Of a stretch of DNA of 64,000 nucleotides, positions 1 to 64,000 are shown piece after piece. The first letter of the stretch is position 1. Each line of letters opens with the position of its first letter. The notes beneath the pieces were generated by a model. The model made no database searches. It was not told the DNA's origin and worked only from the letters and a program-made list of their open reading frames with translations. This DNA comes from Podarcis erhardii. Lineage: Eukaryota. Made by a program: the position numbers and the translations under genes. Location of the stretch: assembly GCA_964252035.1 (NCBI GenBank), contig OZ176203.1; one strand, 5' to 3'.

Positions 1-2105
1 GTAAGGACACATAGAGGACTTGCTCAGTGGCTGCCCACAATGATGGAACTGTTTCACTGGCATTTCACCAAAGCCAATGTATGTAGATTTTTTTAAACAG
101 CAGAATATATTTTCTAGGGGGCTGGAACTAAGCCAATAGGAAGCTACTTAAAATTACTGCCTATTTTGTTTTATGTGTTCAGTTGCCTATCCGTATAAGC
201 ATATTAGTTGTCTTGTGCTTTTAGGATTGGGTGACATACACAATTGTTTAGCATTTAGGAGAAAATGCTTCCCCATTGTTTGTCTTTTTTCAAAAGGCTA
301 TAACTGATATATGCCTTATGCTGTTGAAGTGATTTTAATTTAAGGCATCTAAAAGCAATAATTGTCAACTGTCCTCTAACACAGGCTCTGGTTATTTGTA
401 AAATAAGATATATTGAAGAGCTTTGTTTTCACAGTCATATTGGTGGGGCAAAGAACATAAGATGCAGCATTCTTGCTCATTGTAGTGAGTTAGCACAGTG
501 CTGAGGAACACAAATAATGCTCTTGATACAAACATATGGTTGAGGTTTCTAGCAGAAATAGGTCAGCCGTAAGCTCCACATAACCAACACTGTCCCTGCT
601 AAACTAAAAACAATTTCCTCTAGTTATATATGCCCTCCTATTTATTAATGCAGATTTTGAGCGCAGATTGCAAGTAACAAGATTTTGTTAATTTTTTTCA
701 TGCTTGAAAACTGATGTGCTGAAAATGTTAAGTTGTTGTTAAAACCCCCCTGAAAATTGTGTCTGGTGCACTTTCACTAGATTTCACAGCTCTACCCGTT
801 CAGTTTTTTTTATAAAAAGTGTGATGTAACCTTTCTACAGAACTGAACATTAATTTTTTTCAATCTAGACGGTTACGGACTTCACTTACGCTAAAAGTGA
901 TGGAGCCAACAATTTCATTAACTAAAGATTCAAGTAGGGCTTCTTAATAAGAACATAACATCTGTTGTTTAATCCCTCTTTGGGCCTGTTAGGTTGTTCT
1001 GCCATCTTTGTCATGAGATTAGGAGTAGGTTATGGGTTCAAATGGTCCTCACCATAACTCTTCCCCCACATCCAGAAACTGGTATCTCAACTGGCAGAGC
1101 TGATGGGTATTTTAACACATGTTCTCCTTACCCAGGATAATGAATCTTAGTGATGAGTGAGACTGGGATAACACCTGAACAGGCTCTTTGTTTCCTTCTC
1201 CTGCTGTTGCCTTTGGCTGTACTATTCCAGAACAAGCTCCATTGTCTCATTTGTCTCCCTTTCTTTCTTTAAAACCTACTTCTTCAACAGCACTTCAGGT
1301 ACCTTCAGTAGCAGGTATTTCCTGAACATTATCTCTTCCGTACATCCTGCCGTTAGCTCTTTCTCACTTTCATTTGCTGTGCTTAGTAGTTAAAATTAAC
1401 ATTTCTACTTTTTCAATATGTGGTGAAAAGTGCATTTCTACTTGAGACCCTTAAACACATTTCTGACCCTTTACTTAATTTCATCTGTAACACCAGTCAC
1501 ATGGTGCATGGTTTTCCAGCCCTTGTTTCGCTTATTCATTTCTATTTGTCCCTGCGGCATAGGGACAAGTAGCCCTGGAGGCTTCAGGTTTGCACATGTG
1601 TTCCCTTCCTTCACCTGGTTAAAGCAATATTGATGCTGAGGGGTGTGTGTGTGTGTGTGTGTGAAAGAGGCATATGTTCAGGCTGCACATTTTGCTAAAC
1701 AAAACGCAGCACAGTGTTACCTGTGCATATAACTATTGTTGTGGTAGGACATTTGTCATTCGTATCCTGCCCAGCACAGGTGCTTTTCACTCCCAAGTTG
1801 GTGAGAAATTGCAAAGTAGTCATCCTTATTTAGTGACCTACCACAGCAGCTTCTTCCTGTTTCACAGAAGTGTGTGTGTGTATTTAGGCAGGCAGAAGTA
1901 AAAACATTTCATTACATTACATTACACATATAAAAGATCACATGGAGATCATTACAAAAAAAATTAGCTTCACAGCACTATTAGGGCCACTTTTTTTAAG
2001 GAAAGGGCTGATTCTGAGAAGTAAAACTTTTTTGCGTCTTAAATTCCTGGGGTCAGGGAAGGGTCTGCAAAGCTGATAGTTTTAAATGATTATTCTTTTT
2101 CTTAG

Positions 2106-2227
2106 TTGCAGGCATGGATGGAGGTGCCCTGGCTGAAGCTAGTCTTACAGACTCCTACTTCAGCACCAGCTTCATCGGAGTTAATGGGTTTGGAAGTCCT
2201 GCTGAAGCAAAGTATCCTATGATGCAG
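2106..2227 (+). CDS. PAN3: PAN3 exon 2 (122 bp; AGMDGGALAEASLTDSYFSTSFIGVNGFGSPAEAKYPMMQ)
   Basis: cttag|...CAG|gtaata splice sites; peptide matches recalled human PAN3 MDGGALTDTSLTDSYFSTSFIGVNGFGSP. Confidence 0.95.
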
Positions 2228-3428
2228 GTAATATTTCATTTGGTAAGCAGCTAGGTTAAAATGTACCAAGGATTAAAAATATTTCTGCAGCAAATAAGTT
2301 TACTTCTAGCAGTAAAATTTCTGCTAATTTTAGATTTCTCTGGATTGCTGTATTTTATTACTTCACATGGAGCAGCAGTAAGTCAACTCTTCCAAACAAT
2401 CTAGGAATCAACACAGTGTTTCTAGGCGCCCAGTGCAGATTCTATCCCTTACTGCATGTAAGAAGCAATGGCTCCAATAGGAGATCCTATGTGAGTTTCA
2501 TCATGGAATCTCCTTCATTTAGGAAATGGGAGAAGTACTGTGCCCAATGAGGGAATTCTCAAGCCAGATATTGGTTTATGATCACTCTATATGCAGAGGG
2601 TTGGGAAAGGAGACATAGTAATTGAAAAAGGCCTTGGTAGGTTGGTTACTTTTGGGGCCTTTTTTATTTGTTTCCCAGAATGCAAATGATGATGCACCAC
2701 CTGTATACACATACTTTCCATCTGGTTCAGTCTGGGCTTTTTTTCTGCCCTTGAGCAGATCTGCAAAAGTGCTAGTTCTCTTACTTAGGAGTACTTCCCT
2801 CCCACAAAGAAATTGTCTTGTTGTCTGGTGGTACATAGGGATAATAAGTGCTGGACGTTTGACAGCCTGCTGTGTAGTGGTTAGAGATAGCTTTCTGTAA
2901 GAATTTTTTGTGTAATCATGTAGGCACCATCTGGTTTGAGTCCTTACAGCTTTGGATAGTTTTGTTTTGTTTTTTGAAGGGAGTTGGCACTTATCTTGGC
3001 TCACTGCTTCTGGCTATACCCATCCATTCTAACATATTGCAAACATTGGAGAGGCAGCAAGAGGTGGAGTGCAAGGGTTTATCCAGATCAACAGTTTTAA
3101 ATATCAATTTGCTACTTGTATGTGGTAGGGGAAGGCACAGTTCATGTTGCATCTCAGAATCTATCAGTATTCATATTCTTGCTTTTATATGTGTGTGAGC
3201 ATGTGCATAATCTTGTAAGGAATTAAACAGTGGGGGGCTTGGGTATGTTTGGTCTGGACTAAAGCCTTTGTTGTCTCATTTTCTGTAGATTTTCCTTTTC
3301 CTGTATATAACACACAGACACCCCACACACTCCAACTAAGCATTTATGGCATTGCACCCATCCTTCAAGCAGCTTACCTATTTTTTAATAAAAAATATTA
3401 AACCTGGCTTTTAGTTCTCCCTGTTCCT

Positions 3429-4022
3429 ATCATAGAATTGTAATGGGACCCTGAGGATCATCTAGTCTGTCCCACAGCAATGCAGGCATCTCAACTTAAA
3501 GCATCCAGGACAGATGGCCATCCAACCTCTGCTTAAAAACCTCTAAGGAAGGAGAGTCTACAAGCTCCCAAGGGAGTCCTTTCCACTGTTGAACAGCTCT
3601 TACTGGCTGAAAGTTCTTCCTGACGTTTAGTCGGAATCTCCTTTCTTGTAACTTGAATCCATTGGTTCAGATCCTACCCTCCAGAGCAGGAGAAAAGAAG
3701 CTTGCTCCATCATCTATATGACAGTCCTTTATATTTGAAGATAGCTATCATATCTCCTCTCAGTCTCCTCTTTTCCAGGCTAAACATACCCAGCTCCCTC
3801 AAACATTCTTCATATAAGGCTTGGTTTCCAGACCCTTAATCATCTTGATTGCCCTCCTCTTCACCCTTTCCTGCTTGTCAATATTCTTCTTAAATTGAGG
3901 TGCCCAGAATTGGACACAGTATTCCAGGTGTGGTCTAATCAAGGCAGAATAGATTGGTACTATTACTTCCCTTGACTTGGACACTATACTTCTGTCGATG
4001 CAACCTAGAATAGCATTAGTTT
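3429..4022 (-). mobile_element. CR1 LINE 3' fragment (RT C-terminus plus 3' UTR)
   Basis: ORF 3799-4035 [37 protein letters not shown] is the CR1 ORF2 C-terminus; ATTCTATGAT tail. Confidence 0.9.
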
Positions 4023-6485
4023 TCCATCCACGCAAATAAGATCATGTGGGTTTGAAGGTGTACTTGTGCAGTTGTGCATTTCCAGTGTTTATCCCAGAAA
4101 ATTTGTCAAAAAAACAAACACACCCCGCAAAAGCCTTCAGTTCCAGGGACAGGGTGCACATGTGTACAGGAAATGTGGAAAGACTTGTTAAAGGACAGTG
4201 ACAGATAAAAATGAAATGAAAAGTTACGACTGCCAGTGCAAACATACCCTAAAGAAGAGGTCATGAAATCCTCTGAAAGGAGAGGTAAATACAGTTGCAT
4301 TGAGGATTTAGAATAGGGAGTCAGTTCATAAAAAGTACACAGAAGGATGTACTGCATCAAGTAAAAACACCATTTTTGGTACCACACTACATCCTGAGGC
4401 TAGGCTAAATCATCTTGGATCATCCATTTAACTAAAGCCATGTTTCTTCCTCCCATCACATCACTGGTTCCCTCTGCTAATATAAGGAGAAATGTAGGTT
4501 GTTAAGTTGCTGACACAAAGATTCCCAATATGACTTTGGTTTATCCAGATAGCTTTTTGCCTTGTTATTCAGACAGATTTGTCCTTTAGCAGCAGAGACT
4601 CGCAGCTTTTTAACAGACCTGTGATAAAGTCTCTAGGGTGTACTATGTCACTAGCTCTGACGTTGGTTCATAGATCTACCCAGTAACATCAGTGAGGTTG
4701 CAGATTCACCATTGGTCTGATTTCTGAGACAAATTTATGCTGATTGGCTAATTACTTCATGCTTTCTTGCTTGTTGCTACTTGGTGGATCTGCAGTTGCA
4801 TCAGGGTTGCATCAGGGCAAATATTGTGTGTTTTGTGTAATTTTGTTCTTAATTTCATGTTTCTGTGCAGACTGAATTTTCAGAATTTTGTTCTCTAAAA
4901 TATTTGTTCACTCTCTACCTAGATTGTTTACCCTGTATGGTTAAATACAGCGAGGGCTAGAAATCTGATATCACAGCTTACTGTGTTTGAATAGAAAGAT
5001 AATATAAAGTAGGTGATTGTCAATTCAGTACTAATGTCAGTAATTTCGTTAGTTGAATTGGCATAAGCAATCTGTAGTGTGTAGCAGTAATTTTAGATGA
5101 TCTCAGTTGGAATGCAGGTTTTATATTGGATTTAGTGCCCATAATAACACTGACCATTTGGTGACTTATTTGGGAGTGTAAGGCCACTTAATTGAAAAGT
5201 AATACTTATCAATTTTGTAGCTGAAAAGGGACTGGTGTGAGTTTTCTGTCATAGGTTACAGGATGGTGGGTAGGGGAAGAAAGACAGCAGCAGAGCCATG
5301 ACCCATCGTGAGAGTGGGTCCTATTTATGTGGTAGTGGCAGGCAATGCTCCCAGGTGAGACCTTACTGTTTCTGAGAATGAGTGGCAAAGTAAGAAGTTA
5401 CCTCTTGGACTAAGGGATACAAGTCTAAGAACGCAGGGGAGAGGCCACTGTTTCCGGAGAAGCAAAATATTGGGTGTGCTATGAAAGAGTCTGCAGGTAG
5501 GATGTGCTTGGGTGTGAAATCGAGGTGTGAAATTGAAAGATACTGGGAGGGTTGGCCTTGTGTGGGTTTTGCAAGTTTTTTTGGCTTTGTAAAGTCTAAA
5601 ACGAGACATACTGTACACCACGTTGAGACTTCTGGATAGTGCATCCCAAAGTCAGTTGACGTTTTTACAAGTGTCTACTGTACTCCCAAGATTTAAGCAT
5701 TTTAGAAGTCTTAATTTTAAGTAGTCTTTGCAATAATTTTATTTAGATTTGACTGCTTAATAATACTGAATAGGAGAAATTATGACTTTTTCCTCTACCA
5801 AAGAGTGAATCCCAGAAAGATTTGCATCCTTGGAATAATTTGCTCTTTCATATGACATATCTCATTTTCACATGACATATCTCATGTCTCTAATGTGGCC
5901 TGTTCCATAACATGCCTTTTTCTATGGTCACCTAATGACTGCTGATAGTGTCTGCATTTCAAATAATAATCTGATGTTATGGAATAGCAGCCTGGCCCTA
6001 TTGCATAAGAAGGCACTTTCAGACCCTGAGTCTGCATGCAAGGTGGGGTGGGCAGGATAAGGAAGTATCGTACAGTAGTAGTAGTTGTAACATCGTCGTC
6101 ATCATCATCATTACTCACCCTGTACCCTAAGGTACCAGGGCAGATGTCAAAAAAATGTTTGATATTTTGGAATGTGTGTGTAAACTTCTGCAAGAAAAGT
6201 AGTTGGTAAAACATATATTTGCTGAAACCACCCTGATTCTTTTTCACAAGGGTTGTTCTTCTCTATGAGAAATAATTCTACTTTAATGCTTTCTATCAAT
6301 TTACCTAGAATCTAAGCTAACTGTCCTGAAATGTTTTGACTTCTCCTGTCTCAGTTTTTTTAGCTGCTTTATGATGGCCATTTCCCAGTTTTCCAGTAAG
6401 AAGGTTGATTTTCCTGCCTCATTGTGAACTTTTGTTAGGATAGCAGCAATGTTCACACAGATGAGTCCTTGAGCAGTAGGGTGTA

Positions 6486-6710
6486 TGAACATTAGAAGAG
6501 TGAGCTGGATCAGGCCCAGCAGCCCATCTAGTCCAGCGTCCTGTTATCACAGGGGCCAAGTGGATGACTGTGGAAAGTCTGAAAGCTGGACCTGAGGAGA
6601 ACAACGCTCTCCATACTTGTGATTCTCAGTAACTGACATTATGCCTCCAACTGTGGAGATCGAACTTAGTCATTGGCTAGTAACTGTTGATATCCTTATG
6701 CTTCATGAAA
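6486..6710 (-). mobile_element. Degenerate CR1 3' end
   Basis: gaacattagaagag..ctggatcaggcc..cccatctagtccagc pattern typical of squamate CR1 3' UTRs. Confidence 0.6.
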
Positions 6711-8062
6711 GCTGTCCGGTGATGCATTTAGTATTTGTCAGTTAGCTGTAGAACTTTACCTCTGTTTGATTCCATTCTTCAGATGTTAGCCCTGAAAAGA
6801 TACATTCAGGCATGGGTTTCAGTCAAGCATTTTCAGCAGTGAAGGCTGATGCAAAGATATAAGCTTCTCTGCAATCACCCTGTTCTCCCTTAGCTTCTGT
6901 TTTGTCATCTAACAATCCAACTAGCTCCCTGGCTGTCTTAAATGTTACAGCAAGCCTTCCAAAGTTGAGGAAGAATCGTTTGGGTCTTCCTTTATTTACA
7001 TTGTCTGCAAGGATAATCTATATTGTAATCTATAAAATCTGTGAATTAACTAATTTTCACATGCTGGTTATTTTGAATATTTTTAGGTAATTGGGGAGGG
7101 GGAAACACATGTATATTGAAGTCCCATTGACCACTGGAACTCTGATTCAGCTCTTCACCTGTGGATTATACCAGTCATTTTCTACATATGTCCAAGCCTT
7201 TTTGAGCCAAAGAAACAATGACTTGCTTTTTCTTAAAAAGAGCAGCATTGCTGTATCAACATAGAATTGCAGAATAAACATAGCTCTGTTCAAGGACCAA
7301 TGATTTGAGAAATTGCTAATTGGTACTTTTCTGGCTCTGTGTTGATTGGATAAAACTGTTAAACTTAATGAGAGCTATATGTGTAGAAAGTTGTTTTAGA
7401 GAAAATAAGACCCCTTAAATGTTGGATCTTATATTTTGCCTGTAGCTTCTGAATGATAGGCATTTTTTGAGGTTTTATTGTCTTTAGCCTGAAATCTAAA
7501 TAGGCCATTATGACCTATTTGGATCCATAGCAACAGTGTGTTGCATCCTGAATCATACAAATTCAGAAGGATCAACATGGAAGTGAGCGGTGTCTGTATG
7601 GAAGTTAAGAAAAGGGTTTGTGGTTTAGTTTTTTGATGCAGATTTTTGTTTTTACAGTATATGCTGACTAGTGGTGAACACTCTTGTCTTTTACTCTGAT
7701 AGTCCCAAATAGTTCTAACTCTCTTAAACTCCAGATCTACTTTCATTAGGATTCTAGGCCCCATTTTTCAACTCTGTTTTGATAAGGGAGTGCCCTTGGC
7801 TCAATAGAAAGTAACACATACCCCCAACACAATTTCAGGAGTCTCACTTGGCCTTCTGTTGAACCTGTTTTCTTTTTATCTGGGTACAAGCAACCCCTGA
7901 TTTGTGCAGGGGATGCGTTCCGATTCATCATGCACAATGGTATAGCCCATATAAGCCTGCTTGGCCTCTTCTGCCCCCACCTCCACTTCACCCCCTTTTC
8001 CAGCCACTTCCAGGTTACTGTGATGCTTGCATGTGAGGTTGCGCACATATTGAACATCTGTA

Positions 8063-8304
8063 CAGTGGTACCTCGGGTTAAGAACTTAATTCGTTCCGGA
8101 GGTCCATTCTTAACCTGAAACTGTTCTTAACCTGAGGTACCACTTTAGCTAATGGGGCCTCCCACTGCTGCCGCACCACCACTATGCGATTTCTGTTCTC
8201 ATCCTGAGGTAAAGTTCTTAACCTGAGGTACTATTTCTGGGTTAGCGGAGTTTGTAGCCTGAAGCGTCTGTAACCTGAAGCGTCTGTAACCCGGGGTACC
8301 ACTG
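8063..8304. mobile_element. Tc1/mariner (Tigger-like) MITE, 242 bp
   Basis: TIR CAGTGGTACCTCGGGTTA / TAACCCGGGGTACCACTG, TA TSD on both sides; second copy at 59553-59778. Confidence 0.9.
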
Positions 8305-8820
8305 TATATCAATTGTTGCCTGTACTTCTAATGGATTCAGGGAAGTTTAGGATACATATCTGTCTACTGATACATGGAATTTGTTTAGGCAATTTTCACT
8401 TATTCCTCCTTCTCCCTGTGACCCCTGAAAAACCTCTTCAGTAAATTAGGGGATCCTCCAGAATCGGTAGCAAGAATTAGCAAAACTTTCCCCTACGGCA
8501 CGAGCTTCTCTTAGTTTAGAGTCACATCTGTGGAACGAAAACCCTGGATCCAACTCGATGTTTACATAATGTTCTTGGCTAAATGAAAATCAGTGTTTAC
8601 TTGGTATGACTTTATATTAATTGTTTTAACTAGTAGCTAAATGCTTCCTATAGCTTTTTATTTGGACACACCAATTTGTGGAGTCACAGAAAGCTAACAC
8701 TTTGATTAGCATTATATTTAACCATATATTTATTCATCCATTTTCAGTGTATGGGCTAAAACTGCACATGATCCCTATTGTTGTATTCACCATGCAATTT
8801 TTCTTTTTCTTTTTCTGCAG

Positions 8821-8887
8821 AGGATGACAAATAGCAGCAGTTCCCCTAGCCTTCTTAATGACAGTGCCAAGCCCTATGCAGGCCACG
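8821..8887 (+). CDS. PAN3: PAN3 exon 3 (67 bp; RMTNSSSSPSLLNDSAKPYAGH)
   Basis: polypyrimidine tract+cag acceptor, G|gtaaga donor; frame continuous with exons 2 and 4. Confidence 0.95.
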
Positions 8888-9439
8888 GTAAGAAGTTGAC
8901 TTTCTTAACAAAAAAATATTTAATATTTAACAATATGTTTATGTTAATATTTAGCAATATTAATGTTAAGCTATTTTTATGGGGGCAAAGCTTTCAATCG
9001 TTAATGTGGTTGCAATATCTTTAGATTCTTATTTTGATTTTATTTAAAGTGTTTGTATCCTGCCTCTTTCAACAAGTGAGCTCAGTTTTAATTATCATTA
9101 ATGCTTATAATCACCATTTTGTTTTGCTTGCTTTCCATATGTTACTCTGCAACATGTGATATTAAAAAAAGGCAGATTAAATATTTGAACAAAATTCTTG
9201 GGAGCAATCTTTGGCCAGTATTCAAAGAGTTACTTGAGATAAGCCTAAGGGCTTGGGCATGCACAGAGAAATTGCTGTAAAGAGCATAGGCCCTACCTTC
9301 ATAAATTACATTTTAGAGCCACATAGTAAAACAATCTGCTAACAAGCAAGACATGTTTCCTAAACAGTCATCCACTTTGGTTGAAAATGGAAAGCTATTT
9401 TGGTTCTTGTGACCATCTTTTCTGGATTCATCTCGGTTG

Positions 9440-9744
9440 GGGTTTAGGCCCAGCTGTGTGATGTATGGAGGATGGCAGCACGAGAGTCAGCCTTTTCTGT
9501 GGTGTCTCACCATTTGCGGAATCCTCTCCCCTGGGAGGCTCACCTGGTGCCTACATTTCATATATTACATATATTCTCTGCAACCAGTGCTTTGGCTGAT
9601 TACCATTCTATGGCCTTTTAAATGTTTTTGTGGGAGGGGGTTTATTAGTTTGTTTCTGTTTTATTATGTATTTTGTGTTATCATTTTGTATTTTTATGTT
9701 GTGAACCACCCTGTGATCTTTGGATGAATCAATCAGTCAGTCAG

Positions 9745-9780
<36 letters not shown>
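9440..9780 (+). mobile_element. LINE 3' remnant (L2-type) ending in a (TCAA)n tail
   Basis: gcagcacgagagtcagccttttctgtggtg...gtgaaccaccctgtgatc 3' motif followed by microsatellite 9726-9780. Confidence 0.55.
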
Positions 9781-9781
<1 letters not shown>

Positions 9782-10530
9782 CAAATATTCCTTTCCCCCT
9801 GGGCATTTCATTAAAACAATTTAGGAGGCAGACTGTTGTAGAGTCATGGGCATCCCATATAACCTGTTTGTATTTTAATGACATTTAATAATCACCTACG
9901 CAAGTGTTTATGTTATAGGTGTAGCCAGTTCTGTCTGTAATCCTTTAAGCGCCTGTCCATGGGAAACATATGCCATCAAGCAGCTGTATGAATTTACTTT
10001 TCTAACAATTCCTACCATCAGTGCTAGGAACCTTCAGTTGTGCTTCTTTTCCATATGGGAGCCACTTATAAGTAAACAAGGAAGATTTTAAGGGATGTGT
10101 ACATTAATTTTGAGAGCTTAAGATTGCAGAGGACATCATGCAGAATTATCCGGTAGTTGAGAAACTTCGACTTAAAGCACACACAACTCTGAATTAATTA
10201 ACGTATGTCAATGCTAAGTTAACTTCTGCTTTCAATAGGACTTAAATGCTGATATTGATAAAACATAGCCTCTATACAAGTAATCTACTAAACTAGCCCT
10301 TGTATTCCAAAGTCCAAAGAAATTTATAAGCACCACAGTTTTACAGGGCATAGTGATTGTTAACAGAGTGGGAAAGTTAATTCCACTGAACATGCACAGT
10401 TCCTTAGGCACATGCCAAATTATTTTCTGGCTCTACTTTGCAGATTTCAAACACTAACAATGTTATTATATTATATTTAAAATATATTATTATTTTATAT
10501 CTGTATGTGTTTTGTAACCTTTTTTTCTAG

Positions 10531-10601
10531 ATTCTCTTACTTCACCTGGTTCATCCTTGTTCAACGACTTTGCTGCCCTCAGCTTATCTCAAAGGAGAAA
10601 A
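10531..10601 (+). CDS. PAN3: PAN3 exon 4 (71 bp; SLTSPGSSLFNDFAALSLSQRRK)
   Basis: ttctag acceptor, gtaggt donor; matches PAN3 SLFNDFGALNISQRRK. Confidence 0.95.
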
Positions 10602-10833
10602 GTAGGTATTGCCAGAGTTTCTAGATAACAAAAAAGCCACTTGCTTTATTACACACAGCAACTGATAGCTTACACAGTAGCATCAATTATATATATGGCC
10701 ATATGTAATGCACATTTCTGGGCATGCATTTAAGTTCATTTACACAATTGCTTGTAATTGTCTAGATCAGTGCACTCTAACTTGATCCTCTGCCCCTCAC
10801 AATACAAGCAATGCCTTTCTACAATGTTCTATT

Positions 10834-10941
10834 CAGTGCAGTTTTTTTAGAAATAGAGGTGTCGGAACTCACCATGAATGAATGGCAATGGCACTCACCT
10901 GAGAGGTGCTGGAACTGAGTTCCAGCTGAATAAAAGCCCTG
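10834..10941. mobile_element. hAT MITE, 108 bp
   Basis: CAG...CCCTG ends; perfect 8-bp TSD GTTCTATT (10826-10833, 10942-10949). Confidence 0.8.
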
Positions 10942-12342
10942 GTTCTATTGCAATTTGTGGTAAAGACAACATCTTCAAATAGGTGTCTATCAACTTTTAT
11001 TCCAAACAACTCTTGATAAATCCGCTATTTAAGGAGAAAACTTCCTGCAGTAGTCACATTACATAGAGCCATGAAAAATCTGTAAACCATAGACTGAGTA
11101 GTTTTTACTCTACCCCCTGCAGAGAATTTTAAAATTGTGATCATTAAATGCCCACCAACTTATCAAAGCAGTCACTTTCCCTTTATTGAACTTCTGGGGG
11201 TTTCTGTTGTAAAATTTTCAAGATTAGTTAGCTTTTCTTTGCTTGTGAAAATTGCAATAAGAAACCAACATTTACAATTTAATATTATGCCATGTCCTCT
11301 TTATTGCTTTCCCAAGTAACAATCTTTTATGTGCCACTTCATTAAATGAATGCTGTTCTTTGCTGATATTGAAACTTCTGATCTCAAGACTTCACATTAC
11401 AAAAAAAAAAAAAAAAAAAAGAGTTAAGACATTTTTTGTCTTCCCTAGGCAAGGTTTGACAAAGTCTGGGACATTGGCCAAAACTGATTGGTCCCCAAGC
11501 ACCTTTTCCCTTACTCTTTTCGGCTGTAATATATTAAAGTACAGTAAAAAAATAATGGTTCATTCTCAAGGGAACCTAAGTTTAACAGTATAATTAGCAG
11601 AAGATTTTTATTGGCTGAATAGAGAATAACAAATAATTTGACTGCTGTCACAAACCGAAGTGACTTTTGGGCTTCTTGTTCTTTGGGTTGATACAGGCAG
11701 TAGTTTGTTTTAATGCCCCACTGTCCTATCTGTGTATATATAATTTTGCAGGTTTTTGAAGCATTGCAAAAACAAGTTTGATTTTTAGCAAAGACATATG
11801 GAGGGAAAATGCAAGTGTGTCTGTGCAGGTGGTGATTGCTTTATTATAACTTCAGAGAACACACAAGACCACTAACAGGGTTTTCATCCCATCTAAAAGT
11901 ATGTGAAGGCATAGTTTGCATAAATAAATCCTTCTAAGAGAGAAATACACATGTGCTTGGATAATTGCAATTGCTCAAATAAAAGTCACTGTGATGTGCA
12001 AGTCATGATGACTGTGTGTACATCCCTAGGTAGGGGTGCTGACTCATACAAATGAGGTTTTGACTCCTGGCCTTATTGCAAGCCCATCAACAGCCTCACA
12101 CACTCAAGGAGGTGGTTGGATAATTGCCACTGAATGTACAAAGCCAGTTTGGGGACCCTGAACAATATACTCCCACACAAGCATTGCACCATTTACTTCA
12201 TTCGCAAAATAGCTTCTGGGTAATACATTTCAAGATTAGGGCGTTAGGTTGTCAGCGATTTAAATAACACGGATTTATGAACAGTTAACTGTCAGAATGT
12301 TATACTAAGATCTGCTGCCACTGAAACAACGGGGATAATTAG

Positions 12343-12517
12343 CAGGGGTGGACTTTGGTAATATGGCACCATAAGTGAGGACATAATTTGGCGCCCTCCC
12401 ACATCTTGGTTTCCGTTCTGCACATCCTCTAAAGTGCAGTACGTCATAGTTTTGCGTCCTCCTGGCTCGGCTTTCCTGTGTAGGAGAGCTGCACGTACCA
12501 CCCTAAATCCGGTGCTG
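12343..12517. mobile_element. Degenerate hAT-like MITE
   Basis: CAGGGGTGGA.. left end and ..CTAAATCCGGTGCTG right end, flanked by TAATTAG(C) repeats. Confidence 0.45.
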
Positions 12518-14419
12518 TAATTAGCTGCCTGTTAATGTTGTGCACTGACATTTAAGCCAGTAGAATATAGGAAGTTTTGATTGTTAAGCCCCTCTGTGGT
12601 GCATATGGCAGACTCAAGTGTTAAGTGCATTGCAGTTTTTGTTCTGTTACACTCTTGTTTTTATTTTGTAGGAGAAATTTGCTGTTCTGTGCAATTAGGG
12701 TGCACTGTTGTGGTTCGGAAGGCGTGAATTTTTTTTAAGATCTGAGGAGCTTTTCTGTAAAAACCGTCTTCTTTCCTTGTGGAAACATTTTGGATGGATG
12801 ATTTTGCTTGAATCTCTTGTGTCCTAAAAGCTGGGCAAATAAAGCCTACAGTGATGGAATTAGCATTCTTTATAGTAGGAGTAGTGGTGGGTCTTGGTGC
12901 TATAAAAGAGGCAAAAAGACATTTTTATTTTAAAAGGGTTATTTGAGATTTAAAACATCACTGCAATAACTCTGCTTTTTTGGTTATCTTTGTAATTTGA
13001 GACTAGCGTGTACAAGTTTCAAGCAGAAGGAAAATTGAAGTTACTTTAAGTTGTCTTTCTGGTCTGCGGTTTCACAGCAGCCAAAGTTTTTGTGGAAGGA
13101 TGGCATTCAAGTTTCTTAGTTAATGGCTTCAGTTGCCTGTGCGCCTTTACTCATAATTGAGGGATTGGGTCACAGGATTGTGCTATTTGTCTACTAGTCC
13201 CTTCTGTCTCACTCATGTACAGCCAAATTAGTGGTAAGAATGCTCAGTTTTGGTACAAAAGTAGCTACAAATTGTGCTTAAGTGTGTGACATGCGGGATA
13301 CACACACAAGAAAAAAGCACGTTATATTGTAGCCATTCCCGTCCTTTTAATTATTGCTAATGACTGGTATGCATTATAGCTTCATTGAGTTTTCCATGTG
13401 CAGCATATCAAAAGCCAGGATTTTGGTTGTTCAACCTGTTATGTCTTCAGTTACGTTGCAGATGGAGGAAATACTGATCACTAAGGATGTGTTGTGAAAT
13501 TGAATTTGCATTTTTGGCTTTGCAATTTGTGTCTCAACATTTTAAAAATGTGGTCTTTTAAAGAATGTTGAGAGAGGCAACTTTAATCTATTGTTCCATC
13601 ACTTAAAATGAAATATGTCTCATAGCCTAAGAGTTAAAATTTAACTCTATACTTAAAAATCCACCAGAAATTAACTCTTTTCTCTGACTTCTAATATTTA
13701 TCTTCACATTTTCAATTATTCTCAACCATTGGGGCCATAGCTGTATAAGACATAAGACAGTGATAGCTAAAACCGTTCCAGGTTTTGCAACTCTTGAGTG
13801 AATCGCCCCCATTCCAGTGTCTCATATTGCCAAATGCTGAGCAGCATAACACCATAGCATGGATTAGTAACTAATCAAGAGTTGATCAGCATGTTTCCCC
13901 TTTTTCACGTTGGTGTTTTACTGCTTCCTCTTTTCAGTTGTATATATGCCAATTGTACCCCAGAATATAGGTAATACAAGCATGTTAGAGTTCTATCCCC
14001 CCTTGGCATGCATGTAGAACTGTTTTTGGAAATGTGTTCAATCATGTCAACCCCTCACATGCAGTCTGAAGTGGCAAGACCAGGCACATTTTACTCCATC
14101 ACCTATTTCTTGTGAGAACAAGGTCACAATATTAGCACTACTTATCCAGTTCTGTTGTTGGTTGTTTAGTCATTAACTACGAAGGTTGCTAAATTGGGCC
14201 ATGTTATCACTTTATCCAGTTTAAGCTGAGTATTGGTTTTTCTACAGTTTTTGGGCTCCCAGCTTAATCATAGCCAATGAGGTTAATCCAAGGCATAATT
14301 ATTGCTAGTTGAAAATTTCCCCATCTTTCATTGATACATACTTGTTACTGAATAAATATGGACTACGCTGAAATTGCCAAACCCAAGGCAAATCCAGTTT
14401 CTCATTTTATCTGTTTCTA

Positions 14420-16275
14420 TTTTTTTTAAAAAAAAAAATTATTGGATTTGCACATTTTATAACAACACATACAAAAAAAACAACACACATGAATATTTTC
14501 ATATCCTTACTTTCATAACCCTCTTTCCCTGACTTCCCCCCACCCCCCCATACACCCCAATTTCCATATTTAATTCAGCAAGTTCTTGTTTCTCTCCTTA
14601 ACCCTATTCTTATTATATTTAGACTTAATTCTTTCTGTTAGGCCCAATTTATTGTCCCATTCACTTATATACATTAGATCCTTTATCTAAGATCGATCAA
14701 GGTTCTTATACCATAAATTTCCCTTTTTTATATTGAAATATCAATCAAAATTATAAAACCCCAAAATCATAAAATTTTTGAATTCTGTTTTTCCCCCTTC
14801 CTCCCTGCCCAGGTATCTGTCCCTTCCCAAATAACTGTCCTCCCATGAAACTCCTAGCCCGGATTCCTCACATCAGAGGCCTTTAAGTCTCTTTCAGTCT
14901 CTCTCTGTCTGTTCTGTTGGTAGTCTTTTTTGTTGGTCTTCAGATCTCGAGGGATGTCTGCCACAGTCATTTCATCTTTTCTCGAATCAAACCTAATTGG
15001 AAAAGCTTGCTGCCAGGGTTCTGCCAGGGGTCCCCGAATTTCAAAGTCATCCAAGCCAGAAAAGAGGAGGAAGTCCCAGTTATGTTTCTTTACTCTTTTA
15101 ACTTCCCATGTTCCATAGTGTCCAATGGCTTCCTCCTTTGCTTTTCTCTTCTCATGGTTTGTAATCCAAAAAACTTCTCTGTTCCCTGACTGCAAAAGGT
15201 CCTGTTCGAAATTTTTTATCTGTACTTTTTCCCCTCCAGCCTCCTTTTCCACCAGCTCCAAAGATATCTTTTCTGTTTCAGCTGCAGAATCTTTCAGAGT
15301 CAGATCCTTAGTTCCATCAGCAAGGTTGCTTGTTTTAGCGATCAAGGTCGTGAGTTGTTCGTCCATAGCCATAGCTTGCTCTTGTAAAGTTCCCACGAGA
15401 AAAAAGGCTCTTTCTATTTGTGCTAGTAATTTTCCTTCTGCAGCCATTGTAGTGTCACTGGTTCCCCCTAGGGGAATTGCCATTGTTAGAGTTCTTTGCC
15501 AACAGTCTTATACCTTGTTATTTACTTTGTTTCTAACCACTTCTAGTTAAATGTAACACCTTTAAATCAGAGAGATATAAAGTAATGCAGTTCTTATCTT
15601 GATCCAGCCATTTGACAGCTCAATTAACAGCTGTCAAACTCCTGTTCTTTCACGCTAGGTTGATGCAGGACGCTCCCGGGTCCAGGGGGGGGGTACACAA
15701 AAGTTTTCAAAGTTCACCTCTTCCCTCCAGCGCAACTTAAAAATAAATAAAAGCTTGTTCTCACAAATTAATGGAATCTCTTATCAGTCCCAAAAGACAC
15801 GAAATTTTTTATTCCGATCTTAGGTTTTCGCTCCTTGCTTTAAATTGTCTGTATGTAGGGGGGTGCGGACTTCCCTTTAGCACATCCCCCCGTTCGTTCC
15901 AAATTAAAGGTATAAATTTCTTTTGAAGTCCAAATTTCCTTCTACTCACGGGGTATTTATTTCCAGTCCAAATGTCGGGAAGAAAGTTGACGCTCTCCGG
16001 TAATGGCTTGCGGCTTCACTCCACTGAAGTAGCGGTCTACTCCCAGCACCACGCCATTCCTCGTACCCTCTCCGCAGCCTTTAAAAAGTCTCTTCGATTG
16101 TCGAGGAGGGCGCTTAAGGTGCCCACTGAGTCACCAAGTCCACAGGTATCAGCACCTGTGGTTTCTAAGGGTCCCCGCGTCGCCGGCGCGGCAAGACCCG
16201 TCTTCAGCGGAGCCGATTCCCTCCGGAGCTCGGAGGGAATCCGCCATTAGACCGATCGCGTCAACCCGGAAGTCC
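14420..16275 (-). mobile_element. 1.86-kb non-autonomous L1-type (HAL1-like) retroelement with a single 209-aa ORF (14854-15483)
   Basis: 19-bp TSD CTCATTTTATCTGTTTCTA (14401-14419, 16276-16294); poly(A) tail at the 14420 end; CpG-rich 5' end; no RT or EN sequence. Confidence 0.8.
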
Positions 16276-17231
16276 CTCATTTTATCTGTTTCTAAAACCA
16301 TTAGTCACTGTTGGGACAAAACCAAGAAACAGGTGACCATAATGTGAAAAGATCCATGCAACTGGACACTCAGTTCCCAGTCTCAATCTTGCCAAATATA
16401 CATTTAATCAGGTTAGGCTATTCCTGGTTGAATAATAAATGTATCCAGATATTGCAAGGGGGAGGAATGAGCTACCACATTCACTCATTTTCCTGTTTTT
16501 CAGATCAAAATTGCCCTCCAGGGTGTGTTTCCCTTTTTGGATGATTATGCAGCTCTGGATGCTGTGAGTGATTTTGAGCTGAAAAATAAGTAGCAGGGAA
16601 AGAGTTAGGCAGGTCTTCTCCAGCCACTACTGACTAAAAATTGATTGAGCCTTGGAAGAGACATATATAATTGAGTCCTTGCTTTGAACAGAGTTGGCTT
16701 TATGGAAAAAAATCTTCAGGAGATCTGAATTGCTGCTTAAGTGCTTGCATAGCTGGTAATCTAAACTCTTACCAAGATCTGCATAAAACTAGTTGGACAC
16801 ATACATTAGATATTGTTAAAGGCATGGTTTCTTGTCCAATTTAGTCATGTTCTTTAAGTTTAGCTTGACAAATGTAGATACGATTTCTTTTGGCATTCAC
16901 CTGTTTTATTTGCACGAAAGTGTGTATATATATTTAAAAATCTTATCTTCTGTTTTTTGAAAATGAACTGTTTCAGTCGACATGCTTCATATGCACACAC
17001 TTGTCATATAAGCAATGGTGATTTCAGTGTTCTGGAAAAAACCCCATTTAGAACAGGTTGGGTGAAATTTCATTATTAGTTTAATATTCCTGTGGATGTT
17101 GTCTTCTGACCTTACTTAAATACTCAGAAAACAATTTCATAGCTTTTTGCTCTGGGTAATGTTCTTTCCTCTTGGTGGTTCTTTAATTATCTTTGTTGTT
17201 ACTGAACTTTGTGCAGCACACTTCTGAGATT

Positions 17232-17358
17232 TTACAATGGGTTGTTCATGCAGAGATTGGATGGCCATCTACCATGCTTTAGTTGAGTTTGCTGCATTAC
17301 AGGGCGTTGGACTAGATGACCCTTGGCGTCCTTTCCAACTGTACAATCCTTTGATTCT
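17232..17358 (+). mobile_element. CR1 3' end fragment
   Basis: ttggactagatgaccctt..gtcctttccaac..tgattct terminal motif. Confidence 0.7.
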
Positions 17359-19272
17359 CTGTGTGGGGAGAGGTGAACTAAACAAGTAGATATTGGATTC
17401 AAGCATCCATGAGATCTCTGTTTTGGAATTAATATGTCTTCAATGAGGAGCGTAAGCTAAGGTCTGCTTCCAATCTGTTCCTGTAAAAAAATGAGAAGTA
17501 ATTTTATCATGGGTCCATCCTAGGATAACTACATTGCAAGTATTTTGTATGGGTAGTTGTACTCCAACTTCATTGGAGCGTGTGGGGAAGACACCCCTGG
17601 TTTAGAATAATTGTGAGACAAGAATTTTCCATGGGTATTTTGAATGGAATGGAATATATACTGGAGGAGCAAGCAGTACATCTGTATCCAGCTAATTTTC
17701 TTGATGAGCCACTTAACTGAGCAATGGACAGTAAACCAGCTGTTCAGCTTCAATTTCTTAAAAGTTATCTGCTAGAAAACTTTATTGCTGTATTTAGTAG
17801 TAGGCACTGCACCTTAGGGCCAGCTTTAACCCAATGTCTGACTTCTGCTGTAGCTTACTGAATACTTATTTTGATGAGCAGGAAGCTTCTCTAGTGACAT
17901 GAGTTTATGGGTCATTAAGTAAGTGCTTGCTTATTATATACAGCTCAGAGTTCATAATTTTATACTGTCTGAAAACTCAGCAGGGCTTTCTTCACTGTCA
18001 GCAAGGATACAGCTTGTAAATAAGGATAGGTGCATTTCATAGTAAACCTTTGAGAGCATATTGTGTGTGTGTGTTTCTGAATTGTTGAGTAATCACTGTT
18101 CTTGGAATTACTTTTATTACTTCATATTTACTTTGATAGGCAAGATGATACCTTAATTTTATAAACACGTCTGGGGTTTGAATGTACACCTTCAAAGCTT
18201 AAAATTAAAAGTATTTCATTATCACCTGTGTGTACCAGTAAAAACAGTTGTAATAAGAGATTATATGCCTTTCTTTGTGACCAACTCTTTGCGACTAAAT
18301 ATGTTAACTTGACATGGACAACATTTCAAGGAAAAATTGTCTATCTCCTTTTGAGACATTTATGCCAGAACTTCCAAGGTTTCTCTTTTGAACAGTTGGA
18401 TTGTATTTAATGAAATCTTACTCAGAGTAGACCCACTGAATTTACTGGGCTTAAGTTAGTCAAATCTACTGATTTCAGTGGACTTACTCTGCCTATATTT
18501 GTTCATTTACAACCCATTATTTCCAAACCCAGTCCTTTCTGTCCTCTGGAATCTGTTCATAAATTCAGGTGTAAGAATTTAGTATCCTGGTTAGAGGTAT
18601 GTAGTAGGCAAAGCTTTTGGTTTGACCTGGCACTACATATTTCAAACAAGTCTTAGTTTATTTGAAGTGATATAGATGTGACTTTTCTAATGAAATGTCA
18701 GAAATATTAGGACCAAACTGTACAAGCAAGCTTGTTCTGCAATCCTATTGGATTTTCCTGGGAGTGAGTCCTATTAAATTCCGCAGGACTTACGGTATTT
18801 CTGAGTAAATATGCACAGGATTGCACTGCGAGTCAAGGTGGAATCTAATTGGTGTCCCCAATTGGGAAGTGGAGGGAAAGTGATATTGTCTTCCTACTGC
18901 TCCCCATGCCACCCTGTTCTGGAGTGTTTCCCCCATCTCTCTGGCACTGATGTTTTATGGGTGCTGCGGGGGAGGGGGAATGCCTCCCTTTCTTTTACAT
19001 TAGTAGGGGTATCTGTCTGCAGGATCAAAAGTTCCTCAGTTAAGTGCAAGGGCACCAACTGGAATCCACTCCAAACTATTTTGGCTTGTTGACTCCTCTC
19101 AACTTCCTTTTCCAAGCCACGGCAAGTCAAATGACCAGAGTCAGAAATTTTACTTGCAAATTGTTTCCTATTCCACCAATCAAACCAAATATATGTTCTC
19201 ATCTAGTTCTAGTTTGAGTTTCAGACTAAGGGATGTTGGGAGTGCCCTGGTGTTTTTCCTTCTTTTCCATAG

Positions 19273-19434
19273 CCAAGAAAGTATCGACTGGGGATGCTGG
19301 AGGAGAGAATAGTTCCGGTGGGATCAAAGGCAAGAAAATCAAAGAACACTATTGGCTGCTTGGCTGACAGGTGTAAAACAGGAGTACCCATCAATATGGT
19401 TTGGTGGAACAGAGTCACAGAAAACAATTTACAG
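19273..19434 (+). CDS. PAN3: PAN3 exon 5, 162-bp cassette exon (54 aa; PRKYRLGMLEERIVPVGSKARKSKNTIGCLADRCKTGVPINMVWWNRVTENNLQ)
   Basis: catag acceptor, CAG|gtaaaa donor, phase 0/0; size equals the 54-aa difference between human Pan3L and Pan3S. Confidence 0.9.
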
Positions 19435-22124
19435 GTAAAATTACTTTTTTCTAGTCACTTTAATGAATTTTGGCTACTATTTTTATTTTTTCAAAAATGC
19501 TGAAGTTAGATACATATGATGGGCAGAAATTTGGCCGAAATATTCACAGGTCAAATGTACAAATGACAACAAAAGTGACTATCTAATAAACTACACACTT
19601 CTCAACTAATGTTCTGTATCATCTAGTTTGGGTGGCAAGAGTAATCTATTTTAAGAAAACACTTTAGAAGTTGGAACTTATTTTCTTTGAAATAGCTGAA
19701 ATAATTTGAACAGTATTTAGACCCTCCAGATGTTGCTAGACTACAGCTCCTGTTATCACTAAACATAGGCTGTGCTGGCTGGGGCTGTGAAAAGTTGAGA
19801 GTCCATCAACATCTGGAGAACCGCAGATGTTTCAGAGAGCAATCGTAGTGCAAAACTATGTTATCTTATTTGTACTCCTTATCCTAGCCCACAGAAGAAA
19901 ACTCACTCAGCATCTAGTGACTTAAATTGCCTTTGGCTATCTTTGACGCTACTGTGAGTAGGAATAGATGTCTGGCACTTTCTGCCCTGTGATTAGCACC
20001 CTAGGGACTTTCAAAGGGCATTATTGCTATATGTTGTGTTGAGGCTCTAGATGGGTACTTGTTCCAGTGGAATAGAGAGGCACACTCAACCTCTAAGATA
20101 AAAACAGACTGAGACAAGAGTAGTTCACAGAATTAGCATGAGACTGGGAAGAATGGTCACCCAGTGAATTACCCCCCCCCCTTCTTACAGCTCTTGTTTG
20201 CTTCCGCTGTACATGGGAAAATAGCATTTTTACTGTTCTTTGTATAAATCATACTAATAGTTTTCTTGTGTAGTGCCAGGTAGTTAATGTAGCTTGTAGG
20301 CTATATTGTTGCACAAGTCAGAGGCGTTACAGAGGATGTTTTCCCCTTTAGGACTTGACTTACTCAGTGTTTGCTTTGGCTGATCTTAGGGTTAGAATGA
20401 CCTGATTTCAGTTAAACTGTGATTTGAAGTTAAGTGTGTCTTTGGTTTCACATCGGAAAAGTCATACAAAGAGAGAGAGAGAATGAACTCAAGCTGATTA
20501 ATTTAGTGTTGCTGTAGTGGTGGCGGTGTTTGTCAGTAGTTGAACTTAAGTATCCAAGAAGGAAGAATGGTTTACAGCATTCCATATTGTACATTATATA
20601 GAGAAGTCACAATGCATGTGCAAAGGGTACATGCTAAGTAGGTTGCCGAACTGAAAGGTTTTGTAGAAAAATGTGGCCTCTTCAAGTTTGTATTGTCCCC
20701 CCCCCCCCCCCCGTCTAGCAACCTGTGTTTCTCACTGCGTGTGCACACACACACACACACCTATATACACACACAGATTGCAACCTTGGTTATTTTAATA
20801 TATGAACACCACATTATCTGCTGCTTTTATGGAAATCATGGAAATTTTACTTCTCTATTCCACCGAAGAGCTCAACGTTGTGCGCTCCCCGCGCCCCCCC
20901 AAAAGAGTAAGGTTGCCTGAGAGAATGTCACAACTGTTTTTAGTTGCTAGGTTTATGAATATTGAAAAGAGCCAGATTGATGTACATAAACTAAGCACGT
21001 TTGCCTTGTTTGTATGGATGTTGTACTTCAGTTCTTGCACATCATGTATGATTTAATGGAATTTGCAGCATTAAATCGCTGCGTTGTGGTATAATACACC
21101 ACTTGCAGCAACATCTGCAGTAATTGTAGATTTGGCCTGTACATTCTGCAAATCTCTGTTTTATACATGTTGGTCCCTTAACATGTTTCCATTGCAGCTT
21201 GTAAAACAAAGATGTAGGGTCTCATTGTTACAACCCAGAGCCATTGCAAAGGACCAGGCTTCAGCATCAGCATAGCAGCAGTGCTGTTTCAGTACAGAAG
21301 TGGGGATAAAAGTCCCCCCAATGCAAGAATGATTTGACTTAGGAGAATCTCAAGCTGATATGGCTCTTACAGCCATCTAGACTACACTAGGTGGCCTAAC
21401 TTGCCCGTCCTCTCCCTCATGTTCACCTCCATTCTCCTTATCTGCAGCACAAATGAGCCAGGAAAGGGTGTGTGTACATTGTGTGGATTGCAAGATCTGC
21501 AGCCAGTGGATGAGAATCCAGCCCACTATCTCATGCTACTGAGCTCTTTTAATTGTCGTACTTCTAATTAATTCCACTATATTGTAGAGGTGGTTGATTT
21601 GTGGCCAGTCTGTAACCCTCCCGAGGATTCTGATACTGGAATTAGCCTTATACTGGGATTCTGAGAATCTTAGTGAGGTGGCAAAGCTGATGTTTATGAT
21701 GTTTGTTATAATACATTTTGGCCTTATTCTGTAAACGAGACATAAAAGTCATGATCTGAGGCATAATGGGGTCACATTGTGACCGTTGTGTTTTGAGTTT
21801 TTTAACTATCCATGTTGATCTCTTCTCAATATAAACTATTCTAGAAAGGACCATGACTTGGTATTTCATAAGGTCAGTTTAAAAAGGTCATGCATGTGCC
21901 ATTAACTAGGTTTTGATCAAGCAGAGTTTGTAATAAGACACATGGTTTCTTGCTGCTCTGTAAATTTAAATAATTTGTTAGTATAAACCTAACATGTACT
22001 AAAGTTAAAAAGGACCAAGCAGATTCCAGAAGTGTAGTTGTGTTAGTCTGTTATGATGCCACAGTCTCTTGACCTTCAAGGCACCGTAACATTCTTTGCT
22101 GAATCTTGAGAAATTCAGAAAAAC

Positions 22125-22969
22125 GGGGGGCCACTAGGGGGCGCATTGGAAGATGGCCAACAATACCATCTCTCCGACCCACACGGGGCAATTAAGAGGC
22201 TGTTATGGGAGTAGGCAGCCTCCCTTGTTGCCCCAAGGAAATGGGGAACACTGCCCTTGCCTGCTGTGCCCATAAATCACCCCCTAATTCGAAAAAAGGG
22301 GGTGAGGGCCCTAGGCAGAATGCCCCCGTGTGGACCTCGGCTCTCCTGGACGCTGTCTCTGATCGCGCACTAGTTGCAGCAATTTGGAATAATTAATTAC
22401 AAAAGAAGCAAATGCACATATTTCAAGTGAAGAAGGGGAGTGAAGTCTGCTAATTTAAGTGACCTCTGCGAAAGAAGACGACGGGCTGGAGAAACAGGAA
22501 TATTTTACGATGAAGATACACCAAAGGCGGGGTATGTTGACAACGGGGCTGAATGGGGGGGGGACCTTTTTTACTTTCCTTCTATGTGATTTACAAGAAC
22601 CCCTCCTCATTAGAACCGTCGGTTGAACTGACCCAAGCAGGATGATTAAGGTCTGTGTGGAGATAAACTTTAACCAAAAGTATGCTTTATGGAGACCGAG
22701 AAGCAATAAGAGCTTTTGGCAATGGCGCAACAAGAGATGTGGAAAAATAATAAGAAAGGACTGGATAGTACTGTGAACATCACTGTGAACATTTGTGGAC
22801 ATTAAAATAGCAGTAAGAAGCAAGAAGTTGATTGGATCCCTTCGGAACTTGAAATATGGGTACCCCCAACAAAAATTTAAAATTCGGCTGTGTAATTTGG
22901 AATTTGTGTAATTTGGTTTGATTTGATGTGATTGGTCGGTCAATAAAAAATTATTCTTAAAAAAAAAGA
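22125..22969 (+). mobile_element. 845-bp non-coding TPRT-inserted element (L1-dependent SINE-like or internally deleted L1)
   Basis: 17-bp TSD GAGAAATTCAGAAAAAC (22108-22124, 22970-22986); AATAAA plus A-tail at 22942-22967; G-rich 5' end. Confidence 0.8.
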
Positions 22970-23149
22970 GAGAAATTCAGAAAAACACTTCCAGGATATT
23001 TCAGTTTTTTCCTGTATTTTAGAGTCTCATTTCAATTAAGCATTCAGATGTGTACATGATGACAGATTTGGCCCTTGTTTGCTAAATTGTTTACTCTTCC
23101 ATCTAAAGAAGTATGTTGTGGCCCTTAGTTGGAATTTGTGAAGGTACTA

Positions 23150-23868
23150 CCGTATTTTTCGTCCCATAGGACACTCCATCCCATAGGACGCACCTACTTT
23201 TTTGTGGGGGGTGGGGGAAATAAAGGAAAATTTTTTTTTCTTTATTCCCCCCCAAAAAAAAACCAGGTCGGGGAACAGTGGGATGGCGGCGCTGTGCCTC
23301 CCCGCTGTCCCCTGAGCTTGTGGGGCTGGCCGATGTCTGTCCGGCGTGCGGGGTGCTCTGCTTCAGGGCACCATGCGCGCCGGGCGGCAGGCTGCTATCC
23401 GCAGCGTGGGGAGCCCTGCGGGGAACTCCTGCAGGGCTCCCCACGCTGTGGATGTCTGTCCGGCGGGCGGCAGGCTGTGGACACCTGCGCGAAGCACGGG
23501 GCGTCCTCCAAAGGGTGCTCCGCGCAGCCGGCTGCCGCCCGCAAGCCCTGCGCGCCGGGGGAGTTCCCCCGGGCGCACAAGGCTTGCGGACACCTGCGCG
23601 AAGCACGGAGCGTCCTCCGGAGGGCGCCCCGTGCTCCGCGCTGCCGGCTGCCTCCCGCAAGCCGTGCGCGCCCGGGGGGAGTTCCCCCGGGCACACAAGG
23701 CTTGCGGATAGCTTCCTGGAGCCTGGAGAGCGAGAGGTGTCGGTGCGCACCGACGCCTCTCGCTCTCCAGGCTTCAGCGAAAGCCTGTATTCACCCCATA
23801 GGACGCACACACATTTCCCCTTCATTTTTGGAGGGGAAAAAGTGCGTCCTATAGTGCGAAAAATACGG
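23150..23868. mobile_element. Tigger/pogo-like MITE, 719 bp, with GC-rich tandem and hairpin interior
   Basis: Perfect 12-bp TIR CCGTATTTTTCG / CGAAAAATACGG, TA TSD; internal 109-bp and 118-bp repeat units at 23479-23705. Confidence 0.9.
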
Positions 23869-24589
23869 TAGTTTGTTCCTGAACAGTTACAGCTTTGAGT
23901 TTTTCCCTTTTGTTGCTTCCTTAAACAGTAAATGCAATTCTAGAAAAGCAATTTGAATTTATTCTTCTAGACCATGAATGAAGAACCCAAGGTCTGTAGA
24001 CAGTAAAAGACTCTTACACATCATTTATGTGTAACCACTTGCAACCAGCTACAACATGTTATCTGTTAATTTGGTATCTCTCCCTCTTCCCTGGTCCAGC
24101 TTCAGCCCATCTTCAGTGAGGATGAGAATGTTGTACCTTAAGAAGATACAGAAGATGCTTGCCTTAAGGCTGTGTGTTGTGGGGGGGAGCATGCTAGTAA
24201 TAGACCTGACAATAGAAGCAGAGCCTGAGGATCATAGTGCTTGTTTGAGAAAACCTATGTTGTGGGGAAAGGTTTTGTGCCTGAGTTCTGGCAAAAAGGG
24301 GAGAAACAATGTCTGTCTGCTTTGAAGAAAATGTGTACATGTCTGTTTTAAGGAAGAGGGAGAATGTTTATTGCTGTGATAGGTGCATACATTGATTTAT
24401 GTAGAATATATTCAGGTATTTGTTGAGATTCCCTCAGGGTCCCTTCCAACTCTGCAATTTTATGATTCAATGTGGAAAAAGGAAATGGGAGTAGTGTAAT
24501 TTTTAACATGTGTGAAGACAGTTGGCTAATCAGCATTTTTATACTATGTGAACAACTTAGCTTTATATTTTTCATTAAGCTGCATATGT

Positions 24590-24662
24590 TGTTGTTTAGT
24601 TGTGTCCGACTCTTCGCGACCCCATGGACCAGAGCACGCCAGGCACTCCTGTCATCCACTGC
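24590..24662 (-). mobile_element. BovB (RTE) LINE extreme 3' fragment
   Basis: Reverse strand encodes DRSAWRALVHGVAKSRTQLN followed by a (CAA)-type tail. Confidence 0.8.
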
Positions 24663-27613
24663 ATATATATTCTGCTAAATAAGTAAAAATAAAATTGGCA
24701 ATTTGGACTTTAAATGCTTGCGTTAACTGTCCTATTTATATCCTGTACTTGAGATTTTATTAATGGTATAAGGATGTAAAATGAGGACCTATGCATTCAT
24801 TTGAATCAAAGAGATAGTGAACAAAATATTTGTTCTTGATTGAATCAACAGCCAACTTGCCAATTTTTTAATTTATAAAAAACCAGAGAAGATATTCACT
24901 AATTAATTAACCTGATCAAACTAAAATGAAATCTTGTTTATGAACAAAACCCTTGTTTATGAATACTGCTTTTGTCTTAGAAGCCAAGTCTCCTACCTAG
25001 AACTCTTTTTTCTCTTTCGGAAAATTGCCTTGGAAGTGAAGGCTGACCTTAACATTAGCTGTAATACAACCACCTTGAATTTCCTCCCACCACTTTCATG
25101 TGTATCTTTGGCAGACTATCTGGTATCCCAGCAGGGTTATCTCTCCCCCTTTATTGAAGAATTATCACACCAATCTAAAAACCATATATAAAAAAATCAA
25201 AAAGAAAAATTGTGATAGCGCTCATTTAACACGAATGGAAAGAGTAAATACTAAATGACATAAGTACATTGGGTAAGACAGATCCATGAGCACAGTCACC
25301 AGATTTAAAATACACTCAAACACAAGTAGGGGTGAAGTTAATTTTAAATTTTATTATTCTGCTAATGAATAAAAATGCTCAATTTAGCTATATCTTGGTC
25401 ATTTTACTGTTTCCCCTCTCTGACTCTAATTATGCTAAGCTTTTGTTAGCTAACTAATGACTAACCATACTGTGATTAATAGATCTATTATCATTTCTCT
25501 GACATCTGGTAGTATTGTATCTTTTACATAGCCCAGTAGAACAACCAGTGGCTCATCGAACTTTTTTGACAGTTTAATGTTGGAAGTGTGGTGCTTAGTT
25601 GGTTGATAGGGCCAAAGGATACCCTAAATTTATCAGGCAGCAGGTTTTTTAAAGATAACTCTGTCCAGGCCATCTTAGGCGCTGACGGAAGACACTCTTT
25701 ACCACAGACAAAGCTGAACCCAGGAGTACACACAGACCAGGAACATAGTCCTTTAGGGGGAGTGCAGCCCATCCAGAACAGGTCTCTTTGCTCAGGTGAA
25801 CCACCTAAATCTAGAACTTCTGTTTATTGGCCTGCATCTGTCATGTGATTGTTTCTTTTGCTTTACTAATTCCAGGCACTGGATAGAAGAGGCACTGCCA
25901 CTTTCTGCTTTCACAGGAGGAAGTGCCTGTTCTGAAATGATGCTTGCTATGAAATGTGTACGCATCATTTAAAAATTGTGTGATTTCTTCAGAATTACTT
26001 TATGACCATGAACATATATACAGATTTTATATCTACATGCCTTAAGGGAACTGTTTCTCCCGGTGGCTTAAACAAGTTTGTCCTGTTGTGATGGATTTAT
26101 TGTGGTTTTTCTCTTGTGTAAGCAGACCTGTTTGTCATATTTAACAGAAAGGCAGCATCTACATGTTCTGAATACTGAATTGATTTAATAGGTGTATGAT
26201 CAACCAAGATGTCTTTAACTGGATGATAGCACTAATTAATATCAATGCAGAGTTTATCTCTCAACTCCAAAAACATGAGGGCAAAGTCAAAAATGTAAGT
26301 GAAGAATTTGCCACTTATTTGCTATATGCTAATATAGGAGAGGGGAATTGGTTCTGGCCAGTGGGCTGGATCCAGAATTCCCCCACTCTTTGTGGGCTAC
26401 TTTGACAGATGGGTAGGGCTGCCTACCTGTCAGTCACCTGGTGTCTTCAGGTGATTCAACTTCAAAGGAAGAATCAGAGGTGTGTTCTAAATGCATTTCT
26501 GATACTTCCTTTCTTCTTTTGTAGCCATGCCTTGAATTGAAGCTGCAGAAGCAAAGGAAGAATCAGGAGCACCATCTAAATGTGCTCTGGATTTTTCCTT
26601 TCTGGTTGTAATTTGGTGTTTTTTGAATATGATGTCAGGTGATGGACAGGTGGATGTGGGCCAAATTGGGAGGCCTGGCAGGTACACTTAGGGGGCTTAA
26701 GGTTCCCCACTGTTGTGATAATGCTCTACATTTAGTTTGCTTGTTAATTTGTATTCTGCCTTTGGTCCAAGTTGCCCAGAACAGTGTTTAACTTCTCAAC
26801 AACCTTGCAAGGATTGTTCTACTGAGAAATTGTAATTTGTTCCAGTTAGCTTTCTGACAGCATCAGGTTTTGAATTAAAATTTCCCAAACACAACTTCAG
26901 CTTGTTTAAAAGTATCTAATGTAGAAAATCCTTAGAATTAAAGGGAAATGAACATCTTTAAAAATAAACATGTGGAACAGAGATTAAAATGACTTCGCCA
27001 ATAAAGGAGTTTTTGTAACTTAAAATAGGAAGCTTTCCTGAGAGCTGCTTACAATCTAGTTCTCTTAAGCATAATTGATTGCTCTAAGAGCTGGCCATTA
27101 TTAGCATAATTGATACTTCTAATTCCACTTATAAACTCATAGTATTCCCAGTTTCCTTGCCTCAAAATTTAGCTGAGCAGTGTGTAATGCAAACTTGTAG
27201 ATTATGAAGGAAGTTTTATGGAAACAGAATTTCAAGTAGGTTTCCTCTGACCAGGATTCAAGGAATGCATATCTCCAGTCAAGGGAGCTATACCTAGCTC
27301 ATAGAATGTACAACTCTTTTCTTTGGGCCACAGAAAGGCATGTCTTATTACAAACTCTATTAGGTTTTGAAAGGTTTGCAATGCAGTATGCTGAGAATTG
27401 TCGGGGGGGGGGGGGCAACAGTTCTAAAAAACCCGTTCAACTTTTGGAATTACCGGTAGTTGTAGTTCTTTGGATCCTGGCCTATGTCTGTTAGTTTTTA
27501 ATAACCTACTAAAAATGTTTGTGTTCTTAACTTTAAATCCACTAATTTATTCAGTAAACAAATCTATTTTCACACTTAACACATACTCTGTTTTAAATTT
27601 TTTTTTTAAACAG

Positions 27614-27764
27614 ACACCAAATCCCGCAGCAAGCGAGTTTATTCCTAAAGGAGGATCAACCTCCCGACTCAGTAATATGTCACAGTCAAATATATCTGCC
27701 TTCTCTCAAGCCTTGTTCTCTCATCCTTCCATGGGAGGTCCTGCAAACGCTGGGCTAGCTCCAG
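27614..27764 (+). CDS. PAN3: PAN3 exon 6 (151 bp) with PAM2 PABP-binding motif (TPNPAASEFIPKGG)
   Basis: aacag acceptor, CAG|gtaagc donor; PAM2-type AxEFxP motif. Confidence 0.95.
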
Positions 27765-27862
27765 GTAAGCTTAGAGTAATTTATTTGCACTAGCTTATGA
27801 ATCACAGTAGCACTAGGGAAGCTTATTACATCTAGGAACCGACTCTTCCTAAGCTCTATTTA

Positions 27863-28031
27863 CCGTATTTTTCGCTCTATAACACGCACCTGACCATAAC
27901 ACGCACGTAGTTTTTAGAGGAGGAAAATCCGTAGTCATGCCACCCGTAGGCATTCCCTCCATAACACGCACAGACATTTCCCCTTACTTTTTAGGAGGAA
28001 AAAAGTGAGTGTTATGGTGCAAAAAATACGG
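27863..28031. mobile_element. Tigger/pogo-like MITE, 169 bp (same termini as 23150-23868)
   Basis: CCGTATTTTT..AAAAATACGG TIRs, TA TSD. Confidence 0.88.
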
Positions 28032-28428
28032 TATTTAAAGTCTTACATAGCAGCCGTGTCATCTTCAGGTGTTTGTTATCAGTTTTGTGCCTGCACTTTG
28101 CACATTTCAGCACCTTAAGTGTAATTCTTGCAGCCGTCAAGGTTTCCTGCAGCATCTTAGCATTACCAAGTTTTAGAAGGAGCTTGTCAGCTTTGTTTGC
28201 AACCGTTATTTAAGGGGTCTCTCTTAACTGAATTCATTTTCAGAATGTTTAGAACTATCATTAACATTTTATCTGAAAAACGGAAGTACAAGATTATCTT
28301 GGAGGTATGAAAACAACAACCTACCAGGCAAAGGACAACTCCCCACCTCACCTCCAAAGCCTATGAATAGTTCCCAGCATAGATAATATGTGAACATGTT
28401 TAAAGCCTATAAACCAGAAAGACTAGAT

Positions 28429-28614
28429 CAGGGATAGTCAACGTTTTTATACCAACCGCCCACTAATGCATCTTCCTTGATGGTAAAATTTCCTTACTGC
28501 CCACCAGTGCTCAATGGAAGGAGGATTCAGCTTGTGCCATAGAACCCCCTACCGCCCACCTAGAATCCTAAAACACCCACTAGTGGGCAGTAGGGACCAG
28601 GTTGACAACCCCTG
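28429..28614. mobile_element. hAT MITE, 186 bp
   Basis: TIR CAGGGATAGTCAAC / GTTGACAACCCCTG; perfect 8-bp TSD GACTAGAT. Confidence 0.88.
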
Positions 28615-30024
28615 GACTAGATTATATACGTTCAGGGCTGTTGGAAGGAAGGAACTTCTAAGTAAAAACGATGGAGAAGAGCAGTGAACCGAGTGTGCGG
28701 GAAGCAGGACTCCGCTCTCTATAAAAGATTGACAAATGAAACATCGCACATTGTTAAAGCAATAATGTGAAGAGAATAGTAAGTGAGCAAGAAGAATCTA
28801 AGGTTATGGAACCACCTGTTAACATGGAATAACCTGACTTTGGGGGCAGAGTTGCTTTCAAAGTAGTACTAGGTACATTAATTTTCTAATTGTCAGTTTC
28901 ATCTGCTATATCTTGTTAGATAATATCGTTGGGAAGGAGTCGTTTAACAAGCCCTGTAAGTGGAAGACCTCCACAATCACTTGTGCTTGCACATGACTTT
29001 CTTAACTTGTCCCTTGCTCCCCTTCCCCCTCCCCCCAAAAATATATGGGGGGGGTTGGTTGGTTGGTTGGTTGGCAAAACTCTCAGGGGAGGGGAAATTG
29101 TTTCCATTGGACAAGCTGAGATGCTTGCACAGATGTTAATGCTGGCCATATCACAACTTTGAATTCCACCCTTTGTTATCTTGTGAACCACCCTGAGATC
29201 TTTTGACGAAGGGTGGTATGTAAATCTAATAAATAAAATAATTTGTTCCGTATGGTCATGGCTGTAGGTCACATACTTGACTGCAGAAACTTTAGCTGCC
29301 TCAGAGATTTCAGTACCCAGGTTTGGGGAAGTGGGTGGAGGTGGCTAAACAGGTTTATATTTGCAGTGTGCAGTATGCAAACAAGTTCTCTAGATAGCAT
29401 AGCTCTTAACTCCATGTACCATGGAAATAGCATCTCCGTTTTTCATGCTGCAAAGCAGCTGCCTTATTCTCTAGTGCAGACAAAAACTAGTTTCACTTTC
29501 AAGTTTGGGGCAACCAGCGACGTTTATTTTAAAAAGAGGTCTATTGTCAGACCCATCTTAGGGAAGCAACCTTAGCCTGTCTTGCATGATGGGAAATAAT
29601 TGAGGGTTGAGGAGGAAAATTAAGCCTCATAGTTTTATCATAAGTAGTTACCTTGAAAATATGAATCTGCCTTAAATGAAGTCCATTTATCTGCATAGTC
29701 CAGTGCTGTCAACTCTGGCAGTTTCTCTCCAGGATGATGCCTAGGATTTTTCCAAAGCCTTTCTGCCCAGAAATGTCATGGATCTTAAACCTGGATCTTG
29801 TTCATACCAAGGTTTTTCTTTAGCAGTGAGCTATGGCTTTTCCTGTGTGCCTCCTCCTTTCTGGGGCAGCACCTCATGCCTCATACTGCTTTAAGAAAGG
29901 GGCTGAGAAGCTTCTATGAATAGCACACATAGTGCTTTGAATCCTACAGTTTGTTTTTATTTAAATTTGGAAAAAACACTTAACATCCATAATCGTAGTC
30001 ACAGGAAACATTGTAGTTTTATAG

Positions 30025-30059
30025 TATGTATGTATGTATGTATGTATGTATGTATGTAT
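30025..30059. repeat. (TATG)n microsatellite
   Basis: Direct reading. Confidence 0.9.
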
Positions 30060-31319
30060 AAATAAATAATAGATTGCACATCATATTTTGTTTCAGTGCT
30101 GAGTAAGTAGTACCTAGTTAATAAATTTGTCTTGACACTGAGTATAGTATGGTTAGTTTGCGTAATCATTGCAACCTGGTGGTGGTTTTTTTAAAAAAAA
30201 AAATATTCTGTGTAGGTGTCTATATAAATCGTTACAAATTATATGGCACAGACCTCAGTATTTTCCTTTCAGATGATTCTAGTTTGGTTTAAATAAGGCG
30301 TGGGGAATGTTTTTAGCTCCATGGGCCAGATTCTTATAAGGATCTGCCTTGCAGAGCAAATTTGACAGGTGTCAGTCAACTGATACCAGGGAATTTGGTG
30401 CTTTGAAGTCCCAGGATTTCAAAGCAGGCAACAAGGCTGTGAAAGTGAAGGCTTCTTCCTTCCTTTTGCAGGAAAAACCTTTCCTTTAGCAGCGCCTTGC
30501 TGTCTGCTACATGCACAGTCAAAATGAGCAGGTTAGGGGGCATGATAGTTGCCTGCAGGTAAACCTCATGTACCCAGACCAAGCAGGATCCCCCCCTCAA
30601 TACATCAGCCAATGCACCAAGCAGAATTGCCCTCCTTTCACATCAGGGTGGTTTAAGCAAGCGGGCAGGTGGTTACAGTGGAGAAGTAGAGCAGACTCTT
30701 CTCCCTTACCCTTCTGCCACTGGCTCTTCTTAAAGACAAAGTGCAAGTTACTCCAAATAGTCCTTTTACAAAGGGCTTTTATCACTGCTCATCAGTGATG
30801 AGCAGGGATTAAATCCTGCTGCTTTGGCTGCATGATCCTGTTCCTTGCTTGGGAATAGGCCATACAGCTAATGTAGGAGGAATAAACCATCTCCTCCCAT
30901 CCATCAGCTGTCCAGTGGGTGACGTGGTTTGGAGTAATTGGCCTGACAAGCCAATCTTGGCCCACCAATTGGAAGTTCCCCATCCTTGGTTTAAAGAGTA
31001 CTGTGGCAGTACCTGGCGCTTTTTGTCTGCCATAGCAAAGTGGCACAATTAGATGGAGTTGTAATTGAATAGCTTGAAAATGTTGCAAATATTTGCTGCT
31101 GCTTTTCTTACCCTTTGGGCAAAAGTTGTTATCTTTGTGGCTAACCATTTCACTTGAATCTTACATGTAAACTGGGAAGTTTTAAAACACCTTGTCCAGC
31201 TGTCCCAAGTCTGTTTTTATCTGCAAGGAAATATACCCCCCACCCCAAGCCTTGGAGTCTGTTATGGCTGCAAATGCCTTTTCACTGCAAGTCTTCTTTT
31301 TTCCTTTTATTTTCATAAG

Positions 31320-31567
31320 GAATGTCATTGTCAGCAGGATCTTCTCCCCTTCATTCCCCTAAAATTACTCCTCACACGTCTCCTGCTCCTAGACGAAGAA
31401 GTCATACACCAAACCCAGCAAATTACATGGTGCCTACTAGTGCCTCTACGCCAGTTACTAATGCTGTCTCCCAGCCGCCAGCTGCTGGCCAGGTGATTCA
31501 GAAGGAAACTGTGGGTGGCACAACCTATTTCTATACTGACACAACTCCAGCACCTGTAACTGGAATG
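31320..31567 (+). CDS. PAN3: PAN3 exon 7 (248 bp; MSLSAGSSPLHSPKITPHTSPAPRRRSHTPNP...YFYTDTTPAPVTGM)
   Basis: ORF 31322-31591 overlaps; aag acceptor, ATG|gtgaga donor. Confidence 0.95.
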
Positions 31568-33628
31568 GTGAGAATTCCGTTTTATTTATGAAGCTCTTTG
31601 TTATAATCCATAAATTAATGCTGGTATTCCATATAGTAATTACCACATTTCCAAGCTTGATTTGCATCTTGGCTGTTACTGTTGACTGCCACTGTGGCTT
31701 CCTTTTCTGTCTTGCAAAGCTTTCCTATTTGCACACAGTTGGAGAATAATTTATATACTGCCCTTTATCTCAGAATATTATATTTTTAACTAGTAAATAA
31801 TAAAACCACAGGGCAGTTTACAGTATAAACACACAGAAATACATAACATACCAACAAACTAAACAACCTGCACCCAATAGTTCATGAGGCCATAGACCAT
31901 TTAATTAGCCAAAGGCCTGTCAGCAAAGGAATATTTTGGCCTGGCACCTAAATATTTGTAATGAAGGTATCAGATTAGCCCCCCCTGGAGAGAGCATGGC
32001 ACAGAGAAGGGCTTGGATGATGATCTCAGGGTCCAGGGCAGTTTATATGGGGAGAGGCGGTCAGAATAAACCATGGTTTATCATGATGGGAATGAACCTA
32101 CATGAGCCTTGGACTTAAGTCCTTTCCTTTCCTCCACAAGTATGGCTGCAAGTAAGAGTGGAAGTTTCCTATTTCAATTAACTTTCATTTAGCATCCTAT
32201 CCAAACCCTAAACTGGTCAATAATTATGGTTTGAAATTGGCTTTTTCATACAAAGCTTAGGTTGAATGATATGAAAAACTCCAGAAGCAGAAATGAAAGC
32301 TTCCAAACTCTTTCATCTGTGTAGTGGAGGAGTACATGAGTCTGAGGCTTGTTGAGTCTCCTTCCTTTCATGATAAACTGATTAAAGAGCAGCGTGGGGA
32401 GAGCCATAGGTCTGCTGTCGATCACATGCTTTTGCATACGCAATGTTCTAGGTTCTGTTCCTTACATCTTCATTTAAACTCTTTCTAGTAGGCAGGGAAA
32501 GATCTCTGGCCGAGACCTTGTTGCCTGCCGGAGTAGGCACTAGTAGACCAGAAAGACCAATGATCAGATTCTGTAGAAGGCAGTTCCTTTTTCTCAGAAG
32601 AATTACACAGGCGGCTGATGTATGAGTAAGCCCTTTATTAATGGGATGAATGGCATAGAAATCTAAGAGCCTAGACTAGGTGGCATCAGAGATTCCCTCT
32701 ATGTGAGATTGTATGTGCAGCTTTGTTGGCTTTTTATTTTAAGGCCATTGCCCCCTAAGAAAACCAGACATGCTCTCTGACATGGCAGAATCTGTTGTAT
32801 CTTGAGCCCTTAGGGCAGGTAACAGCAGCGTTTGGCAAACTTTGTGCATGACTTGGGTAGTTTGCCACCATGATGCTTTCATTAGAATGTTAGATACTTT
32901 CTTAAGTATAAGATAAATACATCCTGTTCCGCCACCCACTCTGTTAGTCTTTATAGTTTATCTTTCTATCTATCTATCTATCTATCTATCTATCATGTTA
33001 CCCCACTGTTCAGCTCTGAGAATCTAGGCTAGTGACACTTAAAAGAATTAATGAACAAGAACAGCATCAGCTTAAAAAAATTAATTTCAAATAATACAAC
33101 ACAAAAAGTTGAGTAAGTATCAGCTTAAACTAAAATTCAATGAAGGATTAAAGCCCGGGCTTGGTACCAATAAGTTTCAGCACCATACCTCCTCCATGAA
33201 TGGGGTGTTGCTACCACTGAAAAGACTCCCAAGCTGCCACCTGCCTTATCTCCCTAAGCCAGGGGCACTCTGAGAAAGGCTTTTGAGGATGGTTATAGGA
33301 CATGTACAGGCTTGGGGTGTGCATTTTATGTAGCCCTTATTACCTAGCCAGATTCATATTCCTTGTGTTTCCTCATGCTGACCCTGTACTAATATTTTGC
33401 ACACTTTCCATACAAACTTATTTTTCTCCCAGAATTTCAAGTTTGGATTTTGAAAGTAATTAATTCAGATGCTGATGACTTTGCAGCCGCAACCATAAGT
33501 ATGCACCCATAAGTATGCTCATACTTTTTTTGATATGGCTTCTGTGGAACCACTTCAGAGGGCTTTTAAAAGATCTCATAACTTTTCAAATCCTAAAAAC
33601 TGTCTGTTCCAAATTTTATCTTCAATAG

Positions 33629-33733
33629 GTGTTCCCAAATTACCACATTTATCCTCCAACTGCGCCTCATGTTGCTTACATGCAGCCAAAAGCAAATGCA
33701 CCTTCCTTCTTCATGGCAGATGAACTCAGACAG
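33629..33733 (+). CDS. PAN3: PAN3 exon 8 (105 bp; VFPNYHIYPPTAPHVAYMQPKANAPSFFMADELRQ)
   Basis: aatag acceptor, CAG|gtaagt donor; conserved peptide. Confidence 0.95.
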
Positions 33734-35463
33734 GTAAGTTCTTTCTAGTAATATTCTAACAGATTTCCTCCCACCACAAAATTTCTCTGCCACCTTCCGC
33801 TTGCCCAAAGTTATCTGCAATGCTGTATCATAAAAAAAGAACTTTGTTTCTGAGAAAATTAATGAGATTTAAGTAAGCAGGTGAAATAGGTATATAAAAA
33901 CAGAATTGATGGTTTTGGGGATATGTGTCCTCTTTGGCTGCAATCTTATGCACACTTGCTTGGGAGTAAAAATACCTCTTATATTTTACCTTTGCCAACC
34001 ACACCATGGCAGAAGTCTGTGCAAAAGTTATTCTTGTTAACAGCAGGCCTAACTTTTTAAAGATTTCCTACACACACAGTATTGGCAGAACAGATGGTGA
34101 ATCAATTTGAAACAGGGTTGGGTTACTGTTTCCTCTCAGATATTGTTGGAATACAACCCTTATCATCCCTGTCTGTTGGTCATGCTGGCTGGGGCTGATG
34201 GTATCTTTGCTACAAGGTGACTTTTTCAAAGCCATCCATGGCATGGAAAATGCCTTATTAAAGAATCTTAACCCACTGCCTCTTTACCTTTTCCATATCT
34301 GCTTTTTGGAGTGGGCTGCCACGTATGTCTGTTCTTGCTGTGATAGTTGGAAACCTTAGGGCTCTTCCTGCAGCATTGCAATTTGTTTTCCCTACCTCAC
34401 TGCACATTTAAAGCACTTTCTGTCATATCAGACTCCATCTTGCGAGACTGAGTTAGAACTCAAAATCATCTCAGTAAATTGGAAACATTTTCAGCAAAAA
34501 GTAGAAACTTAATAAGGACAAATGCAAGTCTCTTCTTTACTAGAAACAGATTGCTGCCAAAGAAATGTGGGTCAGTCAAGTAACAATACGGAAAAGGGCC
34601 TTAACCTTAGTTTAAAACAAAGTTTGCCTAAGCATCACTACAAGGCTTTGCAAAATAATCACGAGGGATATAAAAGGTGACTTCTGTACTCTGTGCTGTA
34701 TTCTGATTTGTTGAGACCTTTGGATTACCATGTTCAGTACATAGTTTACTTGCCTGCTTTTTACTCATTAGAAGTCTAATGGAGGACAGGTCAGCCTGGG
34801 CTCCTTTGGGAGGAAGGTCAGAACAGAATTTTCATAAACAGAGTTCTGTCCTTCCCCCAGCAGCACACTCACTTTCCTGGATGCAATAATTCATTGTTTA
34901 TCATGAATTCAAAGCCACTCCTGATTGCAGTGTGATAGAAGATAGGACTTGTTAATGTCTGCCATTGAGCAGAGAAGATTGAGAGCAGCTTCATTAGTGT
35001 TCAGATGAAATTATGGTTGCCCTGAGAAGGATAGAGACTGGCAATGTATATATGGGGGACAAGAAATAAAACTTGAACTGCAGTCTTGGCTAGGCTTTAG
35101 AAATACCATTCTACAATGAAAGAATAGCAGAACCTTGATTCAGATTCCCCAGGATGCAGAGGTCTGTGGTGGAGTTACCTGAAGATCAGGTTTGACAAAC
35201 AATTTGATGGGGCTGGTTCAGGCGGGTTCAGTAGATGAACTGATTGAGTGACTATAGGATCTCTTAAAGGTTGCTTCCAGCCATGTCCTTAGACAAGGGT
35301 AGCTTTAGTTAGGGATTCTGCTTCTATAAGGGGGTTCTGATAGTCCAAGTCCTTTTTCAGGTCTGTTTCTATGGTTTTGTGATTAACCGAAGCAGCATAT
35401 AAGAAACAGCAAACTAGAATTTCATGTCCTTATTGGTAAGACTGCCAAAATGTATTCCTATAG

Positions 35464-35521
35464 GAGCTGATCAACAGACACTTAATTACAATGGCTCAGA
35501 TAGATCAAGCAGATATGCCTG
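35464..35521 (+). CDS. PAN3: PAN3 exon 9 (58 bp; ELINRHLITMAQIDQADMP)
   Basis: tag acceptor, G|gtaagt donor; conserved peptide. Confidence 0.95.
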
Positions 35522-36628
35522 GTAAGTAACTAAAGATCCTGAATTTAAATTGCATTTTTAAGCCGGTCTTTTGCTTGCTGTGTTTGCTACTGCAGTTAGA
35601 TATATGAATAATCAATTTGCATATTAAAGCAAAGCCATTCTGAATACAGGATTGACTATAATCCAGTGGAGTCTCTGTATTAGGTTCTTTCAAGCTCCTT
35701 TTCAATGCATTTATTCAGTAGTGCACAATCCAAACTTTCCTTATTTATTTCTTTAAATAATTTGTATAATGCAACCCTGAGGAAATGTTTGTTACGTGGA
35801 TGACACAGTCTGTGAAAATAAGTACTGTACAAAATCTCTCGTGCTTCAGTGGATCTCTTCTGTCTTTTATTTGTTTTTCTTCTTCAGAAACAAAATGCAT
35901 CATATTTGAAATTCAAAGTGATATAGAACAAAAAGTTTTGCAAAATCACATAATAATAACATATGAAACTAGGTCTGCTGCAGACATGGCTGGGATCACT
36001 CCTTTGGGGTGGCCTTTCTGAATAAAAACGTCTTCAGTTCCTAATGAGTGCCAGTTACTGCACTTGATTTAGATGTGAACTGCTATACTGAAACTCATCA
36101 GGGTGCTCCCAAGACAAATTTAACAATGTCTCTGTGCATAAGGCTCTGTCAGGTCTCAGATTTTCCCATTCAGTGCATCAAAGTGTACAATGTCTTCAAC
36201 AAGGCAGGAATAAAAGCTTGCCTTAAACTGGCAATGTAAAATTAAAACTCCCTTAGGGTTTACACACTCAGGTTTTAGATTTTTGGTTCTTGTCCTACTC
36301 TTCTCCCATTATGACCAACTGGCACCAAGCACACTATTTCCTACCCCGTCTATAAAATATGTGAATCAGGATCTTAGTGCAAATACTGAACACACTTTTC
36401 TTCAGTATTGCAGATTTCTGGATTTTCCAAAGCAAACCTGCGTGTTGTGGTAAAAGTTGTATAGGATTTGCATCAAAATTTGTTGTCAGAGCTTTGTTAC
36501 AGTCTTCTAAACCTGTGTGTGTGTGTGTGTGTGTGTGTGTTGTCTTGTCATTGAATTGCTTTGTCTATAATAACTCTTTTCTTCATAATTTTAAGTAGTG
36601 TCTAATGTATTTCCGTAAACTGGTTTAG

Positions 36629-36790
36629 CTGTCCCAACAGAAGTTGACAGCTACCACAGCCTTTTCCCTTTGGAGCCAGTGCCACCACCCAATCGGATAC
36701 AGAAAACAAGCAACTTTGGGTATATAACATCATGCTACAAAGCTGTAAATAGCAAAGATGATCTGCCATATTGCCTTCGGAGGATACATG
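36629..36790 (+). CDS. PAN3: PAN3 exon 10 (162 bp; start of pseudokinase domain, VPTEVDSYHSLFPLEP...YCLRRIH)
   Basis: tttag acceptor, G|gtgagg donor; conserved peptide. Confidence 0.95.
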
Positions 36791-37082
36791 GTGAGGGAAA
36801 TTACAAGTTCTCATATTTTAAAATTCAATTCTACCAGTACTTAAGCCTCAAAACATTTGTGTTTCTTTGTCGATAAACCTCAAACTGGATTTAAAATCAG
36901 ATTGTTCCTTTTAAATAATGGAATGGAATTGGGTATGGCTAATAATCCATAAAGCAGGCTATGATCATATGTGTGTTTTTTGGGTTGTGTCTTTTGCTAG
37001 CACTCTAGTACTTTAGAATAAATGTGAAAGCGACATTAAAATAGCCAAAAATCTTTGAAATGTGAAAGATTTTCTTTCTCAG

Positions 37083-37199
37083 GTTTTCGTCTTGTTAACA
37101 CAAAGTGCATGGTGCTGGTTGACATGTGGAAAAAAATCCAACACTCAAACATTGTCACATTGCGAGAAGTATTCACCACTAAAGCATTTGGAGAACATT
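37083..37199 (+). CDS. PAN3: PAN3 exon 11 (117 bp; FRLVNTKCMVLVDMWKKIQHSNIVTLREVFTTKAFGEH)
   Basis: ctcag acceptor, gtaagt donor; overlaps ORF 37055-37261. Confidence 0.95.
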
Positions 37200-37292
37200 G
37201 TAAGTTTCTTATTTTTAAGATGTTAGCCAATCGTATTGGAAGACTTGCCTCAATTGCATAGCTAATTCTCACCTCGGACTTTCTTTGAAAAG

Positions 37293-37394
37293 CTCTTGTG
37301 TTTGCCTATGACTTCCACGCTGGAGGAGAGACTATGATGAGCAGACACTTCAATGATCCTAGTGCTGATGCCTATTTCACAAAAAGGAAGTGGG
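37293..37394 (+). CDS. PAN3: PAN3 exon 12 (102 bp; LVFAYDFHAGGETMMSRHFNDPSADAYFTKRKW)
   Basis: aag acceptor, G|gtaagg donor; conserved peptide. Confidence 0.95.
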
Positions 37395-39229
37395 GTAAGG
37401 CCAGCAAATGAGATCTATGTTTTTGTTTTTCCAGTGGACAAAAATTAGGGAACTACAGTTGAAGTATTGTAACTTTGCATTGTACATAGATTTGCTGCAA
37501 TTTAGGCTTCTTGACGTCTTCAGAACATAATGTATACATGGCAGTTGTGCTGGTTATTGCAAACTGGTTTTGATGCTGCATTCACATTGGGCTTTCAATA
37601 CTCTATTTGTAATACTCTATTCCTATAGGTAATATAGTTTGCTGGATCAGGCTGGAGGACATTACTCTCTTAGGGTATGACACCCCCCTCTAGTGATGAC
37701 AAGCAGGGTCCTAGAAAGTCTTTTGCCTCCAAATGGGTCACCTCTTTTCCTTTACAGCAAAAAATCTAAAGGAAAGGGGAGAGAAAACAAAGAGCCCAAA
37801 GGGGAAAGTCTGCACTGACAAAAAGGCATGGGGAGGGAGGTATCTTGCACTGAAACCCCCACGTTGCTAGGGGGCAAGAGGAAACAAAGGGAAATGAGAG
37901 GCAGTTCAGACATGCTAAAAGAAGATTCTCAGATTTAAGGCAAAAAGAAGGCCAGCAAACAAGCCAGGAAGAAGAGGAGGAGTTGATAAGGACTTTTGAC
38001 TGTACAGTGAAAGTTCTCTTCCCTCTTCTTTCTCCATTCACCCCATAAATCCGATCTGAGTTTCTCCCAACCCTTTGGAGCTTAGTGGGTTGAGTTCAGT
38101 TGCTTGCAGTGTGGCTTGGGTTGTGTTTTTTTTTTTGGGGGGGGGGAGTCCTAGGTTGTTGGGTCAGGTTAGCCATTTGTAATGGTGGTGTGGTTTTTTT
38201 AAAAGAGGCATTTGTACAAAGGGCAAAACTTACAGAACGTAACTGTGTGTGTGTGTGTGTGTGTGTGTAGAAACAGGGTTTTGTTGTAATTTTCTCATTT
38301 CCCTTAATTTGCATTTGGCAGCACAAGGCTTTGTATTAAGATAGGGTCTCTTAGTACATTGTGCTTTAAACAGCTTCATCACTTGTTAGTAAAACTGGTA
38401 TTTGACAGTTAAAGGAAGAGAATTGTGGTTACATGGTGGTTTTTCCACATTGTATTCTGCTGTCACCATGTGGTTAGACTTTTTTTTTTGCCTTGTCATT
38501 TGTTAACACCATCAAGAATTTTATTGTCTAGGATGTGGTATAATAAAGTTTTCTGACAGATGAATGAAGGCATAACAGGTTCGGTTTATTTCTGCACTAG
38601 ACACCTGTGAACCAGGGGACTAGTGGTGCCCCGGTTAACATCCCTTGAACGTGGCAGCCCCTGTTGGTTTGAGCAGGAAGTTGCTTATCTTCAAACCGGA
38701 ACAAAAACCCAAACCACTAGAGTGGAGGCAGGGGGGAGATGCAGAATTGAAAGCAAACATTTAATGTGATCAGGCTTACTGAAAGAAACAAAATCCATTT
38801 TTTAACCAGTCTCTAGATGTATTATTGATTTCACACAACGGACTAAACCAGTTTTCCACAAATCCACAGCAGATTGAAGGCAGCAGTGTGTGTTTTCTAA
38901 ATTGCTGTGTTTTGTAGTTACTAAAAGTATTTCCTCATTCAGTATCGCTTGTGTAAAGATCTTCACTTTTGTCAGGCTAAAAGTAGAAAGCTTATTCCGG
39001 AAATGCTGTATTTCTGAATGCACTTGAGAGGCATTTGTATGCACATCTGTGTGACCCATCAAGGTCGGTTAGATTATAATTGTTTGAAGACCCTCACGCA
39101 AGTATGGCAAACTGGGGGGGGGGGGGAATACTCCCTGTAGTTAAAAATGCACTTCAAGGGGGTTGTTGCAGGAGAAAGGTCATGGCAAATAGTGTGTTTG
39201 CACTGCAAAGTAGCTAAACTGCTCTGGTA

Positions 39230-39595
39230 AAAAGGTAAAGATACCCCTGCCCGCACGGGCCAGTCGTGTCCGTCTCTAGGGTTGTGTGCCTATCTCACTT
39301 AAGAGGCCGGGGGCCAGCGCTGTCCGGAGACACTTCCGGGTCACGTGGCCAGCGTGACGAAGCTGCTCTGGCGAGCCAGCACCAGCGCAGCACACGGAAA
39401 CGCCATTTACCTTCCCGCTATAAAGCGGTACCTATTTGTCTACTTGCACTCGAGTGCTTTCGAACTGCTAGGTGGGCAGGAGCTGGGACCGAAAGACGGG
39501 AGCTCACCCCGCCGTGGGGATTCAAACCGCCGACCTTGCGATCAGCAAGTCCTATGCACAGAGGTTTTACCCAGAGCGCCACCCGCGTCCCCCCA
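39230..39595 (-). mobile_element. Sauria SINE, apparently full length
   Basis: GGGACGCGGGTGGCGCT.. tRNA-like head on the minus strand, (ACCTTT)-type tail; 14-bp TSD AAACTGCTCTGGTA (39216-39229, 39596-39609). Confidence 0.9.
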
Positions 39596-40759
39596 AAACT
39601 GCTCTGGTACCAAACACCAAAGCTGCTCTTCAAACCTGGGGTACTAAAGAGCTATTTGTGGGAAGTGATCCTTGAGTGGAATTCCTCTTGAGGGCAATGT
39701 GCATGATGCATGCCTTTGAATCACAACTCAGTTCTACATTGTATTTGGGCTCCATTATTCACAGTTCTGGCGTTAACAAACACACCCAAACACCATTCCT
39801 TTTCTTCAGAACTCAAGTCGTATTAACCTGCTTGGCTATCTTTGAAAAAGATGGGGAGTTTTTGAAAGCTAATAGCTGTAGTATATTGCCAGAAGTACAT
39901 TATTTCCTCAGCAAAGTGCTTGATTCATTGAAAGGTTCTTAAAGGGTTACTGTCAAGCAACAGTCATGAAACAAAACCCTAGGACGAAAAACGTGAAGCG
40001 TTCCAAATCTACTGAGTCATAGTATTTGTTGCTTGTGTATTTGAGCATATGTTTTAAACATGCGATGGGATTTGGGTTCATTAACTTGGATACCTTTTTT
40101 GTTTTTATATGGAAATACAGAAACAACATTGCTTCTGATGTAGTATGAATAAGGGCTTTGGCAGTGTATGTTTGCTTCTTTTGCTGCTTGCCTGGTACAT
40201 TTGAAGAGCCCTGCTCGCTCTCAGGCCAGTAGCCCATCTAATCCAGTCTGACATAATATATAACTAGAAATGCTTGTGATAAGGTCACAAGCAGGGCATG
40301 GTGCCAGTAATGCTGCCCCTTTGCTGCCATCCAGCAACTGGTGCTCAGTGGCACACTGCCTCTAACATTAATATTCTGCTAAGCCATCTTTGCTAATAGC
40401 AATTTATGGGTAAACAAATGTATAATCCACCTTTAAAGCTGCTTAAGCTGGTGGACGGTGCAACATATTGTGGCAGCCAGTACCAAAAATTAATTATGAT
40501 ACACTAAGGGATTGTAGCTGCACAATAAAATTCCACCTTTATACAGTCTGTCTTACTTTTAGTACAATTAAAAGTAAAACAAAACGGCAGTTGTAATTGG
40601 GTTGGGTGGGTTGTTCTTACAATTGCCAGTTGCTTTGAAATAAAGCAGATAATGATTTTAATTAACTAGCATTTTGAAAGAACTTTTGTATTCATTATCC
40701 AAACACTTACACAGCTGAAAGTTGTAGATTTCATTCATTTTCTCCCATTCTTCTGATAG

Positions 40760-40925
40760 GTCAGCATGATGGACCTTTGCCACGGCAACATGCGGGGTTG
40801 TTGCCAGAATCCCTGATTTGGGCCTACATTGTGCAGCTCAGCTCTGCATTGCGGACCATTCATACAGCAGGATTGGCCTGTCGGGTAATGGACCCCACCA
40901 AGATTCTGGTAACTGGAAAAACAAG
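40760..40925 (+). CDS. PAN3: PAN3 exon 13 (166 bp; QHDGPLPRQHAGLLPESLIWAYIVQLSSALRTIHTAGLACRVMDPTKILVTGKT)
   Basis: gatag acceptor, AG|gtaaca donor; conserved pseudokinase peptide. Confidence 0.95.
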
Positions 40926-41762
40926 GTAACATGAAACACGTTTTACCATTGCATTGTTGATAATCCAAGGTGGTGAAGCCAGCTAAATTTTAGGAACATA
41001 GATGCAGAGCTTCTCCCCAAGGGCAAGCTTGTTTTGGAGCAAAAAAATAGAAATGGCGCTATTCCCCTAGTTTGTGAAAACTGTAGTCACGAAACCTGCC
41101 AAAGTTCAATTGAACAAAGCCAGAGGCTATCATGCTAGGTGATTTTACATTCATTTTAAAATACTGGATAAGTCTTGTCTGGTTGTAGCTGTTTTTTTTC
41201 TGGCTGTCCTTGCCCCTTCCTGAAAGTATGTTCTGTGAATTTTTTTTTAAAAAAAGGAGAGAGCTATGATTTTTGTTTGTTAGAAAAAAAATGATTTGGA
41301 AAGAAGGCCACCCAGATAGTCCAATTCTGCCACTTGCACGTTTATTCTCACAGTCAAAACACTGAGAGTGACAGTCCATGTTTACTTCCACATCCCACCC
41401 CCTTATCACTCTGATTGGAGGGCCCCCAGAAAATAAATCACCGTGATTCAAAGCTACACCTGTTCATCAGAATGAAAGATCCCCGACAGACACACTCAGA
41501 AACTTAGGGAGTCTCTTACCCGACTCAAGACACCTTGGCAATGCTCTGAGAACCTTTCCTGCATCATCCCAATTTTCCTCATAATTTGCACAGAGTCAGT
41601 GCACCCTCATTCTACCCTCACAGATTGATAAACCATTGGCATTAATACCCGTTTGTTGGCAAAACTTTGCTGATGTAACTAAAGAAGTCGCAGAGCAAGT
41701 CTAACAAGCAGACTAAGGAGTTTTATCATTCTCTTCTCCTATATAATCCTCCTCCCGTCAAG

Positions 41763-41850
41763 GTTGCGAGTGAACTGCGTTGGAGTCTTTGATGTGTTAA
41801 CATTTGATAACAGCCAAAACAATCCCCTGGCCCTCATGGCCCAGTATCAG
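41763..41850 (+). CDS. PAN3: PAN3 exon 14 (88 bp; LRVNCVGVFDVLTFDNSQNNPLALMAQYQ)
   Basis: caag acceptor, CAG|gtaaga donor. Confidence 0.95.
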
Positions 41851-42137
41851 GTAAGATCACAATATTGTCCCCTTTACTTCATGTTATTTGGTTAGTGAAT
41901 ATTCATCAATGATTGCATTATTTTTATCTTGCTTTTCCCCTTAAGAACATTTGGTGTTGACATGTTTTTCTTTACTCTGTACGTTTGCTTTCTTTGAGAA
42001 GTGCAACTGGATGAACTTTATTAAAACAGCCTCCTCTACTGGTAGCATTAAAACATAAAAGATTTGCCTTTGCATATAGGCAAGGACTGCCGTTCATTAG
42101 TTGCCATTACAATTTATGCAGCACTAGCAGTGCTTTG

Positions 42138-42327
42138 ATGTTGGGAAAGATTGAGGGCACAAGAAAAAGGGGACAACAGAGGACGAGATGGTTCGACAGC
42201 ATTCTCGAAGCTACAAACATGAGTATGACCAAACTGCGGGAGGCAGTGGAAGACAGGAGTGCCTGGCGTGCTCTGGTCCATGGGGTCACAAAGAGTCGGA
42301 CACGACTAAACGACTAAACAACAACAA
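42138..42327 (+). mobile_element. 5'-truncated BovB LINE
   Basis: MLGKIEGTRKRGQQRTRWFDSILEATNMSMTKLREAVEDRSAWRALVHGVTKSRTRLND; (CAA) tail; 12-bp TSD AGCAGTGCTTTG. Confidence 0.9.
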
Positions 42328-43672
42328 AGCAGTGCTTTGCAAAGTTTTGGAAGTCCCTGCCTCTGTAATGAACTTACAATCTAAGATAGAGAGTGCGTGG
42401 AAAACAGATTAGAGCAAAGGGTAGTGAGGAATACATTTGAATCAGTGATATCAAACTTGGGTATATTGTGCATAAATTAAAAGAAATGTCTCATCCTTTC
42501 TAAAACCCTCTTCAACAACAACCAATAATGGGAGATGGGAGGAAGTCTAGCTGATTCTCAGAACTAAAGAAACACCTTAGCTTTGTCAACAACAATCACA
42601 CTAACTTCTTCCAGATGGAATAGAGAGCAAGCAAGTTTGCCATAAAACCAAGTTGTTTTTTCTTCTTTGTCCTTAACTTCCCACTAAATGAAAAACACCT
42701 CAGTCCAGCCGGTAAAGCACAATATATATTGTTACGTTTACAACTGTTTTACATGTTCACCTCTTTGTTTGGAAAGGATTTTCTTCACCTGTTGGCAGAA
42801 AAGTGAGAGGGCTGTGTAGGTAGGCATACATACTTTAGGAAAATAGGGCCAATTGTAGGACATCAACTTTAGGAAAATAGGGCCAATTGTTCCTGTGAAG
42901 TACTGCATTCAAAAAGCCAATTAATTGTTTTAGGACTTAAAACTTGAAGACAAAGTGTCACAATATGCTTTTGCAATCCATATATTTGTAAATTTAATTT
43001 TAAAAAAATCTGAAAAGAATATTTAGCTTTCCAAGGTATGTATAGTTGCTTGAAGTGTAAGTTAAGGGAGAGGGAGGGAGAAAGGAAACTGGATGTTGGG
43101 ATTGATGGAGAATAGTGAATTGACCTGCTCACAGCCCTAGTAGCTGATAGTAAGTGTTCTAAAAGGTGAATAACGTTTGTGGGGAGGGACACATGTCCTG
43201 AGGTTAATGTGCTCCCTGCCTTGCACTGTATACTTTCGGGTGGAAAGAAAGAGAAAACGCCATGGTTCTCATTCTCCAAAGGCCTCCCCCTCTTAAACAA
43301 CTATTTAAATGCGCAGATTCAGGGCTGGCTGTCGGCACCAAACAAAGCCCTCTAGCTTTGCATAGCACAGCAAAGAAAAAAGTATCAGAACAGAAAAAAT
43401 GAATTTTCTTCCTCTCTCTCCTCCCCCTCCATAGTGATGCAAATTGGGTAAAGGAGAGAGTTTTAAGTGGAGCTGAACTTGATTATATGGCATCATATTT
43501 CTTAAAAGAAACATATGTGATGAAGTGGTTTGTGATAATTTTTTTCAGTTTTGAGCATTATGTTAAACTGGTCCCATCTAAGGTATTCTTATCTCCCCCC
43601 CGCCCCCAATGCTAGGAAAGCTAATGATATTCTACTGACCCTGGTTAGACTTATTTGTTTACTTTTCTTTAG

Positions 43673-43812
43673 CAAGCAGACTTGATCTCCCTTGGGAAGG
43701 TGGTGTTGTCTTTGGCTTGCAATTCTCTGGCAGGAATTCAGAGGGAGAATTTGCAGAAAGCAATGGAACTGGTGACAATCAACTATTCCTCTGATTTGAA
43801 GAATCTTATTTT
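43673..43812 (+). CDS. PAN3: PAN3 exon 15 (140 bp; QADLISLGKVVLSLACNSLAGIQRENLQKAMELVTINYSSDLKNLI)
   Basis: tttag acceptor, gtaagt donor; conserved peptide. Confidence 0.95.
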
Positions 43813-44222
43813 GTAAGTTACTTTGAAATCAACTTATTTTTAAACTAGGCTAAAACGTGCCAGTGACAATTTGCTTACGGTTTGTTCATGCACATTGTTA
43901 AATTGGAAGTGGCGGTTCATGGGATGTTTCTACATCAAATGTGTGTGCACAAGATCCTCTCTTCCGTGATTAGTTTGACCTTGGTACAGCACCTATGTGG
44001 AAGGATTTCTGTATGACTGTTCAGATATAGAGGGATGGCGGTGAGTGGGGAAGGTATAGGAAGAAAATTAATTTACCCTCCTAATTAGGAACGTTGTGTA
44101 GCTGAATCTCTTGAGTTACTGTTGACTTGTGCTGAAATTAGCATGAACTTAAAAAAAAAAATCTTGTCCTTAACCTTGAACTTAAGCATTTTTCAGATCC
44201 TAATATATTTGTTGTTAGTAAA

Positions 44223-44438
44223 AGACAGAGGGCCTTCTCGGTAGTGGCGCCCACCCTGTGGAACACCCTCCCTTCAGATGTGAAGGAAATAAGCAGCTAT
44301 CCTATCTTTAAAAGACATCTGAAGGCAGCCCTGTTCAGGGAAGTTTTTAATATTCAACACTATACTGTTTTTAACACTTGATTGGGAGCCGCCCAGAGTG
44401 GCTAGGGAAACTCAGCCAGATGGGTGGGGTATAAATAA

Positions 44439-44493
<55 letters not shown>
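44223..44493 (+). mobile_element. LINE 3' remnant (L2-type) with a (TTA)n tail
   Basis: agggccttctcggtagtggcgcccaccctgtggaac..gccgcccagagtggct..ggtataaat followed by (TTA)n at 44438-44493. Confidence 0.65.
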
Positions 44494-44496
<3 letters not shown>

Positions 44497-44881
44497 CGGA
44501 GTTCAAATTCCCATTCTGCCATGAGGCAGTCACAACCTAATCTGCTTTATAATATTGTTGTGAGGATAAAACTTTGGAACCAGGTGTGCTGCCTGAAGTT
44601 CTTGGAAGAAGAACAGGATAAAAGGAAAAATGGAAAACAACTTTGCAGTACATCATCAGCCAGTCACATAAATAGAGCCTCGAATGTCACCTCCTAATGG
44701 TGCTACTGTCTTTCACATAGCTGCAGTGGCGTTAAATGTTCTGTATATGAAGTAGAGCTTTGTGCCATATTTTCGCTTTTATAGATTAATAAAATTAGCG
44801 TTCACAGATGGAACCTCTTTTAAAAGAAACTTATTTCTTTAGCCCTGTTTTTAAAGTAACTTTTAAAAACTGCCTTGTTAG

Positions 44882-45011
44882 GTATTTGCTGACTGACCAA
44901 AACAGGCTTCGAAGTGTAAATGATATCATGCCTATGATTGGTGCAAGATTCTATACTCAGTTGGATGCTGCCCAAATGAGAAATGATGTAATAGAAGAAG
45001 ACCTTGCAAAG
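44882..45011 (+). CDS. PAN3: PAN3 exon 16 (130 bp; YLLTDQNRLRSVNDIMPMIGARFYTQLDAAQMRNDVIEEDLAK)
   Basis: gttag acceptor, AAG|gtaaat donor; coiled-coil region. Confidence 0.95.
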
Positions 45012-46005
45012 GTAAATGCGAAGATAATGCACATTCATCTCTATTTTCTTAGGGAAGCTGATATTGCCAACAGGTTCCCAAAGTCTGTAAATGTAGTACG
45101 ATTGAGACCTGCCCATCTTGCCATAGGGTGATGTACCCATCTCTCTCCCCCCCCCCCCCATTGCTGTTTAAATGATAAGGCATTTGGGAAGATACTGTGT
45201 TACAGATCAGTGGTTTTCCAGCCTCAGAGTCTCCACAAATTTCACTTTGATCCATACATATTCACATACCTCATTGGCTAATAATCCTATTTAGTGGAAT
45301 GGTAAAGCAATTAACTTGTGCCCATTTTAGAAAGGCAATGGTGAGATGCAAGGTATCTCAGCTAAGATGCTAACTGGCTGGCAGTGTTTGAAACTCCCAT
45401 TTTTCTAGACGCATTTTGAGATAGGGAATTTCATTAGCATGAGCAGTTTCTGAGCTTTGGACGCAGTACTGCATGTAAGATTTCAGATTAAAACTGCAGA
45501 GTGGAAGGAAAGGAGGACCTTTTTCTGCTTCCCCACTTCCAGCTACTCTATGAAGACTGGAGGAGAGACCCTCTTAAGAATATTAGGGGGGTGGGCAGGG
45601 GAAGGACTAGACCATGTGAAAAGTGAACATAATATTTTAGCGGCAGTTCATTCATTTTCAGCTTCGTATTCTTGTTATTAAAAAAGCGGGCCTAGACATT
45701 CCATTGTTGTGCCCATAACCTGGGTTTAAGGTGCCGTTTAGCTCCTAGCTTTCATATCTCAGTTTCTAACACTGCCTGCCGAAGGGCACCTTGCCTTGCA
45801 GTGGTCTTCAAATAACAGCACTGATTGGAGCTCAAAATGGATCTTGGAGGCATGATGGAAATCGCTGCCCAGTGTTGTGATACAGCCTTCTGAAAAATGA
45901 AGGCAAACCTACGACTTAGATCATAAAGATGTGGAAGTATATGAAAGTATATGAAAGAGCAAAATATAGTGATTGTCAAGCTTTTATTTTTCTCTTGTCA
46001 TTTAG

Positions 46006-46070
46006 GAAGTTCAGAATGGAAGATTATTTCGGCTTCTTGCAAAATTGGGAACAATCAATGAGAGGCCAGA
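46006..46070 (+). CDS. PAN3: PAN3 exon 17 (65 bp; EVQNGRLFRLLAKLGTINERP)
   Basis: tttag acceptor, gtaagg donor. Confidence 0.95.
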
Positions 46071-46890
46071 GTAAGGAATTCAGCATTTTCTGCATCAGTG
46101 TGTTATAAAGAGGCACCACAAAGAGTCTTGAATGTTCACGCATGATGATGGACTTGCAAAGTATAGAAGCCTCTGAAAGATGGGCTAGGTTACTTTGGTC
46201 AGTTTGGTAGCACACTGTCCAGAACTTCTTTGTATGTGAATATGTGTTTACCACTCACTTTTCAGTTAGATAATAGATCCTGGTTTGAGGCTTGTCTGAA
46301 GATAGAGAATTATTAGTGCAAGGTGATGTTTCATAAGTTGCAAGATTTCAAACGATTTTAAAACTCCAAACTATTGGTGCATTCTTGGGAAGGTATTTCA
46401 GTTTTTTCTCCCAACAGCAGCAAATACTCTCCAAGTGCATACAGTTGCTACAGTGCCAACTCTGGAGACTGGGAACAGTAATTGATAATTGTAAAGATTG
46501 CATTCTCCTGGACACTGTAAGTCTGACCTCAATGACTAATGATGCCAAACGTAACCTTAAGCAATAGATTGTTTCATCCAGAGCATTAGGAACTGGTAGG
46601 GATTCCCCCCACCCCCCGCTTAAAAACCTTATTAACCTGGTTTTCAAAATCAGCTAAATTAGGATATCAGGAAAGAGATATGCAGCTTAGTTGCTTAAGA
46701 TGCTTTTAGCCCCATGAAAAGTTTGTTTTTAATTTTAAACTCTGGACTGAAGGGTGTATCACACATTCCTCCTCCTTAAATTGTGGTGGGGAATAACTTG
46801 CTACAAAGCAGAAACTTCTTCAGAAAACACTTAGTCTGAGATGTTTATGAACTTGTACTAAGAAACACAAAACGCTCTGTTTTACAATAG

Positions 46891-47029
46891 ATTTCAGAAG
46901 GACCCAACATGGTCAGAAACTGGAGACAGATACCTCCTGAAGCTGTTTAGGGATCATCTTTTTCATCAGGTGACAGAAACGGGCACTCCTTGGATAGACC
47001 TCAGTCACATTATCTCTTGTCTTAACAAG
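46891..47029 (+). CDS. PAN3: PAN3 exon 18 (139 bp; [46 protein letters not shown])
   Basis: aatag acceptor, AAG|gtaaat donor; C-terminal knob domain motif WSETGDRY. Confidence 0.95.
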
Positions 47030-47667
47030 GTAAATGAGTGACTGTATTTTACATTTATTGCAGATAAACTATGTAACTAGTCTGTCTTTCCTCCTCCTGT
47101 TATTTTTAATTGGGCTGCAAGCAAGTTGTCTTAAAGCAGATATGGTTCTCAAATTGGTCTTCAGCTGTGTGTGCAGGTGAGTTCACACGGTGTGCATGGT
47201 GGCGCTGTTAAAATGCCCTAGGTGTCAGTGGTGCAAATGAGTGCTTCATTGGCTGCATCAGAAGCAATGTTTGCATGTGAGACACACTGGCCTGGCTCAG
47301 ATAGGACACTAAACCCTAGCTTTGTGGTACAGTGATGCATTGCAGGGAGTCTTGGACTTGCCTGCTCCCCTCTTCATCTGTGTTTTAAAACTAACTGGCT
47401 CTACATCTGTCAAGGACAAATTGTTTGTAGTTTAAACTGTGGTTTATTGAAATATGCTAGGATCAAACCATGGTTTCTGACCACGAATTGTTTCCATAAA
47501 AAACGTAGTTTAAACCTACTGGTTTGTTTTTGTCAGATGTGACAAACTGTGCTCAGCTTAAAAAGCAAATTATTCCAGTTTGGTGGCTGCGCTGGAGGAG
47601 GAGAAAGGAGGAAAGGGGAGCATGAGCTCAGAGGTAAACCAGGCTTTCCCCTGTTGTGGTGCTAAAC

Positions 47668-47806
47668 CAGGCATCCCCAAACTTGGCCTTCCAGATGTTT
47701 TGGGACTGCAACTCCCATCATCCCTGACCACTGGTCCTGTTAGCTAGGGATGATGGGAGTTGTAGTCCCAAAACATCTGGAGTTTGGCCGAGTTTGGGGG
47801 TGCCTG
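47668..47806. mobile_element. Palindromic hAT-derived MITE, 139 bp
   Basis: CAGGCATCCCCAAACT / AGTTTGGGGGTGCCTG ends; interior nearly fully self-complementary; TSD TGCTAAAC/TGCTAAAT (7/8). Confidence 0.8.
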
Positions 47807-48229
47807 TGCTAAATTGTGGTTTAGCTTTACATCTGAACCCTGGCCTCTCTTGTACATATTCAGTGAAAATTCTATTGTGCCTAGTTCAAAACGGTTAACC
47901 TCTTACTATTAAATTCAGAAGCTGATAGGGATCTCTACGTTCAGTTTAGACTTTAAGGAACAAAATGCCTAATGCACGTAGACTAGACCAATCCCTATCT
48001 TTTGCCAGTCCTCTTGCCCTAAAGCTATTTGTTGTGTTGTGTTGTGTGGTTTATGAATGATTGCCTGTTTGACTATTCCCACTTGTCGTGTAATCCTGCA
48101 TATGGAAAACTACTACATGCTGAATGATTTTGAAGGTCCTTTCAGCGAATCCTATAGTTTTAACTGTGCACTGTGTGACAAAGTACTTTTCTTTTGTCCT
48201 GAAACTTTCATTGGATGGCCCTGGGATCT

Positions 48230-48785
48230 AGTATTATGAGGGGGAGAAAAACATCTCCATCCATTCCCCCCTCACACACATAATTTTATACAGCTCTTAT
48301 CATAACCCCTCCTTACTCCCCCCCGCCCACCAATAAAAAGCTCCAAATAGTGCAATCTTGCCTCATAGGGGAGTTGCTCCAGCCCCTTGATGGTTTTGGT
48401 TGCCCTTTTCTGCACCTTTCCCAGGTCCACAGTATACTTTCTGAGGTGTGGTGACCATTATTACACATCATTGAAATTGCAGGTATTCCATAGATCTGGA
48501 TAATGGCATTATGACATAGGCAGCTTTAATTTCAATCCCTTCCCTAGCAAGCCCTAATTTACCCTTTTTGCAGCTGTCACATCCTGGGTCGATATTTTTA
48601 TTGAGCTGCCCACCCCTGACCCCACCACATTCCTTCTTGTGCTGCCTCAGAGGGGTTCCCCGCCTCCTGGAGCAGATTTTTAGTGGGCACCCGAGGCTGC
48701 AAGGAGACGTTGATTGGAGTTGCAGGCAGAACTCTATATTCAGGATGCTCCCACCACGTGAGCACACCCCAAGATCCCAGCCAAA
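48230..48785 (-). mobile_element. Degenerate CR1 RT C-terminal fragment
   Basis: Minus ORF 48468-48767 contains EGIEIKAAYVIMPLSRSM, a decayed CR1 GIENKxxxIIMPLYKSM motif. Confidence 0.65.
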
Positions 48786-48850
48786 GCCATTAGTTTTGTA
48801 AATATGGTATCAAGTCCTACTAATGGAAGTTTTCTGCCCTTTGATTTCAG

Positions 48851-48991
48851 CTAGATGCTGGTGTGCCAGAAAAAATAAGCCTCATTTCCAGAGATGAGAA
48901 GAGTGTACTTGTGGTGACGTATAGTGACCTAAAACGCTGCTTTGAAAATACTTTTCAAGAACTGATTGCAGCCGCGAACGGCCAGTTGTAG
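48851..48991 (+). CDS. PAN3: PAN3 exon 19, terminal coding part (LDAGVPEKISLISRDEKSVLVVTYSDLKRCFENTFQELIAAANGQL*)
   Basis: ttcag acceptor; TAG stop at 48989-48991; matches recalled human C-terminus. Confidence 0.95.
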   Translation, partial: LDAGVPEKISLISRDEKSVLVVTYSDLKRCFENTFQELIAAANGQL

Positions 48992-51845
48992 TACTTGCTG
49001 AAAGCATGCAGGACGTTGCTGAAGAACATAACTAATAGCAAATTGCACTACAGCTGATTGTCGTCATCTCATTTCACATTTTGGGAAACAAAACAGCAGG
49101 AGATGTTGCACTTCAGTCAGGTACACTGTTACTTGAAGGGAAGAATGTTTTTGCTTACCCTTGAGCTCTGGCTGCCATTGGAGGCTTTATCTGTGAAGAA
49201 TTTACTTTAAAATAAGGAACGCATCAGGAGTATGATGTTCCTGCTTTTATTTTTTCCACTCGTATATGCACTAATTTTAATTTTTTTAAGACTTTTCTGA
49301 TCTCTGATGTTTTGCCACATTGGATACTTACTAAGGGAATCTCTTTGCAAGGACATTTCTGGGATTTTTATTTTATTTTTTGCCACTGAACATACTGCGG
49401 AATTTATTTGTTTTGATATTATTTGCACCCCAGAATACTATAAAGGACCAGGTGAATAATTTCATAGAAATTGTGTTCTGTAAATTTACAGTGTAGCTTG
49501 TAACCTCTGTAAAACCGTGTCTTATGCCACCCACTGTTAGGTTCACCAATCAAAACCAGAAGATGCATATTTTTTTAAAAAAGGAAGAAAAAAATCAAGT
49601 TGGGTATTATAGAAATCTCACATGTAAAATCCCCTTTTATTTGGCTGAAGCTTTGTCTAAGCAAAGCAGCACCATTTTGAGATCTGTAACTTTGAGAGCA
49701 TATCCCAGTTGCTCTAAACACAACCAGCGCCTTTTAAATAAAATACCTGTTTGTATATTTTACTGCTAGTCAGATGCATTCACATTTATGCAATTTTTAA
49801 TAGAATTTTTAAAAGGAATTGTGTTACAGACCTGAGGATTCAGGAGTTTATTCATTTAATTTACTTATGGTATCCTTTTTTTGTATAAAGTTTTGTTCTT
49901 TGAACCACAGCTTTATTATGGTACTTTACACTGGATACAGATACAAAGACACTGTTTGGAAGATTAACTACACACAGCAGTTGTCTGGCATCAAGAGCTT
50001 TTGAAGTTTTATAGCCTGATTCTGGAAGAATGGTGGTCTGCTGTGCCTTTGCAGTCACTGCTTAGCCCAAAGTAATATTACTTTTGATAATACTCAACAC
50101 ATGAATATTCAGTCTTCAAGCCTGGGATTTCTTTCCCCACAATTAACTTTCTGATATTGGACCTGCATTTGTCCGCAAGCTTGGGTATTCAAGGGAATTT
50201 GTAGTGGAACACCTACACTTTGATACTGAAGACTGCCAAATACGTATAATTTCCCCCCTTTCTTAAAGCAGTAGTGAAGACTGTATATCTGCATCCTTTT
50301 CCCAGCACTGAATGTTTTAATAGCACTGCGTGCTCACCATGAAGACAATGCGGAAACTCTCTCCCAAAGGTGTCAGGACAGACTCAAAGCACTTGCAACT
50401 GATGTTACTGGCACCCATTTTATTAATTCTCAATATTTGTAATTTCAGGTGAATTTTTAATAATTCTGTCCAGTTTTATAAGCTTTAATGATGACACTCC
50501 TTTAGATTTGCCTCAAGGAAAGCAGTGCTCTTCAGAAGGAATGCTGTGGAAGACTAGGGACACCTGTTGCGCCTCTAAATGAGAAATTGCAGAGCCTGCG
50601 GTTTGGTAGCATAAATAAAATCAGTTGTTTTATCTGGAAAAAAATTTAAATGGAGCATAATGTTTAATATTGAGAAGAGAACAGTTGCCACACTGTTGTT
50701 CTTTTTTTTAATGTCCAAAGGAACAGGGACTTTGAGATACGAACCTGGCAACCAGTCTTTTATCATTCGCTCATGTATATGAGGAAGAGCAGCTGTCTTT
50801 TTATATGTTTTTGAAAAATCATATTGTAATTCTTTTGTACAAAAAGTAGTACTTGTATTCTAGAAGAAATATTGAATGCTTAATTTATATGCGGGCTGAG
50901 GCTTTTTCTTTTCTTTTCTTTTCCCCACTGTTGTTTTCTTTGAAAATGAAAGGGATCATCTCTTCAGTTGCGGGAACTGGGAACCTTTGACGGATTATTT
51001 TGTGGACCAATATTTTGGGAAAAGCAAAGGGGGGGGGGTGTTTGTAATGCAGGGCCTTCAGTCTCATCCTTTCTGTACCAACATGCCCACCTCTGAAACG
51101 GCAAGTTGCATTTTGCTTATTTGTCTCATTCTGTAAGTGTACATTGCTTTAGCCCCAGTAATCTCAGGACTTGGTTTAAGGTTAAAAAAAAAAATAATTT
51201 TGAAAAGAGAGCAGAGAGCCAATAAGTTTCCATAAGTAAACGCCATCCAAGAAATTTCTGCTGTTGGGTAATGCATAGAACAATGTGGAGTATTGTTTGT
51301 TTTTATTTGGTCTGTTTTGGAATTTTCTGCTTTGGTGTTTTTTTGGGGAGAGCCCTTCTACTCCAATATAATTCCATTTAGAAGGCTGTCCAGAAACTAG
51401 CATGTTCCACTCATTGGAAGAGTTATGTATGTAATCCCTAAAACAGCGCAGCAATGTTTTTCTTAAACAAGGCATACTTTTTTCATGCGGGGAAATGATT
51501 CTGACCTTCCTATCTTTACAGCTGAAAGCACAGAAAGGACAGCCTTTTGAAATCATGTGATGTTAGTCCATTTAAATTTTCTTACCTGTTCTTAGGTTGC
51601 TTGTTTGGGTTTTTGTTTTTGCTACACTGTAAATACTTTATTCGGGGTACATAATGTCTTTCTTTTCCTTCTAATTTTCCCTTGTTCCAGTAAAGTTTTA
51701 GACGTGAACAGCTTCCCCTAAAAAGCACCAGTGTTACATTCTGATGTCATGATCCCACTCTGTGTTACCTTTTAATCTTGTTTTTCATTCTTTTCATGTG
51801 TACAGCAGTATTTTTAATAAAGAATACCAGAAATAACACAGCCTT
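48992..51845 (+). other. PAN3: Probable PAN3 3' UTR; candidate polyA signals AATAAA near 49737, 50614 and at 51816-51821
   Basis: AT-rich, nearly TE-free stretch after the stop; the end point is inferred from the distal AATAAA only. Confidence 0.5.
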
Positions 51846-54299
51846 CTTTTGAGCATGCAAAGGTGTGGGTATTGTGTGCCACTTCTTGTGTAGTTGACTT
51901 AAACTATATTTTACTCCACCCCACTCTACTGCAGGGTTTGTGGAACAGTGTTTGGCTTGCAAGCATTGTTTATCTGGTGTTCAGATATAGTATACAGTCT
52001 CAAGAGAACAGTGATGTGCATTTCTTGCTGATAGGCAAATGGCAGAGCTGGCCTGTTCGTTATCAAACTGACTCCAGATGCTGAAGTAGTCCGAAACCTC
52101 TGAAAACTGCTTTTTAAATAAGTTCCACTTTTGTTTGAGCTCCCATATCAGATTAAGATACATTTGGCAATTTACTTCTTGGAAAATTATGCATGAGTTT
52201 TATGTAGTTTTCCATTTTTTATTGATTTGAACTATTAACTGAAAAAAATATATATTAAGGCATGGTCAAGGCCTTTGAACCTTCAAACCTCCCTGTGATA
52301 TGTTTTATATAAAATGTAAAAAGTCATAGAACTTTATACAATTGCATAAAATTGCCAGTATGCCTTTTTCTTTGCATAAATTAATCTGGACCACCTGTTG
52401 CTTGAAATGAATTTTGTTTAGAAAGTTCATTTTGCAAGTAGGCTAAAATGAAAGTTGCAGCAAGTTTTGCTTTGTACTCTTATCTCTGGCAGTCAGAGGG
52501 CAGAAAAATTTTAGGATCCTGCCAGATATTTTTTTAAACCTGCAAAAAGTCTGCAAGACCAGTTTTCATCTTTACACCTTCTAAAAGTGCATGTGTGGCC
52601 TTGCTGTACATTGTCCCTGGGTTTTCTTTCTCAAGCTGGAGTATGCTTAACAGGAGAAGCTCCAAGGGCTTCACCTTGTGTAGTATTTTGTGAGCATGTG
52701 GGTTGCAAAAGCATGCTTGCACATCATACTGGCCCATGTGCCAGAGGATAAGGCTTGTCTTCAACTCCTTTCTACAGCTACACACGATGGCAAGCACATC
52801 TTTCCTGCTGACAGCTTTGAATTCAAACAATGCCTTGGGCAAGTACAGAATTCTGTGCATGCAACTGCATATAGACCATGGAGAAAAAACTCACCTTTAG
52901 AAGGGCCCAATGATCCACAGAATGAAGAAGCATCTCTTTATCACACTACCAGTGACTTAGCTTGAATTCATCCCCTTGAAATAAGGTCGAACTTCTGACA
53001 GGCCTTGACAAATACTTTGGCTACTTGAAATTGCTGCTTCAAGCCAAAACCAACCAATTCAGTGAGACACTTCTGCAACATTATGGAACTATTATAAACA
53101 CAAGCAAACCAATAATCTCTCAAATGGAGCTTGGAAATAAATTTTATTGTGAAACTTTAGGAAGCATATGTAAAAATAGACGGTAAAAGTTAAGGCACAA
53201 GTAGGAGATATTTACATCCAGTTAAAGAGTGCTTTTTAAATTCCAGTTTTTTAAAAAAGGTTCATTAAAAGCATTAGATTTGAATATAAAAAATATTTGT
53301 TTTTACAACTACTAATGCCCTACATGAAAATAAACTCAGGAGTTTCACTCCTCAGCTCTTTATAGATCCATTGGCTTTAATAATAGAGTCATGGCTGAAT
53401 AGTTGGCTGATGTTCCATCTGATGAAAGAGCACAAAGGTTACAGACTTACGGCTTTAGAAACTGAGTGTTCTAAAATTCTCCAGCACCCAAACACTCTTC
53501 ACTCTATTGGCCTTGATCCAGCTCAGGTTAATTGTGACAAATTGTCATTGAAACCAATGAATCAAGTTTAGGCATAACCAAGTTGGAACAGCAGGACCGA
53601 CATCAGCTGCTTTTATAGAACAGCTATCATGGTAGCTTACTGGTCAACCAAGGCAATGGTTCACTACCATAACTACCTGCCTCTTGGCAAAATGAATCTA
53701 GCAGCACACTCTTATCACTAAATAAATTCAATAGTTGCAATAGCAGCAGCACAAGATTCAACAGGTATTTCAGACAGTGCAAAGCTGCAGCTGGGTGCAG
53801 GTTTTATTGCTGATTAGCTACAGCAGGTTGGCCTGATGCTATGTGCCTCTGCTGTCACTTGCAGATGGGAGTATAAAAGCAGGCTATAGTATAATAGATA
53901 CATAGAGAACTGTGTGTTCTCTCATGGAAAATACTAAGATGCTGTGCCAGGGTGTCCCCAGTATTGCCTCAAGAAAACCTGAATTCTACCTGTGTTTATT
54001 GTGCATATTTACTTTGTGCAGTGTATATGTTGCTTCAGCAAGCTACAAGGTAAAGAGCTATGCAGGGAGCTGAGGCTCCAACACCCTCTGTATGGTTTTG
54101 AAATGTTTAATAAGGTATTGCAGAGCTACCCTTGCCCCTGATGCATTCATTGTGTCCCTGTTACATCTGCTTGAACTGTTTCTACGGAACACACTCCTTC
54201 AAAAGCTGAAATAATTCCACAGCAGCACGAGAGCAAAATTGGTATGTATCTACAAAACTCTGTGGGTTAAATAAAAGTGCAATCTCCCTTAAGCATATA

Positions 54300-54558
54300 C
54301 TGTATTTTTCGCTCTATAAGACGCACCAGGCCACAAGACGCACCTAGTTTTTGGAGGAGGAAAACAAGAAAAAAAATATTCTGAATCTCAGAAGCCAGAA
54401 CAGCAAGAGGGATCGCTGCGCAGTGAAAGCAGCAATCCCTCTTGCTGCTCTGGCTTCTGGGATAGCTGTGCAGCCTGCATTTGCTCCATAAGACGCATAC
54501 ACATTTCCCCTTACTTTTTAGGAGGGAAAAAGTGAGTCTTATAGAGCAAAAAATACAG
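54300..54558. mobile_element. Tigger/pogo-like MITE, 259 bp, in the presumed FLT1 3' UTR; contains a 31-bp hairpin stem
   Basis: CTGTATTTTTCG / CAAAAAATACAG TIRs; left TA, right CA; shares subterminal sequence with the copies at 23150 and 27863. Confidence 0.85.
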
Positions 54559-54918
54559 CAACTATGTAGACCAGAAGCAGCTTCTAGCCTGGTCAGTTTC
54601 ACCATCCTCCCATAGCATTGCCTGAGACAAGTGTAAGGATCTGTACTTAGGAAGTGAGAGAAATACAGTGCACAGAAATACAGTGAGAGAAATACAGGGC
54701 TCCCTCCCTGCTGTTCCCCTCACACATTTGAATAGTTACTGGGTTCCTGCCGTTGGGTGGAAGCTAGTGCTACAGCCCAGAAATAGCCTGTACTCTACAG
54801 GGGTGCTGTTGGGTCAGTGAGTAGCAGGAAGGAGCGTTCAGTATTTTAAATGGTGATAGTGAAGAGATGCAGCTCAGTGGAGGAGCAGCTGCTTTGAGTA
54901 GTTCAAAGTCCTTCCTTG

Positions 54919-55120
54919 CTACACTGGAGGAGTGGAATAGCGAACCACCGAGTTATAGCTGGGAGGAGAAAAGCCCTGCATCTGCTTCCCTTCCCAGCCT
55001 GTGCTGCCGCAGGTAAATGGCAGAGTCACATCGCTGATGTGGCCGCAGCTGGAACTGTAAACCTTTGGCTTTGCGATGTCACAAAGGACAGACTCCTTGC
55101 TTCGGCTGCCAGAGAGGAGG
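54919..55120 (-). CDS. FLT1: FLT1 exon 30 coding part (LLSGSRSKESVLCDIAKPKVYSSSCGHIS...SPPSYNSVVRYSTPPV*)
   Basis: tgtag acceptor; TAG stop; C-terminus matches FLT1 YNSVVLYSTPPI. Confidence 0.92.
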
Positions 55121-55817
55121 CTACAAGCAAAAGCAGACGTGTGTTAGATTAAAATTATGTATCATTAATATGTTTCCACTATCCTCACCAATGCTATAGA
55201 GCATGAACTTGTTTGGGAACTGCATTTAGGATTTCTCATGCCCAAAACAAGATGCAGTCTTTTCTTTTTTTTTCCTTTTAAGCAAGTCTGACCAACTTCC
55301 TTACTGTCCATTCACTGCTTAGAATAATTCCTGTTAATACAGCCTTTTCATGGGCAAGCCCTTATTCCCTAGACAGGAGCTAGGCAGAGGAAGGCGGCTA
55401 ACACAACATGGCAGAGGGCAGGAACAAAAATAATGCTCTTGCATCCCTCCATTGTCATGTTGTCAAAGGGAAGGGGCACTAAGAACAAAATCCACACCCT
55501 GCCCCCAGCTCTATAATGTGGTCGTTTTTGTATATTGCTAACTCAAACACAAGGCAGGGACCAAATTGACCAGTGCTGTGGGAGGTGTAAATCTTCCCCC
55601 TTCTGCAATCTTCCACCTGCCCATAAAAGCCACCCCATAGAACAAGATGTACCCATATGATACCTGATACCCATAGGGCAAACAGCAGATGAATGGAGAG
55701 TGTCTTTCTCAGGAAAATGGCTCACAGGAATAGGGTTAACACACCCTTTAAGTGACACAAGCAAATGTCCCCACTTTGTGTCTCGTTGCATCCTGAATAG
55801 TCATTGAAATCACATAC

Positions 55818-55909
55818 CCAAAGAAAGTTTGCTTTTGTTTGCTGCCTGTCCATGTAAAACGCTTCCGTTCTTCTGAAGGCAGCACCATCCCACTGTCGGC
55901 CTGGTAATC
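55818..55909 (-). CDS. FLT1: FLT1 exon 29 (92 bp; DYQADSGMVLPSEERKRFTWTGSKQKQTFF)
   Basis: ttcag acceptor, gtatgt donor; resembles recalled chicken FLT1 DYQADSGMVLASEELKRFTWTGSKQK. Confidence 0.92.
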
Positions 55910-56000
55910 CTGAAAAAGAACACACCTTCGGTAATGCAACTTTGTTCCTTGTGTGTTCAAGTTTACCACAGTTACACATTGACTCTGAATAACCCATCAT

Positions 56001-56882
56001 CTACATGGCCCTAGATTGACTTTTTGGTAAAAGTGCAACCATGTAGGGCAGGGGTGTCAAACTCAAATTCATCGAGGGCCGCATCAGCAGTTTGGTCACC
56101 CTCAAAGGGCCGGTTGTATCTGTAGGACTATGTGTCCACTCTTTATTATCACTTTCCCATCTCTCCTTAAATTGCCTTCCCTCTGCATCAGCTCCGCCTC
56201 CGCCACTTCCACCGCCCCCCAAGGCCTGGTCGCTCTTCTTGCGCTTGTACTTGTCCTTGTACATCTTGTTGTGGTGCCTCTTGCACATCCAGGGCTTGCG
56301 CTGCTTGGCCACTTGCGTGGTGGTCTCGCTGCAGCCTTTGTAGGCGCAGCTTTTGCAGCCGCCTCCTCCTCCTCCTCCCCCCGACTGGGCGCCGCCCTCC
56401 TCCTCCTCATCCAGATCCTCCAGGACTCCGCCGGGGCTGCTGGCGCTGTCGCCTCCGCCCCCGCCGCCGCCCGCGTCACCCGCCGCCGCCGGGCCCAGCT
56501 CATAGAAGAACATGAGGCCCGAGGGCACCTCTGAGGCCCCCCGCAACGGTGGCTGCGGCTGCTGCACCACCTGGGGCTGCAGCAAGGCGCCCACCGCCTC
56601 CCCGTCCCCGCCGCAGGGCTGCATCACCAGCAGCGTGAGCAGCTGCGGCGGGGAGGGGGAAGGCGACGATGAGGAGAAAGCGGCCGAGCTGCCGCTTGTG
56701 TTCCCGGAAGGCTCCGTCCCTCCAGCAGGCCTCGCAGCCAGGGCCTCCCGCAGGGCCCCTCGGCTGCCACAGCAATGGCAAACGGGCGCCACGGGCCAGG
56801 CGCTGACAGGTTGCCGGCTATTACGCATGCGCGGGGAAGGTGGTGTGCACGCGACCTCCGCCTCCTTTCCCCGGAAGCTCAT
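56001..56882 (-). pseudogene. RFXAP: Captured RFXAP exon-1 fragment forming a 293-aa ORF; RFXAP homology ends near 56160 and the last ~50 aa come from hAT end and intron readthrough
   Basis: TLLVMQPC, LEDLDEEE and CAYKGCSETTTQVAKQRKPWMCKRHHNKMYKDKYKRKKSDQAL match recalled human RFXAP; no sequence for the C-terminal RPTLLEQVLNQKRLSLLRSPEVVQFLQ region found in the window. Confidence 0.85.
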
Positions 56883-57198
56883 TTAAGCATGCAAGCGAAG
56901 AGGCGGCAACGGCGGGGCTTTCCCCCCCAATCCTTCCCTGCCTGCGCATGAGCGTTGCACGCCCGACGTCACGCATGTTCAAAAAAGGCCGCTAGGTTAA
57001 GCGATCTCCTTTATGATATTGGAGTTAGCGGGAGGATTCGTTGCGCGCATGCGCCGTCTCGTTGGCAGCCTGTTCGATGGGCAGGTGGGAAGCAACTGGG
57101 CTTCTAATAGCGGCCTGGGGCTACACGGCTACACGGGCCACATGACGAGGTCTGGCGGGCCGGATTCGGCCCGCGGGCCTTGTGTTTTGACACCCGTG
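56049..57198. mobile_element. Non-autonomous hAT (Charlie/MER58-like) DNA transposon carrying captured host DNA (Pack-hAT), 1150 bp
   Basis: Left end CAGGGGTGTCAAAC; right end reverse complement CACGGGTGTCAAAA (12/13 TIR match); perfect 8-bp TSD ATGTAGGG at 56041-56048 and 57199-57206; subterminal GGCCCGCGGGCCGAATCCGGCCCGCC resembles Charlie-type ends. Confidence 0.9.
56820..57120 (-). promoter_or_regulatory. CpG-island-type promoter captured with RFXAP exon 1
   Basis: High CpG density; NRF1-like ACGCATGCGC (~56823) and GCGCATGCGC (~57045); CRE-like GACGTCA (~56965); ETS-like CCGGAAG (56871). Confidence 0.6.
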
Positions 57199-57871
57199 AT
57201 GTAGGGTGTTCAACAACTGTGCAAAACATGTACCTGTGTATGCAAAGAGTTGAGTTTGTACACCAATATTCACATGTAACATTCAATGACCATAAAGTCT
57301 GTATACACAACAGCTTAGCTGTACAAATCAACAAGGGTACACCCACAAATACTTGTTTATGTTTAGAGACAGCTTGTACTTGTATTTGGGGTAATATGTG
57401 AATAAGCCTTATGTTAGCTGCAAGAAAAGTGGTGTGTGAGCAGTGGTAAAAAAAGTATTTCTGTTCCCAAAAAAGTGATAAATTATCAAATTGTTAACTA
57501 TTTCTTAGTTGACACTCTTTGTCCACTGAGACTAAGTAGGACTGCACTTTTTGGTGTTACGGTTTAGCATATCTTTACATATCAGAGATATTCTTGGAGT
57601 TCTCTGAGCGTAGACTCAGTTACAAGCTTCAGGGACACAAAAAGGAGACCTGGCTCACAGAAGCTTTACATACTCCCAATTCTTCTCTGGCTCATATCAA
57701 AATTCTTAGTTCACCTAGCCAACCACCTCACTTCTCCATCAGCCCTCTTCCTTCCATAAATTAGTCTTGGAGCCCCTTCAAGTCAGTGGTGTTTTTTGCA
57801 GGTGTATTCTGCAATGTGTTGGGCTCGTAGCTTCTTGCTGAAATGCTGTAACTTTTCATCCCACAAACGTT

Positions 57872-58164
57872 TATTTTTAATAAATAAATAAATAAATAAA
57901 TTTTATTTCCAGTTTTTCTTAAAAATATTTTACATCAATAGAAATCCAGTATTACAATACACAAAAATATTCTGTTTCCCCTCACCCCTTTTGTGGTTTC
58001 TTATTTTAATTCATAACACTGCATTTTCTTCGTCGTTCTAATTATTAATTACTCCTTCAAATTTTCTTTGAACTGTTTGGTTTAAATTAATCCTCCTAAT
58101 GAACTTATGTCTGTACAATGACATTTCAAACAATCTACAAATTTTCCCCAGTCACTGATAAAGT
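57872..58164 (-). mobile_element. 5'-truncated L1 LINE (ORF2 C-terminus, 3' UTR and (TAAA)-rich tail)
   Basis: Encodes KNFISDWGKFVDCLKCHCTDISSLGGLI*; 19-bp TSD TTTTCATCCCACAAA(C/T)GTT at 57853-57871 and 58165-58183. Confidence 0.8.
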
Positions 58165-59420
58165 TTTTCATCCCACAAATGTTCTGGGGTGTGTGTGTAC
58201 ATGTCCCCTTTTGGTGTTGCAGAATATACCTGCAAAAAAGCACCAGTTTGGAAGGGTGGTCCTGCCATTGACACAATAATAGCACATTAGTGGTGGATTT
58301 ACACTACACTGCCCCCTCCGCTGCACTGGTTATTATGTGCTGCTTTTGCCACGTTGCTGCATTATTGCCATCTGGAGGGGGCACTCTTGCACAACTAAAT
58401 TGGGCAATAGGGTGGGGAAACAACCCAGTTACAGGATTTCAGAAGGAAGCTATGGGAAATGGCACTGGTTGGGAATGAAGCGGTATGTCCAAACCTAAAC
58501 CTTTAGCAGGCACAGAGAGCACTGATCGTGTATCTCGCTTTTGTAAAGAACTATGCAGAAATTCTGGTTTTAGTATGTTGGCTGTTTGGCCGTGATAATA
58601 AACATTCATTTATTTAACACCACCATGAGCACAAAACACTGTGTATGCACAATAAAAATGACATCAGGAGGTGCCCACTCCATGTTGTGATGGGAGCAGA
58701 TGGGGCAGTACCCCCAGCTACAATTAAAAAATTAAAGAACCATTTTTTGTTCACTGCTAATACAGCAGCAGAGAAGGCCACCATAACTCTTGGGAGTTAT
58801 AGTTTTTCCAAGGGCTACTGCAAGCTCCATACTCCTACCTCCTGTAATCTGCTGCTCCTATTGAAAGAGGTTTGGGGAGGTAGGTGAGTGACTGATTTCA
58901 AAAAGTCAGAATAGCTAAGTGATATATTCCCAACTTTTTCCCAAGTCAGTTTGTGGTTTGGGGAGCTTGCCCATCAACTGCCCTGAGGTTCAGGTGGAGG
59001 GATTGGATAGAAATGAAGGAGTAATTAGACTAGTTCCACTGTTACACTCTACTGTGACAAACGGAGAAAAGGCCAGCCATGGTGGGGAGTGTGCACTGCA
59101 TCCCTCCTAGAGGTCCCTGCAACATACAAACACTCTCTCCACACAGATATATCACACCCAGCACATTATTTACCATTTGGCTAATTAACAGTCTGGGGGA
59201 GGGGGATCAATGCTACTTTTAAACATGTTACTCTCGCCGTGCACATCAGCAGGACAATACCAACTTGCACAGCAAAATGAGTCACTCTTCCCACAACATC
59301 AGCCCATTCTGGAGGAAGATGACCACAAAGGATCTGTTGTATTCCTCTTTAGCTCAGCAACACAAGGCTGGATCTAAAATGGCACACACCACACATTTTA
59401 GTAGGTTGATCGTGACTTAC

Positions 59421-59496
59421 ATCACACCCAAGTTTGTTTTGGGGTGAAAGTTCCTCAAAGGTCTTGACTTTCATTCTGAAGGCATTAACGTATCTC
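59421..59496 (-). CDS. FLT1: FLT1 exon 28 (76 or 73 bp; RYVNAFRMKVKTFEELSPQNKLGCD)
   Basis: tandem AAG/GAG acceptor, gtaagt donor; YVNAF (Y1213) and KTFEEL motifs. Confidence 0.9.
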
Positions 59497-59552
59497 CTTG
59501 AAAAGCAAGCAGAAGAAAAAGCTTGTTAGATGATCTCAAAACATACCCTATA

Positions 59553-59778
59553 CAGTGGTACCTCGGGTTAAGTACTTAATTCATTCTGGAGGTCCGTACT
59601 TAACCTGAAACTGTTATTAACCTGAAGCACCACTTTAGCTAATGAGGCCTCCTGCTGCTGCCGCGCTGCTGGAACACGATTTCTGTTCTCATCCTGAAGC
59701 AAAGTTCTTAACCTGAAGCACTATTTCTGGGTTAGCGGAGTCTGTAACCTGAAGTGTATGTAACCCGAGGTACCACTG
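59553..59778. mobile_element. Tc1/mariner MITE, 226 bp (sibling of 8063-8304)
   Basis: CAGTGGTACCTCGGGTTA / TAACCCGAGGTACCACTG TIRs, TA TSD. Confidence 0.9.
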
Positions 59779-60038
59779 TATGTACACTGAGCTGCTCTGT
59801 TTTATATTCTTCCTACCTGTGAACATCTGAACAAGGGTGAGACACTCTAACTTTATGGGCGGGATTTAACTAAGTTGTTGTATGAGCAGAATGAGATCCA
59901 GTTGTGCAACAGGACTTTGCCCCGTCTTTCCCCTCACATCCCCTAAATCTGTTCTGGATGGTTGGGGAAACTTTAGAGGGCATGCACGAAATCCATTACT
60001 TTGCTATGTACGTAAAATACATTGGTATTCCATCATAC

Positions 60039-60181
60039 CCAGTGTTTTCGATGCTTGTGTAATTCAAGGCTGGTACTGAATGATTTCCTCTCTCATGAGG
60101 ATGAGGGGAAGTTGGAGAGGAATGGTCAAATTCAGGATCCACTGATAATATAGTATTCAGAGGGATATAGTCTTTGCCATC
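60039..60181 (-). CDS. FLT1: FLT1 exon 27 (143 bp; DGKDYIPLNTILSVDPEFDHSSPTSPHPHERGNHSVPALNYTSIENT)
   Basis: tgtag acceptor, gtatga donor; DGKDYIP (Y1169 site). Confidence 0.92.
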
Positions 60182-60346
60182 CTACATAAACAGAAGTATA
60201 AAAATTATCAAACAGATAGGAATAGTGTGAAAACAATGCCAAGCATTGGAGTCCACAAGCTCCCTAGGGAGTCCATTCCACTGTCAAACAACCATGACCT
60301 CCCTAAAACACCATAAACATGGTGTACACTGCATTTTGCTGCTTGC

Positions 60347-60452
60347 CTGCTTTACGTTTGCTTGAAGTAGATCTCCCAATCTCTCCACCAGCTCTGAGAA
60401 TCTTGGCCTTTCCTTTGGATCCCCTTGCCAGCAATCCAGCATGATTTGATAT
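60347..60452 (-). CDS. FLT1: FLT1 exon 26 (106 bp; [35 protein letters not shown]), GC donor
   Basis: ggcag acceptor, CAG|gcaagc donor; FLT1-type DPKERPRF motif. Confidence 0.92.
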
Positions 60453-62320
60453 CTGCCAAAAGCAAAAGACAGGGTATCATGAGCACTACTTCTATGACTC
60501 ACACTTGAACAGCAGACTTCAGATCTGGGAGCCACCCTTAACCCAAACTTGCAACATGGGATCCATTTTTAAATTATTTTCTATACACAGCCACCTCCCT
60601 CCCTCTCTTTTCTCTCCTACTTTCTAACTTAAACTCTCTCCGATTTTATGCTCTTCAAACAAAATACAGGCATGGTGAAAGTGCTATCGATACCCCCAGA
60701 GTTCAGAGCATTTGTGTGCCTTGAAGAACCATCAGTAGAGAATACATCAAACCTCTTGTAGTATTTCAGGCATTTCTACAGAGTTAAGCTACAGAGTTAA
60801 CTGTTGCAGTTTTAATTATTTTTCATAGGATTTAGGTTCTGAGGAAAGTGAGGAAGAAGTCAGTACAGTTATGATGAAAATCCTGCTTTTTCATTCTTCC
60901 TCTTTCCACATGTGAACGATGAACAAATACTTAAACTCCTCACAAGGCTCCATAGCTTGGTTGCTTGCTTGCCAGACTAATCTCAGGGCTAGAAAAAATC
61001 TCTGTTGCATTGAAATCTTAAAGCTTCTCTACTGCAGTGTAAGCCCATTATCTTTTGCCCTCCAAGCGCCAGTTACGCCATTGCTCACATCAGCCTTTCA
61101 TGTGTTTGAAAGGTTATCAAGCTGCTTCATCGACCTTCTCTGGCATAAGCCAAACACCAGGAGCCCTCAGCAGCCTGCATCACAGATCTCTGCCCCCAAT
61201 CTCTGATAACCTCTGCTGCTCTTCACTGATTCCTCTCTCAGTTGTTATCCACACACCCACCCCAAAAAGCACACGGGCCTCACAATAGCCAAACCAGAAA
61301 GTTTCATTCTGTAGTTTTGCTGTCATAGGACTATTAGTAAATGTGGTGGCTGAACAAAGTGATGCTGGAGCATCAAAGGGGGAACGGGATGTCGCACATC
61401 TCATGTGGTATCTCTTGAGAATCCTTGCTTTTATTTACCAACCTCCCCATCCCACTTAAGATAGGATTAATAGTGTGTGGGCAATGTCTGGTAGATTCTT
61501 AGATGCAGGGCTTAGGGATTTGTTTGTGTAACAAAGGAGGTTCAGTTGGCTTCAGGCAGGAATTTTAACCCTCACGCAATTTTTGGTTTCAGAGTTGAGG
61601 GCAATTGTTGTTGCAGTTATGACATTTATGAAGTTACATCTGACCCGGGGAGTGTGTACAAAAATGCAGAAAAAGAAATAAGAGGGAGGGAGGGCCCATA
61701 CTTTAGGAGGCAGTAGCCATGCATGTGCTACACATTTGAGATGCTGGGGAAGTTCTTCAAGCTCAGACTAGAAACCTAACTTGGGAGGCCTGTAAAAATC
61801 CCTTGCAAAAGAAGAGGTGAGTTTTACAAGCCCCAAATGTCTTCTCCTACATAGATGAAAACCCCAGCAGGAGAAGACATCCCAGCTCCACCCAACTTTC
61901 TGTCATTTGCCTCACCTGTCCCTGCTGCCTTCCCCATACTCAAAGGTCGCTCCCATTTTTCCTTCCACACACACATATTCCCCTGTCCCACCAGTAGGGA
62001 GCAGCAACAGTAGGAAAAAATGGTAGGTCTTTCTCTCCCCCCCCCCCCAATCCTCTAACAGCATGGCAGGCAAGGAGAATTATTAAGAGTTATGGTTCTT
62101 CCAAGGGCTCCTGCAAATGCACCTGGATTTAAATTAATCTGGAGCCTGTATTCACTGGGATTCCTAATACCACTGATCCTAACAGGCTGAAGGGCCTCTT
62201 TTGGTGTCATCATACTGCATTGACATCCATTTGGATTTTTCTGGGAATATCCTGCATACAGGAGTCTGGTTTCATCAGCGGTTGGGAACCTCTAGTCCAT
62301 GGGCTTCAAGATCAGCCCAG

Positions 62321-62468
62321 GAGGTGAGGTGAGTGGGGCTGAGAGACTTCAAAGAAGTGTGACTGGCCCAAGGTCACCCAGCAGCTGCATGTGGAGGAGC
62401 GGAGACGCGAACCCGGTTCACCAGATTACAAGACTACCACTCTTAACCACTACACCACACTGGCTCTC
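62321..62468 (-). mobile_element. Squam3-like tRNA-derived SINE, 3'-truncated
   Basis: Minus strand begins GAGAGCCAGTGTGGTGTAGTGGTTAAGAG (A box) and GGTTCGCGTCTCC (B box-like). Confidence 0.75.
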
Positions 62469-62704
62469 AAATGAAGACATTTGAAACCCTATGGCACGAA
62501 AAGCAACAGGGGAAAGGGTGATATCAAGCATAGAAGTAACAGGCTGGGAAGGTTTATGCACCTCTTTCCCAAATCCTACTGTTCTAAATTCCCAAAGCAC
62601 TTTTATCCTAATGAAGGTTGGTGGCATTTTGTTACATGTGCGCACTGTTTGGTTTGTCCCAAAGTAATGCATGCCAAAAATGATACTGTCCAAAGCACTC
62701 GTAC

Positions 62705-62804
62705 ATCTCTGGGGTTGCAAAATCTGGGGCTTTCATTCTTATGCCTTCTTTTAACTTGTTGAAAAAGTCTTCATCTATCTGAACACCTGGATAAGGAGAT
62801 GCAC
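62705..62804 (-). CDS. FLT1: FLT1 exon 25 (100 bp; [32 protein letters not shown])
   Basis: tttag acceptor, gtacga donor; VEGFR kinase C-lobe peptide; exon size as recalled for human. Confidence 0.92.
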
Positions 62805-64000
62805 CTAAAAGAGAAGAATTAAAAAAAAACCACACACTCTGAAATTGGAATGGAGAGAATAACAAAGGAAACCACAGACACTTCTGACATGTGAACCTTT
62901 ACAACATTTGCATCCTGTTAGAGACTGAGCGTTTTCTAAATTGAGTTGCTAACCTGTGTGGCCTTCCAGAAGTTTTGGACTCCAGCTCCCATCAGCCCCA
63001 GCCAGCATAGGACCTGGTAGCCCATCAACATCAAGAAGCCACAAGCCAGCCACCTTCCTGCTCTAAAGTAAGCCTGAGATCTAGTTTGCTTCCCACCACT
63101 CTTCTGTTCTGTTTGGGTGATGGGCAATGAGTTCTCATGTAATGTAGGGGCATACTATTTTCTATATTCTTTTCTTTTAGCTTAGCTTTTCAATTGTTCA
63201 TCCTTTCTCAGGGTAGTAAGAGTTAATTATGAGGCAAGAGCAATCCCAGCAACAAGTACTAAACAACCAGAAGACTGTTTGTCTAAGGAACTGCATGCAT
63301 GGACCAATTTCCTCTGCTGTTGTGTCTGTCTCTTCTACCATTATTCTTTGATGAATGAAATTGCTGCTTCCTTTGCAGGACAGATTTTGTATCCTGCATT
63401 TTTAAAAAAGATTATTATTATTATTATTGTCTTGCTCAGCATTTCCATCCTAGATGGCATGCTCACCCAAAGATGATAATTTCAGTCTTTGTTTGCCTGT
63501 GAGCCCCATGGATTAGTATGAGGAGGAAGCAGCTGTGAATGGCAATGGCTTGGCACTGTGAGATCCAAGAGCTGATTGTGGTTGTGCTGCTGAAAGTTGC
63601 TTGTTTGTTTATTATTAAATTTGTATCTCACCCTTCCTCCCAAAGGAGCCCTGGGTGGCAAACAACAAGTGATAAAACAATAAGAACATCTTAGAACGTT
63701 TTGAAAAAACAATTCCAGTACAGATGCAGACTGGGAAAGATCTCACAGACTTTATTGCTATTATGGCCCGCAGAGAAAAGTGCAGGAATGGGTAAGGTCT
63801 ATCTAAAGAAATATTACCCAGATAGATAGATTATCTGACAACAATTTTAAAACCTCTCCTTTCATGTGTTCCCGTCATTGTTGAGACACATGGTTCAGTT
63901 TATTTGCTATTTATAAATAATTGCCATATTTTGTGTAGCATAATAAATACTGATTAACAGACTAATACAATACCATGGTTCTGATGTGAACAACAGTGAC

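What the first reader, a model, noticed from the sequence alone, without database searches (positions are those of the whole stretch)
56041..57206. Pack-hAT: a DNA transposon carrying the RFXAP promoter and first exon into FLT1 intron 28
Seen in sequence: a ~1-kb very GC/CpG-rich island, unlike the AT-rich flanks, is bracketed by hAT termini (CAGGGGTGTCAAA at 56049; TTTGACACCCGTG ending 57198). The whole unit is flanked by an exact 8-bp TSD, ATGTAGGG. The island encodes clear RFXAP exon-1 motifs (TLLVMQPC; CSETTTQVAKQRKPWMCK.H.NKMYKDKYK.KKSDQAL). Established: 8-bp TSDs and CAG-starting short TIRs typify hAT elements, and in human RFXAP is several Mb from PAN3-FLT1 rather than nested in FLT1. 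Inference: this is DNA-level gene capture (transduplication) by a non-autonomous hAT. The cargo includes upstream promoter DNA and has no poly(A) tail or exon 2-3 sequence, which argues against a retrocopy. Pack-TIRs are well known in plants but sparsely documented in amniotes.
Basis: partly seen in the sequence, partly recalled or inferred. Interest (0 to 1): 0.92.

Follow-up and report, generated by a model that had tools for sequence, protein, structure and literature searches.

The report
hAT transposon carrying RFXAP gene start
A 1.15-kb cut-and-paste (hAT-type) transposon that picked up the promoter region and most of the first exon of the immune-regulator gene RFXAP has jumped into an FLT1 intron of a wall-lizard-like genome. 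It is a real, recently mobile, multi-copy example of gene capture by a DNA transposon, a process that is known but rarely seen in vertebrates.

Summary

**The element.** Window 56049-57198 is a 1150-bp non-autonomous hAT-type element. It has 13-nt terminal inverted repeats (TIRs, 12/13 matching) and an exact 8-bp target-site duplication (TSD), ATGTAGGG.

**The cargo.** Bases 56191-57120 (minus strand) are 92.7-93.5% identical to the RFXAP locus of Podarcis muralis and P. raffonei. They cover -496 to +434 around the annotated start codon. The cargo stops 95 bp before the exon-1 splice donor. The window has no exon 2 or 3 and the element has no poly(A) tail.

**Empty site.** Contigs from two closely related organisms (about 1.3% flank divergence) join 56040 directly to 57199. 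This is a precise empty site with one TSD copy.

**Copy number.**
- The hAT arms are present at hundreds of copies in the four runs laid.
- The cargo, including its junction with non-RFXAP DNA, is present at roughly 5-20 copies.
- So a loaded element transposed here. In-situ gap filling is unlikely.

**Timing.** The capture post-dates the P. muralis split.

**State of the cargo.**
- It is decaying: 27 of 101 parental CpGs are now TG/CA, against 1/75 and 4/74 in the parental genes.
- Residues that are the same in all seven orthologues compared are replaced.
- The 293-aa chimeric ORF is therefore probably not a functional gene.

**Novelty.** This is a new member of a known kind (animal Pack-TIRs, Tan et al. 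2021). The scan's first stage noted this same stretch once more, as a chimeric ORF (s1-259149).

The parts
56041..56048 (.). Left copy of the 8-bp target-site duplication, ATGTAGGG
   Evidence: Read directly. The empty-site contigs of organisms B and C end their left block at 56040 (records 17 and 24).
56049..56061 (+). Left terminal inverted repeat, CAGGGGTGTCAAA
   Evidence: (I9). It starts with CAGGG, like the lizard hAT TIRs listed in PMC3014272.
56049..56190 (+). Left hAT arm. About 56049-56151 is shared with hundreds of other copies. 56152-56190 is subfamily-specific or filler DNA of unknown origin, not RFXAP-derived.
   Evidence: word depth is 3,200-13,400 (79,500 in X11) against 12-22 for unique DNA, and loose ends lie at 56129, 56147 and 56151; no match to the Podarcis RFXAP loci.
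56191..56624 (-). Captured RFXAP coding part. It runs from the conserved MQPC start to ...KKSDQALGGGGSGGGG, which is 434 bp or about 82% of exon 1. It is truncated 95 bp before the exon-1 splice donor.
   Evidence: 95% identity to P. muralis; exon map of the parent; protein alignment; PF15289 positions 2-49 of 122.
56625..57120 (-). Captured RFXAP upstream region of 496 bp (5' UTR plus presumed promoter). It is a CpG island with GCGCATGCGC and TGACGTCG motifs.
   Evidence: 90.7% identity to P. muralis L001:9504-10000; P. raffonei. The motifs were read. Promoter status is inferred.
57121..57198 (+). Right hAT arm. From about 57126 it is shared with other copies. A tandem 8-bp repeat, GCTACACG x2, at 57120-57135 straddles the capture junction.
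   Evidence: depth; loose ends 'before 57126'; 11-19 contigs per run diverge right after ...GACACCCGTG at 57198. (tandem repeat).
57186..57198 (-). Right terminal inverted repeat, CACGGGTGTCAAA on the minus strand
   Evidence: The G/C difference from the left TIR is also present in the other copies' ends (loose-end consensus GACACCCGTG).
57199..57206 (.). Right copy of the target-site duplication, ATGTAGGG
   Evidence: The empty-site contigs resume at 57199.
56001..56882 (-). 293-aa chimeric ORF. It reads from the RFXAP upstream region through the exon-1 part, then through the hAT arm, the TSD and 40 nt of FLT1 intron.
   Evidence: It is probably not under selection. Other frames of the same GC-rich DNA hold ORFs of 83-134 aa.
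55820..55909 (-). Neighbouring FLT1 exon (DYQADSGMVLPSEERKRFTWTGSKQKQ...). It has the same orientation as the cargo. The insertion lies 131 nt upstream of its acceptor.
   Evidence: peptide; AG acceptor and GTATGT donor read directly. The boundaries are approximate.

Best explanation
This is a Pack-hAT: a non-autonomous hAT-superfamily element whose interior has been replaced by 930 bp of the host RFXAP gene.

**Cargo.** It holds 496 bp upstream of the start codon plus the first 434 bp of exon 1. The capture was at the DNA level, presumably by template switching during gap repair or replication. That mechanism is inferred.

**History.**
- The loaded element was then mobilised in trans by a hAT transposase encoded elsewhere (inferred) and amplified to roughly 5-20 copies.
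- Loaded copies occur in the three closely related organisms sampled (A, B and C) and in a fourth, organism E, whose relatedness could not be established.
- The capture post-dates the split from Podarcis muralis.
- The copy in the window was pasted into an FLT1 intron, 131 nt upstream of an exon and in sense orientation, creating the 8-bp duplication ATGTAGGG.
- That insertion happened after the window's organism separated from two relatives about 1.3% diverged, which still have the empty site.

**Fate of the cargo.** It no longer behaves as a protected CpG-island promoter or a constrained gene. Its CpGs decay at a methylated-DNA rate, and conserved RFXAP residues have been replaced. The part of the protein needed for RFX-complex assembly is absent, so the copy is most likely an inert gene fragment. 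Residual promoter activity is possible but untested.
For: **Anatomy.**
- TSD and TIRs.
- Cargo boundaries and 92.7-93.5% identity to the P. muralis and P. raffonei RFXAP 5' regions.
- The parent gene has 3 exons, and the cargo ends 95 bp before the exon-1 donor.
- No exon 2 or 3 anywhere in the 64 kb.

**Insertion is derived.**
- X4 record 17 (2086 nt) and X5 record 24 (2115 nt) run contiguously from 56040 to 57199, with 600-1400 nt on each side.
- The window organism's own contigs run from unique flank into the first 23 nt and the last 13 nt of the element (records 9 and 14).

**Family.** The arms are at hundreds-fold depth, with many loose ends exactly at the element tip.

**Loaded copies are multi-copy.**
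- Cargo bins are at 5-25 times unique depth in A, B and C.
- Up to 7 distinct contigs overlap a single cargo site.
- X2 record 10 (56138-56344, 0 mismatches, depth 73 against 13-22) and X4 record 18 (56149-56344, 1 mismatch, depth 128 against 17.5) bridge the RFXAP/non-RFXAP junction at 56190/56191. The second comes from an organism that lacks the FLT1 insertion.

**Timing.** There are 5 outgroup-polarised derived sites shared by the cargo and P. raffonei, and none shared by the cargo and P. muralis.

**Decay.**
- 27 of 101 parental CpGs are TG/CA in the cargo, against 1/75 and 4/74 in the parents. Non-CpG change is 2.3%.
- The asymmetry against P. muralis is 30 to 2.
- R>H in KRH[R]NK and T>A in CKSC[T]Y fall at residues that are the same in all 7 orthologues aligned.

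**Class.** Lizard hAT families have TIRs CAGGGGTCCCCAAACT and CAGGSRTGTCCAACCT with 8-bp TSDs of pattern NTNTANAN (PMC3014272).
Against: - No autonomous partner or transposase was found, so the superfamily assignment rests on TSD length and TIR motif only.
- No second loaded copy was seen with its own flanks and TSD. Copy number comes from summed word depth, which the tool warns is not a copy number, and from counts of distinct contigs.
- The window organism's contigs enter the element by only 23 and 13 nt. That is below the tool's 31-letter bridging rule, and the run may be the very sample the assembly came from.
- Parental RFXAP DNA of the window's own genome could not be read, because the locus was withheld.
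- The transcription start site is unmapped, so 'promoter' is inferred.
- dN/dS of 0.43-0.51 does not by itself show neutrality.
- Organism E holds the loaded element but no alignable flank, which is unexplained.
Confidence: 0.85

Rival explanations
1. In-situ capture (transposition-independent gap filling). An empty hAT MITE inserted into the FLT1 intron in the window's lineage. Later a double-strand break inside it was repaired using the RFXAP 5' region as an ectopic template. This is the route Tan et al. 2021 favour for single-copy animal Pack-TIRs.
For: Most animal Pack-TIRs are single-copy and explained this way (PMC8277862). RFXAP and FLT1 lie on the same chromosome in human (recalled, not tested here), and that model has a cis bias. 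The empty sites in B and C do not by themselves tell whether a loaded or an unloaded element inserted.
Against: The same junction between RFXAP sequence and non-RFXAP sequence (56190/56191) sits on multi-depth contigs in the window's organism. It also sits on such a contig in organism B, which lacks the FLT1 insertion (records 10 and 18). Cargo is at 5-25 times unique depth in A, B and C, with up to 7 distinct contigs per site. The cargo lineage has 2.3% non-CpG change, more than the roughly 0.6% per lineage available since the insertion (flank divergence about 1.3%).
Confidence: 0.07
2. The loaded element, or this copy of it, has been co-opted. Either its CpG island works as a new internal promoter in FLT1, or its intact 293-aa ORF encodes a truncated RFXAP-like protein.
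For: The ORF is open for 293 codons. The cargo still meets CpG-island criteria: GC 0.67, o/e 0.79. It lies in sense orientation 131 nt upstream of an FLT1 exon. A proportion of animal Pack-TIRs are transcribed as chimeras (PMC8277862). RNA runs of related organisms hold 9-15% of the element's words, though this could equally be parental RFXAP mRNA.
Against: There is methylation-type CpG decay: 27/101 against 1/75 and 4/74. Private replacements fall at residues that are the same in all seven orthologues compared. Only positions 2-49 of the 122-position RFXANK-binding domain are present. The exon-1 donor is missing. GC-rich DNA gives long ORFs in every frame here. The insertion is absent from the closest relatives, so no conservation can be claimed.
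Confidence: 0.06
3. Assembly artefact: a chimeric join placed an RFXAP 5' fragment between two unrelated hAT ends.
For: High-copy repeats at both ends are where assemblers mis-join. Short-read contigs of the same organism stop inside the TIRs, so they do not independently cross the whole element.
Against: The exact 8-bp TSD is matched by a single copy at the empty site in two other organisms, and the break points fall exactly at the TIR tips. The flank-to-TIR transitions are present in independent k-mer contigs on both sides (records 9 and 14). Contigs bridging the cargo/arm junction have 0-1 mismatches (records 10 and 18).
Confidence: 0.02

Closest known systems
Multicopy animal Pack-TIRs, e.g. 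Pack-hAT-N8_XT carrying the CAPSL 5' UTR in Xenopus tropicalis (Tan et al. 2021, PMC8277862)
   Same: A non-autonomous hAT carries a few hundred bp from the 5' end of a host gene and has been amplified by transposition. Relatives have orthologous sites that are empty of both TE and cargo. The parental sequence is GC-rich.
   Different: The host is a squamate; the one lizard in that survey, Anolis, had 0 Pack-TIRs. The cargo is larger (930 bp) and includes upstream promoter-like DNA plus coding sequence. Copy number appears higher (about 5-20 against 3). The empty site is seen in relatives only about 1.3% diverged, so the transposition step is much better resolved than in frog, where the outgroup is 57 My away.
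Ssk-FB4 of Drosophila melanogaster (same paper)
   Same: A loaded TIR element carrying upstream region plus genic sequence, moved to several loci, each copy with its own TSD, and polymorphic.
   Different: Ssk-FB4 carries a nearly complete gene and shows evidence of translation and positive selection. Here only a truncated first exon is carried, and it shows decay. The superfamily also differs (FB4 is MULE-like, with 9-10-bp TSDs).
Pack-MULEs of rice and other grasses
   Same: TIR elements carry host gene fragments, with a reported preference for GC-rich 5' gene ends (recalled from the literature, not tested here). They are multi-copy and are often non-functional fragments.
   Different: The superfamily differs (Mutator, 9-11-bp TSDs, long TIRs). 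They are found in plants, in thousands of copies.
Lizard hAT non-autonomous families and hobo elements with 'filler DNA' (Novick et al. 2010, PMC3014272)
   Same: 8-bp TSDs, CAGGGG... TIRs, and high-copy non-autonomous derivatives. The hobo elements of Anolis incorporate extraneous DNA.
   Different: The filler reported there is mostly other TEs, not host promoter or exon sequence. The TIR here (CAGGGGTGTCAAACTC) is similar to but not identical with any listed family. The closest is hAT-N5_AC, CAGGSRTGTCCAACCT.
Processed retrocopy of RFXAP
   Same: A partial extra copy of a host gene at an ectopic site.
   Different: The copy here has upstream non-transcribed-like DNA, no poly(A) tail and no exon 2-3 sequence. 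It ends inside exon 1 and is framed by TIRs with an 8-bp TSD.

Membership tests
hAT superfamily (non-autonomous member) | 8-bp target-site duplication | tested here: met
   An exact ATGTAGGG lies on both sides and does not extend. A single copy lies at the empty site in two relatives.
hAT superfamily (non-autonomous member) | Short TIRs beginning 5'-YARNG, similar to described hAT families of lizards | tested here: met
   The TIRs are CAGGGGTGTCAAA and CACGGGTGTCAAA. The published Anolis hAT TIRs are CAGGGGTCCCCAAACT and CAGGSRTGTCCAACCT.
hAT superfamily (non-autonomous member) | TSD consensus (nTnnnnAn; NTNTANAN for the CAGGGG-type lizard families) | tested here: inconclusive
   ATGTAGGG matches T2, T4 and A5 but has G where A7 is expected. 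One site cannot test a weak consensus.
hAT superfamily (non-autonomous member) | Mobilised by a hAT transposase (BED finger, DDE, hATC dimerisation domain) from an autonomous element with matching TIRs | not testable with these tools
   The element and the window hold no transposase ORF. The genome could not be searched.
Pack-TIR (Tan et al. 2021) | TIR-TE termini enclosing non-TE host sequence that has a separate parental locus | tested here: met
   The cargo is 92.7-93.5% identical to the 3-exon RFXAP genes of two Podarcis species. A full-length RFXAP protein exists for the genome whose locus was withheld. Contigs of single-copy depth, about 90% identical, are present in the window's organism.
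Pack-TIR (Tan et al. 2021) | Multicopy class: the same chimeric structure at several loci with distinct TSDs | tested here: inconclusive
   The same internal junction lies on multi-depth contigs in two organisms, cargo depth is 5-25 times unique, and up to 7 distinct contigs overlap one site. The flanks and TSDs of the other copies were not seen.
Processed retrocopy | Spliced exons, a poly(A) tail, and no sequence upstream of the transcription start | tested here: not met
   Only part of exon 1 is present. 496 bp upstream of the ATG is included. There is no A-run at either cargo end.
Functional RFXAP paralogue | Complete RFXANK/RFX5-binding C-terminal domain and purifying selection | tested here: not met
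   Only positions 2-49 of the 122-position PF15289 profile are present. Residues that are the same in all seven orthologues compared are replaced. CpG decay is seen. dN/dS alone is inconclusive.

The most novel reading that the evidence does not exclude
Wall lizards may harbour a currently or very recently active hAT lineage that repeatedly captures CpG-island promoters and first exons of host genes and scatters them through introns. RFXAP is the case shown here. Unverified first-stage notes on the same genome report hAT elements with GNAL-XL exon 1 at four loci, a CENPW promoter, and other GC-rich cargoes. This would be a vertebrate counterpart of rice Pack-MULEs. With many closely related Podarcis genomes, it would be a natural system for watching how multicopy Pack-TIRs arise, for example by replication-fork switching versus gap filling. 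The unexplained presence of near-identical loaded copies in an organism (E) whose FLT1 flanks do not align would, in this reading, reflect introgression or horizontal transfer of a host-gene-carrying transposon.
Probability: 0.3. Interest if true: 0.78.

Novelty: new member of a known kind. Interest (0 to 1): 0.55.

Why it matters
Gene capture by cut-and-paste transposons is a major source of new gene structures in plants. In animals it has been catalogued only once: 370 cases in 100 genomes, only four of them multicopy, and none in the one lizard examined.

This element gives a clean, well-resolved case:
- precise empty sites in relatives about 1.3% diverged;
- a parental gene in hand;
- several loaded copies shared across species;
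- a measurable shift of the cargo from a protected CpG island to methylated, decaying DNA.

It shows that a loaded hAT was still mobile within the recent radiation of wall lizards. It offers material to test how multicopy Pack-TIRs originate. It also allows a test of whether dispersed promoter fragments perturb host genes, since this copy lies 131 nt upstream of an FLT1 exon in sense orientation.

There is a practical lesson for annotation too. 'CpG islands' and RFXAP-like ORFs inside lizard introns can be transposon cargo.

Tried and rejected
- **Other hAT copies in the sequence I held.** There are none in the 64-kb window and none in 53 kb of P. muralis and P. raffonei DNA. L001:18480-18545 holds the end of a different but structurally similar MITE.
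- **Exact-sequence look-ups of the 293-aa ORF**: it is not on record.
- **Protein search with the chimeric tail** (56004-56345, minus strand), meant to catch ORFs of other loaded copies or of empty arms: only ordinary RFXAPs came back. No other copy was retrieved as DNA.
- **Full-text search for the TIR string**: only unrelated primer hits.
- **dN/dS**: 0.43-0.51 against the parents, with only 5 differences between the two parents. It is uninformative, because CpG decay inflates dS.
- **Real RFXAP gene nested here:** rejected. There is no exon 2 or 3 within 64 kb, TIRs and TSD are present, and relatives have the empty site.
- **Retrocopy:** rejected (see the membership test).
- **Fetching the P. 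lilfordi RFXAP locus:** I did not try another route.
- **Other CpG-rich spots in the window** (16.0, 23.2-23.9 and 39.1-39.6 kb): I inspected the last two to see whether they were further loaded hATs. They are a different TIR element and a SINE-like insertion. The 16.0-kb spot was not examined.
- **Expression** could not be tested, because the single read-laying run went to DNA runs.
Full report
**1. The observation**

- ATGTAGGG lies at 56041-56048 and again at 57199-57206, and the neighbouring bases do not extend the repeat.
- Immediately inside are CAGGGGTGTCAAA (56049-56061) and its imperfect inverted partner TTTGACACCCGTG (57186-57198), matching at 12 of 13 positions (I9).
- These are the only two matches to the motif in the window.
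- With up to two mismatches the motif alone is not rare: 2.2 are expected by chance. The significance therefore comes from the arrangement: inverted orientation, direct contact with an exact 8-bp repeat, and the independent confirmation in section 3.
- Between the termini GC rises to 0.60-0.745, against 0.34-0.48 outside.
- CpG o/e is 0.79 in the interior and 0.27 for the whole window.

**2. What the interior is**

The minus strand carries a 293-codon ORF at 56001-56882.
- Its best database matches are RFXAP proteins: E=1.9e-79 to 1.7e-73, including 87% identity to Podarcis muralis RFXAP over the aligned part.
- Pfam finds only the first 48 of the 122 positions of the RFXANK-binding domain.

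I fetched the P. muralis RFXAP locus (L001) and the P. raffonei locus (L003).
- Window 57120-56191 aligns colinearly with L001:9504-10437 at 92.4-92.7% identity, and with L003:9514-10434 at 93.5%.
- In the parent, exon 1 is L001:10001-10534, exon 2 is 12402-12512 and exon 3 is 12888-12995.
- The cargo is therefore 496 bp of upstream DNA plus the first 434 bp of the coding part of exon 1.
- It stops 95 bp short of the exon-1 splice donor.
- The window has no exon 2 or 3 anywhere (tblastn). Neither cargo end has an A-run.
- This excludes both a retrocopy and a resident RFXAP gene.

The remaining 142 bp on the left (56049-56190) and 78 bp on the right (57121-57198) have no counterpart at the RFXAP loci.

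**3. Evidence from other genomes**

Public runs that hold the stretch were found. Contigs of four of them, from organisms coded A, B, C and E, were laid on 54600-58600 at 80% likeness or better. Four results matter.

(a) *Empty sites.*
- In organism B, one 2086-nt contig (record 17) aligns to 54616-56040 with its positions 85-1458, and continues without a break (position 1459 onward) at 57199-57818.
- In organism C, a 2115-nt contig (record 24) does the same.
- Both therefore have a precise empty site with one copy of ATGTAGGG.
- Their flanks differ from the window by about 1.2-1.4%.

(b) *The window's own organism.*
- In organism A, a 1541-nt contig (record 9) runs from unique flank to 56071, and a 644-nt contig (record 14) runs from 57186 into the right flank.
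- They enter the element by only 23 and 13 nt. That is what a k-mer assembler does at a high-copy repeat, but it is below the tool's 31-letter bridging criterion.
- The run may also be the sample the assembly was made from.
- So this is supporting evidence, not proof, of the junctions.

(c) *The arms are high-copy.*
- Their summed word depth is 3,200-13,400 in A, B and C, against 12-22 for unique sequence.
- Other copies diverge inward at 56129, 56147 and 56151, and at 57126.
- They diverge outward exactly after ...GACACCCGTG (11-19 contigs per run).
- The arms therefore belong to a family with hundreds of copies.

(d) *The cargo is also multi-copy.*
- Depth over 56208-57011 is 106-232 in A, 175-431 in B and 40-134 in C. 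That is roughly 5-25 times unique depth.
- Up to seven different contigs overlap single cargo positions, including non-repetitive promoter positions such as 56951.
- Contigs that bridge the junction between RFXAP and non-RFXAP sequence at 56190/56191 have multi-copy depth:
  - record 10 in A (56138-56344, no mismatch, depth 73);
  - record 18 in B (56149-56344, one mismatch, depth 128 against 17.5).
- B lacks the FLT1 insertion yet has about seven copies' worth of the same capture junction.
- Word depth is not a true copy number, as the tool warns. Together with the contig counts, it still shows several loaded copies per genome.

**4. Transposition or in-situ filling**

Tan et al. (PMC8277862) report that most animal Pack-TIRs are single-copy and arise by gap filling inside a TE that was already in place. 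Multicopy ones, only four in 100 genomes, spread by transposition.

Three points here favour transposition of an already loaded element over filling of an empty MITE at this site:
- relatives have sites empty of both TE and cargo;
- the capture junction is shared across loci and species;
- the cargo lineage has accumulated 2.3% non-CpG change, more than the time since insertion would allow, given flank divergence of about 1.3% in total.

How the original capture happened cannot be told from one copy. There are two leads only. A tandem GCTACACG GCTACACG lies at 57120-57135 across the right junction. The other copies' internal sequence just before 57126 resembles the RFXAP sequence there (loose-end consensus).

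**5. Timing**

The cargo was aligned with the two parental orthologues and a distant squamate outgroup (L002).
- The cargo has 47 private differences.
- It shares 19 sites with P. raffonei against P. muralis, and 11 the other way.
- Among the sites the outgroup polarises, 5 derived states are shared by the cargo and P. raffonei, and none by the cargo and P. muralis.
- The capture therefore post-dates the P. muralis split, within the genus.

The insertion into FLT1 is younger still, because it post-dates the separation from organisms B and C.

**6. State of the cargo**

- Of 101 CpGs shared by both parental genes, 27 are TG or CA in the cargo. The parental lineages lost 1 of 75 and 4 of 74.
- Against P. 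muralis the asymmetry is 30 to 2.
- Per site this is about six times the cargo's non-CpG rate. That is the signature of germline methylation, so the cargo lost the protection its parent enjoys as a CpG island.
- The cargo also carries private replacements at residues that are the same in all seven RFXAP orthologues aligned: R>H in KRHRNK and T>A in CKSCTY.
- dN/dS against the parents is 0.43-0.51, but it is confounded by CpG decay at synonymous sites.
- The 293-codon ORF reads through the hAT arm and TSD into the FLT1 intron.
- Other frames of the same GC-rich DNA hold ORFs of 83-134 codons, so an open frame here is weak evidence.
- I conclude that the copy is most likely an inert fragment.
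- It still scores as a CpG island. It also keeps GCGCATGCGC- and TGACGTCG-type motifs that are conserved in the parents. Residual promoter activity is therefore not excluded.

**7. Genomic context**

- Minus-strand exon peptides identify the host gene as FLT1, on the minus strand: [12 protein letters not shown]... near 62796, [32 protein letters not shown] near 60442, and DYQADSGMVLPSEERKRFTWT from 55909. The comparison with human FLT1 is from memory.
- The cargo has the same orientation as FLT1.
- The insertion lies 131 nt upstream of the acceptor of the exon at about 55820-55909.
- The intron number was not checked.
- The locus of the P. lilfordi RFXAP protein (P0121, 253 aa, full-length) was returned as 'withheld'. 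I take this as a hint that the window comes from that genome and that its parental gene is intact. This is inference, and I did not try to obtain the DNA by another route.

**8. Classification and novelty**

- An 8-bp TSD and CAGGG-initial short TIRs fit hAT.
- Published lizard hAT families have very similar TIRs, CAGGGGTCCCCAAACT and CAGGSRTGTCCAACCT, and TSD pattern NTNTANAN (PMC3014272).
- No transposase partner could be sought.
- The element meets the definition of a Pack-TIR. It belongs, on depth evidence, to the rare multicopy class.
- The only lizard in the published survey (Anolis) had none (supplementary file 4).
- The library holds no later paper on animal Pack-TIRs.
- This is therefore a new member of a known kind: well resolved and recently mobile, but not a new mechanism.

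First-stage notes on the same genome describe hAT elements carrying GNAL-XL exon 1 at four loci, a CENPW promoter, and other GC-rich cargoes. These are unverified. If they hold, they would make the lineage-wide phenomenon more interesting than this single copy.

**9. Unexplained**

- Organism E shows zero depth on every unique flank bin, yet it holds the cargo at 92-97.5% identity and the arms at very high depth.
- E and F hold a larger share of the element's exact words than B and C appear to.
- This could be a filter hole, a more distant host with near-identical loaded copies, or introgression. None of these could be tested further.

Noticed in passing
window 23146-23872: A different TIR element. 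It has 27-nt inverted ends (ACTACCGTATTTTTCG..CATAGGAC, 89% complementary) enclosing a very GC- and CpG-rich interior (GC up to 0.76) built from nested palindromes. It is a second 'CpG island' in the window that is really transposon interior. Its superfamily and TSD were not determined.
   Followed up: partly
window 39231-39596: A CpG-rich insertion of about 365 bp, SINE-like, flanked by direct repeats of AAACTGCTCTGGTA (39217-39230 and 39597-39610). ARAGORN calls no tRNA in it.
   Followed up: partly
Read-laying run X11 (organism E) on window 54600-58600: Depth is zero on all unique FLT1 flank bins, but the RFXAP cargo is present at 92-97.5% identity and the hAT arms at very high depth. E and F also share more of the element's exact 31-mers than B and C appear to. 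Possible explanations are a filter hole, introgression, or horizontal transfer of the loaded element.
   Followed up: no
window 57280-57413 and 57816-58600: The right flank of the insertion consists largely of other high-copy repeats. Their depth is 300-900 against 12-22 for unique DNA in A-C, and many contigs skip 57814-58430. These are probably nested or variable TE insertions, and they were not analysed.
   Followed up: no
L001:18480-18545 (P. muralis, downstream of RFXAP): The end of another MITE with the same subterminal architecture (GGGCCGGAT...CCGGCCC..GGGCCTTAGTTTGCCTACCCATG) but a different tip. This suggests several related hAT-like MITE families in wall lizards.
   Followed up: no
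L003:11877-19062 (P. raffonei RFXAP intron 1): About 7 kb is present in P. raffonei and absent from the P. muralis orthologue (L001:11845/11876). It is a lineage-specific insertion in the parental gene's intron. Its content was not examined.
   Followed up: no
window 57120-57135: A tandem duplication of 8 bp (GCTACACG GCTACACG) lies exactly at the junction between the RFXAP-derived cargo and the right hAT arm. It may be a footprint of the template switch that created the chimera.
   Followed up: no
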